Below, piece after piece: positions 1-64,000 of a stretch of 64,000 nucleotides of DNA. Within the stretch, counting starts at the first letter, position 1; every line of letters begins with the position of its first letter. The notes below the pieces were generated by a model. The model searched no databases, was not told where the DNA came from, and saw only the letters and a program-made list of their open reading frames with translations. Source of the DNA: Naegleria gruberi (taxonomy: Eukaryota). The DNA lies in NCBI GenBank assembly GCA_000004985.1, contig GG738848.1. The stretch is one strand, 5' to 3'. The position numbers and the translations under genes were made by a program.

Positions 1-1853
1 AAATTAAAGTAACTCTTTTATAACGTGATTCTAATAATTTCAAAGCTCTTAAATCTCTTTTTAAAATATCAAAATAATCTATATTTGTATAATTACCATT
101 TATATCCAATCCAATTTGATTATTTAAACGTTGTGAATTTAAAATTTGTTTTACAATTTGTAAATGAATTCTAGTAGCAACAATAATATAAGTTATCATA
201 TTAGGTGGAAATAATGAAAATGCATCAACTTGTGTACAATATGTTATTTTTAATGCACTTTCTTCAATCATTTGTTTACCACAATTAACTTTAGATAATA
301 TTCCAATTCTTAATCCATTTACAATTATTGTAAATGATGTATCACATAAATTATATCCACGTGTTTGAATAAATTCTTTAGGTACTGTTTCACGAAGTGA
401 TTTATGAGCTGTACCTGAAATTGCTTCAGCTGCACGTAATTGTTTTGTAAAATTTTGACTTGTAATGTCTATTTTATATTAAATATTATTGTAATGTTAT
501 AATAGTAGTATTGTAATGTTATAATAATAATAATATTAAATATATTAAATGTAAAAAATAAATAACAAACCTTCTCCAAATATTAAAAAATTCCATTCAT
601 TTGGTAAAATTTTACCAGTTGCCATATAAAACATGTGTGGTAATTCCTTTAACATACTTGAAATATCAAAATCAGTTGAATGTTGTGCAGCATATTCATT
701 ATTACATAAAAAACTGACAAAAATTCTAATTTTTGCCAAAGTAATTTCATCTTGATTTAAATTAGCATCACCTCCCTTTTCAGAAAAGTAAAAATTAGAA
801 TTATGTAAATAATATCTTGCATTTCTATATCTTCCATTTGAAGATTCAAATAATGCTAAATAAACATATGTACATGCAACATAAAAATTTGTATGAAAAT
901 CAAATATTTTTGATAATAAATTTCTTGATTTGTTTGCACTCTTTTCAGATAATTCTGTAAATCCACATCTTTGTTCACATAATGCTTGAATTGAATAAAA
1001 TAAACATGTAATTTCCTTTTCATTTTCTAAATTTCCATTAATAGAATTATTATTAGTAGTAGCATTTAAAATAACATCTTCTAATAATTGACGTTTAATA
1101 ATTGGATTTCCATAACAAATGACAAGAAAATATAAATCAATAACATTTCTTTTAGATAAATGATTATTATTAATTTGATTATTATTTAAACTATTTAAAA
1201 GTGGATTATTAAGTAAATTTGTATTAATATTTTGATTAATTAATTGAATATTATTTATATTACTAATATTATTATTTAATTCCATATTCTTTTTCTTATT
1301 AACTGGTTCTGAATATTTACATTCAATTCCTTTTAATTGACATTGTGAACATGATGGTAATTGTTTTGAACACTTTTATATTGTTATTGATATTAATATG
1401 TTGATGATAATATATTAATATGTTGGAATACAGATGATATACATTTTGATGTTGGACATGTTGATGATGATGAAAATATTTAAATGATGAATGTTCATTT
1501 ATGAAATGATGAGAGGAGTTAAAATGCATTAATTATTATTATTAAATACCAACCTTTTTATGAAGCCTTTTACAATTTAAACAACTAATTGGATGATATT
1601 GAATTGTTTCTTCTTCCTCTTCATTACTATGACTTATATTTCCATTACTACTACTATTATTACTACTACCACCACTTGATGATGATGAGGATGAAGGAGT
1701 TGATAATGGTCCACTATCTTGATGATGAATATTATTATTATTAAATAAATCATCTTCATTAGATGGTGATGGTGATGATGAATTAATGACTACTTGATCA
1801 TTTTGTTGTTGTTGTCTTTGCAGTGTTGATGTGTTGGTGGTAATTTTAGGCAT
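1..1853 (-). CDS. Zn(II)2Cys6 (GAL4-type) binuclear-cluster transcription factor, 3 exons, 3' part runs off the window start
   Basis: The model is exons 1853..1554, 1372..571 and 468..<1 on the minus strand. Introns are 1373..1553 (GTTGGT...AAAG) and 469..570 (GTTTGT...ATAG), and both preserve frame. Splicing joins ISCLNCKRLHKK to CSKQLPSCSQCQLKGIEC, which gives a perfect C-x2-C-x6-C-x6-C-x2-C-x6-C zinc cluster. The downstream exons encode a long N-rich region resembling the fungal-type TF middle domain. The ATG at 1853 follows a long non-coding stretch. Confidence 0.6.
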
Positions 1854-2445
1854 TTTTTAGTGTTGTTGTTTGTTTTTAAATTAGTGTTGGAGAGTTGATG
1901 GAAAGTTGTTGGTGTGGTGTTTGTTGATTGAGAGACTTGGATATTGTTGAAAATTGAAAGTTGTGACAAATAAGCAAAATTATTGTAGTTGAAGGCATTG
2001 TAAAGGGTTCAAATTTTAGTTAGTGCTTCCTCATTTCTTATCATCGCTGTCCATTTACAAAAATAATTCTGTCACAATATCCAATTAGTCAAGATTGAAC
2101 AGTTATTGTGTTGGCTAATGCAAATGATAAAGGTCTAGAAAGACAAACTGTTCGTTGGTCATGTTCAAATCAATTCAGTTAGACGGTTTTTTGATTTATC
2201 TCCCGCTCAAACTGAACGTTTTACAGTTATTTCAAAGTTGAAAAAAAATGTTTGGAATCACATCAATGGGAGCTCCCAATTACTTTCATCAATGTAAGGG
2301 AATTTACGATGAGTTGGAAGTGGATGAAAGCCTTCAAGAAGAAGAAGAAGAAGAAATTGTTGAATATGAAGTATTTAAATTAAGTAACCTCAATCAACAT
2401 TAAGTGCAGAATTACGTTCCATCAATCATAATAATACAACATCTT

Positions 2446-2489
2446 ATAATAATAATAATAGTATCAATAATAATAATAATAATATTAAT
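2446..2489. repeat. (AAT)n microsatellite
   Basis: The sequence is ataataataataatagtatcaataataataataataat. Confidence 0.7.
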
Positions 2490-2969
2490 ATGAATACAAC
2501 AACTAGTACGGGACATACAAGACAACCACAAAGTACAATCGCCAACAAGTACATTTCACCATTATATCTCTCAGCAATATCTAAAAAACCAAACAAGGCT
2601 CCACCTGTAAAGGAAATACCCAAACATAAAGTTGATTCATTCTTACAATCAACTATTGAAGTTAAATCAATAACACATTTAAAAGATCAACAATCTAAAC
2701 ATGTTCGATATAATTTAGATCCTAGAGAGAAGTATAAATATCCAGTTACAAGTAATCAAGAATTTGGTTGGCTCACTTCAACTCCATCAACTACATTAAA
2801 TAAGGAGAATGAAAAATTTGAACAAACTTTTAATAACATGTCGCATTCTACTAGAGAAGCAAAATATAATCAATCTAATGTGAGAGAAAATAGAAAGTTT
2901 AATTTTCCATGCAGTCATACTGATATTGTAAAATATAGAAATAACATGATTTTAAATAATCATTTTTAA
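2490..2969 (+). CDS. hypothetical low-complexity protein (159 aa ORF)
   Basis: This is a single ORF from the ORF track, N/T/S-rich, with no recognisable domain. The reading frame stays open upstream to about 2428, and a 51-codon ORF at 2249..2403 precedes it, so the 5' end of this model is unresolved. Confidence 0.25.
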   Translation: MNTTTSTGHTRQPQSTIANKYISPLYLSAISKKPNKAPPVKEIPKHKVDSFLQSTIEVKSITHLKDQQSKHVRYNLDPREKYKYPVTSNQEFGWLTSTPSTTLNKENEKFEQTFNNMSHSTREAKYNQSNVRENRKFNFPCSHTDIVKYRNNMILNNHF

Positions 2970-3345
2970 ATATAAGTTGAATTAGTAAAATGTAAATAAA
3001 TTGTTTTTAAACAAGTAAAAGAACATGATTCCAAACGTGAATATATAACAAATTAGTATTATAAATTAAGTAAAACATGGAAGAGAACTTTCAGGACCTG
3101 ATTTCACAATCCTTGGAATATGAAATTGTTGGAATTGATTAGTTCCATATCTAGCATTTATTATAGGAATAAGTTTATTTACTACGGCTGGTTGTATTTG
3201 ATTTGACATTGCCACAATCTCTTGACATTGCTCGTCGATTTTCAATCCAGATGGATTTGGTTTTGATCCTTACAGTTAATTTGTTTCTTGGGAGAGAATT
3301 CTAGAAAGAAACGAGAAAGTTTGTTTTGTTGCATTTCAAAAAAAA

Positions 3346-5520
3346 ATGACAACATTTATTATTGCATTAATTTTATTTATTCTACTTTCTACTTGTTTAG
3401 TTTTATATTTGTGGTTTAGACCAGATGAAGATGATGATCATTATATTCCTAATACCAGAAGAACTACTAGAACCACAACTAAAACAAAATCATCAACAGG
3501 ATCATTAAAGTCTTCATCACCAATTAACTCCGATTCAATCATTAAACAAGAAGAAGAAAAACAACAATTAATTAATGATAACAATGATGATGATATTATG
3601 ATTGATGATTTTGTTTATATTAAAAATTCATTCAACAATGGAAAATATAATATTAATAATAGTAATAGTAATAATAATAATACAACAACAATAACAATAT
3701 TTAATAATAGTATTAATAATATTGTAAATTTTAAAAATAGTAAAATGGAAGATTCAAATTTAATATTAAAAAAATTACATTTACGTAATTTAAATAATAT
3801 TGAAAATATTAAATTTGAAACTGATAATATTCCATTAATAGAAACTTTTAAAAATATTGAAAAGTCAACTGGTGATGAAATTAAAAATAACAAATTATTA
3901 ATATTTGAAACTATTATTAGAGGTTATTTAATTAGAAATAGATTTAAAAATATTAATTTATTACATTCCAAAATTAGAAATTATTTATGTAAAAAATATT
4001 TTAATTATAATTTAAATTTAATTAAAAATGTTCAAAGTAAATGTTTTACTAAACATGTTAAAAATAATTTTATAAATCAATTGGAAAATATTAAAAATAT
4101 TCAAAGTGCTTTAAATGGAAATTTAGAAAGAATTAAATTTAATGAAAAAATTGAAAAATCTAAAAATTTAATTTGCAAATTAAAATCAATTAATTTTAAA
4201 AATAATTTAAAAATTGATTTAAATAGAATTATCAACTTGCAATCTATAATTAAAACTTATTTACAAAATAAGAAAAAGAATAATTTAATTAAATCTATTG
4301 AAATGATTCAAAATTATATTAATTGTAACAAAATTAGAAATAATTCTAAAATGGAAATTATAAATATTGAAAATAATTTACCATTTATTATTTCTATATT
4401 TGAATCAAATCAAATTAGAAAAGATTTTAATAATCAAAAATATAAAATTAAAATAATTCAAAATTTATTAAAATCTTTCAAAAATAGAAATGAATTTAAA
4501 TTTAAAATTGAAAATATAAAAATAATTCAAGGATTAATTGAATCTGTCAAAAATAGAAATGAATTTAAACATGAAATTGAAAATACTTTAATTATTCAAT
4601 CAATTATTAGAACATTTTTAGCAAATTCACAAAAATTAGAATTAAATAATAATTTTAATAATTTGATTAAAAATATTAAAATAATTAAAGAATCAAATGA
4701 AATTAGAAATAATTTTAAAAATAATTTAATTAATGTTAAATTGATACAATATTTTTTAAAATCTAAAATTGAAAGAAACAATTTTAATCAAGATTTATTA
4801 AAAATTATAAATTTACAATCTTTAATTCGTAAACATTCCCAAATTAGGGAATATAACAAATCAATTCAAAAAATATTAACATTACAATCTAAAATTAGAA
4901 ACTTTGAATTTAAAAGAGATCATTTTGAAGAAATTGAAACATTTAAAATTCCAAATATGGAATTTGAATTAAATTTTTATTCCAATTATCCTAATATGGA
5001 AATTTACATATTTGCACTATCTAAAATTAAAAAACATTTCGATTGTGAAATTTCCTTAGAAAAAGGTCATAAATTAAAAGGATTTTCAGAAATTAAATTT
5101 AATGGAATTGAAAATGGATTAAAAATTAATTTAAATGAATTTAAATGTGATGAAATTTTTATTTGTACAAAATTTTATTGTAATTTAATGAAAATGAAAA
5201 TTGAAAATCAAGATTTTAAATATATTCCATTTAAGGAACTTTTAAAATTACATTCAAATCATGTTTATATTTATAAAAATGATGAAAATGAATGGAATAT
5301 GAAAATATTAAATTATAATACTAGTAAGAGATTTAATTTAACATCTATTCAATATTATAAACAATTTAAATTATTACAAAATAGTAATAATAATTTAATA
5401 GTTAATAATAGTACTAATACTACTAATACTACCAATGAAACAACATCAGAAGAAGCAACACCAGTAATTGAAAGTGATACTACTACCATCAATCAAGAAG
5501 AAAATACAAATGATGAATAA
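3346..5520 (+). CDS. membrane-anchored multi-IQ-motif (putative calmodulin-binding) protein, 724 aa
   Basis: It is a single long ORF. The N-terminus is a hydrophobic segment, FIIALILFILLSTCLVLYLWF. At least ten IQ-like motifs follow, such as IIRGYLIRNRF, IQNLLKSFKNRNEF, IQGLIESVKNRNEF, IQSIIRTFLANSQ and LQSLIRKHSQIREY. A near-identical direct repeat, aaaaatagaaatgaatttaaa, occurs at about 4483 and 4549. Confidence 0.55.
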   Translation: MTTFIIALILFILLSTCLVLYLWFRPDEDDDHYIPNTRRTTRTTTKTKSSTGSLKSSSPINSDSIIKQEEEKQQLINDNNDDDIMIDDFVYIKNSFNNGKYNINNSNSNNNNTTTITIFNNSINNIVNFKNSKMEDSNLILKKLHLRNLNNIENIKFETDNIPLIETFKNIEKSTGDEIKNNKLLIFETIIRGYLIRNRFKNINLLHSKIRNYLCKKYFNYNLNLIKNVQSKCFTKHVKNNFINQLENIKNIQSALNGNLERIKFNEKIEKSKNLICKLKSINFKNNLKIDLNRIINLQSIIKTYLQNKKKNNLIKSIEMIQNYINCNKIRNNSKMEIINIENNLPFIISIFESNQIRKDFNNQKYKIKIIQNLLKSFKNRNEFKFKIENIKIIQGLIESVKNRNEFKHEIENTLIIQSIIRTFLANSQKLELNNNFNNLIKNIKIIKESNEIRNNFKNNLINVKLIQYFLKSKIERNNFNQDLLKIINLQSLIRKHSQIREYNKSIQKILTLQSKIRNFEFKRDHFEEIETFKIPNMEFELNFYSNYPNMEIYIFALSKIKKHFDCEISLEKGHKLKGFSEIKFNGIENGLKINLNEFKCDEIFICTKFYCNLMKMKIENQDFKYIPFKELLKLHSNHVYIYKNDENEWNMKILNYNTSKRFNLTSIQYYKQFKLLQNSNNNLIVNNSTNTTNTTNETTSEEATPVIESDTTTINQEENTNDE

Positions 5521-5750
5521 AAAGCATTGCTACCAAATAATATTAAGATCATCATGCTGTTGATAAAGGTCAAGGCTTGTTGAAAAATTATTGTGTGTAT
5601 TGGGTTGATGCTTGATCTTAAGAAGTTGACGAGTTTGAAAGACAAGTCATCACCTGTTTGACGAAGGCTTTGAAAAATCAAACTTCTTTCACAATTTTTT
5701 TAATTTTTTTTAAAAAAAACCTTCAAATCTTCATCATTGTACCATAAAAC

Positions 5751-7454
5751 ATGTCCCAACAACAATTGGAAACACTTGTATCTCGTTTGGAAAGTGCCGT
5801 CTCCAAATTGGAACACTTAAAGTTCAGTGGTGCTTCTTCATCATCTGATGATTCTGCTACTGGTGAAGCTCCATCTGTTGGTGCTTTCAAGGAATACTTG
5901 AATACCAATGTTAAGCCTCTCGTTGATACTTGTACTACAATCGGTGCTGAATGTGCTAAGGGTGTAAGTAGTTTGTTATTATTATCAACAGATGTTCTAA
6001 ATAGTAATTTATTATTAATTTGTTAATACATATCATTATTTGAAAATTGATGATAAAATTGATCTTTATTTGATCACTATTTATTATTACAATATGCATC
6101 ATCATCATCATCTCAACTAATATTAAATCTTGATGATCAATAACATGTTAAAAACAATAATAACATCTTATAATAATAGGGTGAATTTATTAACAATGCT
6201 TTCAATGAAATGTTAAAAATCGTCACATTGGCTAGTAATAATAAGAAGCCATCTGATGAAGAATTTGGTAAGATTTTGAGTGGTTTGGCCAAGATTTTGA
6301 AAGATTCTGGAGATTATCGTTTCAAGAATAACAAATCTGAATTCTACAATCACTTGTATTCTATTGAAGAAGGTTTGAAGTGTTTGGTTTGGCCAACAGT
6401 TCCTGCTCCTGTTTCTTATGTTAAGGAAACTGTCAATTCTGCTCAATTCTACAATAATAAGATTTTGATGGGTTATAAGAATACTGATAAGGTTGAATTG
6501 CACAGAGGTTTTGTTAGTCAATTCAAGACTGCTATTGAAGAATTATCTGTCTATGTTAAGGAATATCACATGACTGGTTTATCTTGGAATGCTAAGGCAA
6601 CCACTGTTGCTACTGCTGCTGCTTTGAATGGTCAAGTAGCAACTCCAACTGCTACTCCATCTGTTCCTTCAACTCCATCAGTTGGTGGTGGTGTTCCTCC
6701 TCCTCCATCAAAGATTATTCCAGTTAGTGAAGATTTGATTAAGAGTACTTCTAGTGCTAAGCAAGATTCATCAAGTGGTAGTGCTGGTGCTTTGTTCGCT
6801 GAAATTGCTGCTAGAAAGGATAATGCTAGTGTTGGTTTGAAGCACGTCACTAAGGACATGAAGACTAAGAATCAAACTGATAAGCCACCTGCAATCGTTC
6901 CAGGTTCTACTACTGCTACTCCAAAGTCTGGTGTTGTTGGTGGATCAACTGCTCAAAAGAAGGGTACTCCAAAGTTTGAAAAGGATGGTTCTGGTAAGAA
7001 ATGGCAAGTTGAATGGCAATCAGGTGCTCATGATTTGAAGATTACTGATACTGCTTTGAATCAATCTGTTTACATGTACCAATGTAACGATACTATGCTT
7101 GAAGTTTCTGGTAAGGTCAATAACATTGTTCTTGACAAATGTACAAAGACTTGTCTCATTCTTGACAATGTTGTCAGTGGTATTGAATTGGTCAACTGTA
7201 AGAGTTGTCAAGTTCAAATTAGAGGTGCTGCTCCAATCCTCTCCATTGATAAGACTGATGGTATCATTGTTTACTTGTCTAAGGAAGCTATCAACTGTAG
7301 AGTTGTTTCTGCCAAGTCCTCTGAAATGAACATTTGTGTTCCTGATTTGGATACTGAAGATGATGTAATTGAAATTCCACTCCCAGAACAATTCGTTCAC
7401 ACTTTCGATCCAAAGACCAAGAAGTTCAATACTGATATGATGAAGCACGAATAA
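5751..7454 (+). CDS. cap: adenylyl cyclase-associated protein (CAP/Srv2), 2 exons
   Basis: Exons are 5751..5963 and 6180..7454, with a 216-nt intron GTAAGT...AATAG that is phase 0 and keeps frame. The N-terminus MSQQQLETLVSRLESAVSKLE matches the CAP N-terminal helix. There is a polyproline tract VPPPPSK. The C-terminal CARP/beta-helix region reads WQVEWQSGAHDLKITDTALNQSVYMYQCNDTMLEVSGKVNNIVLDKCTK...SAKSSEMNICVPD. Confidence 0.85.
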
Positions 7455-7456
7455 AT

Positions 7457-10400
7457 TTATTCCATGTCAATTGATTCTCTCAAATAGTCATATAATTTCT
7501 TTGCATTCTCTTTCGATTGCATAATATCACTCAAATCTGAAACACTCATATCTGCCAACTCGTATAAATTCGTAACAGAATTAATAATTCTTGGCATATT
7601 TTCAACTGTTACACCTGGCAGACGAGCAAGAAATTCAATAGCTTGATTAGAGCTTTCATTTTCCTCCACATGCTCACTCGTACCAATAGCCTGAGCTAAA
7701 GAAACATCAGGTTCATAATCTTCCTCATTCTCTTCCATATCATAGTCATTATATTGTAAAACTTGATGTTTCATCATGTAGAAGAATTTACCAGTTGCTG
7801 CTGGTGTTCTTGAATAAGCAATTTTCAATTTTGGAAAATGGAGTGCTGTTAAGACAAGTTTTGTCATTATTGATTTTTCTTCAATTTTACCATCCTCATA
7901 TGAATAAAATCCAGAGTAAGGATCAGGTAACACAAATGCTTCATCTTGTTCAAATTGAATTAAAAGAACAGCATGTTTGTAATATTTGATCATTTTCTCT
8001 GATTGTTGAAATAATCGTCCCGAATTTAAACTTTGCCACAAATCTGTTGTGCTCTTTCTTTCTACACAACAATGTTTTGATACAATATAATCTCCCACCG
8101 ATATTTGAATTGGAATTACTTTATATCCACTAGAGTTCAATAAAGATGGTAAAGTAGATCTAAATTCTCTTGCATCAATAACAATCTTGGATTTGTTTGA
8201 GTCATTACTTGGTGCAGATGGATTCAATGCAAAATTAAATTCACTAAAATTAACTTGTTGTGAATTACTAATTGCCATATTACCACCTGCTCTTCTTGTA
8301 TCTGAAAATGCTTTTGGTACTAATTTTGAACTTTCCGATTGAATGACTCTTTCTCTTAAATAAATATCTGAAATTAAGGTTTCAATTGTTGGTACTGTTA
8401 AACGTCCATAAGAAACAATTAATTTCTTAAATGCTTCCTTTTCTCTTTCAACTGTTGCTTGATATTGTTTATATTCTACACTATTTCTATCATATGATAA
8501 TAAATAGACATGAAGTGGTATGTATGGATATTTACATTGATAATGTTCAATTCTTCTAATAAATGATAAATCATTTTCATATAAAATTACAAAAGATGGC
8601 ATTAAATCATCTAATATTGTACTTGTATCATATAGTGAATGAATTAAAAGTTGCATTTCTTTTGGTTCATTCAATTTTTTAACAACCTTATCTGGAATTA
8701 TTTCAAAATATTCATCAATTGGATGTTTTTTTAGATTCATAATCACATCATTATCAAGATCATGATTGGAATTATCATCATTGCTATCTACTGATGGAGG
8801 TGGTTTAAAATCTTCAAATTTTTCATCCTCATCTTCGTTTTGAACTTTTTCATCATCACTATCAATTTCATAAACAAGAATTGATTCTTCCAATTTACTC
8901 TTTTCAATTTCCTCTTGATTTTCTTCAAAATTTGAAACATGTTGACTTAATAAATCCAATTCACTATTTTGTAATGATTTTCTTTTAACTCCCTTCTTTT
9001 TCTTTGATTCTCCAAGTTTTTCTTCTTTCTGTTTATCAATTTTTCGTTGTTGTTTCCTAATTTGTGGACCAATTAATTTATGAATTAATCTATTTAATAG
9101 AGTTTTACCACCTAATTCTAAGTAAGTTCTTATTTGTGAACAAGTTTTTTCATTAGAAGCTAAAATTAAAACTCTTCCATTAATATTTGGATTGTTATTA
9201 TTTTGAATAGTTTCATATATACTTTCAATAGTATTTTCTAATTGTTTCCATTTTGGATTTTCTTCTAAATGAAATTGAATGGAATCAACTGATACATATG
9301 GATCTATTGTTCTATTACTTTCCATTTGAGTTAGAGTTTTTTGTTTTTTTAGAGGTGATTTAACCTTATTTGATGAAACTGTATATATTCTATCTTTGGC
9401 ATATTGATAAATATCAGATGCAGTATCAGTTGTTAACCATGTTGAAGATGGTATTCCACTTTTACCATCTGATAATCTTAATGTTTCTAAATAATCATAA
9501 AATGTAACACAATCATAATTTAACAAGTAAAATAGTAAACTTCTCATTACTTTTAAATCTTCAATATGTTTCTTTGATTGGTGTCCAATTCTATTCCAAA
9601 TTGGTTTTAATTGATGTGTTATAATTTTATGAAAACTCTTAAAATAACAATCTTCTATTTTAATTTCACTCAAATCCAACTGAATATATGATTCAATGGT
9701 TAATATTTTCAATTATTTCATATTAATAACATACAGATGGATTATTCTTTTTTAAAGAATTAATTGCAGTTGTAATAATATCAATAATAGCATTTTCAAT
9801 TAATCTCATTTTTTGTGACATGGGTACAATAATTTCCTTTACAATTGGTTGATATTTCATTAGAGATTGTGAAACTTCCAAATCAAAACGTGGTTTAAAT
9901 TCAACTCTATCAATAAATAATAATCTCATTAATTGTTCCATTCTTGAAAAACCTTTTGTTAATTCTTCAGCATTTTCAGTAAAAGCTTTAACAAAAGCAT
10001 CCATTGAATTTGATAATCTAAAAACACGTAATATAAATGATTCAGTTGATTTATCAGTAATTTCATGTGCATTTAACACTACAATTCCACTAACATGTTT
10101 AATTGGTACTTTATCATTCAATAAATCAACAATTAAAATTCTACTCGTAATAAATAAACATCCACCTTGATTATATAATTCAACTCTTTCATTAATTGTA
10201 AAAGTTGATGTAATTGATTTTGGTAAATTTTCAATTTTAATTAAACCACTCTCTAATAATAATTGTTTAATTAATTCTTCTTCATAGGGTTTAGAATTAA
10301 TAATTAAAACTAATTGTGATGGATCACAAAATTTCCTAAGAAAATGTGTTATCATAATTTCAATTCCTAATCCTTTAGCCATTAATAAAAGTAAATTCTT

Positions 10401-10592
10401 ATTCTCCTCTGAAAATAATTTTAATAATAAATTACTTTGATAATTATTTAATATATTTATAGAATTAATAGAATTAGTAAATCGTTTTTGATTATTGCTT
10501 GTTGTATCATTGTTGGGTGTTATTTGTTCAATAATTAAATTATTCCGATCCATTGATGGTGATGAAATGGAACGGTTGTTTGATTGTTGCAT
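7457..10592 (-). CDS. ERCC4: XPF/ERCC4 (Rad1) structure-specific endonuclease, 2 exons
   Basis: Exons are 10592..9735 and 9679..7457, with a 55-nt intron GTATGT...TTCAG at 9680..9734. The N-terminal helicase-like region (FITSRILIVDLLNDKVPIKHVSGIVVLNAHEI...AFVKAFTENAEEL) aligns with XPF. The ERCC4 nuclease motif is present as KIVIDAREFRSTLPSLL...GDYIVSKHCCVERKSTTDLWQSLNSGRLFQQSEKMIKYYKHAVLLIQF. A C-terminal HhH-like tail follows. Confidence 0.8.
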
Positions 10593-10678
10593 TTTTTTTT
10601 GAGTTCGATCAAGTGCTGGAATTGAAGATGGTGAAGTACATTGCTTCCAACTGAGTAGAGTGAATAATTATTTGTTGT

Positions 10679-12826
10679 TTATTGTTTCTTCTTATTGAGT
10701 CTTCTTCGCACTAGGAATCCTCTAACTTCTTTTTGGATAACAACTGCTGCATGATTTTTACAAGTATTAACAGCTATTGTGAGTGCATCTTGTGAGGCTA
10801 ATCTTTTAGAAGGAATTGGATCAAGCCCTCGGGAAAGAAGATCTATCAGAGGTTCAACAAAGTGGTGATTACACTTCTTTTTACCATGTTTGGCAATACG
10901 AGAAAAGTGATGGTTTTCTTTAAGGTTTTCTTCCCATAATTTTTCAAATTCTTCTTTCGATGTTATCTTGGCTTGAAGATTGATTTTCTTTTTGCTTAAA
11001 ACTTCGAATAATGAATAACAAATACTGTAAACATCAATAGTATTTGAAGCTGGTTGGCCTTCATTGTGTTCTGGAGGAAGATATCTCATAGTACCCCCAA
11101 TCACAGGATCATTAACCTTTACAGAGAACCCAAAATCAGCCAATCTAATTCCATCTTGTGATATTAAAATGTTTTGTGGTTTTACATCTGAATGAACGTA
11201 TCCAGTTGAATGAACAAGATGCATTGCATTCAGTAAATCAACTACTAATTTCAAATATTTGAGTGGTTTCATATATTTGACCTTCTTTCCTTTTGTACCA
11301 ACAAAACTAATTTGTTGAGTAAAAAGATCTCCATATTTACAATATTCCATTACTAGTACATTACAAAGAGATTTCTTGTTTGAATCATCTACTTCCTCAT
11401 AAGAAAAATAGTCCAACATTTGAATAATATTCTTATGTTTGAACAGTTTTAGACATTCCACTTCTCTATCAAAATCTCTTTGGGCTCCATCTTTGTATTT
11501 TTTAAGCACGCAAATCTCATTAGTTTCCTTTTTAGTGGCAAGAAAAACAATAGCTGAAGCGCCATCACTCAGTCTCGTTGTTACTTGATAGGAATCCTTC
11601 TTTTTCAAACCCTCCTCAAGATCCTTACTATTCTTCTTTGTAAACAGTGCTGTAAATGGTTTGATGAGAGCCTTCCAAGACCTTGATTTCTTCTCACTGG
11701 TGGATGTTGAACTACTTGACGAAGTTGTTGAGCTTGACGTACTGGTTTCTCTTTTACCAATAGAAAAAGCTCTTGTTGTTTTGGTTTTCTTTTGTGCTTG
11801 TCTTGGCATCAAATCTTCCTCGTCACTTTCTATTAATCCTAACCTTTCTCGGCATTTATCTAAAACTGAAATAATTTCTTCAATATTTGGTCTCTTTTCT
11901 GGTTCAACTGAAATACATTGCAGAGCAAGATTCAACAGTTTTTGAATAGTTACTTCAATAGTAATATCAATTGATGATAAATCAGTTAGAGCTCTTTGAG
12001 CCTTGTCTTTCACAAATTGTAATTCGTTTTTCCAATTTTGAGGGTCCAACATTTTGGCATCTATTTCTTCATTACACAAAATACTCAAAATCATAGTACC
12101 AAGCATATGAACATCGTTCGATGGTTCAAAATCATTATCACTTTCATATGCTTCCCTTGAGTAATAAGTGACATGTTCATCATTCAAAGTCTCCTTAATG
12201 GTTTCAATTCCAAAACTTGGAATTTGAAGTAAAACCTCTCCATCATACATTCCTTCAATACTCTTAGCAAGAATTAAAATGTTCTTTGGAAGAATGCTGT
12301 TGTGGCTAATGTTTGCATCGTGCAATTCTTGTACTGACATACACAAGTCAAAGAAAGTTCTTGTGACGAATTGGGCTTTGGATTTTTTAGTTTTAAGATA
12401 TTGGTTATTGTACATAATACTTTCCAAGCTGATGATTGGTCCATCCCAAGTTTGTAAAGTTGAAGTTTTGATGTTACATTTAGCATCTTTTGCTGAAGTA
12501 AAGTACAAATTTCTCGTCAATCCTCCGTTTGTAATTTTTTCGAAAACACCATCAATTTGGATGTTGTATTGCGATCTTAAACTTGCTTGAATATACCTTA
12601 AGAGTTTTTCCTCTAGTTTGGCACTCTTTTCAATCCTGGAATCCAATATAGATTGAGAAAAAACAAAAACATTTTTCGAAATCTTATCATCACTAAAAAC
12701 CGGAACATGAACATTGGTTGGATAGGAATCTTGATAGATAAGATCTAAACCAATTTTATCATCGCCCATCAACAATTTCTGAATCATTACTTCATAGGAT
12801 TGTATAGTCCCATTATTTGATTCCAT
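10679..12826 (-). CDS. tandem pseudokinase-like / Ser-Thr protein kinase with C-terminal IQ motif, 715 aa
   Basis: It is a single ORF. The C-terminal half is a canonical kinase: VLKKYK (VAIK-like), HSDVKPQNIL, DFG and the APE-like segment PPEH. The N-terminal half has a kinase-like subdomain XI remnant (LQCISVEPEKRPNIEEII) but lacks the catalytic motifs. The C-terminus ends with an IQ motif, VVIQKEVRGFLVRRRL. Confidence 0.7.
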   Translation of the reverse strand: MESNNGTIQSYEVMIQKLLMGDDKIGLDLIYQDSYPTNVHVPVFSDDKISKNVFVFSQSILDSRIEKSAKLEEKLLRYIQASLRSQYNIQIDGVFEKITNGGLTRNLYFTSAKDAKCNIKTSTLQTWDGPIISLESIMYNNQYLKTKKSKAQFVTRTFFDLCMSVQELHDANISHNSILPKNILILAKSIEGMYDGEVLLQIPSFGIETIKETLNDEHVTYYSREAYESDNDFEPSNDVHMLGTMILSILCNEEIDAKMLDPQNWKNELQFVKDKAQRALTDLSSIDITIEVTIQKLLNLALQCISVEPEKRPNIEEIISVLDKCRERLGLIESDEEDLMPRQAQKKTKTTRAFSIGKRETSTSSSTTSSSSSTSTSEKKSRSWKALIKPFTALFTKKNSKDLEEGLKKKDSYQVTTRLSDGASAIVFLATKKETNEICVLKKYKDGAQRDFDREVECLKLFKHKNIIQMLDYFSYEEVDDSNKKSLCNVLVMEYCKYGDLFTQQISFVGTKGKKVKYMKPLKYLKLVVDLLNAMHLVHSTGYVHSDVKPQNILISQDGIRLADFGFSVKVNDPVIGGTMRYLPPEHNEGQPASNTIDVYSICYSLFEVLSKKKINLQAKITSKEEFEKLWEENLKENHHFSRIAKHGKKKCNHHFVEPLIDLLSRGLDPIPSKRLASQDALTIAVNTCKNHAAVVIQKEVRGFLVRRRLNKKKQ

Positions 12827-13295
12827 CTTGTTTAAAGCAGTAGTGAAATAAAGAAACTTGGCAGATAGGTAACTGACTATATAAAACCAACAACAATAAA
12901 AACAACGCCCCTTATAATGATGAGGTTATTTTTTAAGGATGAAAAAATTGTTCTCTTCAGTTTGACTTGGCACTAACCATCTGCCCTACCATCAAAGCCT
13001 TTTATTTTTCCCGCTCTCTTAGAGCCCTTGGAGAGATGAACACGAACTATGAAGTGGAGCTGAATAAAATTCTTTCTTCGCAATTAAGGTCTCATGACCA
13101 TTGAACCTCTTTTTAAGGTTTCATCTATGTTGGAATATTGCATAATGATCTGGGAACTCTCAACGAAATTCAACGTTTTTCAACTTTAATTCTAAATTCA
13201 TTGATTTTAATATTTGAATGTTAATACTTGATTTACAAAATATTTCATCATTAATATCATTATTATTAATAAATTTAATAATATTATAAAATTTA

Positions 13296-14720
13296 TTAAG
13301 CATGATTCTTTGTATGTAAACCCTCTTTTAAAATTGTCATTTTCACATCATCAAAAACATGTCTAACATTATCAGTATCAGTGGCACATGTAACATGAGT
13401 ATAAAGTCTATTGGGTTCACCTTCTCGTACTAATTTTTTAAATTTTCCAGTAATAAATTCAACTGATTCATCAAAATTATTTCCATCTCCTTTAAAATCG
13501 GGAAAATAGGTTGAAATTGGATTCTTTTGAATTTTCTTCTCAAATAAATCTCTCTTATTGAAAAATAACAGTATTGATGTATGTTTAAAGTATTGATTAT
13601 TGGCAATTTCTTCAAAAATAGCAAGTGATTCTTGCATTCTATTGGTTTTATCATCTTCATAACATGTTTGATCATATTCTGATAGAGCTACAACAAAAAG
13701 TAGACATGTTACACTCTCAAAACAATGTATCCATTTTTTACGTTCTATATTTGGTAATTATTATTATAATATAATGATGATGATGATGATGATGATGAAA
13801 TTATTATGATGATCAATTGTGATCAATTATGCACATGTGAATGTTTATAATTATTGATAATATTATGATCAAATATTAAATATTAAATATTATTGAATAA
13901 TATATGATTAAATATTCAATTTTTTTCAATAATATAATTAACATACCATTTCTTTGACCTCCAACATCTAATAATCTGAAATATAAATTATCAATTTCAA
14001 ATTTACATTCCACAATACCCGTCGTTTTAACTCTACATTTTACAATATCTTCATAGGTTGGTATATATTCACGAGCACTTATACGTTCAATATTTTCAAA
14101 GAAATATTCAGCAGAATCAAATATTTGAAATTCATTTCTTCTATCATAGGCCTATATATATAAAAAAATGTGTGTAAATAGTTAATAGTTTGTGTAATAT
14201 ATTGTAAAGTATTTAAAGTATTGTAAATAGTATTGTAAACTTACAGTCCTTATACCAGAATCATTCCATAATTTTTTAATTGCATCTCCAATATGAGGAT
14301 TAGTATCAAATTCTCTAGCAGCAATTGCTAAATTTGGATCAAGTGATTTAATTTTCTCAGCAATTTTCATATTTTCTTCATTATCAAATTTAATTTGAAA
14401 TCGTGAAGTTCCATCAATTAATCTTAAACAATTTAAAATGACATTTCCTCTGACAAGTGGCACATATGATTCAACTTCCTCACTTGTAAACCCATTCAAA
14501 TGAATAATTTTAATTTGTTCTAGATAATAAATTAAATTAATTTTAGATGTAATATTAATTACATACTAAATAATGTTGACTTTCCCGATTCTCCACTTCC
14601 GAGAAGAAGTAATTTAATTTCCTTGTTTTGTAAGAGAGCTTGGTTTCGAATATCTTCAGCAATTTTCTTGTTTTTAGCTCTTGCTAGACTTGGATCTTCA
14701 TTCTTTCCACCACAAACCAT
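13296..14720 (-). CDS. heterotrimeric G protein alpha subunit, 4 exons, about 360 aa
   Basis: Exons are 14720..14567, 14519..14245, 14151..13947 and 13744..13296. Introns are 47, 93 and 202 nt (GTATGT/GTAAGT...AG), and the frame is conserved across all junctions. The protein carries the P-loop LLLLGSGESGKST, KIIH, switch II DVGGQRNERKKWIHCFE, NKRDLFEKK and TCATDT. Confidence 0.8.
13775..13797. repeat. (ATG)n microsatellite inside G-alpha intron 3
   Basis: The sequence atgatgatgatgatgatgatgatg is directly visible. Confidence 0.8.
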
Positions 14721-15258
14721 TTCAATTTATGTTTTATTGTTGTTGTTGTTGTATGATGATGACACAAAATGATGATGATGATGAAATTCTTATTGTTGTT
14801 GTATCCAAACTGAAGATGATGGATAAAAGAGAAATGACAATTTTTTTTAAACAGGTGACATGATGTGCTCGAGAGGGAGATTTTGCTGTTGATCTTTGAA
14901 GGGTTTCTCTTCAATATGTTTCCTTTCATCGCGTTTTAATCATAGATGACAAGAGAGTAGTCGCATTTCAATGCAATTGATAATTATGGTAAGGATTTAA
15001 AAACAGTGATGGTTCAAACCTTGTTATTATTATGAAATGTTGATTTGTTTATTTTCAATGAACCATACGATTGGTTTTTATGGATATCACTTCTATTATC
15101 ATGTTGGTTCAGTTTGATTTGTGGGCTCTAATTTGTTATTGAGAATTATTCGGTTTGCCTAAAGCATTAACAAGAACATCCAAAAACCATTTTGGATGTT
15201 CAAATAGTGTGGTATGGCTTTTAAGGGATAGATGCATGTTGTTAAGAGGTTTGTAAAA

Positions 15259-18200
15259 TTACTTCAATTCATCATCATTGGATGAAATATTATCAGCATT
15301 GGAAACAGCAACTATTGGAACATAATCAAGAATTGAAATTGCCTTCTTGTTCAATTCTGCAAACAAGTTTGCAACAGAAACGAGTGAAGAGTTTGATGAA
15401 AATAATTGTAACAAATCTTCACAAATATCCATTACAACTTTGTAGTCATTACAAAGAATTGAAAGGAATTTGTGGAAATTTTGTAAATTCTTTGGATTGA
15501 GAGGTTTTTCAAGTTTAACACGTTTAGCGACCTCTCTAAATAAGTTTGTACTTGTTGGAAGATATTGTCTGAGTGAGTTAAAATATTCCAAATCTCCTTT
15601 CTTTACACAGTTATTGTAAATTGGTTCAATCCAATCAGACATGGTGTTAATATCATAAGCATTGGCTATTATCAATGATTCCTCAAAGTCTGCATGATTT
15701 TGAATAAAGGTTCTTGCTTCCTTCAATCCAAGTTCAACAATTATTGGCAAATTTTGGAGCTTCTTCTTATTTGGGAGCTCATTGTAAAACTTCAGTTGAA
15801 GTTTGACGAGAGCAGCCAAGTTAGTTGACTTGACAGCAGTTTGACAACAATCTTCTTTGGCTAATGATGATGCTGCAGATTCAAAATTTTCACAAACAAT
15901 CTTCATAACATGTTCTAGTGGTACATGTTCATCTAAATGTGTAATTGATTGATTACTAGAGACACTTGTTGAAGAATCGTCCTTGTCTGTTAATCTCTTA
16001 TGAATTACCTTGATTCCTTTACATCCTCTATTATACAAATAGGTTCCATATTCTTTTAACATGTTAAATCTCAAGTAAACCATTGCTAACTTTTCATTTT
16101 GTTCAGGGAATTTAGTTTGCACGTACGATGATAAGGCCATTTTCAATTGGTTGTTATTATCATGGTCTGTGTTCTTGTTCTTTTTGAGAATAAGCTCAAA
16201 CTGTTCATTTTCTATTAAGATATCAAAAAGGAACGTAAGTTCTGAAAAGTCAGGAATGGAAACAAGCAACCTGACAATAAGTGAAAAGTCGTGATCATCT
16301 AAAATTTCTTGAATAATTGGTCCTTTGATTCTCTTTAAAATTGACTCTATCCCTTCAAAACTTGAAGACATATGATAACAATGATAAGCTCTAATAATAA
16401 TTTCAACTTTGCATTTCAAGTTCAAAATACCTCTGGATTTCTTCTTGTGTGGGCTATCGTCATTTGTTTCATCATCAGAGTCTATTAATTTGATTAATTG
16501 ACGAGCAATAGATGATGGATCTTTTGCAATATTGGCAAATTCTGCAAATTCATCCATGGTGCATTTGACTAGATCGAATTGTTTTTGTGACTCTTTGAGA
16601 GTTTTGATTGGCTTACTCTTAAGTTGTTGGTTAAATTGTTTAAAGAATGTTGAAGTTTGCACACTTGCTGTATAGGAGCTAGAAAAATCAAAGCTTGAAA
16701 ATGAGCTACCAGAACTTGTTGATAATCTATCATCAAAATCTTCGGTACTTGAGGTACTGTCATTTGCTCCACTGTTATTATTATTGGCAGATGAGGATTG
16801 GAAATAATCTTCAATTAGAATTTCACCTCCTCCCTCTTCTTGATTTTTGAATATGGAAACATCCTCGTTTCTATAATACTCAACATAGGTAGAATAGAGA
16901 TAATTAGCACAAACTTTAGAAGCTCTATCGCTATCAAGATTACGAAGTTGAATGAAGGAAGAACAAACTTTAAGCTTTTCCTTTCCAAACATCATTAGCA
17001 AGAGTTTTAAAACTTCAAAATCATCCTTTGTAATAACACTATCATAACTTAATTGGAGAATTCTTCCAATTTTGTGATTGAGGGCAATAACTTTGAGGAA
17101 GTGTTTGGAACCTTTCATCTTATAACCAAAAGATAAAAGAGACATCTTATCTAATATTTGTTGAATATCGTCAAATTCATCAATATTGAGGACCATATCT
17201 TTAAGAGCAGAATAAATATTTGATGGAAGCGTTTTGGCAGCAAAGCTATTATTTCTCTGATCAGAATCTTGATACATTGTCTTGATTTGTAATTCATAAC
17301 CTTTTGCCAATGTAAGAGCAACTTCAATAATTTGTAAAATATTACTATTATATGAATAGTAATTAGCAAGCTTCTTTGCTTCTTTGTACTGTTCTTTTAG
17401 TAATAAATTATCAATGACCTTATCTAATAATTCATCCATATTGTTGATATTGGTTGGTATATTTGGTTGGTTTGATCGTTTTGAGGAATTTTGAGTATTT
17501 TCAATAAATCTGGCCTCTAATGGAGCTAAAACTATTGAGGCGCCACTTGTAAAAAAGTTATCTGCAGAGTTGGAAAGTAAAACAATACTCTGTACAAGAT
17601 AGTCAATATCTTTTTGATTTCTACATGGAGTTGGATTTGTTTTTGTCATTTCAATACTACCTCTCTTTTTGGTTATATTATAGGTTCCTTCATACCAAGA
17701 CAGTGCAAGATTCAACAAATGTAAAACGCTGGTAGAAGAATATTCTGATTGGTAGAGTATTGCTTGTTCTAAGAAGAATTTAGCACCACTCTCTTGCGGA
17801 TATCTGTGCTTGATGAAAAGATCATTCACTTTTGAATAGGCAGTAATGATATCTGTGGTATTAGTAACATAGAGTGAACGAACTTTTTGAATCTTGTAAA
17901 GAGCTTGAGAGTATGTAACCTTATCATTTGAATAGGTAATCTTCTTTCTATACATGACAATAACTTGTCTTGCCTCTTTGAAACAGTTATTTTCTATCAG
18001 AGATTCAATAAAATGATTTGGATTTCCTGTAAAGACATTGAGGTGATCGATTTCTTGTACTTCTCCAGACTTGAAAACTCTTTCAAATAATGAATTTACA
18101 CTGTACATATTTTCAAACTCATTGGTAACATCAACAATTAACGAGAATTGTGTCTGATGAAGTAACTGGAGATAATTGGTACGTTTGTATTGCGTGTTCA

Positions 18201-21200
18201 AAGACCTGGATAGTTGTTGTGCTAGAGCTGTTGAAGTGGAGACAACCCATGTTAAATCGCCAAAGTTAAAGTTTGGAGCAACCCCACTATTCAAATCCTT
18301 TACAACTTTAACAAATGTCTTCATTTCATCTGTTGCCTTTCCAATATTTTCATGAACATATGATTCATAGAATTGTAAGAATGAAATAATTGGATTATTA
18401 ACATCAAACAATTCAAATGATTGTGTAATATAGTGAACACCGCTTTGTTTTTCATCTTTCAGGAAATTATTTGAACAAAAATCTTGAATATATCTATCAA
18501 TACTTTCTGTCAACTTTCTCATATTTTGTTTCTTAATAGATATGGTTTCATTCTTTTTCATTTCGGTATTTGTTAACTTTTGCTTTAAAGATTGCAAATA
18601 ACATTTCATACAAGTGAAAAGTTCAGACATTGTATAATCTTTAGGGAGATAACAAGTGGCAACTATTGCAAGTAAAGGTTCACTAAGAGCAAGTGATCTA
18701 TTTAACAAATACTCAACAACTTCATCATTTTTCAAGTTGAATTCTTCAGCTCTCATAATTTCTAGGAATGCCTTGAATATAATATCATTTTCTTGATTTA
18801 AATCCGTAAGAATATCGTTATTATTATTCTCTATTGATAACTTAGTTTGAATATGGTCACGTTTTGATTTCATATCTCTCAGAACAATAATTAAAAATTG
18901 TTTGATGACATCAGGCATGAATTCTTCTACAATACTCATAACTGTCTCAATAGGAGCATTAATATCTTGAGCATGATAAAGGAATGAAATCCATTGTCCT
19001 TTCTTGGCAGTAGATTTTAATTGATTTACAAATGGTGGTAGACCATGTAATTCAGAAAACACAGATAAGAGCTTCCAAGGAGAAACATAAATCTTGTGTC
19101 CACTATTTCTCATACCATCTAAAATTTGAACTTGTGATGGATCAGTGGAATTCTTAGAGTTATACTCCTTCTCTAAAAATTCTTTGACTGAAATGTCAAC
19201 AATTAGCATGCTTTCAGTTGCTTCTTCCAACATTTTAAGAATTTTGAATTGAGGATGGGATAAATAATGTTCGTAAACGGAACTTGTAGATTTTGATACG
19301 GAAATTTGTAAAAATTCTTCGACGAGCTTCTTAGAAGGACTATCAACATGTTGTGGTTGATCAACTTGAGCAACAAAAGATGGATGAAAATCAAAAATTC
19401 TTCTAGCTACTTTTGTTTCAACAAGGATGACCTTGGCATACTTATCAGAATACTCTTCAAAATTGCAAAGGTCTATGAACATTTTACATGAGGAAGTGAT
19501 AGCTTGATTAGAAAAATTATTCAATGCAATTTCTCTGACTCTATCACAAAGATTCAATTGGGATTCCTTGTCCATATAATTTGAAAGGGGAAGTTGTTCG
19601 TTCTTTCCTCCATACAGATAAGGTGAGTAAGCATCATCTATTAAATCTTTCAATTCATTATCCTTGGTAGAATTGACTTCACTGAGTAACTCCTTGTAAG
19701 CTTCCAAAGGTCTTTGATTCATCAAATAGTAGGAAATATCAAGAACCTCCTTGATACTTGATTCATATGTCGAAAAGTTGAATAAGTCATCTCTATTGTT
19801 AATCTTAAATTGAGTAGGGGTTAATAAATTAAACTCTCCTTGATTAATTTCGTTACCTTCGTCCATCATTAAAATTTCATCAATAGACATATCAATATGT
19901 GTATGTTTAAGCATATCAAATAGAGAAATATCTTTTTGGCATGAAACAATGTTACCTCTTGCAATTTCGTTATTGCAAAGGTTGATAGTTTCATTTTCAG
20001 ATTGACTCTCCTTTGATAGGGTTGGGTTTTCAGAATGCTTTGTACTTTTTTCATTAAAAAGTGCAGAATGGAAGGTTGGATATGGCTGAAGCGCTTTGGA
20101 TAAGTAAGAACTGTTCAAGTAATGCTCACTTGTAATTGGTTCTTCCAAAGATTCATGAAGAGTTTTTGGAGAATACATTTGTGTGGAGAGAGCCATGATT
20201 GGATTTTCATTAAGAATGCTATTCAAATTAATCTTTTGATTATCATTATTTCTAAGTTTAGATTGGGCGTTAATGAATGATAAATTAAACATATCCTTCT
20301 TATTGGAGAGTAAGAACATATTTAACCATGATGGTCTCTTATCTTCAGTGAAGGATTTATCTAATGCATCCCAAATATTAAACTTGTCAATATACCTAAA
20401 GCAAATACTAGGAATATTTTTCTCAATACAGAAAGAAATAAAGTCTTTGTGGAATTTGCTCATTTCTCCCACTGGATGTAAATAAGTTGTGTTGATTGGG
20501 TTGGAAACAATATCCTTATCAGAATCGAACATATTGGTAGGATCACATTCAATAGACAAAGTTTCTATTAAATTAGATGGAATATCATTTGAAAAAAGTT
20601 GATAGGTTGCACAAAATCTTTGCAACAAGGAAATAAAATCCTTTGTATCTTCTCTAATGAATATTCCTCTGAATGCAAGACTATTCAACAATAGCTCTTT
20701 CATCATTGGACTACAAAATTGTAATTGTTCTCTGACAATGTTGATAACTTCTTGACAACTTTCAACAACCTGTTGCATCTTGGAAGAGTAACCTTCAGGA
20801 ACATAGAGAATATCTCCATCTTCTGTTTGATAACATTTCACACTTTCATTCTTCTTTTTCAAGTTTCCGTAGTATTTAATTGCACTCTTTGACCATCTCA
20901 CCAGTCCAACAAAATCATGATGAGCAATACAAAAGGCAAGCTTTGATTTGTTGGACTCATTATCGTGATAATCTTTTTCAAGTAGAATTCTCTCTCTTGT
21001 ATGTTTATCCCATCTCAATAACCAACTCAATTTAGATACAAAGTAAGAGGACTTTGACTTTGATAGTGCTAAAATTTTCTTGTTAGTGCTAGATATTGAA
21101 GCACTTCTCATTCTTGATTGAATAGACACTTTACGTTTAAAAACTAGGCTATCTGAACTATCTGAAGATACTGGTGATTCAACAACAACACTACTTGTAA

Positions 21201-24200
21201 TGTGGTGGAGTGGCGTAAGTTGTGCATCATCAGAAATATCTCCAATAACAATGTTTTTTTCCACTTGATCAAAATCTTCATCTGTGAAAGGATTATACTG
21301 TCCGTATGGAAGCACCTTTTCAAGTACTTTTTGAATGGATGTATCAGGATAAAGTTCTTCCAAAAGTTGAAGAAATTCTATTACATCTTGTTCCTCTTCT
21401 GAAAGCTTCTTCATTCTCTTCAATTCCTTAATTAAATGGTTTCTAATATTCTTGTCGATCGTATTAAAAGCCAATTCTCTTAAATGTTCTGTAACATCTT
21501 CTCCCAAGTTTTCTAGCATTTTAATAGCAAGATTATATTCACCAGAAACTAAATGTTCATATATTACAATAAAGGAAAGTTGTTGAAAGCTTTCAAAATC
21601 TTCAATTTCGAAAAAGTTGTTAGTATTGTCTTCATCCTCACTATCACATTCAGCTGCAGACTTGTGCTTTACGGTTCTATTTTTCAAGAATGAGTAACCA
21701 AGCGAAACAAGACCCTTAGTCAAACAATCAACAATTATGGACTTATTTTCCATATTCTTCCACTTGTGATAAAGTTCTTCATTGCCTCTCATTAAAATTT
21801 TGTCAAACATTTCCATTTCATTCTTTTCGTCTGCATCAGAAATTTCATTCTCCTCGGCATCATAATTATACATATCTTCTTCATTGTTAATCGATACACC
21901 TGTCTTCATTTCGGAACCGAAGAAGGATAAATCATTAAAATTATCACCTCCAGAAAAAGACTTTGTTAAAATTAAGTTAAATCCTGTTGTATAAATTATC
22001 TAACTTACCAAATCCAGGTCTATTCTCTTCTCTGAACGAAGAGTTTCACTTCTCTTGCTTTGAGAATTGAATGAACTAAGTAAATCTGCTGCTATTGGTT
22101 CATTTACTTCTTCTTCCTCTTGATTATTATATATCAAATATGATCTCAATAGAGAAATGATACTAGATAAAAGCAAAACTTCTTCTGGTTTTGACAAAAC
22201 TTGCTTGGAACTCATGATATCCTCAATGATTGAAATAGTGTTAGAAGATGGATTATTAATAATGTCATTTGAAGCACTTGTAATTTCATCAATTTCAGAA
22301 ATGGTTTGACTTTCCATAAACTTGTCTAACTTTTTGGCATTCTTAATCTCCAACTTTTTAATCACAGAATCAGTACTTTCAATCTTAATAGGTACTCTCT
22401 TATCTTTGAATATAAATATAGAATCAAAAGTATTTGGCTCTTCTTCACCCAAATTATATTCATTCTTTGAACCCAGCTCTAAAATTCGTTTTTCAATCAA
22501 TGAGAGAATGTAAGATATGGCTGTAGTGATAGTATGAATTTTAAATTCACTATCTTTTGAAAATTTAGTGTCTTGAATAAACTTGGCAATTATATAGCAA
22601 ACATTTAACTCTTGCTCCGGATCAAGATGTTGCAAAGTATCTTGTACAACAGCAAGTTCTCTATTTCTCAAACCAAGCTCTATAGCATGAACTGCTAATG
22701 ATTTTCTGTCCCAGCCATTAAGATCACATAACCTCTCAGCTAATCTTTGTCTTTCGTACTTGATAAGATTATTCAAAAGAATGCTCTTGTTGGTGTTTAC
22801 ATTAATAAAGAAAACTCCATGTTTGTGGGCATCCTCTGTTATGTAAAAGCAATGTACATCTGAGCAGTAAATTTGGGAAATGAAATTACCCTTTTCCAAA
22901 CATATTGCTGTGGTTTTTCCTGAAAGCATGTCATAAACTTGAAGGAGTCTTATATCAGCCTCCAACAAGTCAAAAATGATGTAGCACTTGTTATTTGTTA
23001 TGATATAGTCATGAATTTTAGAATTCTTTTCAACTGCATGAATAACAGTAATGCCTTCATCAATGTGGCTGATATTTTCATCTTTCCTAGGAGAAAGCAT
23101 AAAGTTGTGACTTGATGTTCTCGAAATTAAAGAGTCTTTTCTCGAAAATGACTCTAAATTACTATCTAAACTACCAATTGATCCTCTTTTGATTAACAGT
23201 GAATCCCTCATTATGGTTTCCTTTCGTTGTTTGTTTGCAACTACAAATGGATAATTGCTCTTTGTATCTTTCTCAGTACCAAAATCATCACCTGAATCGA
23301 TGAGAACACTAGTAGATCTCTTTTGAGGTTCTGTATTATCAAACCAGTGAGATTGATAAAAATTCTCTGAGGTGTAACAGAAAGGTAAAAGTGATTCTAT
23401 TGGCTCAATAGTATCCGTTTTCTTTTCACTTTGATTGAGCAGTTCATTGAAGGAAAGTTCTTCGTCCTCCTCATCACCTTCAATATCTTCCTCTTCTTCT
23501 TCATCGCCTTCAGTATCATCTTCTTCATCAAAATCTTCTTCTGTTCGTTGAACATGCTCTTCTTCTTTAACATTTTCCGTTTTTAAATCCAAATCTATAA
23601 TATATACATCATTGTCACATGTTGCTGTTAAAAGTAATCCGTTATTCGATAATTTAAAGTTACATAAATTTACAATATCACAATTTACAAATCCAACTTT
23701 CTTCTTTTTAGAGATATCCCAAATATCAACTTTGTTTAGCATTTCAGAAGGGCTGGAAGAAAGTGAGCAAAAAAGAAACTGTTGATATGCCAATAATTCT
23801 CTATATGTATGATCCTTTGGAGCTTGTATTGTAAAATTACTACAAATTTGCAATAAAAAGTTCTGTAGAGAAACTTCACAAACATGATTGTTATCGAATA
23901 ATATTAAAAAGTGACGATCTTCAAGAATTGGAAGTATTGCTTTCATGGAGACCTCTTCTCCAAAATTAGCATTCTTGATGGAGTTTGTAATTTTTGAGAA
24001 TGATATTGTGAATTTTTTGACAATCCATGTTACTCTTTCATTCTTGAATTTAAATATTGTTTCCGAATCGTCTGTTAAGAAATTAATTAAAATTTTCTCA
24101 TTCCTTTCTGATGGACTAAACGTCTCATCTTGGTCACTTTTAGAAAAGAATATAATTTCCAAAGTATCATCCCTAGCAACAAGACAATAACACGAGAATT

Positions 24201-24651
24201 TAGACTGAATGCCTCCTGTTGTGTGTGACCTCATCCAATTAATCCTAATTTGAAATTAAAATACTATATTATCATTCAATACATACGATTTAATATTTCC
24301 ACAATTATTGATGGTAATAAATTCTCGCAAAAATTCAAATGTTGCATTATCGTACTGTGTACTTTCCTCCAAAAAAAAGAATTGTAACTTGTCATTAGTT
24401 CTATCCAATAAATAAATAATTTCATTATTCGGAGAATAATATGATTCAATATTGTTCGAGCATTGATGAATTGGCAAACCGGAAGATATTTTCACAGCCA
24501 AAACTGATGCCAAAGAAATTGAACTTGGTGGCATCATAAAAAAAGGTTGATGATATTCCTCCTTACTAATTTTAAAATCATCATCATCCTGATCAAAGTT
24601 TGTTGGAGTCATCGGAGATGATAACTCTGAGATGACGAGGTGATTTGGCAT
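15259..24651 (-). CDS. giant hypothetical protein, about 3100 aa, 3 exons
   Basis: Exons are 24651..24287, 24244..22009 and 21960..15259. Introns are 24245..24286 (42 nt, GTATGT...TTAG) and 21961..22008 (48 nt, GTAAGT...AAAG), and both keep frame. This joins the ORFs 24256..24651, 22000..24234 and 15259..21909 from the ORF track. I recognise no catalytic motif. The protein is acidic with S-rich stretches and is probably a scaffold-type protein. Confidence 0.55.
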
Positions 24652-24829
24652 TTTTTCAAAAGATTCTTTTTATTCAAAGGCTTTAAAGATTTTTAATTAC
24701 TATTTAATATTTAATAATATTATTAAAATTTATTATTTTCTTGATAGAAAACATTACTATCGTGTATTATTGATAATTATCGTAATAATTTGAAAATGAT
24801 GGTTTAATATTGTACATTATTTACAGTCA

Positions 24830-25189
24830 TTATTGTTCTTTAACCAAATCGATGGCCAAATAAAACTTCTTCTCGTTCATAAAGGCAATACCAATTGCTT
24901 CTCTTTCACAATCGGCGCAAGTCAGATATTTAATTTCCTGTGCAGTACCACTCTTGTTTTTCGTAAATCCAATATTTTCAAAATCAAACATGTCTTTTAA
25001 TTGATACCATCTGTTGTATGATTTGGTATCGGTAATATCCTTCACAGGTAATTCAAAGGTTGTATCCTCCACGAGCAATCCCATATTTTCCCTGAGAATT
25101 TTAGAATTGCAATGTGGGCAATTGATGACTGTTGGATTTCTAATTATTGATGTAACAATTTCCGAGGATGATGAAGCTGCTGATTCCAT
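24830..25189 (-). CDS. RABIF: Mss4/RABIF-like Rab guanine-nucleotide exchange/chaperone zinc-binding protein, 119 aa
   Basis: There are CxxC pairs (CPHC...CADC). The region WYQLKDMFDFENIGFTKN...KYLTCADCEREAIGIAFMNEKKFYLAIDLV aligns closely with the Mss4 core. Confidence 0.8.
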   Translation of the reverse strand: MESAASSSSEIVTSIIRNPTVINCPHCNSKILRENMGLLVEDTTFELPVKDITDTKSYNRWYQLKDMFDFENIGFTKNKSGTAQEIKYLTCADCEREAIGIAFMNEKKFYLAIDLVKEQ

Positions 25190-25334
25190 TTTTTAATTTG
25201 ATTTTAATTTTAAGAAGTTCCTTAAGCTAATATTGGAACATTAAAATCGTCTTCGGTCAGTAGATCAAAATAATATAGACGAGAATAACTAATTGTGTAA
25301 GCATGATATATTGTGTAGACTATCAAGTTAGATT

Positions 25335-27308
25335 TTATTCATTTCCCAAAATATGGGTTTTAAATTTCCATGAAAGATTTGGTTTAGTTTGATTGTGTGC
25401 AAACATTGGATAAATAGTGGATGTAATAATTTCCATTAATTGTTTGAATTGAATAGTATCAAGTGCATTCATGTAAAATGTGAATATTCTTTTTGGATTA
25501 TGATTATCTTTTGCTTTAAATTTAGATTCAATAAAAGAAAGAGTTTTCAAAACTTTCTGTGAAATTTGTACTTCCTTGTCGAGAAGATACCTTTGTGGAT
25601 TATTGTTAGGGTTAAGTTGACTCGAAGTATTGGTGAAAAAGTTATTTTGATCAGGAACTGGGTATTGATTAAAATCTGGAAACAAGTCAAAAAGTGATTT
25701 GTCATCGCTAATGGTTTCACTCAAAATATCAATCTTTGTGAAAATGAGGAAAATTGGTGAATATTTGAGTGGTCCATTACATTGTTCTTCAAATAAGTTA
25801 ATACTTTCTATCATCCTATTTGAAAAATCATCTTCATAACAAGTCTTTCTAAAGTCAATCAGTGAAGTGGTATATAAAACGCCTGTCAATCCAGCATAAA
25901 TATTATTATACTTCTTTCTTTCTGTTCTGGCACCACCAACATCATAAACTCTAAATGGCATACCTAGATAATCATAATCTAGACATGTAATACCTGTTGT
26001 TTTACAACGACAACCAATAATGTCTTCAACTGATGGCTCATATTCGCTCAGTTTCTTAAACATTCGTTTCACAGCGCTCGTATCACCATGATCCCTTAAA
26101 TAATAATCCATGCCATCTGTCATTGAGTCTGTTAACGCATAACGATTTAAAACCTTTCTAACATCTGTATCCTCCCACATGGAAACAACAAATTCCTTCT
26201 GTGGTAATTTAGAAATATCAAAAAGTGTATATCTAGATTGTAATGAAGTAACTCTAGAATCAAACTCTTTAAACTTTTCGTATAAAGTTTCATCTAACAT
26301 GAAACGATTTTCTCTCGTAACCTTAGTTGTACCATTCTTAATAGCATCAACTTCATTCAAATAAAGTGAAACTCCTAATGAAAAACTTTGTAGTAAATTG
26401 GTAATAATATACATTCTCATTCTCTCAATTTCAGACCTATTGAAACCTTCTTGAAAAACAAGTCTGAATTGTCTGAAAAGTGTAGTTTTACCAGAACCTA
26501 AAGTGCCTGAAAGCATTAGAGTATAAACAGAGGGTGATTCGTATTTGGATTTCTGAACTTTTTTAGTTTTGGCAACATGTTGTGCGTTGGACGACGTTGC
26601 CTTATTCATTTCCTTTCTATGGGATGGAGCATTGGAACTAAAATGGCCATTGGTTGTAACATTCATATTCTTGGATATATGATTCGAGAGATGATAAAGT
26701 TGATTGTTGGTATTGGCAGGAGATACGTCATGGATATCTATTGTTGTTGTTGTTGAACTAGAGGATTGTTGGTGATGATTCACTGCTGTTGACAATGTTG
26801 AAGGAGTTGTGGTGGGGGTGGTGGTGGATAAATTACTCATCATCATTGGAGTGGTTGTTGTGGTTGACAAATTACTTGTTACTGATGGAGATGGACTTGT
26901 GAGAGATGATGATGCAGTTGTTGTCTCATTGCTGTTAACAACTTCATCTCCACTCATGTACAAGGGTATTGGTTTATCGAATGGAACTGTAGAAAGTGGA
27001 ATGATTTGATTTTGTCCAATGGTTGACTTTAACTTTTTGTACAATTGTTGTGTAGCTGTTGTTTCAGAATCAGATTCATGTCCATTGTTTTCCTGTGTGG
27101 TTACAGTAGCTGTGGCTTGATTGGCCATTGGAATCATCATGTTTGGTTCTAATTTGTGTTGCTGCTGTTGACCAGGTGGAACATCTCCAAAGGCTTTCTT
27201 CTTTTTTAAATATCTATTCATCATTTCCTTCTTCATTCGTTCATGTTCATTACTTTCCCTGATAACACTTGTTATGGATGGAAAGAAGAATGAAAGTAGA
27301 CTTTCCAT
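25335..27308 (-). CDS. divergent G-alpha-like protein with long S/T-rich N-terminal extension, 657 aa
   Basis: It is a single ORF. The G-alpha core is recognisable: P-loop LSGTLGSGKTT, switch I RCKTTGI, switch II FRVYDVGGARTERKKY, and a helical-domain-like insert. The guanine-specificity motifs are degenerate: NKxD reads TKID and TCAT reads MNAL. The catalytic Gln of DVGGQ is replaced by Ala. Confidence 0.75.
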   Translation of the reverse strand: MESLLSFFFPSITSVIRESNEHERMKKEMMNRYLKKKKAFGDVPPGQQQQHKLEPNMMIPMANQATATVTTQENNGHESDSETTATQQLYKKLKSTIGQNQIIPLSTVPFDKPIPLYMSGDEVVNSNETTTASSSLTSPSPSVTSNLSTTTTTPMMMSNLSTTTPTTTPSTLSTAVNHHQQSSSSTTTTIDIHDVSPANTNNQLYHLSNHISKNMNVTTNGHFSSNAPSHRKEMNKATSSNAQHVAKTKKVQKSKYESPSVYTLMLSGTLGSGKTTLFRQFRLVFQEGFNRSEIERMRMYIITNLLQSFSLGVSLYLNEVDAIKNGTTKVTRENRFMLDETLYEKFKEFDSRVTSLQSRYTLFDISKLPQKEFVVSMWEDTDVRKVLNRYALTDSMTDGMDYYLRDHGDTSAVKRMFKKLSEYEPSVEDIIGCRCKTTGITCLDYDYLGMPFRVYDVGGARTERKKYNNIYAGLTGVLYTTSLIDFRKTCYEDDFSNRMIESINLFEEQCNGPLKYSPIFLIFTKIDILSETISDDKSLFDLFPDFNQYPVPDQNNFFTNTSSQLNPNNNPQRYLLDKEVQISQKVLKTLSFIESKFKAKDNHNPKRIFTFYMNALDTIQFKQLMEIITSTIYPMFAHNQTKPNLSWKFKTHILGNE

Positions 27309-28528
27309 TTGTTGCTATTTAAACTGTTTTTTGTATATATATTGTATGTGTTGTGTTGTTTTTGTAATCCTACTATTAATAATAATAATATATCAAGTGT
27401 TTAATCCACTCAACCCTAGAGTTGGGCGATAATTCTCTACAACTATTAACTGTTGTTGCTGATTTGATGATATTAAATTCTTCTTCTTCTTGGTTGAAAT
27501 ATTCTTGTTGTTGTTGATGTTGAAGGAGAATAATCATTGAAACAATTTCAGAGTTAATAATATCTATATATTATATCAATCAGTGTCTTTTCAAAGAGTA
27601 GTGAAACTAACTATTGTTCCTAAACTCTGATGAAATTATGGCGCAAAAAGTTATTATTGTTGTGCACACAAATAATTTCTTAGTGTTTTGAAAAATGATG
27701 AGAAGAAGGCTGGAGGAGCGATAGAGAGAAAACTCTCACAGAAGCAAAACTCAAGTTGTTGTTTTTTGTTCTCTGATGATGCACAGCAATGTTATCACGT
27801 CTTGATGCCTACTTTACTTTTTTTTGGAGAGGCAATCAAAATAAGGAATAGACAATTGACACGTTCAGATGAAAATATTTTGAGTCAAATTCACCTCTTC
27901 AAAGCATTTTGGTTGCAAAAGAGGAAAGGTACTTGAAACCAATGTTTTGGCCAAAGGACATGTCTCATAAAACATGTTTGGCTATGGTTTCGAATAATTA
28001 ATAACGAAAGCAAGTGAATAAATAAAAGTATTTTGTGAAACTGCTGTAAGCCTCAAAAAAGCAATCATCAACTTGTCCTTTTTTGTATTGTTATTTACAT
28101 AAAGAAAACAATAAAAAGTTTACAAAATTTTTCTTGACTTTTGAAGATGAAGTGTTAAATCGTCCAAATACAAAACTTCATCAATGATAAATGAACTACT
28201 GTACTTTGTTAAAAAATCAAAAACAAAATTGTAAAAGAATAATTACAATGTAACGCTTTTTTAATTCAAAGACAAAAGAAGATTTTAAAGAATTGAATTT
28301 TTAAGCTAAATGTAAGGAATCCTATTTGGTTGTGAAATTAGGCCTTTACCCTTGAAGAGCAATATACTTTTATGCTACTTTTCAACAATTTTTGGATAAA
28401 CCTACGGGAACTTTGAATCTAAAGTGGGAGAAGAAACATAAATTTCAAGATGCAATAAAGAGCAGAGTAAATATTGTAAAATAAACAATTCCTCAACTAC
28501 TGATAATGTAAGGACTACAGTTGCTAGT

Positions 28529-29979
28529 TTATTTTAGAGAAGCGAAATGTTTTAACAGGACACTGGTAGTAAAGGCATCATAAACTGGCTGTGCAAGAAT
28601 AATATCGATAGGTGTGAGTCCAAGATTAATCTTTTGTGTTCTCCATGCAGTACATTTAACAGCCAGCTTAAGCATGGACATGATGTAGAGATCGGTGTGA
28701 CTCATGTCATAAAATATCATGTGTAATAAGTTATCTCCCTTCTCATTCACTTTAAAGTATTCTTCAATATTTTCAATTCGTAATAGAAAATCAAACATTA
28801 AATTTTTTGGTAATGGGACTTGTATAATCGCAATGCAAAGGGGAAGGAAACAATTAGTAATCAGAGGAGTATAATCTATTCAAACTGATATTGGAAAAGT
28901 CGATAACAGAGAACATATTTTCAGATGCCATGAAATAAAATTCAAATAGTTGCTGTCTAAAATCCATAAACCACAACTCGCTCAATATTAGAACTTTGAA
29001 AAATAGTGACGTTTTTGATAGAGCTAATTCTACCTCCTTGATAGGTATTACATAAGTAAATTAAATATTGAAACCAATTATCTGGCGAAATATTGTCAAA
29101 AATTTCCATTGGAAATGCATGCTTTTTGAAGAAAAAATTTAGCATTTCTTTTACATAAGGGGCAGACATTTCATTCAATTTGAATAAACTGTCACACAAG
29201 GGTTGGCTTGGTAAGATGGAGTGTGGTTTTAGAACATGTTTAAATAAATATTCAAGTATTGAAGGACCAAAAATAGAGAGCTCAGTATTGAACAATTCTA
29301 AAAATTTGTAAAGGGGTTTGCTGTTTGGTCTGATATTTGGGTCCTGGAAATTCAGCATAATTTGTAATATTGGGATTGTAAGTATTGGTATCATTCATGT
29401 CATTAATAAGAATGACTTTCTTTGAATATTGAGAAGGAATGTCAAATCCACAACTTTGACAAAATATAACAAGTTTTTCCAATCCTTTCAAACATGATGT
29501 TAGGGAATTGTAACAATTTGAATTTGATAAATTATTCAAAATTATTACAATTTTTTTGGCTGTGTGGTTATCACCAATGTATTCCTCAATATTTACATAG
29601 TTGATTGATTCTTCTTTTGTTTCAAAATTGTATTTACCTTTAAGAATATCATATTCATCAACAAGATCTGTATCAAGTGTTGAATAGTAATAATTGGTTG
29701 ATCAGGTCTTAACTCATTAACTCTATTAGTGACTTTTGGCATTCCGTGCCGTTCGTAATGTGCATCAACCTCTCTGATAGATTTCCATTTTGCATAGGTT
29801 GGAATAAATTCAATAATTTCATACTTGATCATTGTATCTAAATGAGGAAGAAATGATAAATCCATTGGTGTTTCGGCATCGGTTGTTGTAGTTTTAGAAT
29901 TTTCTTTTTGATCCTCGTTGATCCATTCTTTAACTATTGGACACATCATGTGATAAGGATCTTTTTCTAATATTTCCAA
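28529..29979 (-). CDS. uncertain multi-frame gene with ankyrin-like C-terminus; model disrupted by at least one unspliceable frame change
   Basis: Four minus-strand ORFs (29593..29979, 29282..29539, 28957..29394 and 28529..28798) tile the region in three frames. A weak GTCATT...TTTCCAG intron could join the second and third. I found no GT-AG intron that joins the first and second across about 29600..29690. The C-terminal ORF has an ankyrin-like pattern, GDNLLHM...LGLTPIDIIL. Confidence 0.3.
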
Positions 29980-30285
29980 AAATTCGCATTGTTTTCTCGT
30001 TGGTTTTATAAATTGTTAGTGCCAAGCTTGGCAGCAACAATATTATTACAATAGTAGGAATAACATCAGAGTGGGTTGATCAATTATCGACTTTTTTTTA
30101 AAGAAGAGCCTTTACATGTTAAACTTTGATAATTTTGGTGAAGATTTCCAGTCCCTTAGATGGCTTAATTTGTCTGCAATTGAACTTCTTTCTTATGGAA
30201 TGTAAATTACCTTTGAAATCTCCAATTGTATTAAACATTTCCAAACTTTTCTTGCGATCTGAGCATCATCTAGATGTTTGAAAGT

Positions 30286-31155
30286 TTACAAATCCTCATC
30301 CTCTTCAGGTATGTACAACAAGAAAGCGTCAAATTCCTTCTCCCAAACACCTATTGTCGAGAATAGTTGTGTTGTTTCTTGCGCATCAAATTGTTGTAAT
30401 TTCACAACAGGTTCAATTTTCATATTCAAATCATAAATCTTTCTAATTAAATATTCTACAGATTTCAATACATTGTAATTTACAATTGAGCTCAAGTCAA
30501 AATAACCAATATTTTTCTTTCTGTGGAATGTAATTTGTTTTGGTTTGACTTTTCTATCCTTTTCATCTACTTTTGTACCACAAAGCACCATTCTATTTGA
30601 TGATGTTAGATTTCTCTTATCCAATGCATAATTTCCCATCCTAAACCACAACGGAGTATTCTTATAAGTCATTCTAGAAAGAGAGTTAAACATGATCATG
30701 AAACAATCTGCATCTTTGAGGAATATACAATCATCACTTAATAATAAATCATTCACAAGTGATGGATTAATTTCAGTGTGTGGATCATTTGAACACAACT
30801 CCCAAATTTCCAAGTAAAAGAGTGGAATTAGGAATTTAACTGATGTAATAGTTGCATAATAATAATCATTCAACTGTAAATTCCTCACCATTTTAGATTG
30901 AAATCTACTTGTAAAAGTTGATTTACCAACATTACTATCACCTAATAAAACTAATTTAATTCTTCTCGGAGGTGAATTAATTTTATATTTCAAGCCTGGT
31001 AATGTTGATTCATTCATTCCGATAAAAGAATCATCAAGAATAATTTTGGTTAATTCTTCTTCTTCTTGTATATTATTTGGAGTAGAATTTGTAACCTCAT
31101 GTTTGCATCGTTTATTGTCGATTGTGGTGACAATATGTTGTTGATCTCTTTTCAT
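30286..31155 (-). CDS. Ran-like small GTPase paralog with degenerate G3/G4 motifs (likely pseudoGTPase), 289 aa
   Basis: It aligns along the full length of Ran. The P-loop is KLVLLGDSNVGKSTF. The region IMFNSLSRMTYKNTPLWFR matches Ran IMFDVTSRVTYKNVPNWHR. The segment VLCGTKVDEKDRKVKPKQITFHRKKNIGYFDLSSIVNYN is Ran-like, and the acidic tail EEDEDL resembles Ran DEDDDL. WDTAGQE is replaced by WELCSND, and NKVD by TKVD. There is a 60-aa N-terminal extension. Confidence 0.75.
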   Translation of the reverse strand: MKRDQQHIVTTIDNKRCKHEVTNSTPNNIQEEEELTKIILDDSFIGMNESTLPGLKYKINSPPRRIKLVLLGDSNVGKSTFTSRFQSKMVRNLQLNDYYYATITSVKFLIPLFYLEIWELCSNDPHTEINPSLVNDLLLSDDCIFLKDADCFMIMFNSLSRMTYKNTPLWFRMGNYALDKRNLTSSNRMVLCGTKVDEKDRKVKPKQITFHRKKNIGYFDLSSIVNYNVLKSVEYLIRKIYDLNMKIEPVVKLQQFDAQETTQLFSTIGVWEKEFDAFLLYIPEEDEDL

Positions 31156-31304
31156 TTTTTTTACTATTCAATAAATTTTATTTAATTTTTAATTGTTGTA
31201 ACGGTAATATTATCCCAATATTCGCATCAAGAATTTTCAAAATAACAATTGTTTCATAGTATGTATTATTATTACAATTTAAATTCAATTTTAATTTCAA
31301 AAAA

Positions 31305-32809
31305 ATGGCATCAAAGGAAATAAGAGGCTCCTATCATGTTGATGAAGAATTAGAACAACAGGGCAAAGGACTTGATGATTTGATAGGTAAAGGAATTATT
31401 AATAGAAATAACAGAAATTATTTGGAATCTAGGTTAAAAACAAATATTAGACCATTGACAGAAAGTGATGATTATGAAGTTTATTTTAGTGGTAAATCAA
31501 TAAATGGTTCATTATTGACTGGATCATTGGAGGCTAAGAAATTGGATGGATTTGAAAAGTTTACAAAATATGGAGGTGGTGATGCAAAGAAAATATTAAT
31601 TCCGAAAGGTCAAGCTTTGAAATTTATTGATATTGGATTACAATTTACAGTGATAATGACAAATTTAAATGAAGCTTTTTTATATGGAGATTTTGTATAT
31701 GGATCAAGTTCGGCTGATATTAATCCTCTTGGAAGACAATTATCAATTCTAATGACACCAGAAGTTAAAATCAATAATTTCCCATATGAACCTGTTGCCA
31801 TGTTGTGTGGAGAACAATTTGTTGCAGTATTGGATAGCTGTAATAGATTGTGGTATTGTGGTATTGAAACTCACATTGGAACTGCTAGTAATAATTGTAC
31901 TTATGATTTTGTGGAAATTGGATTGAAAAAGTATTTGGAGACTGAATTTAATGATGAAACTACACATATCACTCACTTTAGAGTTGGAGGAAGACACTTG
32001 TGTTTATGTATTAATAATAGGACTATTATTTCAACAGGTAAGTGCCAATTCTTTCTATTTCATTCGAATACACATATATGTAAATTCATTAAGGTGCAAA
32101 CTATTTTGGACAGGTAGGTCATTAGCTTTAAATTAAATGCTCAATCCAAAAGTTGGGAATTATAAACACACCAGATTTGGTACCATCAGTTCTCCCAAGC
32201 ACTGTTGTCGATGCACTGTACAGCTATACATTCGTTAAAAGTTGGAATGAAGATGGAAAATATAGAGTAAGAGACGTTGCTTGCTCTGGAAATATGACAG
32301 CTATTCTCACAGGTAAGCTCAAACCAAAACACCAGATTTAACATTAATTATTAGAATGTGGAAAATTATTTAAAACCTGTAATGCATCTGAACCAATTCA
32401 AGCAGTTGTTCTGGATGGGTTTTCACTAACTACCATCGGTGGTAATTGGACTCACATTCTGGCACATACAAGCAAAAACCAAATGATGGGCATTACAGAT
32501 AATCATGTTACAGAATTCTTTAGCGAATCTCCCATTAAGAATTGTGATAATTTGCAAATCTCAACAGGAACCAATTCTAACTATACCTATTTTATTTACT
32601 CAAATAATGAATTATATGAACCACGCAATCCAAATCCTGTTCTCAAATCTTCTCTGCCAATAGTTGTTTGTAAAATGACATCTAAAGCAACCATGGTTTT
32701 ATGTATGAATTGTAAGAACAACAAGTCAATTGTTGCAATGAAACGAAACATGCTCCAATGTACAGTATCACAAGGGTTATCAGATATTCTAATCAATGTC
32801 CACCAATAA
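31305..32809 (+). CDS. RCC1-like / beta-propeller repeat protein, 3 exons
   Basis: Exons are about 31305..32037 (or to 32093, since the donor is ambiguous between GTAAGT at 32038 and GTGCAA at 32094), 32153..32312 and 32355..32809. The second intron is GTAAGC...ATTAG. Repeats follow an RCC1-like spacing: ITHFRVGGRHLCLCINNRTIISTG, VRDVACSGNMTAILTG, VVLDGFSLTTIGGNWTHIL and FVAVLDSCNRLWYCG. It is transcribed divergently from the Ran-like gene, with about 150 bp between the two start codons. Confidence 0.45.
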
Positions 32810-32811
32810 AT

Positions 32812-33470
32812 TTACGCTCTTTTGGAAATTGGAGGTAACTTTATTGACACGTAAGTTACCATATTTCACTTTGATTTTCACTTTCGAAACAAATAGTTCC
32901 AACATTTATGCTATTGGAAAGAGTGAAGAATTAATAGGTAATCTCATTTAGAAACACAGTATTGATCGTGATCAATTAATCATTGCCACTAAATACTCAG
33001 CTCCTTTCGCTCAACATGCCAATGGTGGTGGCAATCATAAGAAGAATTTAATTCAATCAATCAATGCCTCACTCAAGAGATTACAATTAGAGTTTGTTGA
33101 TATATTACACGTTCACTTTTGGGATTTCACTGTTGATGCCAATGGATCTTGGTATTGGTCCTTGGGGAGTACCCGGTGCTGGTAAATTGAGGTAAGAAAT
33201 TGAGAAATCAAGAAAGTTTGTTGAAATGACTCAAGATGACTATGTTGTACTTGAAATTGCAACAGAATTGAATAGAACTCCCTCACAAGTTGCTATCAAT
33301 TGGATGATTTCGCAAGGAGTGTCAAGTGTCTTGATTGGTCCAAGGAACTTTTGAACAATTTGCAGATAACATTAAGAGTTTGGAATTTAGATTAAATCAA
33401 GATCAATTGAACAGATTGAAGATACACAATCTGTTAGCATGTTATACTTGAATGGAAACAAGTTCTCTAT
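32812..33470 (+). pseudogene. aldo-keto reductase (AKR)-derived pseudogene fragment, 5'-truncated with stops and frameshifts
   Basis: Translation gives AKR-like segments: LEIGGNFIDT, an intron-like gtaagt...aaatag, then IGKSEELIGNLI*KHSIDRDQLIIATKYSAPF...NLIQSINASLKRLQLEFVDILHVHFWDFT, and TQDDYVVLEIATELNRTPSQVAINWMISQGVSSVLIGPRNF*. These are interrupted by in-frame TAG/TGA codons and frame changes. It starts immediately after the stop codon of the upstream gene and has no start codon. Confidence 0.6.
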
Positions 33471-33958
33471 TAATAAAAAAATAAGTTGGATTCAATTTTA
33501 CAACAAAGCCATAAAATACATATCCAATTAGAATAAAGTAATTTCACCTTCCTCTTGTAGATATGAAGACTTTGATTGTTGTAAAGTTTTGGGTTTTGTT
33601 TTTCGATTTTTTGCATTTTCAAAAATGTGGATGACGCAGATGCATTGTTGTTGTTTAACATGTTATTGAATACAAATCAACAATATTGTTGATTTGTAAT
33701 GATTTGTTATCTGAATCTTGTTTTTTGGAAAGTTATCTGATGAACATTTTGGGACGAAACATTATCTCTTCACAACTTGGAGAGTTTCCAACAACAAGTT
33801 TAAGAGAAAACAATTCCCATTCGGTTCGATACTATCTACTCTTGGGTAATGAGTTTGTTTTTCATTGTTATTTTCATTATCTCTTGCGGTATTTTACGTT
33901 TTGAATAAATAGTGGAAAGCAAAGAGTGAATGTTTGAATCAATAACAAAAAAAACAAA

Positions 33959-35142
33959 ATGAATAACAATTCAAACAAATCATTTGCTACTAGAAGAAAC
34001 TCTTCTAATACTGTTCTCAGTTGTATTGTCTGTTTGGTATTATTCACCTTCATGATGACAATGGTTACTCCAATTGAACTTTCCAAAGGAAACAATAAGA
34101 AACCAATGCCACCAAAGCACAATAACACTCATCCTGTTCATCCAACTCATCCAATTGCTAATCACACTCATGCCAACACTCCTGTCAATGACAAGTCTTT
34201 GATTGATAGAATTAATTCCAATCATACTCATGGATGGAAGGCAACTGAATACTCTAGATTTGATAACATGACCATTTCACAACTTAGAGATAATTTATTT
34301 GGTCTTTCATTGATGAGCTCTGATGAAGACACTCCAAGAATGGCAAGTATTGAAACAAGAGTTGATATACCAATGAATTTCGATGCAAGAACTCAATGGA
34401 AAGGATGCGTTCCAGCAATTAGAGATCAACAAACATGTGGTGCTTGTTGGGCTTTGTAAGTTTTACAATTTGATTTATTTCAACTTACAATTTTCATTTT
34501 TGTATTATTTATAATAGCTCTGCAAATTATGTATTGGCTCATAGATTGTGCATTGCCACCAATGGTAAAACAAATGTTGTCCTCTCACCAGAATATCAAG
34601 TTCAATGCGATACAATGAATAAGGCCTGTCAAGGAGGTTATTTGAAATATTCTTGGACATTTTTGGAAAATACTGGAACACCACTCGATACTTGTATTCC
34701 ATATGCTAGTGGAAGAGGAACCTTCTCCTCTGGTACTTGTCCAACTCAATGCAAGATTGCATCCATGTCCATGAGCAAGTATAAGGCCAAAAATACTGTT
34801 TATATTTCAGGTATCAATAATATCAAGACTGCAATCATGACATATGGCAGCGTACAAGCTGGTTTCACAGTCTACAGAGATCTTACAGGGTAAGTTGAAT
34901 TTGTTTCATATATTCTAATTTGTTTTTCTAGATACAAGTCAGGTGTCTATAAACACGTTGTAAGCACAGTTCTTGGTGGACATGCCGTTGCCTTAATTGG
35001 ATTTGGAGTTGAGGGAGGTTCTAATTATTGGTTAGCTGCCAATTCATGGGGTCCAAATTGGGGAATGTCTGGATATTTCAAAATTGCTCAAGGAGAAGGT
35101 GGAATTGAGAATCAAGTTTATGCTGGAGAAGCTGTCTATTAA
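33959..35142 (+). CDS. cathepsin B-like papain-family cysteine protease, 3 exons, 359 aa
   Basis: Exons are 33959..34455, 34518..34889 and 34932..35142. Introns are 62 and 42 nt (GTAAGT...AG) and keep frame. There is an N-terminal signal or hydrophobic segment and a His/Pro-rich propeptide. The active site reads [12 protein letters not shown], followed by HRLCIATNG. The catalytic His is in [11 protein letters not shown], and ANSWGPNWG plus [12 protein letters not shown] are present. Confidence 0.85.
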
Positions 35143-35268
35143 AGAACAGTTCAAAACTCCAAACATTTGACGGATCTATCGATCTTTCAGAAACAGTTTA
35201 TTCTAACAAAATTATGTTGGAATTGTACATAACAAAATAAATATTTCCATTTTGTATTCCAAATGAGC

Positions 35269-35272
35269 AAAA
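35269..35272 (-). terminator. Pol III T4 terminator 5 nt downstream of the tRNA
   Basis: On the tRNA strand the sequence reads ...GCTA GACATTTTGC. Confidence 0.6.
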
Positions 35273-35276
35273 TGTC

Positions 35277-35348
35277 TAGCAAATCTAGGTTTCGATCCTA
35301 GGACCTATGGGTTATGAGCCCATCGCGCTTCCGCTGCGCCAATTTGCT
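35277..35348 (-). tRNA. tRNAi-Met: initiator tRNA-Met (CAT anticodon), 72 nt
   Basis: The reverse complement is AGCAAATTGGCGCAGCGGAAGCGCGATGGGCTCATAACCCATAGGTCCTAGGATCGAAACCTAGATTTGCTA. It folds as a cloverleaf with a 7-bp acceptor stem, anticodon loop CTCATAA, the initiator-specific T-loop ATCGAAA, and three G-C pairs in the anticodon stem. Confidence 0.9.
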
Positions 35349-35651
35349 TTACATTATTTATTAAAAAATATCTAGTAAAAATATTTAATCTAAAATTATG
35401 TGTAGTCTCACACCAACTACTATTTTTAAAGTGTTATTGATTCTTGAACAAAATGTTTTAACTAAAAAGCAGTCAGTTAGTACCCGAAATGTTAATAATC
35501 AATGGTCGTGAGACCGTCATAGTTTAGCATATCTTATGCTTGTCATCACACTACATCTCTTGCCAAATGCGATATAACTGTTCCTTCTCTCTCCTATCTT
35601 GTTCGCATTTTTTAATTGTGGGAGAATAAAATATTTTTATTAAATAATAAT

Positions 35652-38256
35652 TTATTGCAAGATGAGATGAACTGTAATTTCCTCTTGTTCTGAAGAAATA
35701 TTAAGGATTCTCATCTTTTCATTCGATTTTAATAGAGAGGCTAGAGGAGTAGTCAAGTATGATTGCTCGTTATGTTCTGAGAATATTGATGGAGCAAATA
35801 AAGAACCAGTTTCTCCCTTGGAATTTGTAATGAAAATTGTGTCCATCTCCTGATTGAGTGTTCTAGCTTCCTTCACCAATTCCTCAATGGTATCTGTAAA
35901 TTTCATATGAATTTCTTTAATATTATCAGAAATGTTCTCATAATGAATGTCTAAATCATCCAAACAGATATTATACTTGATATAGGAAAGTTTCTTTGAA
36001 TATTGATTCAACTGTTGAAGATATTGAAGTAAATGAAAACATTGAATTGATGCTGCCACGGATGTGGTAGTAATCAGAGCTGGATGAATTGCTCCAGCTA
36101 TTTTCTTTGCTTTGAAAAACTCAATTGGCTTACAAAGTTTCCTCCCAAAAAGGAAAAAGTTTTCTGCCCTAATATTGGAAGTGTCTTGAACGAACTGAAC
36201 CATCAAATCATCATCTTTTTCATATACTAAAGGTTTGAATGGTGAATTGACCTTCATATTTGAGTGAGTCATCTCTTCACTTTTTTCAGGAATAGTTATT
36301 TGGTGGTGAAACTTATTTTCATATTGTTGCAATTCTTCCCTTGTCAATGGCATGAATGGAAATTCAACACTTGATACAGATCTTGTTGATGGAATCAAAT
36401 CATTATTATCAAGATGTCTGTACAGTAAATAAATAGTAGTATTCATAAATGAGAAGTGACTCTCCTTTTCATAATTCAATTTAGCAGGACGTGGAGTAAA
36501 CTCTACCGATTCATTAAGGAAATATTGAATCTTGTTATCTTCATTCAATTCATCCAAATTGCAAAGTGTATTTTCTTGGAATGGACTGACAAATAACTGA
36601 TTAAACACCTCACGTGCAAGCACATAGAGGTGATTATTGACATTTCCAAGTTCAACCCTTTCTAATAATCTTGGGACCATTCTTGTGAAATAATCTTCGT
36701 ATTTCATTTTACTCCACATGATTAAATCTTCATGTTTTTCAGGATTGCTTTTCAGTGTGCAGGATGTTCTGATCTCTTCTCTTTCTTCCTCCTCTGTTTT
36801 TTGATTCTCATTGTGGAAGGGCTTTGTTGAGGCGTAGAGATGGAATGAATTTTGTGAGTAAAATCCTTGAGTTCCAGAGTTGATGAATGGAATTTTGTAA
36901 AGATTACACTTGTGAGAGAGGAATTGTCTTGCATGGTCATTATCTACTGCACCAAAAACAACGTCAATGGAAGACCAGAATGAATCTTGATTAAGATATG
37001 ATTCACTGTCACTGGTCAACTTTTCTTCAAACGATTCAATATTGACCTTTGAATTAAAGTAGTTGACCATCTTTTTCAATATTTGAGATTTCTTTGATCC
37101 AATATCACTTTGAGAGAAGAAAAATTGACGATTAAGATTTGTCAACTCAATACTATCCATATCTGTCACGTACATTGAACCTCTAGTAGTACATGCATTC
37201 ATGACCATCAAGTTCTTTACCAATTCACAACCTATTGCTCCAGCACCAACAATTAAAATATTCAAATCCTCAAGACCTAGCTCTTGAATTTTGAGTTGGC
37301 TTGGAGCCAAAGATAATTGATCAAAAAAGAAATAATATGGGTGCTTTTCTTTTGACAGCTCCAAAATCTGACACAGAATCTCATTTGCTGTAATTGCAGC
37401 AAAAAAACTTGTCTGTTTGTTCATGAGTAATAAAATACTTTGTAAAAGCTTACCATTGCATAATTGGAAGTTTCTCTAACTTTCTCGTGTTGAATGAATT
37501 TTTCATGATAGAAATTTAACAATTGATCTTTAACTTCATTCTCGTCATATGAGTCAATTGGATTTTCCATTTCTTCCATCTTTTCTGTAAATAAATCAAA
37601 CAAGGTGTTGACATCCATATTGTCAATAAAATTAGAAACAAGAGTTGAGAATTCTTCTAATGAAGTGTTCTCAAATATTGCATTGAGAATAGGACCATCT
37701 AAACAGCTTCTGTGAAAATGAGGAATTTGCTCCGTTTCACTTTTTGGAATAGTCAATATTCTTCCAATAAGCCCACTCACTTGAACACTAACTATTGTAT
37801 TAGAAAGATCATTAAAATTTGATTTTTCAATTCCACATTTAACAATACACTTTTAACCATTAGAGATAAAACCTAAACTTTCACTTACTGAGAACTGTTT
37901 CAAATTATTAGAAACTTCATCTGCTGAAACTTGCTTCACATTTGAGTCAGGGTTTAATCGGTGAATTTCTTCTTGGAAATTTTCTCCTTTCACATAACTC
38001 TGATCAAAATTGTAAGCTATTAGAATAGAAGAAGAATACTTACATCAAAATGGATTGTTGACAAATCTCCTTCTTCAATAGCAACAAGAGCCATGGCTTT
38101 GAATCCTAAAAGGATTAAATTTTTGGTCAACTCGACCAACATTGAACAACTTTGAGTATTCCTTTGGTTGTACTCAATCATCAAGTTACTATTATGAATT
38201 TTACTTGTAGAATCCTGCCCTAAAGCATACTCTTGCCTGTCCCATAAGTTTGACAT
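35652..38256 (-). CDS. compact UBA1-architecture E1 ubiquitin-like activating enzyme, 4 exons, about 826 aa
   Basis: Exons are 38256..38044, 37999..37889, 37849..37454 and 37412..35652. Introns are 44, 39 and 41 nt, all GT-AG and all phase 0. The N-terminus LWDRQEYALGQ...LVELTKNLILLGFKAMALVAIEEGDLS matches the first (inactive) adenylation domain of E1s. The second ThiF domain is LNILIVGAGAIGCELVKNL...ELTNLNRQFFF...VDNDHAR. The catalytic-Cys box TSCTLKSNPEKHEDLIMW aligns with UBA1 PICTLKNFPNAIEHTLQW. The region between the two adenylation domains is too short to hold an FCCH domain. A UFD-like C-terminal domain is present. Confidence 0.7.
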
Positions 38257-38273
38257 TTTTTTGATCGAATGTT

Positions 38274-38280
38274 AACGTGA
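38274..38280 (+). promoter_or_regulatory. AACGTGA motif copy 1, in the shared E1/UEV1 bidirectional upstream region
   Basis: The sequence is gttAACGTGAttt, 18 bp from the E1 ATG on the minus strand and 56 bp before the UEV1 ATG. Confidence 0.5.
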
Positions 38281-38335
38281 TTTCCCAAGTCACTTCACTT
38301 TTCAAACTAAACTAATTGAAAAAAATTGTATTACA

Positions 38336-39064
38336 ATGTCTTCATCACGTTTGAGAAGGATCAAAAACGATCTTACAGAGGTACAACAAAATGCTTCTCT
38401 TCCTCCTTTATTAACATTTACACAGACTGAAAATTCTAGTATCATTCTCTTTAGTTTTAACTTGGACGAAACATCAAGTCTTTATGCAGGTGCCAATTTT
38501 CAGATTGAAGTTTCATTCCCAGAAAATTATCCCCACAAACCTCCTTCTTTCACATTCAAACACACCGTTCCATATCATTTCCTTGTTGATCAAATTAATG
38601 GAAAGGTAATTGGCCTCTCAAAACTTTCGACATGGTCAATGCTATTCACTTTACAATCAATATTTTCTGATCTCTACTCAAAATTTGTAAATGAACCAAG
38701 TCAAGAAGATGCTGAACAATGTGGTGTTAATGAGGATATGATTACAGAATATAGAAACACTCCACAAATCTACAGAGAAAAAGCAAGAAACTCTGTCAGA
38801 AAGTTGCAATTAACTGTAATTGAAAATCCTCTTGATTCAAATGAAATGAAGGATGAAGAATCTACTGAATCGAATGAAACGATTCATGAAGTAGTAGTTG
38901 ATGAAAATAACTTGCAGCCAAGTAATCCAATTTTGGAACAACCACTTGATTCAAGATTTGTTAATTCCAGTAATCACCACAAAATTGTTTCTCATGAAGA
39001 TGAATGGAATTATGAATACGGCTTGTATCATTTAAATATGAGATATGGAAATTACAATCAATAA
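38336..39064 (+). CDS. UBC-fold E2 variant (UEV) lacking catalytic Cys, 242 aa
   Basis: The E2 N-terminal helix is SRLRRIKNDLTEV, followed by FPENYPHKPPSFTFKHTVPYHFLVDQINGKVIGLSKLSTWS. The HPN-x-G-x-I-C-L core is present, but the Cys position is not conserved. The only Cys in the protein lies in the C-terminal tail. Confidence 0.65.
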   Translation: MSSSRLRRIKNDLTEVQQNASLPPLLTFTQTENSSIILFSFNLDETSSLYAGANFQIEVSFPENYPHKPPSFTFKHTVPYHFLVDQINGKVIGLSKLSTWSMLFTLQSIFSDLYSKFVNEPSQEDAEQCGVNEDMITEYRNTPQIYREKARNSVRKLQLTVIENPLDSNEMKDEESTESNETIHEVVVDENNLQPSNPILEQPLDSRFVNSSNHHKIVSHEDEWNYEYGLYHLNMRYGNYNQ

Positions 39065-39114
39065 ATATTTTATTCAGAATATATTGTACATTTGTTTTTG
39101 TAACAGATTATTGC

Positions 39115-39945
39115 TTATTGAAATAACAATCTATTTTCAATTTCGTGCAAATCCTCTTTGGTTTGTGTTGGAGCTACAGGCAATGAACACTTGACATATG
39201 CACCATGAGTTGTTCCAGTTGCTTCTGTACCACTACACTTGAACGGCCATTTACCAGTATTTGTATTGTAAAGAGACAAACAAGCATGACAAAAAACAGC
39301 ATTACATCTTGGACAGTGAGTATGCTTGCACCTGTCTAACTTTCCATCAGATGATGCTTGTCTTTCACAATAATTTCCACAATTAACACATAATCTTGCC
39401 AAAGGAACAACTATTTCTTGATTGGATAGATTAATCTTGGCAGTTACAGAGGATCTAGTTGTCAAGGCAGTGATCAAGGGATCTTCATTAGAACATCCAT
39501 TTCCACAAATTCCTTCACCATTCTTCCATTGATTGCCACAAATGAAACAAAAGTCAAATTTGCAAACATCACAACTCAATCTAACATCGCTGGTGTTTCT
39601 TCTAATGAAGTGATTCTTACACTTATTACAAGTAGTTGCTCTCTTGATCTTGTAATGAATATCATTCAATGCTGAATCAAACTCTTCAATTTTATCATAA
39701 TCGATATTGGCTTGATTGACCCAATTCATTGAAATGGTTTCGCCACAATTAGTTTCATCACTTCCAGTTACATTCTTATTGGAACCATAACAAACCATTG
39801 CTGTTCCTTTCGACAAGTTTTGTAAATTTTCAACAAGACAGTCTTGACAAATATAATGTTGACATTTAAGTTTCAATAATTGTTGAGTGCCAAGACAATA
39901 GAAGCATTTAGACATTTTTTTGACTTGAGAGTTCCCAAATGTCAC
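39115..39945 (-). CDS. RING-between-RING (RBR) E3 ubiquitin ligase, 276 aa
   Basis: RING1 reads CFYCLGTQQLLKLKCQHYICQDC...C..C. The IBR reads CNKCKNHFIRR...CDVCKFDFCFICGNQW. The Rcat reads CVNCGNYCERQASSDGKLDRCKHTHCPRCNAVFCHAC, which matches HHARI [20 protein letters not shown], with the catalytic Cys in DRCKH. Confidence 0.75.
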   Translation of the reverse strand: MTFGNSQVKKMSKCFYCLGTQQLLKLKCQHYICQDCLVENLQNLSKGTAMVCYGSNKNVTGSDETNCGETISMNWVNQANIDYDKIEEFDSALNDIHYKIKRATTCNKCKNHFIRRNTSDVRLSCDVCKFDFCFICGNQWKNGEGICGNGCSNEDPLITALTTRSSVTAKINLSNQEIVVPLARLCVNCGNYCERQASSDGKLDRCKHTHCPRCNAVFCHACLSLYNTNTGKWPFKCSGTEATGTTHGAYVKCSLPVAPTQTKEDLHEIENRLLFQ

Positions 39946-39977
39946 TAGTCAAGCTGCACTTCAAACAGCTTTTTCGA

Positions 39978-39984
39978 AACGTGA
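39978..39984 (+). promoter_or_regulatory. AACGTGA motif copy 2, in the shared RBR/UBL upstream region
   Basis: The sequence is cgaAACGTGAtg. Confidence 0.5.
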
Positions 39985-40001
39985 TGAAACTTATACACTC
40001 A

Positions 40002-40008
40002 AACGTGA
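40002..40008 (+). promoter_or_regulatory. AACGTGA motif copy 3
   Basis: The sequence is caAACGTGAta, about 80 bp upstream of the UBL ATG. Confidence 0.5.
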
Positions 40009-40086
40009 TACACCCCAAAACGCAACACAAGAATTCAATAAATAGATTTTAAATCACAGAATATTAATATCTCAATTCATAAAAAA

Positions 40087-40356
40087 ATGTCCACTCCATT
40101 AAACGTTTCCATTCAACAAGGTGTCCATACTAAAGTACTCTCAATCAGTCAAACTGCAACAGTGAAAGACCTTGCAACCATGTACAAATCCCAAACTGAA
40201 CTTAAAGAATTCTACTTTTTGCATAGAACCACCAGACTTGAAGAAACTACTATTGTTTCTCATATTATTAAACATCCAAACCAAAAGTTAGTAGTTGTTG
40301 GAATTGCTAAAGGTGGTTCTGAAGAAGGAAGAGCATCAATCTTGTCTCTTATTTAA
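40087..40356 (+). CDS. small ubiquitin-like (beta-grasp) protein with internal Gly-Gly followed by a 12-aa C-terminal tail, 89 aa
   Basis: The sequence MSTPLNVSIQQGVHTKVLSISQTATVKDLATMYK...KLVVVGIAKGG|SEEGRASILSLI has the length and hydrophobic periodicity of a ubiquitin fold. It loosely resembles the UFM1 core ([11 protein letters not shown] compared with KVLSISQTATV). GG at positions 76-77 followed by a short extension is the arrangement seen in processed UBL precursors. Confidence 0.5.
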   Translation: MSTPLNVSIQQGVHTKVLSISQTATVKDLATMYKSQTELKEFYFLHRTTRLEETTIVSHIIKHPNQKLVVVGIAKGGSEEGRASILSLI

Positions 40357-40513
40357 ACCTAGTTGAGTTTCGTCAAGATATTGAAATAAACTCTCTTTTT
40401 TCAATTAAATCGAAATATTAATCATTTCTGCTGCTTATGAAATCAAGCCGTGTGATCAAACGAGAATCTAATTTTGGTGCCACTGGTGCAAATGATTAAG
40501 TTAGGAAGTCTGA

Positions 40514-40520
40514 AACGTGA
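40514..40520 (+). promoter_or_regulatory. AACGTGA motif copy 4, 17 bp upstream of the UEV2 ATG
   Basis: The sequence is tgaAACGTGAaa. Confidence 0.5.
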
Positions 40521-40536
40521 AAAAAACAATTAAAAA

Positions 40537-41016
40537 ATGTCAAAACAAAGAAGAATTCTGAATGAAGTTGCTGAAGCCAACAAGAACAATCATCCAAAGA
40601 TCAAATTTGAAATTTCCCAAGAGAATTTACATGGTTGGAATTGTTCATTTAAAGGTCCAGATAACACTCCCTATCAAGATTTGCAATTTGAAGGAACTCT
40701 CTGTCTTCCGTAAGTTTAGTTTGGATTAGTTTTGCTAATATTTTGCTTGGTTAGAAATGATTTTCCTTCATCAAGACCAACCTTTGTATTCTCTTCCAAA
40801 ACAATTCCATACCACATCAATGTAGACGATAGTGGTGTAGCTTCTGTCTCTTTGCAATGGACTCCCACACTCACAGGAATAGTTTTTGTCGAAAGTGTAA
40901 TTAACATGTTAGAAACTCCACAACCAACTTGTTCTGTTAGTGATGAAAGATTCAAATTATATCAAAGTAACAAAGATCAATATCAAAAACAAGCCAGCAA
41001 ATTCCTCCAAGAATAA
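40537..41016 (+). CDS. Mms2/Uev1-like E2 variant (UEV) lacking catalytic Cys, 2 exons, 144 aa
   Basis: Exons are 40537..40709 and 40755..41016, with a 45-nt intron GTAAGT...GGTTAG that is phase 2 and keeps frame. The sequence is RRILNEVAEANKNN...WNCSFKGPDNTPYQDLQFEGTLCLPNDFPSSRPTFVFSSKTIPYHINVDDSGVASVSLQWTP. The UBC fold is present with Ala at the active-site Cys position. It resembles Mms2 KINMNGINNSSGMVDARSI. Confidence 0.65.
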
Positions 41017-41022
41017 ACGTGA
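41016..41022 (+). promoter_or_regulatory. AACGTGA motif copy 5 (overlaps the UEV2 stop codon)
   Basis: The sequence is taAACGTGAtc. Confidence 0.45.
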
Positions 41023-41037
41023 TCATTGTAAACTTGA

Positions 41038-41044
41038 AACGTGA
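41038..41044 (+). promoter_or_regulatory. AACGTGA motif copy 6, 18 bp upstream of the USP ATG
   Basis: The sequence is gaAACGTGAga. Confidence 0.5.
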
Positions 41045-41061
41045 GACGAATCTTAAAAAAA

Positions 41062-42414
41062 ATGTTAGAAAGAGGTTTTGAAAATGTTGGCAATACCTGT
41101 TATTTGAATTCTTCTTTGGTAACACTCCTCTGCATTGATCAGTTCAAGAGTCTTATCAACACCAGTAAATCACCAATTTGTAAACTAACAAGTCAACTGT
41201 TGGAAAAAAAAATGTCCATGAAGGAGTTTGTCAATATTTTGCAGAAAATGTTTGATTACTTTCTAAAAGATAAGGTTTGTTTATAATACTGATAATTTTG
41301 ATTGAATTTGTGCAGAATTTCATGTTGAGATCTCAAAATGATTCATCTGTAAGTTTCTAATGCTTTACAAATCGAAATTAATGACAGGAAAAAGGAATTC
41401 ATTACAAAGTTGTTACAAATCATAAAGCTCGAAAAGAACCATGATTTATCATTCATGGATGGAGAATTAGAAACAAGAATTAGTTGTACAAATTGTGGAG
41501 ATATAGATCAGTACGTTTCTCCATTTATTGGGCAAAAAGTTTGCGTTCCCTATTCACAACCATTGAATTCTTTACTTGAAAGCTTTTTCTTGGTTAGTGA
41601 GCCTTGTAGTCAATGCTCTGGAACATTTAGTACCTCTCAATTCTTTAAGGGGACAATTCCACACTGGTTATTATTTCAATTCTACTATACAGAAGCATCG
41701 ACAAGAGTTGAACTTGATGAGAATGAATTAGTTTGCTCTCTTTCAGTCAAAGAGGGTGAATGTGCAGAGTATGATATTAAGGCAATGACTCTTCGTTGTG
41801 GAGGAGATCTTAAATATGGACATTATGTCAGTGCTGTTTTTTTCAACAAGGGTGTTAGAGTTTACAATGACAGTTTTATTAGAGATTATCCAAACTTTAA
41901 AAGTTTTTGGATGGAATATTCGGGTTGGCAAATCAAAGACATTCTTCTTGAATCAATTGTATATGAAGATGTTGTTGCAGAGGAAACAGAACAACAAACA
42001 AAAAAAGGATTCCTACGACGTGTACGAGGTTTTGTTCAAAAAATCAAAAAGCAAACCAAGTTTAAGAAAAAAGAAACGATTGGACTCAAAAAAGCACTCA
42101 TTCAATACCGGAAGCAATTCATTGAAGAAATTGAAAAAAGAAATAGCCATTTTGAAACGGACACATGCTTTTTACTATTGTTATACCAAATTTGGGAACT
42201 TATAATTAGATATCTGGAATTATTGTTTAAGCTTGCTGCTGGTGTTGAAGTTAGACTCTGGCAATCAACATCTATTTTCTCACCAAAATATTTCACAGAT
42301 TCACAAATCTATTTTGCAGATATTGAATTTCATTTTCAAGACAACCAACCCCAAAACATTCGAAAGCCAGTTGAAGAAGAAATCAAATCACTTGAATTTG
42401 TATATCACCTCTAA
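41062..42414 (+). CDS. USP-family ubiquitin-specific protease (deubiquitinase), 3 exons, about 423 aa
   Basis: Exons are 41062..41274, 41316..41348 and 41388..42414. Introns are 41 and 39 nt (GTTTGT...TGCAG and GTAAGT...GACAG), both phase 0. The Cys box is GFENVGNTCYLNSSL. The QQD-box-like segment is QNDSSGKKEFITKLL. The His box is YDIKAMTLRCGGDLKYGHYVSAVFFNKGVRVYNDSFI. Confidence 0.75.
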
Positions 42415-42446
42415 TATATTTCTTTATTTACATGTACAAATTGTAT

Positions 42447-44694
42447 TTACTCATCTCGCTGTTTCAAATAGTAAGAAGAAAGCTTATCCTCTGAGAATGA
42501 AATATCATTCTTATAAGCCTTCTTAATACTTCTATATTTCTTACACATACAAATGGAAAAGACAACAGCTGCAACAAGTGAGAGCAACAAGACACCTACT
42601 AAGCAGAATAAAGCAATAACTGCTGAATGGGCCCAATCTGATTCACTCTCCAGTTCATAAAGATATTGATATTTACAGTAAATTGGTTTGAGAGGTGGAA
42701 TAGTTTTGAAATTTCTCTTAACCTGAGTGTGACATCTATGGTTGACTAATCTAGTCATGGCATCATCGAGGCTCTTAACAGTTGAAGGACTCCAAGCTCT
42801 TTCAGCAAATGCTGAAATTCTTGGGAATATAGTTGAAATAATAACCTCATTATGAACATTTTCTCCCCACATGGCTGCTTCCAATCCAATAATTTTAGAA
42901 CTGTCATATGTTTCACTTGAATTAAATTGATCGTTTGGATCAACAAGATACAAAGACTTCCAAGTATCCACAAATGTGTATGGACTATTTTTGTGTTAAT
43001 AATTAAAAAATAATAATAACCTATAAACATACGGTGGAGTTGGGGTTGGTGAATTACCAACAACATTTTGAACCATATCCAAATAATATCCAGCAGAAAG
43101 AATGGTTCTGTAACCTCTATTAACACATTCAGGAAGATTTTTGGCATCTCTCCAAATTTGGCAAATACTCTTAGTTTTATCTGGAGTAAATAAAGATGAT
43201 TTCATTCTTAAAAACAAATCTTCCCAAAAGATGAGATTTGAAATTTTTTGATAATTTTCACCAGAAGCAAGTCTTGCTTGGAAATATGCCCAAATATCAT
43301 TGGCTGACTCAATTTTACCATAATCAGTTTGGTTACCAGTTGCTGTTATAAATAATATGTAATTATTATTGTAAACAAGTTAATAAATTAAATTTGATAA
43401 ATAACATACCTGCAAAGAAGTCTGTAATGACTGGATTTTCAGTCCAACAAGATTTAACAATTTCATCTGATCCAAGATGCATTGTGGTTAATTGAACAGA
43501 TGATGCGAGAGTTGGAGCTTTTTGAGTGATACCACTTGTGGATTGCCATTGTGCAATAATTGCTTCAATTAATTCATAGGTCAATGGTTCAACAACATTG
43601 AAAGGGAAGTTATTGATATTAGCAGACAATCTTGTTGGGCATGAGGATACAACTTCACTATAAGCATAGGCAAATGATTTGGCATGACCAGGCATATCAA
43701 ATTCAGGAATAACTTGAATACCTCTGTAATAAGCAAATTCAATAATTGTTGCAATGTCATTGCTGGTAAATACTAAATCTTTAGAAAAGCTAGACTTTTC
43801 ACTCAACTTGGAGAATTTACCATACATTTGATATGGGAATGATTGAGCATCTGACAAGTGAATGTGTAATACGTTCAATTTATCGAATGACATTAATTCA
43901 ATAATATCCAAAATTGTACTTGTGTAAATATAATTTCTAGAAACATCAATCATCAATCCTCTATATTTGTATCTTGGACTATCTTTGATTACAATAGGAC
44001 TATTTGGAATAAAGAAGAAATTTGAATTTGGATTTCTTCTAATCATTTGTGCAAAAGTCTCCAAAGCTCTCAAAAATCCGAATTGAGTATTTGATTTAAT
44101 GACCATACCTCTTGATTTGATTGAAATTTCATAAGACTCATCAATATCAAACACATTCAACAATGGCAATTTTGTTGCTTCTCTTATTTGAATTACTACA
44201 TTATCTGTGTAAAAATCAAATTCATTATCTTCATCATTATTATTACTATTATCATTATCAGAACCACTATTAGTAAATAATTTAAACATCCACTTGGTAT
44301 ATCTATCAAGTGCCTTCCCTACAATTGGAAAATCACTAACAGAAGCACTGTTTCCATTCACTTCCAAAGCAAAATTCAATTTATAAAAACTAATCATTCG
44401 TGTTTGTGATGAATCCCATGATACTTCCTTCGGTCTAGGAACAAGATATTTAATAATTTCAGTATTAGGATTATAGCCTAAAGTATAATGATTGCAACAC
44501 AACAAGAGAACAAGTAGTGAAAATACAATCATCATCATTCGATGACTTGTTAATGTCCTCATGATCATGGAATTGTTACTCCTCGATAATGATGAAGATG
44601 ATGATGGTGGTGATGATGATGAATAAATTAGAGAATATTCTCGGTGGTGATGATGGTAATGCCCCACTACTTCGGAGAGTTGAAGTGATGACAT
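42447..44694 (-). CDS. beta-N-acetylhexosaminidase (GH20) with C-terminal transmembrane segment, 3 exons
   Basis: Exons are 44694..43410, 43342..43033 and 42984..42447. Introns are 67 and 48 nt (GTATGT...AG) and keep frame. GH20 motifs are present: HIHLSDAQSFPY, FDMPGHAKSFAYAY, HLGSDEI and GLEAAMWGEN...AERAWSP. The likely true start is an internal Met before the signal peptide MRTLTSHRMMMIVFSLLVLLLCC. The C-terminus is AVIALFCLVGVLLLSLVAAVVFSICMC followed by a basic tail. Confidence 0.8.
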
Positions 44695-44823
44695 TTTTTG
44701 GTTACAATCATGTGAAGATATTTCGGGGTGTTACATTACAGTGCAATAAAGTAATAAGTTAACAGGCAATATTTACAACAGACCATTCATGAGGTTGTTA
44801 TTAGTTGAGTGATGATAATATTT

Positions 44824-47800
44824 TCAATCATGTTTTCTTTTATTGTTAAAGTTTGGCTCAAATAATTGCATTTGTTCGATTTTTTCTAAGATTGAACTAG
44901 CACTTAATCTTTGCTTTGGATTACAACAAATCATTTTCAAAAGTAAATATTGACAACTGGTGGCAAGATTAGTTCTATTTCCAATTATTGAATTGAAGAA
45001 AGCATTTTCATCCATTTGGTGTTTGATAAGCGTGTCCGATATCTGTTCCTTTCAATTTGAATAAAGAAGTATTGAAATCATTTGTTAATAATTGATAGAA
45101 TATACATCCTAAACTCCAAATATCACTCTGAGGATAAAACAATCCATCCAAAATACTTTCTGGAGATGAATATTGAATCGTCCCTTCGAATGCAGTCATT
45201 CCAACTCTTCCTTCATATCTTGAAGATCCCCAATCACCAACAACAATTGAAATAGTTTCAGATACGTTTCTGGTTTTCTTTACAAATATATTTCCCAGCT
45301 TCAAATCTCTATGGACCATTCCTTTTGAATGGAGAAACACTAATGCACTTGATATCTGTTTAGTTATTTGAAGGGCTGTTTCTAAGGTTAATTTCTTTGA
45401 ATTTTTATACAACCAACTTCTCAAATCTGATTCGTATAATGGCATTACTATACATATATTTTCCATCCTCAACAATTAACAATTGTATAAGCCAAAATTG
45501 GAACAATATGTGGATTTTCATATACATTCAACTCGCTCATAACAACAATTTCCTTTAGTTCAGTGCCATTATTATTTTCAAGCTCAATAATTTTGACAGC
45601 CACTGATTCCCTAGATTGAGATTCTGTATACCTGTAAACATTTCCATTTGATCCACTTCCCAACTTATTTTCTCTGATATATTCTTTATCCTTAATTTTG
45701 AATTGAGATAAAGAGTCTTTTATCACCATTCTTAGTGGAATTAAATCATCAGTATCATCATAATTGATGTTCAATCGGGTGGTAAGATCTTGCTTATATG
45801 TTTTTTCTTCTTTCTCCAATATCTCAAAGTCAAAAAACTAACTACACAACCTATTATAATGACTGAAATTAGAACAATGATGGAAACAATCACAATTGGA
45901 GTAACAATATCATTCCTTTGTACACAATCATCTCCTGAATATCCATCACTACAAGAACAAGTATTATTTGAAACACATTCTCCATTTTGGTTACAATTTG
46001 AAAGACTTTCACAACTAGGAGTCATACAATCTATTCCTTTCCAACCATCAAAACACTGACAGGTTGATAGAACACATGTACCGTGACCATTGCAAACATT
46101 TTCATTTGTGGAGACTATTCCTAGACATACAGTTTCTGAAATACTACACATTGGCCCCGTCCATCCATGTTGAACACTTACATTGGTCAAAATCAATACA
46201 TGAACCATGCTCTGAGCACACTTTCAATCCATCTCCTGCAATGCCAAAACAGTAAGGTATGTAACAGGTGTTGCCAGACCACCCCTCTTTGCATTGATAT
46301 TGATTTGGTCCAATACATTTTTGTGCACGAGATGAAGGAATATCACAGGATAATGCTGAACAATCCGTACTACCTTTCCATCCACTATGGCATTGACAAT
46401 TTCCAATATTTATACAATCACCACTGCAAACACTACTATCATTCGCTAAATACCCATAACAACGAGGAATGCTACAAACTTCACCAAACCATTCATCCAT
46501 GCATTGATATTGATTTGGACCTGAACATGTAGAATGATTAGGAATTGGACTATCACAAGAATATTTGGAGCAATCAATACTACCTTTCCAACCACTACTA
46601 CATTGACATGAATCTATTGTGCTACATTTTCCATGTCCGTCACAAACATCAGAATTTGTTGAGGGTATTCCATGGCAGGTTGAAAGAGTTCCAACCCAAC
46701 CTCCCAAACATTGAAATTGATTAGGACCAATACAGATGGATTCATGAGAAGAGGGAGTGTCACATGAAAATTGTGAACAGTCCTTATTACCTTTCCATCC
46801 TGAATTGCATTGGCATGTGTCCACATCAACACATTGACCATGTCCTCCACATACTGAAACATTTGTTGGCAATTTCGAAAAACAGGTTGCAATTTCACAC
46901 AAGTTTCCACCCTGTTTGACATTCATATTGGTTTGGTCCAATACATTTAGATGCATGGTTGGATGGTGAATCGCATGAAAATTGAGAACAATCCTTATTT
47001 CCCTTCCAACCTGAATTACATTGGCATGTGTCTACATCAATACATTTACCATGACCTCCACAAACAGTATTATCTAAGGAAGATAACCCAAAGCAAGTTG
47101 TTGTTCCAACTATTGTTGACATTCTAAATGTGTTGGAGATTCTTCTAATAACATTATTATCTGAAATATCTGGATAACTAACAATCTTGTTTGGATGAAC
47201 AGCGCAACCCTTTGGATGATCGAATTGAGCTGAACCAGCATCACCATTCACTTTAAGAATAAGAATAATACATTTAACATGTTGACATAAATGAAAACTT
47301 ATTCCCATCATAAAAACCTTCATAACCATTTCCTGCCCTAGTTATTACAGTGCTGTAGTCTCCTCTCATTTCTCTAATTTTGTTATTGTTTGTGTCAACA
47401 ATTATCAAGGCTTTTACCGAGTCAACACAAATTGCAGAAGGTTCATAAAAAGAGGCAGATAAAGCAGGACCTTCGTCATTTCCCATCTTTGGAACTTCCA
47501 GCCAAGGTTGTTAACATACCATTTGATAGATCTAATTTTAATATTCTTTCTCTAGTTGGAAAAATAATAGAATTTCCAAAATTTGTGATTTGGGATGGTC
47601 TATTAAGGAATACTGAGAGTGCGTCAATAGGTGTCGAAAAAGGATAATATGTGCCATAGTTTCCATAGACCACCTTTACCTGTAGTGTTTTCACATTTAC
47701 AGAGAGTATTGATGAAGAACTTGACAAATATAGTTGACGATCTAATATTGAAATAGAGTTAACATAATTTTGATCATTGTAAAAAGTAAAAATTTGATCA

Positions 47801-48615
47801 TTTGCAACTACTTTGACCACATTATTTCCTTTATCCAAAATATACAATCTGGAATTGGAATAGAAAGCTTGGGTTGGATTAAAAAGCTTTGCTTTCGTTG
47901 GAATAATTAATTCTCCCCCACTACCACAAACACCTTTGAAAATAATTATTATATTAAATTCTAATTGTTTAAATTAATAAAACATACTTCCTGCTAAAAT
48001 CTTCAATGTTCCATCATTTTGCAATAATTTGATTTGACAATTTCCAGTGTCAGAAATTACTAGATTTCCTTCTGGTGATAATGAGACCCCATTTGGAGAT
48101 GATAATCCACTTGAAACAACAATTATTGCTTTTCCATTTGATATCTTAATAATATTTGAATTTCCACTGTCAGCAATATAAATATCTAAAGTATTGGGAT
48201 CGGCAAACATCCCTTTTGCACTGTTGATCCTTGCTCCTGAAACTCTCAAACTATTAATTAATCCATTGGACATGTCCACCACTCTTATCCTACTAGATGT
48301 TTCTTGCTTCCACAATAGCCATTTCCTGCAACAACCTTAATATCATTACTATCCATTCTCTTCACAGTACAAAACTCTGTATCCGTAGTATAATATTACA
48401 AAATCACCATCAGGGACAGCATGTATTGCATTAGAAAATATAGGGAAATCTAGGTAGCGAGTATTACCTATACTTCCAGCCACTGGAGTATGTAAGGATA
48501 GTACAGATGTTGTCTCAATACATTTGGACAGATGAGCCAAACTCAATAGAAATATCAACACACTGATCACAGTAATGATATTCATCTTATTCCTTCTCAA
48601 TGCCATTGATAACAC
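44824..48615 (-). pseudogene. receptor-like kinase gene (signal peptide - NHL repeats - tenascin-type EGF repeats - TM - Ser/Thr kinase) carrying at least six frame disruptions; probable pseudogene (or error-rich sequence)
   Basis: Successive minus-strand ORFs at 48349..48615, 47974..48315, 47476..47847, 47274..47486, 46895..47329, 46144..46956, 45771..46208, 45469..45819, 45008..45475 and 44824..45015 encode a continuous architecture but in changing frames. Two shifts fall inside EGF repeats, where the repeat pattern CxCxxGWxGxxC predicts the expected reading (CKCST/GWTGPMC at about 46160 and CQTGW/GNLCEIATC at about 46925). One shift falls in an A6 run at about 45810 between the TM and the kinase. 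Two more lie within the kinase catalytic domain, at about 45470 and 45010. No GT-AG intron explains any of them. Confidence 0.5.
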
Positions 48616-49269
48616 CTCTGTTTGTTTTTTTAAAGGATGTCAAGTTGTTAAGCACACGATTAATTGATAACACACAGTAGTGATCAGAAAATTCATCGTT
48701 CTTTTACCTATTGCGATAGATTATTTCACAGTAGATCCTGTCTACTCCTGAAAAATTCTCCTTAATAGAATTGGATCAGAAATATACTTTCTATTGCATT
48801 GATTTGCAAGTAATTTCCCTCCAACTTTCTATTAAATTTAACAGCAGACAAAGTATGATACTATCTGTAAACAATTCAATTTAAACTGTTACATCATAGA
48901 AGCAATTTTGTTATCAATAACAACATATGGTGCTGTGTAATAATCTTTCCGTAATAATATTATTTTCATCAAACCTTGAATACCAACAAATTACATTCAA
49001 ATATTTTCATTAAAATTATACTCTTCTATTATTCATAATTTTGTTTTTAATATTATTGACACATGTTGTTGCTTCATTGAAGTTTTTGTTAATGTGGTGA
49101 GGAAGGAACTTTTTTGTATTGTTTTTCTTCTTGCTACATCATCGCAAGCCTTTGCCATGAAGCCACAACAGCAAGAAAAACAAACAAAAAAATTGTTTTA
49201 CGATTGCCCGTTCCTTTCGTTCTCTCCAGACCTTCTCTGATCGCAATAAATTTTTGAACGAAAACAACA

Positions 49270-51252
49270 ATGGCTTTCTCATCATCAATATATAATCGAA
49301 CACTGTTGGCAGTTGTTTTAGTAATCCTTTGTTCAGCCTCCGTATTTGCTTTAACAATTCAAAACGGATTAACTCAACAAGATAAGACAAATATTCAAAG
49401 CGTTTTAGAAAAGGATTTTAAAGGAATTAGTAACAAGAAGGACTTGTTCTACTCTGCATCAACTCTTTTAAAGATTTCTAATGGAGACATCATTCAATCT
49501 GCTCAAAACCAATGTGTGAAAACAATTTCTAATGTTGAAGGACCAGAAGCTTTGTACAACTTGATTGCATCAAATGCTGCTTTGAAGTGTTCTCCACTTG
49601 AATCATACACTGCTGTCCAAAGTGCTTTGGCCAAATACATTGATGAAAGCAGCGACAAGACTTCTGCTGAAAATATTTATTCGATCGCTAGAAGTATTTT
49701 GTTGACAAAGAGCAAGATTAACGTTGCTGATTTGAAGGTAAGTTATCAAGATTAATAAGTTATATATATTAATATTATTTCATCATTTGTTTAATATTAA
49801 TTTTAATATTATCATCTTTAGATTTCTAAACTCTACGAACTTGTTGTTAAACAACTCACATCATCAATTAAACAAGATTGTAACGATGCTTGTTTGAAGA
49901 GTGTTGGTTTCTTGATGGAAGCTGCTCAAATTTTGCAAAGTATTCAAAAGTCTGATGTTGCTTCTCTCAATAAGGCTATTTCTGCTCTCACTTCCGTTAC
50001 CAAGAAGGCTATTTCATCAAACAATGTTGAAACTGTTGCTATCTTTGCTAGAGGATTGAACAAACTTGCTACTATTGTTGATGTTAAGAGCAAGGTATCA
50101 AAGGAAGATTTTGTTGCTCTCATTAATTCCTTGGTCTCCAAGAAGGATTCATCAAAGACCTTGAGTGAAATTTATCATCTCATTGAAGGTGTTCAATCGT
50201 TCACCAAGCCAATTTATGAACCAATTGTTGTTGTTTCCGAATTGAAGGATGAAAAGGGAGCCATCTCTCTTCAAATTTCCAACATTTTGGGTGCTCCATT
50301 GAGTGAAAAGGTTACCTTGCAAAGTGTTTACAAGGGAAGTAATTCCGATGATTCCATTTTGCCAAAGGGTCCAGTTAAGCTTGATGCCAATGGAGTTGAA
50401 TATCAAATCAAGGGTGTTAAACTTGATTCTGGTATTTTCAATTTTGATATCACTGTCGGAAAGGAAGCTGTTACTCGTTCATTGAAGACTGCTGCTGCTG
50501 ATTTGAAGATTAGAGATTTCCAACTTGATGTCGGAAAGTTCTCTCGTTCAAATGTTGCTTATCCAAAGACATTGGAAGAAAAGTTGACTATTGATGTTGA
50601 TTCAAACAATAGAATTCGTGTCAATTTCGCTTTGGCCGGTGTTGCTCCACATCAAGTTTTCCTTAGAATTGGTAATTGTAAGAATGAAGCTATTTTCAAC
50701 ATTAAGCAACAACATCAACCAAATTATAATTTGGATCTTGGATTGGATAGAGTTGTTGGTCCAGCTTTGAAGTATGAATCTGGAGAATATAAGGTTCAAA
50801 TTTTCATTGGTGATGCCACTTTGAGCACTCCAATTCACTGGACTGTTGCTACCGTTGTTATTAACTTCTCCAAGCAAATTGAAAAGACTGAAGAAGAATT
50901 GTTGTATCAACCAAGAGAATTGATCACACACATTTTCAGAGCTCCTGAAAAGAGAGCTGGTTCTGAAATTGCCTCATTGTTCTCTCTTGTTGTTTTTGCT
51001 CCATTGGCTATCTTCTTGATTGGTCTTATCACTGTTAGATTTAACTTTGGAGGATGCCCATCTGGTTTGGCTGGTTTGTTGGCTCCAGTTTTTGTTGGAC
51101 TTTTGGGTGTTTTGGTTGGAATTTTGGCAATGTACTTTATCTCGTGGGATATCTTTGTTACTATGAAATATTTAGGTTTGGCTGGTATTGCCATTACTTT
51201 GGTTGGTGCTAAGGTTTTGAGTGGTGTTGCTGAAAAGAGAGCTCAAAACTAA
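49270..51252 (+). CDS. RPN2: ribophorin II (OST subunit RPN2/Swp1), 2 exons, 633 aa
   Basis: Exons are 49270..49737 and 49822..51252, with an 84-nt intron GTAAGT...CTTTAG that is phase 0. There is an N-terminal signal peptide. The C-terminal block ELITHIFRAPEKRAGSEIASLFSLVVFAPLAIFL...FVTMKYLGLAGIAITLVGAKVLSG aligns with the three-TM C-terminus of ribophorin II. Confidence 0.75.
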
Positions 51253-51316
51253 ATAGTACACAGTATTAGTATTTTAATAATATTATGAAAAATCAATAAT
51301 TTTATAAAATTAAAAA

Positions 51317-54300
51317 ATGTCAATAAGTGTGTGGATCAGTTTACTTGTACTCTTATTGTCTGGTGGTATCTTGTTCTATAATGAACATTTTAACAAGAAT
51401 CACTCTGATAAGATCAATATACTCTCCTATTTGAATCAGCCAAATTCCGAATGGCAATTGTTAAAATCATCAAACATTTCAACACCTTCATCAATTATTT
51501 ATCATCTCCAACATAAAAAAACAAAATTGGAATGGTTCCACATGGATAATCAGAATGATCAAAATAATTTCTTTAGTATTTCTTTTAAAACACCTCCTAA
51601 AGATGATACAGGTTTAACTCACATTTTAGAACATTTAGTATTGTGTGGATCAAAGAAGTTTCCAGTGAGAGATGCCTTCTTTTCAATGTTAAAGAGATCA
51701 ATGTCAACTTATATGAATGCTTGGACAGCTGCTGACATTACATCCTATCCATTCGGAACTTTAAACGAAAAGGATTATTATAATTTAATGCAAATTTATT
51801 TGGATGCTGTTTTTAATCCATTATTGAGAGAATTGGATTTTTCACAGGAAGGGCACAGATATGAATTTGAAGAGGAAAATATTCAGTCCAATTTAACATT
51901 TAAAGGAGTTGTTTACAATGAAATGCAAGGAGTTGTTGGAGATGCCAATAATTTCTTTTCATTTGAGATGAATAGACTCTTATTTGAGAAATTCAAGGCA
52001 TTGAATAATAGTTTTGAATTTCTCCATGGCTATTCTGTAAATTATGGAGGAGAGCCAAGAAATATCATTGATTTAAAATATGAAGAATTGGTGGCTTATC
52101 ACAAGAAATATTATGCGCCAAATAATGCTCTAGTTTTCACATATGGAAATCTTCCTCTCACTAATCACTTGGACTTCTTCAAGAATGAAAAGATTTTGGA
52201 TCAATTTGGAGAGATGGAATATGTAAAGAGTGTTCAGGAAGAGCTTAAACAAGTCAAGGATTTCCAAGTGCAGCCATACACTACTGAAATTATTTATACT
52301 GAAGGTCCAGAGGAAAGTATAGTTCACAACCCAGAAAAACAATTGAAGTATTCAATGACATTTTTTATGAATAGACCAATTGATGGATATTTTGAAACAT
52401 TTTGTTTGCAAATTATTGATCTTTTACTGTTAGATAATCCAAGAGGTCCACTTTATCAAACCATCATTGAATCCAAGTTGGCTCCTAGATTTATTTCCAT
52501 CACTGGTTATGAAAAGACTGATCTTTTAAGGAAACAAACAGCATTCATAATTGGAGTAACAGATGTAGGAGAATCTGATATTCCACTCATTGAAAATGCA
52601 ATTAATCAAACTCTTGAAAAGGTAATGACTGAGGGCTTCAGTGAAGATTACTTGAATTCTATTTTGAATGTTATGGAACTGAATAATAGAAGAGTTTCTG
52701 TTAGTTATGCAACTGAATTGATGATGTTCATTCCGCCAATTTGGTGCAATGGTGATAGTTACAAGATGGAAGAGGCCCTCAATGTTGAACAGGTTAGTAT
52801 TTTGTTGAATTGAGATGATTTAATAGTTTTGTTTAGAATATTAAATTATTGAGAACTCAAGTTAGAGAAAATCCAAACTTTTTCCAAAATTTGATGAGAA
52901 AATACTTTAGAAAAGATAACTCATTTAGTGTTGTTATGAGACCTAATAAGATGCATTTGGATAAATTTAAAGAATTTGAGAGAGAAAAACTCAAATCAAT
53001 TGAACGATCCATGAGTGAACAGGAAAGGACTAACACACTCTCACAAGCTATCACACTCAAAAATCATCAAAGTGCTGAAAAGCTGAAGGATGTTGATTCC
53101 ATTTTGCCTTCACTAAATATTAATGACATTAGACCAAAGATTCTCTACTCAATTGATCCACATGTTAAAGAATTCACTATTCATGGTAGAAAAGTATCCC
53201 TTTTCATTCAACATACAAATGGCCTTGTCCACTTCAGTTTGGATTTTGATTTGTGGGATGGAGAACATATCAGTATCAGTGATGATAGCTCAATTGACCT
53301 TTTACCATTTTTCACATATAGTATAACCAAGATGGGTACAAAATATTTGGATAAGAAGGAATTGTCTGAAAAGATTGGATTATATACTGGCGGAATTTCA
53401 TCAAGCGTTTACATGACACCAAGATATAATACAGCTAATCATGTCAATAACTTAGGAAGATTTGGATTGGAATTTGACTCTGAGAGTACTTTGGAAAATT
53501 TCCCAACTCTTTTGAACTTGATAGATGATATTATCAATAGTCCAAGATTTGTTGATGTTGAATATTTGGAAAGATTATTTGAAGAATACTCAACTTCAAT
53601 TAGTGAATCTTTGACTCAAAATGGAAATGAATTCTCTCAATCCTACTCTTCTTCATTCTTGAGTGATTACTCTAAATTGAGTGAAAGAATAAGTGGTATT
53701 TCTCATTTCCTATTTATCAAAGATTACAAAGAAAAGCATGCCAATAATTTGCCTGAAGTTTTACTTGAAGATATGAAAAAGATTTTACGTCACGTATTCA
53801 AGAATGTCTCCGTTGCCATTACAACAGAACCTGAAAATATTGAGAGTGTCAAAACAAATCTCATTCCATTCCTTCAACAGTTTGAATTTACAGATATTGG
53901 AAAGAAGCATTCATTCAAAACGACGACACAAGAAAAGGAGGAAAAGAGCAAGACATTTATTGGATTGAATTTCCCTGTCAATTATGCATCTATTAGCATG
54001 TTTGTTAACACCACATATTATGAAAAGGATGCAGCATCTCTCTCAGTTTTTTCCACATTTTTATTCCCAATACTCCATAAAGAAATCAGAGAAAAGGGAG
54101 GAGCTTATGGACAAAACTCTAGAGTGAGTGTAGGAGATCAGACATTTTCATTCTTTACGTACAGAGATCCACAAACCTATAATTCAATTCAAGTATTTAG
54201 AAAGGTCATTTCCAACATTTGTGAAGGCAATGAAACAGAAATTACCGAAAAGGAATTATTTGAATCTAAATTGTCCATGTTCAAGAGATTAGATAAGCCA

Positions 54301-54537
54301 ATTGAACCTCACTCTTTATTTACAACAAGATATTTATATGATATTTCAGATGAAATGAGACAGAATTATAGAACAAATCTTATTAATGTTTCTGTGCATG
54401 ATTTGTACTCTGTATGCAAAAAGTACTTGTTGAATCCAGACTTGTATCATGTTACCATTGTTGGAAATGAGCAAAAAATTGATACTGACTTGACGGATAG
54501 AAATGAGTGGGAAATTATCAAGATTAGTTCAAAATAA
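51317..54537 (+). CDS. PITRM1: presequence protease PreP/Cym1 (M16C metallopeptidase), 2 exons, about 1058 aa
   Basis: Exons are 51317..52792 and 52837..54537, with a 44-nt intron GTTAGT...GTTTAG that is phase 0. The inverted zinc motif is GLTHILEHLVLCGSKKFPVRDAFFSMLKRSMSTYMNAWTAADITSYPF. The protein length and C-terminal M16C domain are consistent with PreP. Confidence 0.85.
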
Positions 54538-54696
54538 ACATTACCAAGTGAAAACACAATATTTTGATAATACCTCACATGTATTGACACAAGAGATCAG
54601 ATTCAAGCCAAAGAAAATGAAGTTCTCATTCTCGAAGTTGAGTTTGTATCTTTACAAATTTTACACTGTAGATTTCTGTATGAATGAGATAAGAGA

Positions 54697-55575
54697 TTAA
54701 CAACAGTAATACTCCTTCAGATTAACTAGTTCTGATCTTAGAATTAAGGAGTCTGCTGATGATATTTTGTTCATTCTAATATCAAGTCGAATTAAGTTTC
54801 TCATATTTTCATAAATTAATTTGGTTCCTTTTCCATTTAGTTTGTTTGCAGCCAAATTCAAACGTAATAGAGTTGCTGAATTAAAGAGATGTTGTGAGTT
54901 AGTATCTATTGAGGATTTTTGAGAATTTTGCACTAAATATTCTAAACCCTTCTCAGTAATTCGATTACTTCCCAAGTTGAGTAATGTTAAATTTGAAAAA
55001 TTGTAACTTTCCGAGATAGATTTCAAGCAAGAATCGTCTACTTGATTTCCTGATACATTCAGTTTCATTAATTTTTTAATTATTTCCCCTTCACTCAAGT
55101 AACGAACCCCCTCAAGTCCAATACCATTTTTGTAAACCTCCAAATGTGTTAAATTTGCTAAATGTTCACATTCTGTAATATATTTCATTCCTTCGTTTCC
55201 TATTTTGTTATCTCCCAAATTCAATGTTGTTAAATTCTTTAAAAACACATAATTAGACTCAATTAATTCCTTCAATCCACTCAAATAAATTCTTTTCACA
55301 TTAAAATACATAGAGACAGGAACCTGACATGCTTTCTCATACCAATCCTTGCTCACCAGAGTACAAGTTTGTATCAAGAAGCTCGACTCTATAAATTGCA
55401 TCATGTAAAATACTGTACCACTTGAAAAGAGTGAATAATCAACAATACAATTCCGATGTTGTTCAATCTCTTCACAATTTATCTTTCTCTTTTTTCCATC
55501 CATTAAATATTCATCATTATCATAATCAGGTATTTCAGCTGTTGTTGGTTGGCTTCGTTTTCCATTATTGAACAT
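54697..55575 (-). CDS. F-box / leucine-rich-repeat protein, 292 aa
   Basis: An F-box-like segment (HRNCIVDYSLFSSGTVFYMMQFIESSFLIQTCTLVSKDWYE) is followed by RI-type LRRs, such as LTTLNLGDNKIGNEGMKYI, LTHLEVYKNGIGLEGVRYL and LTLLNLGSNRITEKGLEYL. Confidence 0.65.
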   Translation of the reverse strand: MFNNGKRSQPTTAEIPDYDNDEYLMDGKKRKINCEEIEQHRNCIVDYSLFSSGTVFYMMQFIESSFLIQTCTLVSKDWYEKACQVPVSMYFNVKRIYLSGLKELIESNYVFLKNLTTLNLGDNKIGNEGMKYITECEHLANLTHLEVYKNGIGLEGVRYLSEGEIIKKLMKLNVSGNQVDDSCLKSISESYNFSNLTLLNLGSNRITEKGLEYLVQNSQKSSIDTNSQHLFNSATLLRLNLAANKLNGKGTKLIYENMRNLIRLDIRMNKISSADSLILRSELVNLKEYYCC

Positions 55576-55602
55576 TTTTTAATAATTGGATTTTAAATTA
55601 AT

Positions 55603-56541
55603 TTATAAAAAGCAACCTAACCAAGAACCCTTATAGAAACCTTTCAATCCCTCTTGTTGATACATTTTCTTTACACAATCTGGGTAGCTGGAATAGGTTC
55701 TTCCTTGATCACCAATGTACCTGCTTAATGAGAGAGTGAATGGTGAAGTTGTGGCATCGAAAATGACACTCGTCGAAAGTTCCTCAATTGTTTCTAAAGA
55801 ATCAACTGTTTCATCATCCAAGAAATAATAATCATTTCCAATAACTGATTCAATTACGGAACGAATAGCAACAGATAAACCAAATTTGTAAACTTGTGTA
55901 CCAGCTTGTTGCAACATTGCCCAACCATAGCCACGATAGAGACCTTTAACTCCATTTTCAGAGTAAATTTGAACAGCAGTTTCAACAAATCCTCTTTGTT
56001 TCTTCATATCATCAAATCTCTTATGTCTGGCGAGAGAGGCAACTATTATAGGATGAGTCACAGCACTTGACAGCATATTATCAACAATTGATGAACCAAG
56101 CCTAATAGCCAAACTATTGCTAGAAGTCAAGGGCTGGAAAATGTGTTCTCTAACAGTTAATCCATAGATAAAACTTGCTCCAATTTGAAATACTGAAGGT
56201 AACCATTCCTTCTTTCCCAATAATCCAAGAATTCCTTCTTCGGAATAAACTTTAGATAATAAATCAAAAATTCCTCCATTATAAAAAGGCTTTCCAGTAC
56301 CATTATTTGAATATTCTTCATGAACATAATCCATAACCATTCTCTTCTCCGAAATTAAAAACAACATGGCGTAATAGGAGAAAGCAGAACCATTAAGAGC
56401 AAGCTTTGTATAATTGGAAGTCAAGAATGGAATGGATTGTAAACTTTCCATTGAATGATCGCGTTCCAAGCCTCCATCAAGGGTAATTTCATCAGGGTCA
56501 ACAAGAGCAAGACTTTTGTTCATTTTTTTTAAAATTAACAA
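55603..56541 (-). CDS. divergent mitochondrial-carrier-like (SLC25-like) membrane protein, 312 aa
   Basis: There are three repeats with carrier-type G-x-x-G-[LF]-Y-[RK]-G signatures (GILGLLGK, GVKGLYRGYGWAML, GLKGFYKGSWLGC). The PX[DE]XX[KR] motifs are poorly conserved, so the assignment is tentative. Confidence 0.5.
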   Translation of the reverse strand: MLILKKMNKSLALVDPDEITLDGGLERDHSMESLQSIPFLTSNYTKLALNGSAFSYYAMLFLISEKRMVMDYVHEEYSNNGTGKPFYNGGIFDLLSKVYSEEGILGLLGKKEWLPSVFQIGASFIYGLTVREHIFQPLTSSNSLAIRLGSSIVDNMLSSAVTHPIIVASLARHKRFDDMKKQRGFVETAVQIYSENGVKGLYRGYGWAMLQQAGTQVYKFGLSVAIRSVIESVIGNDYYFLDDETVDSLETIEELSTSVIFDATTSPFTLSLSRYIGDQGRTYSSYPDCVKKMYQQEGLKGFYKGSWLGCFL

Positions 56542-56682
56542 TCAAAATTTTCGAAATTGATGAGATTTAGGAAATTTTCGTTGCAAAATTTGAAACTTTT
56601 AACTCAAATCAATTTGATACGAAAATGGTCAACCTCATTCATTCTACTACAACAATGAATAAATATTTAAACTCAAGTTCAC

Positions 56683-59090
56683 ATGAGAACTTTGGACCAT
56701 CACAATCTTTGTAAACAAACATTTTCACTTAAACCCTGGAAAAAAATGCCTCCAAAGACCTCCTCAAAAACAACCTCTTCTGATGATGTTGATGAAAGCA
56801 GTGATGTAACCACAAAAAAGACGGTAACAAAATCGACCACCACCAAAACAACAAGTACTTTTGTTAATAAGCCTTTCAAGGTACCTCTAAAATCACCACC
56901 AAAGACTGCAACTTCATCTTCAGCAACAACAATATCTGCTGCTTCATCTTCTTCATCTTCTACAAAGAGTGCTGCTAAAAGTAGTGTTACTGCAAAGGCT
57001 AAACCACTCTTTGAACAGTCCCAAATTTTAGCTCCGAGCGATCCATCTTTGGATGATTCTTTTACTTTTGATTCTCCATTGAAAAACAAGAAGAAGAATG
57101 TGGAAAAGGAAGATGATGAGGATAGTGATAATGATGTAAATGAAAAAAAGAGAAAATTGGAAAGCATTTCAAAAGCAAAGAAGGAAAGTGAAAAAGTAAA
57201 ACCCACTAAAAAATTGAAAGAATCATTGAGTACAGTTTCCGATGAAAAGAAACCCTTCTCTCACAAGGAAATTAAACCAAAATCATCAAACAAGACTTTT
57301 ATTATTGGTGTAAGTGGTGGAGACTTTGCTCAAAAATCAGAAGTTGTGAATATCATTGAAAAGGTAGGTTTGAGAATATATAACTCGTATAACGATCCTT
57401 TTCCTTCATTGAATTAGTTATCAAAAAATACAGAATACGAATATGTGGAAATTGGTAGTTCAAACTTTGAAAGTTATACTCATCTGGTTTGTCTTGATCC
57501 TAACCCAAAGAAAACCATCAAGTTAATTTATTCTATTGCTTTGAATGTTCCAATAATCAAATCATCTTGGTTATATGAGAGTGAAAAATGTAATTATTTT
57601 GTAAAGGAAAGTGATTTTTATTTCGCTCAATATATCAGATCAAGAAGTGAGGGAATTTTGAAAGGAAAAAGATGTTATATTTTAAGAGGAGAAGTGACAT
57701 TTCCATCACCAGAAATATGTGAAAGATTTATTGAACTAAGTGGAGGAGCTTGTGTGGAAGATATTACTCGAGCAAATATTATACTTTCAACAACAGGAGC
57801 AAAAGATTTTGATAATATCATTCCAAGACACACTTCCAGTATGCCCCTATTCCCAGTGGTAACTGTTCGTTGGTTAGTTGACTGTGTTGATAAACAACAA
57901 TATCAAGATCCAAATGAGTATAAGGTATGTGTTTTTAATAATATTTACATTGTGGATTTACAATTCGAAAGGATGATTACTTTTACAGTGAAGCTTGTGT
58001 TTTGAAAGAAAGAGTGCTTGCTGAAAAATCAGCTCGAAAGCATATTGGATGTTTGAGATTATTGACTGATATTACTTGTTCAGCTAATATTATCCCATTA
58101 TATGCAGACAAAAAAAGTATTGTACTGGGAAGAGCAGCTACAGATGTGGATTTCACTGTAGATACTGAAAACTCAAAGAAGAATCCTGTTATTTCTAGAA
58201 TGCACGCTAAAATTGTACAGTTCCAGCAAGAAAGTAACAGCCAAAGTAAGGAAACCATACTCAAGTGGAAGCTCATTGATTCTTCCTCGAATGGTACCTT
58301 TGTAAATAATGTTAAGGTTAAGGAAGCCGTTTTAGCTAATGGAGATATTATTTGTTTCGGTCATTCCAAGGCCTCAGTTAAAGTAGGAGAACAAATTCCA
58401 TTCGCAAATACCAAATGTAAATATGTGTTTGAGACTGAGGATATTGTTTCAAATGAAGAAGCCGAGAAGGAAAAGGAGAGATTAAGAAAAGAGAATGAAC
58501 TAATGAGATTGGAAATTAATGGTCTAAGAGATTACAAACAAAAATCAAGTATGGTAAACCATCAAAAAGAGAAGGAAATTATACGTCTGCAAGAATTACT
58601 TTCCAAAAATCAGAGAAAAGAAATTGTCGAATTTCCACTCTGTCACAAGCTTTATGTATTGGATACAAACGTTCTCGTTGAAAATATTTCAATCCTTGAG
58701 AATCTGTTAAAATCAGCCAATATTACATGCCTTATCCCATATACAGTTATGGTTGAGTTGGATAAATTAAAGACGAGAACAGGTTCAGTTGCCATTAAGG
58801 CAAGAGAAGCAACCAGATTCTTGGAGGAATGTTTCGAAAACAAGACTTATCCAAATTTGATGGGTCAACTTCCAAACCAACAACTGAAAGGTATTGAAGA
58901 TGGAGGTGTTTTTGTTTCATCTGCTGATGATAACATTATCAATTGTTGCCTCTATTTCAAAGATCACGTACTCAAACGAAAGGAAAAGAATCATGAATTA
59001 ATTCTTTTAACATTTGATAAGAATATGAGAGTTAAAGCAGGTCTCTTAAAGATTGTTTCTCCTTCAATTCTTCCATTCAACAATAATTGA
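56683..59090 (+). CDS. BRCT-BRCT-FHA-PIN multidomain protein, 3 exons
   Basis: Exons are 56683..57363 (there is an alternative ATG at 56746), 57418..57924 (or ..57917) and 57989..59090. Intron 1 is 57364..57417, GTAGGT...AATTAG, phase 0. The donor of intron 2 is ambiguous between GTATGT at 57925 and GTATAA at 57918; only the latter keeps frame with the acceptor at 57988. BRCT1 is FIIGVSGGDFAQ...THLVCLDPNPKKTIK...SSWL. BRCT2 is RCYILRGEV...ANIILSTTGAKDF...VRWLVDCV. The FHA domain is IVLGRAATDVDFTVD...ISRMHAKIVQ...LIDSSSNGTFVNNVKV...GDIICFG. The C-terminal PIN-like domain is LYVLDTNVLVEN...CLIPYTVMVELDKLK. Confidence 0.6.
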
Positions 59091-59183
59091 AGCTTGTTCA
59101 TGTATAATGGAATTGATTCTCCTCCAACATTTCGATAGAGAAGATTAAATAAAATCATAATTGATTGCAATATTACAAAAAAA

Positions 59184-60593
59184 ATGAGTGACAATGCTAG
59201 TAGTAATACTTCCACATCATCATCAGGTGCAGGAACAACAAATAATTCTTCAGTAGAAGAAGAAGAAGGTGGATCATCCCTCATCAAGAAACTTTTAGGT
59301 TTTATTTTTCTCTTTTATTTATCCTTCGGAATTATTAATCCTGTCAATATTGAACTCTTTGAAAAGATTAATTCTGTTGGAAGTGTTGATGGAAAACATT
59401 CCAAGCATACAGCTTCATTATTTGGTGCATTGTTTGCACTTCCTGGATTAATATTCTTCTTTGTGAGTCCGGTGATTGGAAATTTATCTGATCGATTGGG
59501 AAGAAAATTGTTCCTTACCTTGTTTACTTTTTGTTATACTTTAACATTTGGAATTTACTATTTATTGTGTCATGTTGTGACAAGTCCAGACGAAGAATTG
59601 AATGAAATTTTCATCTATGTCAAGTATAATGGATTGAAATTTTACATTGTTGCTAAAATTATTCAAGGATGCAGTTTGGATATTATTCCATTATGTAATT
59701 CCTATATTGCTGATAATTCTAAAAAGGAGGATTTTGCAACATACTTTTCATATATCTTGGCAGCTATGGGTTTGGCCACAGCCATTGGACCAATGGTGAG
59801 TGGATTTGTGGTGAAGAATTTTGGAATGACACAAGTATTTCAATTGATTTTTATCACTTCTAGTATTACAACATTGTTTGCTGCAAAGTTTGTTAAGGAG
59901 AATGCAAAGAATGACGCTATTCAACACCAAGAATCTTCACTCATCGAGAAGGTTACTACGCCATTCAAGTCTCTGTACAATATTCTTACTCAAGGAGATT
60001 CTGTTTTGATTTCATTGATAATTTCTAAATTGTTAAGCTCGTTTATTTCAGTTGGATTCTTTTGTATTGTTACACAATTTACAAGAATCAAATATTCATT
60101 TGGACCTACTGAAAATGGCTACGTCTTGACACTTATTGGAATAACTGCCATTCTTTCAAATTCCGTTCTATCCAAATTGATAATGTACCTCTCAAAAGGA
60201 AAGGAAACTAATGGATTGATTATATCAGGTGTAGCCAATGCCTTATTCTTCCTTTCTTTTGTGGTGTGTGGAAATGGCGCCTACGTATACTATGGAACTG
60301 TTTTCTTCCTGTTCGGTGCTAAAGAGGATCCACTCAGGTCTGCTCTCATTTCCAAGGTATTCAATGATCCAAATCAACAAGGAGTATTGAATGGATGTTT
60401 AGGATCTATTTCCACAGTTGGAAGAGTAATATCCCCAATCATCTTTTCATCATTGTTAGATATTTTCACAACGAGTGAAACCATGCCTCGTATTGTGGAT
60501 GCTCCATTCATTGCCTTGACAATTACACAAGTTATTTGTGTATTGTTTGTAGTGAGAGCAAAACACTTGATTGAAAAGAATAAGGGAGAATAA
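59184..60593 (+). CDS. major facilitator superfamily (MFS) transporter, 469 aa
   Basis: There are 12 predicted hydrophobic segments. The MFS signature GNLSDRLGRKLFL lies between TM2 and TM3. Confidence 0.75.
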   Translation: MSDNASSNTSTSSSGAGTTNNSSVEEEEGGSSLIKKLLGFIFLFYLSFGIINPVNIELFEKINSVGSVDGKHSKHTASLFGALFALPGLIFFFVSPVIGNLSDRLGRKLFLTLFTFCYTLTFGIYYLLCHVVTSPDEELNEIFIYVKYNGLKFYIVAKIIQGCSLDIIPLCNSYIADNSKKEDFATYFSYILAAMGLATAIGPMVSGFVVKNFGMTQVFQLIFITSSITTLFAAKFVKENAKNDAIQHQESSLIEKVTTPFKSLYNILTQGDSVLISLIISKLLSSFISVGFFCIVTQFTRIKYSFGPTENGYVLTLIGITAILSNSVLSKLIMYLSKGKETNGLIISGVANALFFLSFVVCGNGAYVYYGTVFFLFGAKEDPLRSALISKVFNDPNQQGVLNGCLGSISTVGRVISPIIFSSLLDIFTTSETMPRIVDAPFIALTITQVICVLFVVRAKHLIEKNKGE

Positions 60594-61027
60594 TTTTTCC
60601 CTTCTTTGCCTCTTCGTTACAGCAACAACCTTTGGTTTTTGTCGTATATTCTTTACCTTAACTGTTGGAAATTACCATAAAAAACCCTGAAATGCTGTTT
60701 CTTCTCTTCTTTCAGTGTTTACTTGATCAATCAATGAACATGTATTGTAAGTTTCCAGAAGGTTGATTATCGTGGTTGATTGTGTGAAAAACTAAAGCTT
60801 CCATCCCCTTAATATAGATGCCCTCAGGTGCGACTGGATCCATATTGAGGTAAACCCAATATACGCACACGTAAACAACCAATAGAAGAGCCTACATTAT
60901 AATATTGAATAAACCGGGTGCGCACCTTAAAGAACAATGACACGGAGCTGATCCGTGTTAGGGAGTTGCTACAGAAACAGAGAAAACAACAAGTGTTGAG
61001 TTATATTGTTAATTCCTTAAAGAAAAA

Positions 61028-61909
61028 ATGGGTATTGTTGGATCAAGGTGCGGAAAGCATTACAAGATTCAGGCGAAAATATCGAGTGAAGTTGTGGAGA
61101 ATGGTCAAACGGTTCTATTCAATGTTTGCAATCGCACTGAACAACAACAACAAGAGGAAACACCAAATGGTGATGATCAATCTGTTACTCGCCATGCCAG
61201 CTCACAAGAATTTTCAGCAAATAGTAACAGCCAAAAACAACTGCTAAGAGGTTCATCATCAAGTTTATCATCAACCTCATCATCAGAATTATTAACATCG
61301 AACGGAACTGCAGAGAGCAGTGGAAATTTAAAATCAATTCTAGGTTCTAATAAGAGCTCACCCACTGCAAGACCATTACGTTCAGTTACCTTAATATTAG
61401 ATACAAAGGAAAAGGAAGAAATATTTGCATCATCAACAATAAGCAAACGTAAAAAAGGAAGAAGAAAAACTGATAAAGACAATGATCCAATAGAGGAAGA
61501 CTGCATAGATATTAGGGTTCTCTCAAGAAGAGCTTCTCTGCCCTCAATGGTGAGTTTTGAAGGTTCTCTCTCCACCACACCAGATAGAAAAGTAACAGGA
61601 AACTTCTTCTACAGTGTATTGGAGGCACCTTACTCACCAGCAGATAGTACCAAAACAGCTCCAACCCTATCAACTGTTTGTTTAGAATCTCCATCTATTA
61701 GAATCATTCCTCCATATGAAGATTTATTGGAATGTGATGTTTACCCATTGCCAAAGAAACATGCACTCAAAGATGAAAAAGCTAGAAAGTTGCAAGAAAA
61801 GAGATTAAATCCAGTCAAAACTTGGTCAAAGGATGAATTGAGAAAGTTAGCAAAGAAGACAAAGCGTGCTACTAATCCAATTGCAGAAGATTTAATGATT
61901 TACAAGTAG
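61028..61909 (+). CDS. hypothetical Ser-rich protein with N-terminal MGxxxS myristoylation-type start, 293 aa
   Basis: It is a single ORF with no recognisable domain. It partly overlaps an alternative 109-codon ORF (60918..61247) in another frame, which I consider less likely to be real. Confidence 0.35.
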   Translation: MGIVGSRCGKHYKIQAKISSEVVENGQTVLFNVCNRTEQQQQEETPNGDDQSVTRHASSQEFSANSNSQKQLLRGSSSSLSSTSSSELLTSNGTAESSGNLKSILGSNKSSPTARPLRSVTLILDTKEKEEIFASSTISKRKKGRRKTDKDNDPIEEDCIDIRVLSRRASLPSMVSFEGSLSTTPDRKVTGNFFYSVLEAPYSPADSTKTAPTLSTVCLESPSIRIIPPYEDLLECDVYPLPKKHALKDEKARKLQEKRLNPVKTWSKDELRKLAKKTKRATNPIAEDLMIYK

Positions 61910-61913
61910 AAGA

Positions 61914-63377
61914 TCATGATCTCTTTCTTTGTTTGTTTGGAGGAGAAGGTGTACCTGCCACTTCTTCATCACTTGCATTTGAAAGAACATGTCGTTGGGC
62001 AATCATTCCTTCACTGTCATCTTGAACACCATATTCATTGCTTCCACCATTACTTGAATTTGAACTGAAAGATTGGACAACACCCAATTGAATATATCTT
62101 TCATTTTCACCATTAATACCAAATGAAGCACATGGCATATCTTCATTAAGGAATTGATTATGAAGAGATTTTCCTGATGGATTAGATATAATCTCTGGTG
62201 TGACAAATCTATCTTGATTATCTATATATATGGATGATTCATCAAGGTGACTTCTCTTTCTCTTATTAATAGGGGTAGAGAATTGATCACCAGAAGAGAA
62301 ATTATCATCAACCATTTGATTGTCATTAACTTGTTGCTGTTGTTGACTAGCTCTTCTGGATGAAACTTGTTGGTTTGTAGTAATAGTTGAAGTTTCTGCA
62401 GTAGCCATTGTTTCATCATCTGAATCAATAGTTGCCATTAAAAATACAATTTCTACATCCTTTGCTTGTGATTCTGATCTTATTACAATTGGATCTCCTC
62501 TATTTCTTGTCATTGAAAAATGAATATTATATTCAGATAATTCACAAAATCCTATTAATGCCTTTAAATCTTTAAAACTAAAGGTCATTTCACTTTCTGC
62601 TTGAATTGTTTGTTCTGAACCTGGTACTGTTCCTGCAGGTGGGGTTGGTCTATTACTTGCATCATTTTGAACAAATGCCTGTTGAGCTACATTGAATGAT
62701 TCCAAATTTACAGTATCAATAGCAAGTGATGTTTGATTTCCATTTTGTTTTTCTCCCTTTTCAGCATATGATTTCATTTGAATATAGTATTGTGTAAATC
62801 TTCCATCAGTTTGTGATAAATTTGGTTGATTTTGTTGTGATGTAGTAATAACAACTCTCTTTCCCAAAAGAAAGGTAATATCACCAGCCAATTTACCAAA
62901 TGGTGATAATAAATTAGATAAATATGAAGAATTGACTTCAAATTCAAAATCTCTAGAGAGATCATGTTCTGGATTGACCACATCACATGGTGAACAATTA
63001 ATTTGATAAATCTTTTGTACTTGAGAAAGTCCAAACGAATCAAATATAACTTGACTATTATTCCTATCTAGTGTAATTTTCAATTGATCTAAATTAGCAG
63101 CATTCTTAAATACGTGAACAACATTCTTCAGAGTTAGCCTAACAATTTTCGGAGCAGTTTGTAAAAAGGAATATCTATCAAAAAACGAATGTAAAAATGT
63201 GAACCTAGCAAATGTTGATTTTGAAGCATTGACAGTAACAAAAGAAACCCTATCAGGTTTCATATCAAATATTACTTCCTCTCCGACTTTGGCCAAACAA
63301 TTTATCATGTTGGCAAATGTTTTAATATGTTGTCTATTCTTTAATCCAGCATCCATTTTTATGTACAGCCTATACAA
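61914..63377 (-). CDS. RAD9: Rad9 checkpoint clamp (9-1-1) subunit homolog, 487 aa
   Basis: The N-terminal PCNA-like fold aligns with Rad9: MINCLAKVGEEVIFDMKPDRVSFVTVNASKSTFARFTFLHSFFDRY compared with LGKAVHSLSRIGDELYLEP...[24 protein letters not shown]. The second domain reads FSFKDLKALIGFCELSEYNIHFSMTRNRGDPIVI. A long S/Q-rich C-terminal tail is typical of Rad9. Confidence 0.7.
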   Translation of the reverse strand: MYRLYIKMDAGLKNRQHIKTFANMINCLAKVGEEVIFDMKPDRVSFVTVNASKSTFARFTFLHSFFDRYSFLQTAPKIVRLTLKNVVHVFKNAANLDQLKITLDRNNSQVIFDSFGLSQVQKIYQINCSPCDVVNPEHDLSRDFEFEVNSSYLSNLLSPFGKLAGDITFLLGKRVVITTSQQNQPNLSQTDGRFTQYYIQMKSYAEKGEKQNGNQTSLAIDTVNLESFNVAQQAFVQNDASNRPTPPAGTVPGSEQTIQAESEMTFSFKDLKALIGFCELSEYNIHFSMTRNRGDPIVIRSESQAKDVEIVFLMATIDSDDETMATAETSTITTNQQVSSRRASQQQQQVNDNQMVDDNFSSGDQFSTPINKRKRSHLDESSIYIDNQDRFVTPEIISNPSGKSLHNQFLNEDMPCASFGINGENERYIQLGVVQSFSSNSSNGGSNEYGVQDDSEGMIAQRHVLSNASDEEVAGTPSPPNKQRKRS

Positions 63378-63701
63378 TGATGATGTTCTATTGAAAGATC
63401 AACTTTAAAGTTGGTTATTGATTGTTGTATTTTTTTCAATTTTGTTTTTTATTAATAAACAGCAAGTTTTTGCATTCCACTCAATACAGGAAATTACAAC
63501 TTTCCACTAAAAACACGAAGAACAACTATCATGAGCGGGAAAAACTTAAAGGATGCATTCCTTATTCAAAACTTTAAGGAATTTGCTCACACCTCAACAA
63601 GTCACAACAATTTGAAGTGTCAAAACTCGAGCCGTTCAAGTAATCACTTTGAAAAGAACGTTTATAGAGATGAAAACACTTGAAAAAATCGTGCAGAAAA
63701 A

Positions 63702-64000
63702 ATGGCAGGAGCAGCAGCAGTTGGAGCCTCGTATTCGAAAAAGATTGCGTTTGTTTATATTTTCAATTTGATTGTAGGAGTGGGCGCTTTGGCTCTTCCG
63801 TATGCATTTCACAAGGCTGGTAGGTTTTTTAGAGGTGATTGAAAATTGGAATTTTATTGTGTTGTTTGATGATGGAAATGATGATAGGAATTATTTCGGG
63901 AGTGATGGTGCTTGCTTTGAATGCATTTATGGCTTTTATTTGTGTTACTTTTGTGATAGAGGTAATGTCCTCATCGAATTACATGTTGAAGAGAAATGAA
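63702..64000 (+). CDS. amino-acid transporter (AAAP/SLC36-38-like) 5' exons, partial
   Basis: Exons are 63702..63819 (MAGAAAVGASYSKKIAFVYIFNLIVGVGALALPYAFHKAG, then a GTAGGT donor) and 63888..63961 (GIISGVMVLALNAFMAFICVTFVIE, then a GTAATG donor). The model continues beyond the window. Confidence 0.45.

What the first reader, a model, noticed from the sequence alone, without database searches (positions are those of the whole stretch)
56683..59090. Unusual BRCT-BRCT-FHA-PIN domain combination
Two BRCT repeats are followed by an FHA domain (GR...SR.HA...NGTFVN...GD.I.FG), a coiled-coil stretch and a C-terminal PIN-like nuclease fold (LYVLDTNVLVEN...VMVELDKLK). Phospho-peptide readers (BRCT, FHA) fused to a PIN nuclease is an architecture I cannot assign to a named family. 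It could be a damage-targeted nuclease. XPF and Rad9 are in the same window, although they are not adjacent to it.
Basis: partly seen in the sequence, partly recalled or inferred. Interest (0 to 1): 0.55.

Follow-up and report, generated by a model that had tools for sequence, protein, structure and literature searches.

The report
Phospho-reader-tethered SWT1-like PIN nuclease
This Naegleria gruberi gene encodes a real, conserved protein that joins two kinds of phosphoprotein-binding modules (a BRCA1-type BRCT pair and an FHA domain) to an intact SWT1/SMG6-type PIN nuclease, probably an RNA-cutting enzyme steered by phosphorylation signals. It is an unstudied lineage-specific variant of a known enzyme family, and public databases mis-annotate it as a "multidrug-efflux transporter".

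Summary
A three-exon gene (CDS 56746-59090, +; introns 57364-57417 and 57925-57971) encodes a 747-aa protein. It has a disordered Ser/Thr/Lys-rich N-terminus with a KKRK motif, a tandem BRCT, an FHA domain, a ~50-residue helix and a C-terminal PIN_4 domain.

A family profile of the BRCT pair matches the BRCA1 tandem BRCT over both repeats (E=5e-21). Pfam gives FHA 9e-14 and PIN_4 1e-25. The predicted PIN fold matches the SMG6 PIN (Foldseek 1e-9).

All phosphate-binding residues (S190/G191/T239/K241; R429/S450/H453/N482) and all four PIN acids (D606/E637/D695/D724) are conserved in seven full-length homologues: Naegleria fowleri, Willaertia, two Acrasis paralogues and two metagenomic eukaryotes.

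The window is N. gruberi. The public model (D2V1Y8, "multidrug-efflux transporter") wrongly fuses this gene to the downstream MFS gene. A 2011 paper noted that model as the only non-plant FHA+PINc protein.

The PIN is closest to SWT1 endoribonucleases, but the SWT1 C-terminal (HEPN) domain is absent. Plant PS1 shares the FHA-then-PIN order but has no BRCT.

The most likely function is a nuclear, phosphorylation-recruited endoribonuclease. A DNA-damage role is possible but untested. I rate it a new variant of a known kind, of moderate interest.

The parts
56746..59090 (+). Whole coding region of the BRCT-BRCT-FHA-PIN gene, stop codon included. An in-frame upstream ATG at 56683 is a possible alternative start.
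   Evidence: The translation is identical to public N. gruberi protein P0155 for residues 1-736.
56746..57363 (+). Exon 1 (res 1-206). It encodes the disordered Ser/Thr/Lys-rich N-terminus, the KKRK motif (res 134-137, 57145-57156; possible NLS) and the start of BRCT1.
   Evidence: composition S 21%, K 18%, T 13%. KKRKL is conserved in N. fowleri and P0002.
57364..57417 (+). Intron 1 (54 nt, GTAGGT...TTAG). It contains an in-frame TAG.
   Evidence: The junction peptide 'EKLSKNTEYEY' matches N. fowleri 'KKLSKNSEYEC'.
57292..57615 (+). BRCT repeat 1 (about res 183-272, spanning intron 1), with the phosphoserine pocket S190-G191...T239-x-K241.
   Evidence: The family profile aligns to BRCA1 S1655/G1656/T1700/K1702. 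These residues are conserved in 7 of 7 members.
57649..57924 (+). BRCT repeat 2 (res 284-375), to the end of exon 2.
   Evidence: Pfam BRCT/BRCT_2 at res 284-374. AF2 pLDDT is 80-90 for this repeat. Foldseek finds BRCA1 and MCPH1 tandem BRCTs.
57925..57971 (+). Intron 2 (47 nt, GTATGT...AAAG).
   Evidence: The junction peptide 'EYKDDYFYSEAC' matches 'EYRDEYYYSAEC', 'EYLDDYFYSGEC' and 'EYKDEYYYNEEC' in homologues.
58047..58436 (+). FHA domain with conserved N- and C-terminal extensions (res 401-530; Pfam core 425-505). Phosphothreonine-binding residues are G428-R429, S450-R451-x-H453 and S480-x-N482-G483-T484.
58455..58607 (+). Long charged helix (res 537-587). It may be a coiled coil or a rigid spacer between FHA and PIN.
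   Evidence: The AF2 model shows one helix at model residues 373-423. The heptad pattern is weak. Length and sequence vary among homologues.
58644..59060 (+). PIN_4 nuclease domain (res 600-738) with active-site residues D606 (58662-58664), E637, D695 (preceded by D694) and D724.
   Evidence: Pfam PIN_4 E=1e-25. Residue-by-residue alignment to the SMG6 PIN. AF2 pLDDT is about 90, and Foldseek gives 2dok/2hww at E=1e-9. Residue conservation is shown.
59055..59138 (+). Not part of the protein. This is the spurious 84-nt 'intron' used by the public gene model to fuse this gene to the downstream MFS transporter gene (59184-60593).
   Evidence: It would delete the C-terminal 'VSPSILPF', which is conserved in Willaertia as 'CSPSVLPF'. 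Orthologues end here.

Best explanation
The gene encodes a nuclear endonuclease, most probably an endoribonuclease. Its SWT1/SMG6-type PIN domain is delivered to its site of action by two phosphoprotein readers in the same chain: a BRCA1-class tandem BRCT that binds a phosphoserine motif and a canonical FHA domain that binds a phosphothreonine motif.

Proposed working model:
- A kinase marks a chromatin- or transcription-associated partner. Candidates are a checkpoint-kinase target such as the phosphorylated H2A tail or a mediator, or the phosphorylated RNA polymerase II CTD.
- The BRCT pair and the FHA domain dock on these marks.
- The long helix spaces, and possibly dimerises, the C-terminal PIN.
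- The PIN then cuts single-stranded RNA nearby, such as nascent, aberrant or damage-associated transcripts, and so creates entry points for exonucleases, as yeast Swt1 does.

What is shown: the gene structure, the four domains, intact ligand-binding and catalytic residues, conservation of the whole architecture across Heterolobosea, and greater similarity of the PIN to SWT1 than to SMG6 or PhoH.

What is inferred: RNA as the substrate, nuclear location, phospho-dependent recruitment and the identity of the ligands.
For: Gene and architecture:
- The gene model and 747-aa product are supported.
- Pfam finds PIN_4 at 1.1e-25, FHA at 9.3e-14 and BRCT at 7e-8.
- Full-length collinear alignment to N. 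fowleri (58% identity), Willaertia (51%), two Acrasis paralogues and metagenomic L001/L002 (26-29% over about 600-650 columns) shows the architecture is old and under selection.
- Three metagenomic loci also carry BRCT upstream of FHA-PIN on the same strand. In two of them the pieces are joined by a 32-nt intron.

Reader domains:
- The BRCT profile matches BRCA1 (4.6e-21), MCPH1 (1e-13), BARD1 (3e-11) and MDC1 (2e-10), all phosphopeptide-binding tandem BRCTs.
- The pocket residues S/T190, G/S191, T239 and K241 are invariant or conservatively replaced.
- The FHA residues R429, S450, H453 and N482 are invariant.

Nuclease domain:
- The PIN aligns residue for residue with the SMG6 active site, including E1282, which is the site of the 2hwx mutant.
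- The PIN fold is predicted with high confidence and is nearest to the RNase-type PINs SMG6, Nmd4 and Dis3.
- The best PIN-only sequence hits are annotated SWT1 from animals and fungi.
- The SWT1 profile scores 114 bits on the N. gruberi PIN, against 90 for SMG6 and 72 for PhoH. The order is the same for all 8 family members.
- Acrasis kona's copy is already auto-annotated 'transcriptional protein Swt1'.

From the literature:
- Yeast Swt1 is a nuclear ssRNA endonuclease that depends on the equivalent first Asp, D135 (PMC2613419).
- BRCA1 BRCTs can read the pSer5 Pol II CTD (PDB 9qpx; PMC12805184).
- KKRK-type basic motifs lie in the N-terminus.
Against: - There is no experimental datum for any member of this family.
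- The placement of the PIN inside PF13638 is not robust. A neighbour-joining tree keeps the family monophyletic but does not nest it clearly within SWT1. The SWT1 profile was also built from more sequences, themselves selected as hits to this protein.
- The SWT1 C-terminal domain (PF21693, the HEPN region) is absent.
- BRCT1 could not be modelled with confidence (pLDDT <50), so the pocket geometry rests on sequence alignment alone.
- The helix has a poor heptad pattern, so dimerisation is doubtful.
- Nothing identifies the phospho-ligands or excludes DNA as a substrate.
Confidence: 0.55

Rival explanations
1. DNA-damage-targeted DNA nuclease. The BRCT pair and FHA bring the PIN to phosphorylated chromatin at lesions, where it cuts DNA flaps, ssDNA or the DNA strand of R-loops.
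For: FHA combined with a BRCA1/MCPH1/MDC1-type tandem BRCT is otherwise typical of double-strand-break response proteins (one search hits; established knowledge of NBS1 and MDC1). The wider PIN-like superfamily includes DNA 5'-nucleases such as FEN1 and EXO1 (PMC5499597).
Against: The domain is PF13638/PIN_4, not the FEN1/XPG clade. Its nearest sequence and structure relatives (SWT1, SMG6, Nmd4, the Dis3 PIN, PhoH2) are all RNases (PMC5499597). No DNA-binding module such as H3TH or HhH is detected. The proximity of XPF and Rad9 is not informative in a eukaryote.
Confidence: 0.15
2. Heterolobosean counterpart of plant PS1 (Parallel Spindle 1). It would be an FHA-PINc regulator of spindle or division geometry acting through decay of specific mRNAs, with the BRCT pair as a lineage-specific addition.
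For: The order is the same, with FHA N-terminal to a C-terminal SWT1/SMG6-like PINc. The PS1 PINc is reported to be closest to Swt1/C1orf26 and SMG6 (PMC2581889). This locus was listed as the only non-plant FHA+PINc protein (PMC3071787).
Against: - No plant PS1 appeared among the best 150 of 333 hits of an exhaustive HMMER search.
- The nearest FHA-only relatives are protist FHA-RING proteins, not PS1.
- Plant PSL FHA domains carry His where this family has the canonical Asn482 (PMC3071787).
- Plant proteins are 1000-1500 aa with a long low-complexity linker and no BRCT.
- Independent fusion of common domains is as likely as common descent.
Confidence: 0.15
3. Catalytically silent adaptor. The PIN would serve only as a binding module, as in SMG5, and the protein would be a phospho-dependent scaffold.
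For: PIN domains have repeatedly become pseudo-enzymes, for example SMG5 and Utp23 (one search lists the SMG5 PIN among fold matches; PMC3860261). One Acrasis paralogue has substitutions next to the active site: D639V, D694N, N608S.
Against: The four core acids D606, E637, D695 and D724 are retained in all seven full-length members, including the divergent paralogue. Conservation of T607 and N608 and of the 'DDxILNCCLYF' motif also argues for a working active site.
Confidence: 0.1
4. Gene-model artefact: the exons belong to two genes, or the true product is the 1220-aa fusion with the MFS transporter given in the public annotation.
For: The public N. gruberi model (P0155) does fuse this gene to the MFS gene through a GT..AG interval at 59055-59138.
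Against: - Orthologues in N. fowleri (745 aa), Willaertia (702 aa) and Acrasis (647 and 627 aa) are single BRCT-FHA-PIN proteins that end just after the PIN and have no transporter.
- The supposed intron encodes the conserved C-terminal 'SPSxLPF' and the stop codon.
- The MFS gene has its own ATG 93 nt downstream.
- The exon-junction peptides are conserved.
Confidence: 0.03

Closest known systems
SWT1 (yeast Swt1 / human SWT1-C1orf26 / Drosophila CG7206), nuclear PIN endoribonuclease of mRNP quality control
   Same: The PF13638 PIN domain has all four acidic residues. It gives the best sequence matches outside the family itself and the highest profile score. The Acrasis orthologue is already auto-named Swt1. 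Both are likely nuclear.
   Different: Canonical SWT1 has a C-terminal HEPN dyad (Pfam SWT1_3rd), and some animal copies have an N-terminal WW domain (PMC3710099). Here the PIN is the extreme C-terminus, there is no HEPN, and a BRCT pair plus FHA lie upstream. Placement within PIN_4 is not phylogenetically robust.
Plant PS1 / PSL (Parallel Spindle 1): FHA ... PINc
   Same: An FHA domain lies N-terminal to a C-terminal SWT1/SMG6-like PINc in one chain. An RNA-decay-based regulatory role has been proposed (PMC2581889, PMC3071787).
   Different: Plant PS1 has no BRCT pair. It has a much longer low-complexity linker (AtPS1 is 1477 aa). Plant FHA has His at the Asn482-equivalent position. No sequence-level link was recovered in the searches here.
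SMG6 (EST1A) PIN domain, the NMD endonuclease
   Same: It is the closest solved structure (2dok and 2hww: phmmer 3e-7, Foldseek 1e-9). The active-site positions align one-to-one: D1251, E1282, D1353 and D1392 with D606, E637, D695 and D724.
   Different: There is no EST1/14-3-3-like domain. The profile score is lower than for SWT1.
BRCA1 / MCPH1 / MDC1 class of tandem BRCT phosphopeptide readers, and the FHA+BRCT2 damage mediators NBS1 and MDC1
   Same: The two-repeat BRCT unit has the S-G...T-x-K phosphoserine pocket. It is combined with a canonical FHA domain in one protein.
   Different: The domain order is BRCT-BRCT-FHA, whereas NBS1 is FHA-BRCT-BRCT. An enzyme is attached, whereas those proteins are non-catalytic scaffolds or an E3 ligase. 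No evidence here ties it to DNA damage.

Membership tests
PIN_4 (PF13638) nucleases | Significant match to the family model over the full domain | tested here: met
   E=1.1e-25, 90.9 bits against a cutoff of 21.9, profile positions 1-127 of 132.
PIN_4 (PF13638) nucleases | Four conserved acidic active-site residues | tested here: met
   D606, E637, D695 and D724 align to SMG6 D1251, E1282, D1353 and D1392. They are conserved in 7 of 7 full-length family members.
PIN_4 (PF13638) nucleases | PIN fold | tested here: met
   AF2 pLDDT is about 90 for res 600-740. Foldseek finds the SMG6 PIN at E=1e-9 with TM(target) 0.65-0.73.
SWT1 | PIN more similar to SWT1 than to other PIN_4 subfamilies | tested here: inconclusive
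   The top PIN-only hits are annotated SWT1. Profile scores are SWT1 114, SMG6 90 and PhoH 72 bits. However, the neighbour-joining tree does not nest the family in SWT1, and the profiles are unequal in depth.
SWT1 | C-terminal HEPN dyad / SWT1_3rd domain (PF21693) after the PIN | tested here: not met
   There is no PF21693 hit even at E<=1, and only about 10 residues follow the PIN. Fungal SWT1 P0170 and P0116 do have it. The architecture is described in PMC3710099.
SWT1 | ssRNA endonuclease activity; genetic or physical link to TREX and the nuclear pore | not testable with these tools
   Known for yeast Swt1 only (PMC2613419).
Plant PS1/PSL | FHA N-terminal and PINc C-terminal in one polypeptide | tested here: met
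   FHA at res 425-505 and PIN_4 at res 603-737. This locus is cited as the only non-plant case (PMC3071787).
Plant PS1/PSL | Sequence-level orthology of FHA and PINc to plant PS1 | not tested
   Plant PS1 sequences could not be obtained; the paper's supplement is described as a table of names and accession numbers and was not opened. None appeared in the top 150 hits. Plant FHA has His at the Asn482-equivalent position.
BRCA1-class tandem BRCT | Two BRCT repeats that align as one unit with a solved tandem BRCT | tested here: met
   Profile positions 27-219 align to BRCA1 chain residues 8-209 at E=4.6e-21. Foldseek finds BRCA1 and MCPH1 tandem BRCTs at E~1e-5, although BRCT1 is poorly modelled.
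BRCA1-class tandem BRCT | Phosphoserine pocket (BRCA1 S1655, G1656, T1700, K1702) | tested here: met
   S190, G191, T239 and K241. The residues are S/T, G/S, T and K in all seven members.
FHA domain | Conserved Gly-Arg, Ser-x-x-His and Asn-Gly phosphothreonine-binding residues | tested here: met
   G428-R429, S450-R451-x-H453 and N482-G483 are invariant. Pfam E=9.3e-14.
SMG6/EST1A | N-terminal EST1 / 14-3-3-like TPR domain | tested here: not met
   There is no EST1 or EST1_DNA_bind hit. A true SMG6-like hit (P0027) has both.
NBS1-type damage mediator | N-terminal FHA immediately followed by a tandem BRCT; non-catalytic | tested here: not met
   The order here is BRCT-BRCT-FHA and a nuclease is attached.

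The most novel reading that the evidence does not exclude
This would be a natural fusion that couples checkpoint-type phospho-readers directly to an RNA endonuclease. The BRCA1-type BRCT pair and the FHA domain would dock on kinase-marked chromatin or on stalled, phosphorylated RNA polymerase II. The SWT1-type PIN would then cut the local RNA, such as nascent transcripts, R-loop RNA or damage-induced RNA.

If true, Heterolobosea would reveal in a single polypeptide a pathway of phosphorylation-guided RNA clearance at damaged or arrested transcription sites that other eukaryotes assemble from separate proteins. It would also suggest a general rule: SWT1-type nucleases are aimed by interchangeable peptide readers (WW in animals, FHA in plants, BRCT2+FHA here).
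Probability: 0.25. Interest if true: 0.65.

Novelty: new variant of a known kind. Interest (0 to 1): 0.42.

Why it matters
SWT1-type nucleases are poorly understood outside yeast. Human SWT1 and plant PS1 have no known substrates or recruitment mechanism. A version in which the nuclease is hard-wired to two well-understood phospho-readers makes the recruitment logic directly testable: phosphopeptide pull-downs would name the partners. It could also point to how the animal (WW-PIN) and plant (FHA-PIN) relatives are targeted.

The family may be useful as a marker of Heterolobosea, which include the pathogen Naegleria fowleri. N. fowleri has an orthologue, FDP41_009261.

On the practical side, the public N. 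gruberi entry (XP_002681986.1 / D2V1Y8, 'multidrug-efflux transporter', 1220 aa) is a chimera of two genes and should be split.

Tried and rejected
- Alternative splice models: donor 57368 with acceptor 57433, and acceptor 57988. I rejected them because of frame or because homologues support 57364-57417 and 57925-57971.
- Word-indexed search with the full protein was swamped by the low-complexity N-terminus and gave 3 hits. With the PIN alone it gave a single hit. The exhaustive HMMER search and a profile search were needed.
- A neighbour-joining tree of 153 PIN domains kept the family monophyletic but did not resolve its position among SWT1, SMG6 and PhoH.
- AF2 with shallow alignments (14 and 8 rows) modelled PIN, FHA and BRCT2 but not BRCT1, and gave no trustworthy inter-domain packing (pTM 0.36 and 0.39).
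- Plant PS1 sequences could not be retrieved, because the paper's supplement is described as a list of names and accessions. The PS1 orthology question therefore stays open.
- A heptad analysis did not support a strong coiled coil.
- I considered the two-gene and transporter-fusion readings and rejected them.
- I considered operon-like meaning for the nearby Rad9 and XPF genes and rejected it, because this is a eukaryotic chromosome.
Full report
**1. The observation**

The window is AT-rich (about 32% G+C) and gene-dense. They join through two short GT..AG introns, 57364-57417 (54 nt) and 57925-57971 (47 nt), into a 2244-nt coding sequence of 747 codons.

I chose these splice sites over the alternatives because the junction peptides are conserved in homologues. 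'EKLSKNTEYEY' corresponds to 'KKLSKNSEYEC', and 'EYKDDYFYSEAC' corresponds to 'EYRDEYYYSAEC' and 'EYLDDYFYSGEC'. The resulting protein is also identical over residues 1-736 to a public protein.

**2. Where the window comes from, and an annotation error**

An exhaustive HMMER search and cluster look-ups show the window is Naegleria gruberi NEG-M. The locus is annotated as XP_002681986.1 / D2V1Y8, 'multidrug-efflux transporter', 1220 aa.

That model equals my protein up to residue 736. It then removes 59055-59138 as an intron and reads through the 5' leader into the downstream MFS_1 transporter gene at 59184-60593 (Pfam).

The fusion is almost certainly wrong, for three reasons:
- The excised stretch encodes the C-terminal 'VSPSILPFNNN*', which matches Willaertia 'CSPSVLPFQ*'.
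- Orthologues in N. fowleri (745 aa), Willaertia magna (702 aa) and Acrasis kona (647 and 627 aa) end just after the PIN and have no transporter.
- The MFS gene has its own ATG.

[quoted passage not shown] That is evidently this locus. The FHA+PIN combination here has therefore been seen before, in one sentence. The BRCT pair, the corrected gene and the wider family were not described there. Neither BRCT nor FHA is mentioned in the main text of the comprehensive PIN classification (PMC5499597).

**3. Anatomy**

*N-terminus.* Residues 1-165 are Ser/Thr/Lys-rich and predicted disordered. They contain KKRK(L) basic motifs that are conserved in relatives.

*BRCT pair.* Residues about 183-375 form a tandem BRCT.
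- Pfam detects two BRCT stretches.
- A profile of eight family members aligns across both repeats of BRCA1 at E=4.6e-21. The next matches are MCPH1, BARD1, MDC1, PTIP, Brc1 and Mdb1, which make up the phosphopeptide-binding class.
- The BRCA1 pocket residues S1655, G1656, T1700 and K1702 correspond to S190, G191, T239 and K241. These are S/T, G/S, T and K in all seven full-length members.

*FHA domain.* Residues 401-530 are a canonical FHA domain (Pfam 9e-14).
- G428-R429, S450-R451-x-H453 and S480-x-N482-G483-T484 are invariant.
- There are family-specific conserved extensions on both sides: R404-L405, and C524-x-Y526-x-x-E529.

*Helix.* Residues 537-587 are predicted as one long helix. Its heptad pattern is weak, so 'coiled coil' is possible but a charged spacer helix is equally likely. 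Its length varies among homologues.

*PIN domain.* Residues 600-738 are a PIN_4 domain (1e-25).
- The AF2 model is confident there (pLDDT about 90).
- Its best solved matches are the SMG6 PIN (E=1e-9), Nmd4, an archaeal PIN and the Dis3 PIN.
- D606, E637, D695 and D724 align with SMG6 D1251, E1282, D1353 and D1392 and are conserved in every member. The divergent second Acrasis paralogue changes only neighbouring residues.

**4. The family**

Only 13 proteins in 1.84 billion representatives match at E<=1e-10. The members with the full architecture are:
- N. gruberi, N. fowleri and Willaertia magna
- an unassigned ENA contig (P0002, whose product stops at the start of the PIN)
- Acrasis kona, with two paralogues
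- three sets of metagenomic or read-archive contigs

In the last group a prokaryotic gene caller split the gene. The BRCT ORF lies immediately upstream on the same strand. For L001 and L002 a 32-nt GT..AG intron with a CTAAC branch site after 'KPIVNEK|W' restores a single 592-aa and 610-aa protein.

Naegleria and Acrasis proteins align collinearly over about 600-650 columns at 26-29% identity. The architecture therefore predates a deep split within Heterolobosea. I found no member outside that group or its unidentified environmental relatives, although the library includes EukProt transcriptomes.

**5. Which known family**

*SWT1.* Outside the family, the best PIN matches are proteins annotated SWT1 or SWT1-like from insects, a sponge (WW+PIN), a scallop and many fungi. 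One Acrasis copy is already auto-named 'transcriptional protein Swt1'. Profiles built from SWT1, SMG6-like and PhoH-type PINs score 114, 90 and 72 bits on the N. gruberi PIN, and the order is the same for all eight family PINs.

This is supportive but not conclusive. The profiles differ in depth, and a neighbour-joining tree leaves the position of the monophyletic family unresolved.

Canonical SWT1 is [WW]-PIN-HEPN-HEPN (PMC3710099). Fungal hits have the Pfam SWT1_3rd domain. The Naegleria protein has nothing after the PIN. It therefore works like, and is probably derived from, an SWT1-type nuclease, but it fails one architectural criterion of that family.

*Plant PS1.* PS1 shares the FHA-then-PINc order and a PINc reported to be closest to Swt1/C1orf26 and SMG6 (PMC2581889). 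Several things count against orthology:
- PS1 lacks BRCT.
- It is about twice as long.
- It has His where this family keeps the canonical FHA Asn.
- It did not surface in my searches.
- The nearest FHA-only relatives are protist FHA-RING proteins.

I could not obtain plant sequences to test orthology.

**6. Mechanism**

*Shown.* All three recognition or catalytic modules have intact key residues under long-term conservation.

*Established for relatives.*
- Yeast Swt1 is a low-abundance nuclear endonuclease that cuts single-stranded RNA without sequence specificity. It needs the first active-site Asp and acts in perinuclear mRNP surveillance (PMC2613419).
- SMG6 is the NMD endonuclease.
- BRCA1-class BRCT pairs bind pSer-x-x-hydrophobic motifs, including the γH2AX tail (MCPH1, MDC1) and the pSer5 Pol II CTD (BRCA1; PDB 9qpx; PMC12805184).
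- FHA domains bind pThr.

*Inferred.* The protein is a nuclear RNase whose site of action is set by phosphorylation of one or two partners. I put about 0.55 on this overall picture. Within it, I cannot choose between damage or checkpoint signalling and transcription-coupled surveillance.

*Rivals.* These are a DNA nuclease at lesions (0.15), a PS1-like division regulator (0.15, not exclusive of an RNase mechanism), an inactive scaffold (0.10) and a gene-model artefact (0.03).

**7. Context**

Rad9 is only 2.8 kb downstream. The immediate neighbours are a mitochondrial carrier, an LRR protein and the MFS transporter. In a eukaryotic chromosome this proximity is not evidence of shared function.

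**8. Verdict**

The finding is real and correctly described at the domain level. It is not unassignable. It is a lineage-specific variant of the SWT1/PS1 type of PIN nuclease, carrying an unusual double phospho-reader. It is mis-annotated in public databases and essentially unstudied.

It suggests a pattern: SWT1-type PINs are fused to different peptide readers in animals (WW), plants (FHA) and Heterolobosea (BRCT2+FHA). It also offers an experimentally tractable handle on how such nucleases are targeted. Interest is moderate (0.42). Novelty is a new variant of a known kind.

Noticed in passing
window 59055-59138 and 59184-60593: The public N. gruberi protein XP_002681986.1 / D2V1Y8 ('multidrug-efflux transporter', 1220 aa) is a chimera. 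An 84-nt pseudo-intron removes the conserved C-terminus and stop codon of the BRCT-FHA-PIN gene and fuses it to the adjacent MFS_1 transporter gene.
   Followed up: yes
window 61917-63377 (-) and 7460-9712 (-): A Rad9 homologue (PF04139, E=4e-39) lies 2.8 kb downstream. An ERCC4/XPF-family nuclease (PF02732, E=4e-24) lies 47 kb upstream.
   Followed up: partly
window 57364-57417 and 57925-57971; L001 around 9900-9935; L002 around 5975-6010: The introns are very short: 54 and 47 nt in N. gruberi. The environmental relatives have a 32-nt intron with a CTAAC motif at a conserved position ('KPIVNEK|W'), which made prokaryotic gene callers split the gene in two.
   Followed up: partly
window 57253-57288 (res 170-181) and 58056-58061 / 58416-58433 (R404-L405; C524..E529): There are conserved motifs of unknown role. 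'PFSHKxIKPKS' lies just before BRCT1 in Naegleria and Willaertia. Invariant residues flank the FHA core (LRL before it, CxYVFE after it), which suggests an extended FHA module specific to this family.
   Followed up: no
P0007 / P0008 (Acrasis kona): Acrasis has two paralogues (45% identical). One (P0008) carries D639V, D694N and N608S next to the PIN active site but keeps the four core acids. It may be sub-functionalised.
   Followed up: partly
P0194 (Ephydatia), P0170 / P0116 (fungi), P0018 / P0019 (hoverflies): SWT1-type PINs occur with different partners. The sponge copy is WW+PIN. The fungal copies are PIN+SWT1_3rd (HEPN). The insect copies have a C-terminal PIN with a long N-terminus that has no Pfam match. 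The accessory domains of this nuclease family look interchangeable.
   Followed up: partly
window 15259-21909 (-), 22000-24234 (-), 3346-5520 (+): These are large ORFs of 2216, 744 and 724 aa. The 744- and 724-aa ORFs gave no Pfam match at E<=1e-5. The 2216-aa ORF was not scanned.
   Followed up: no
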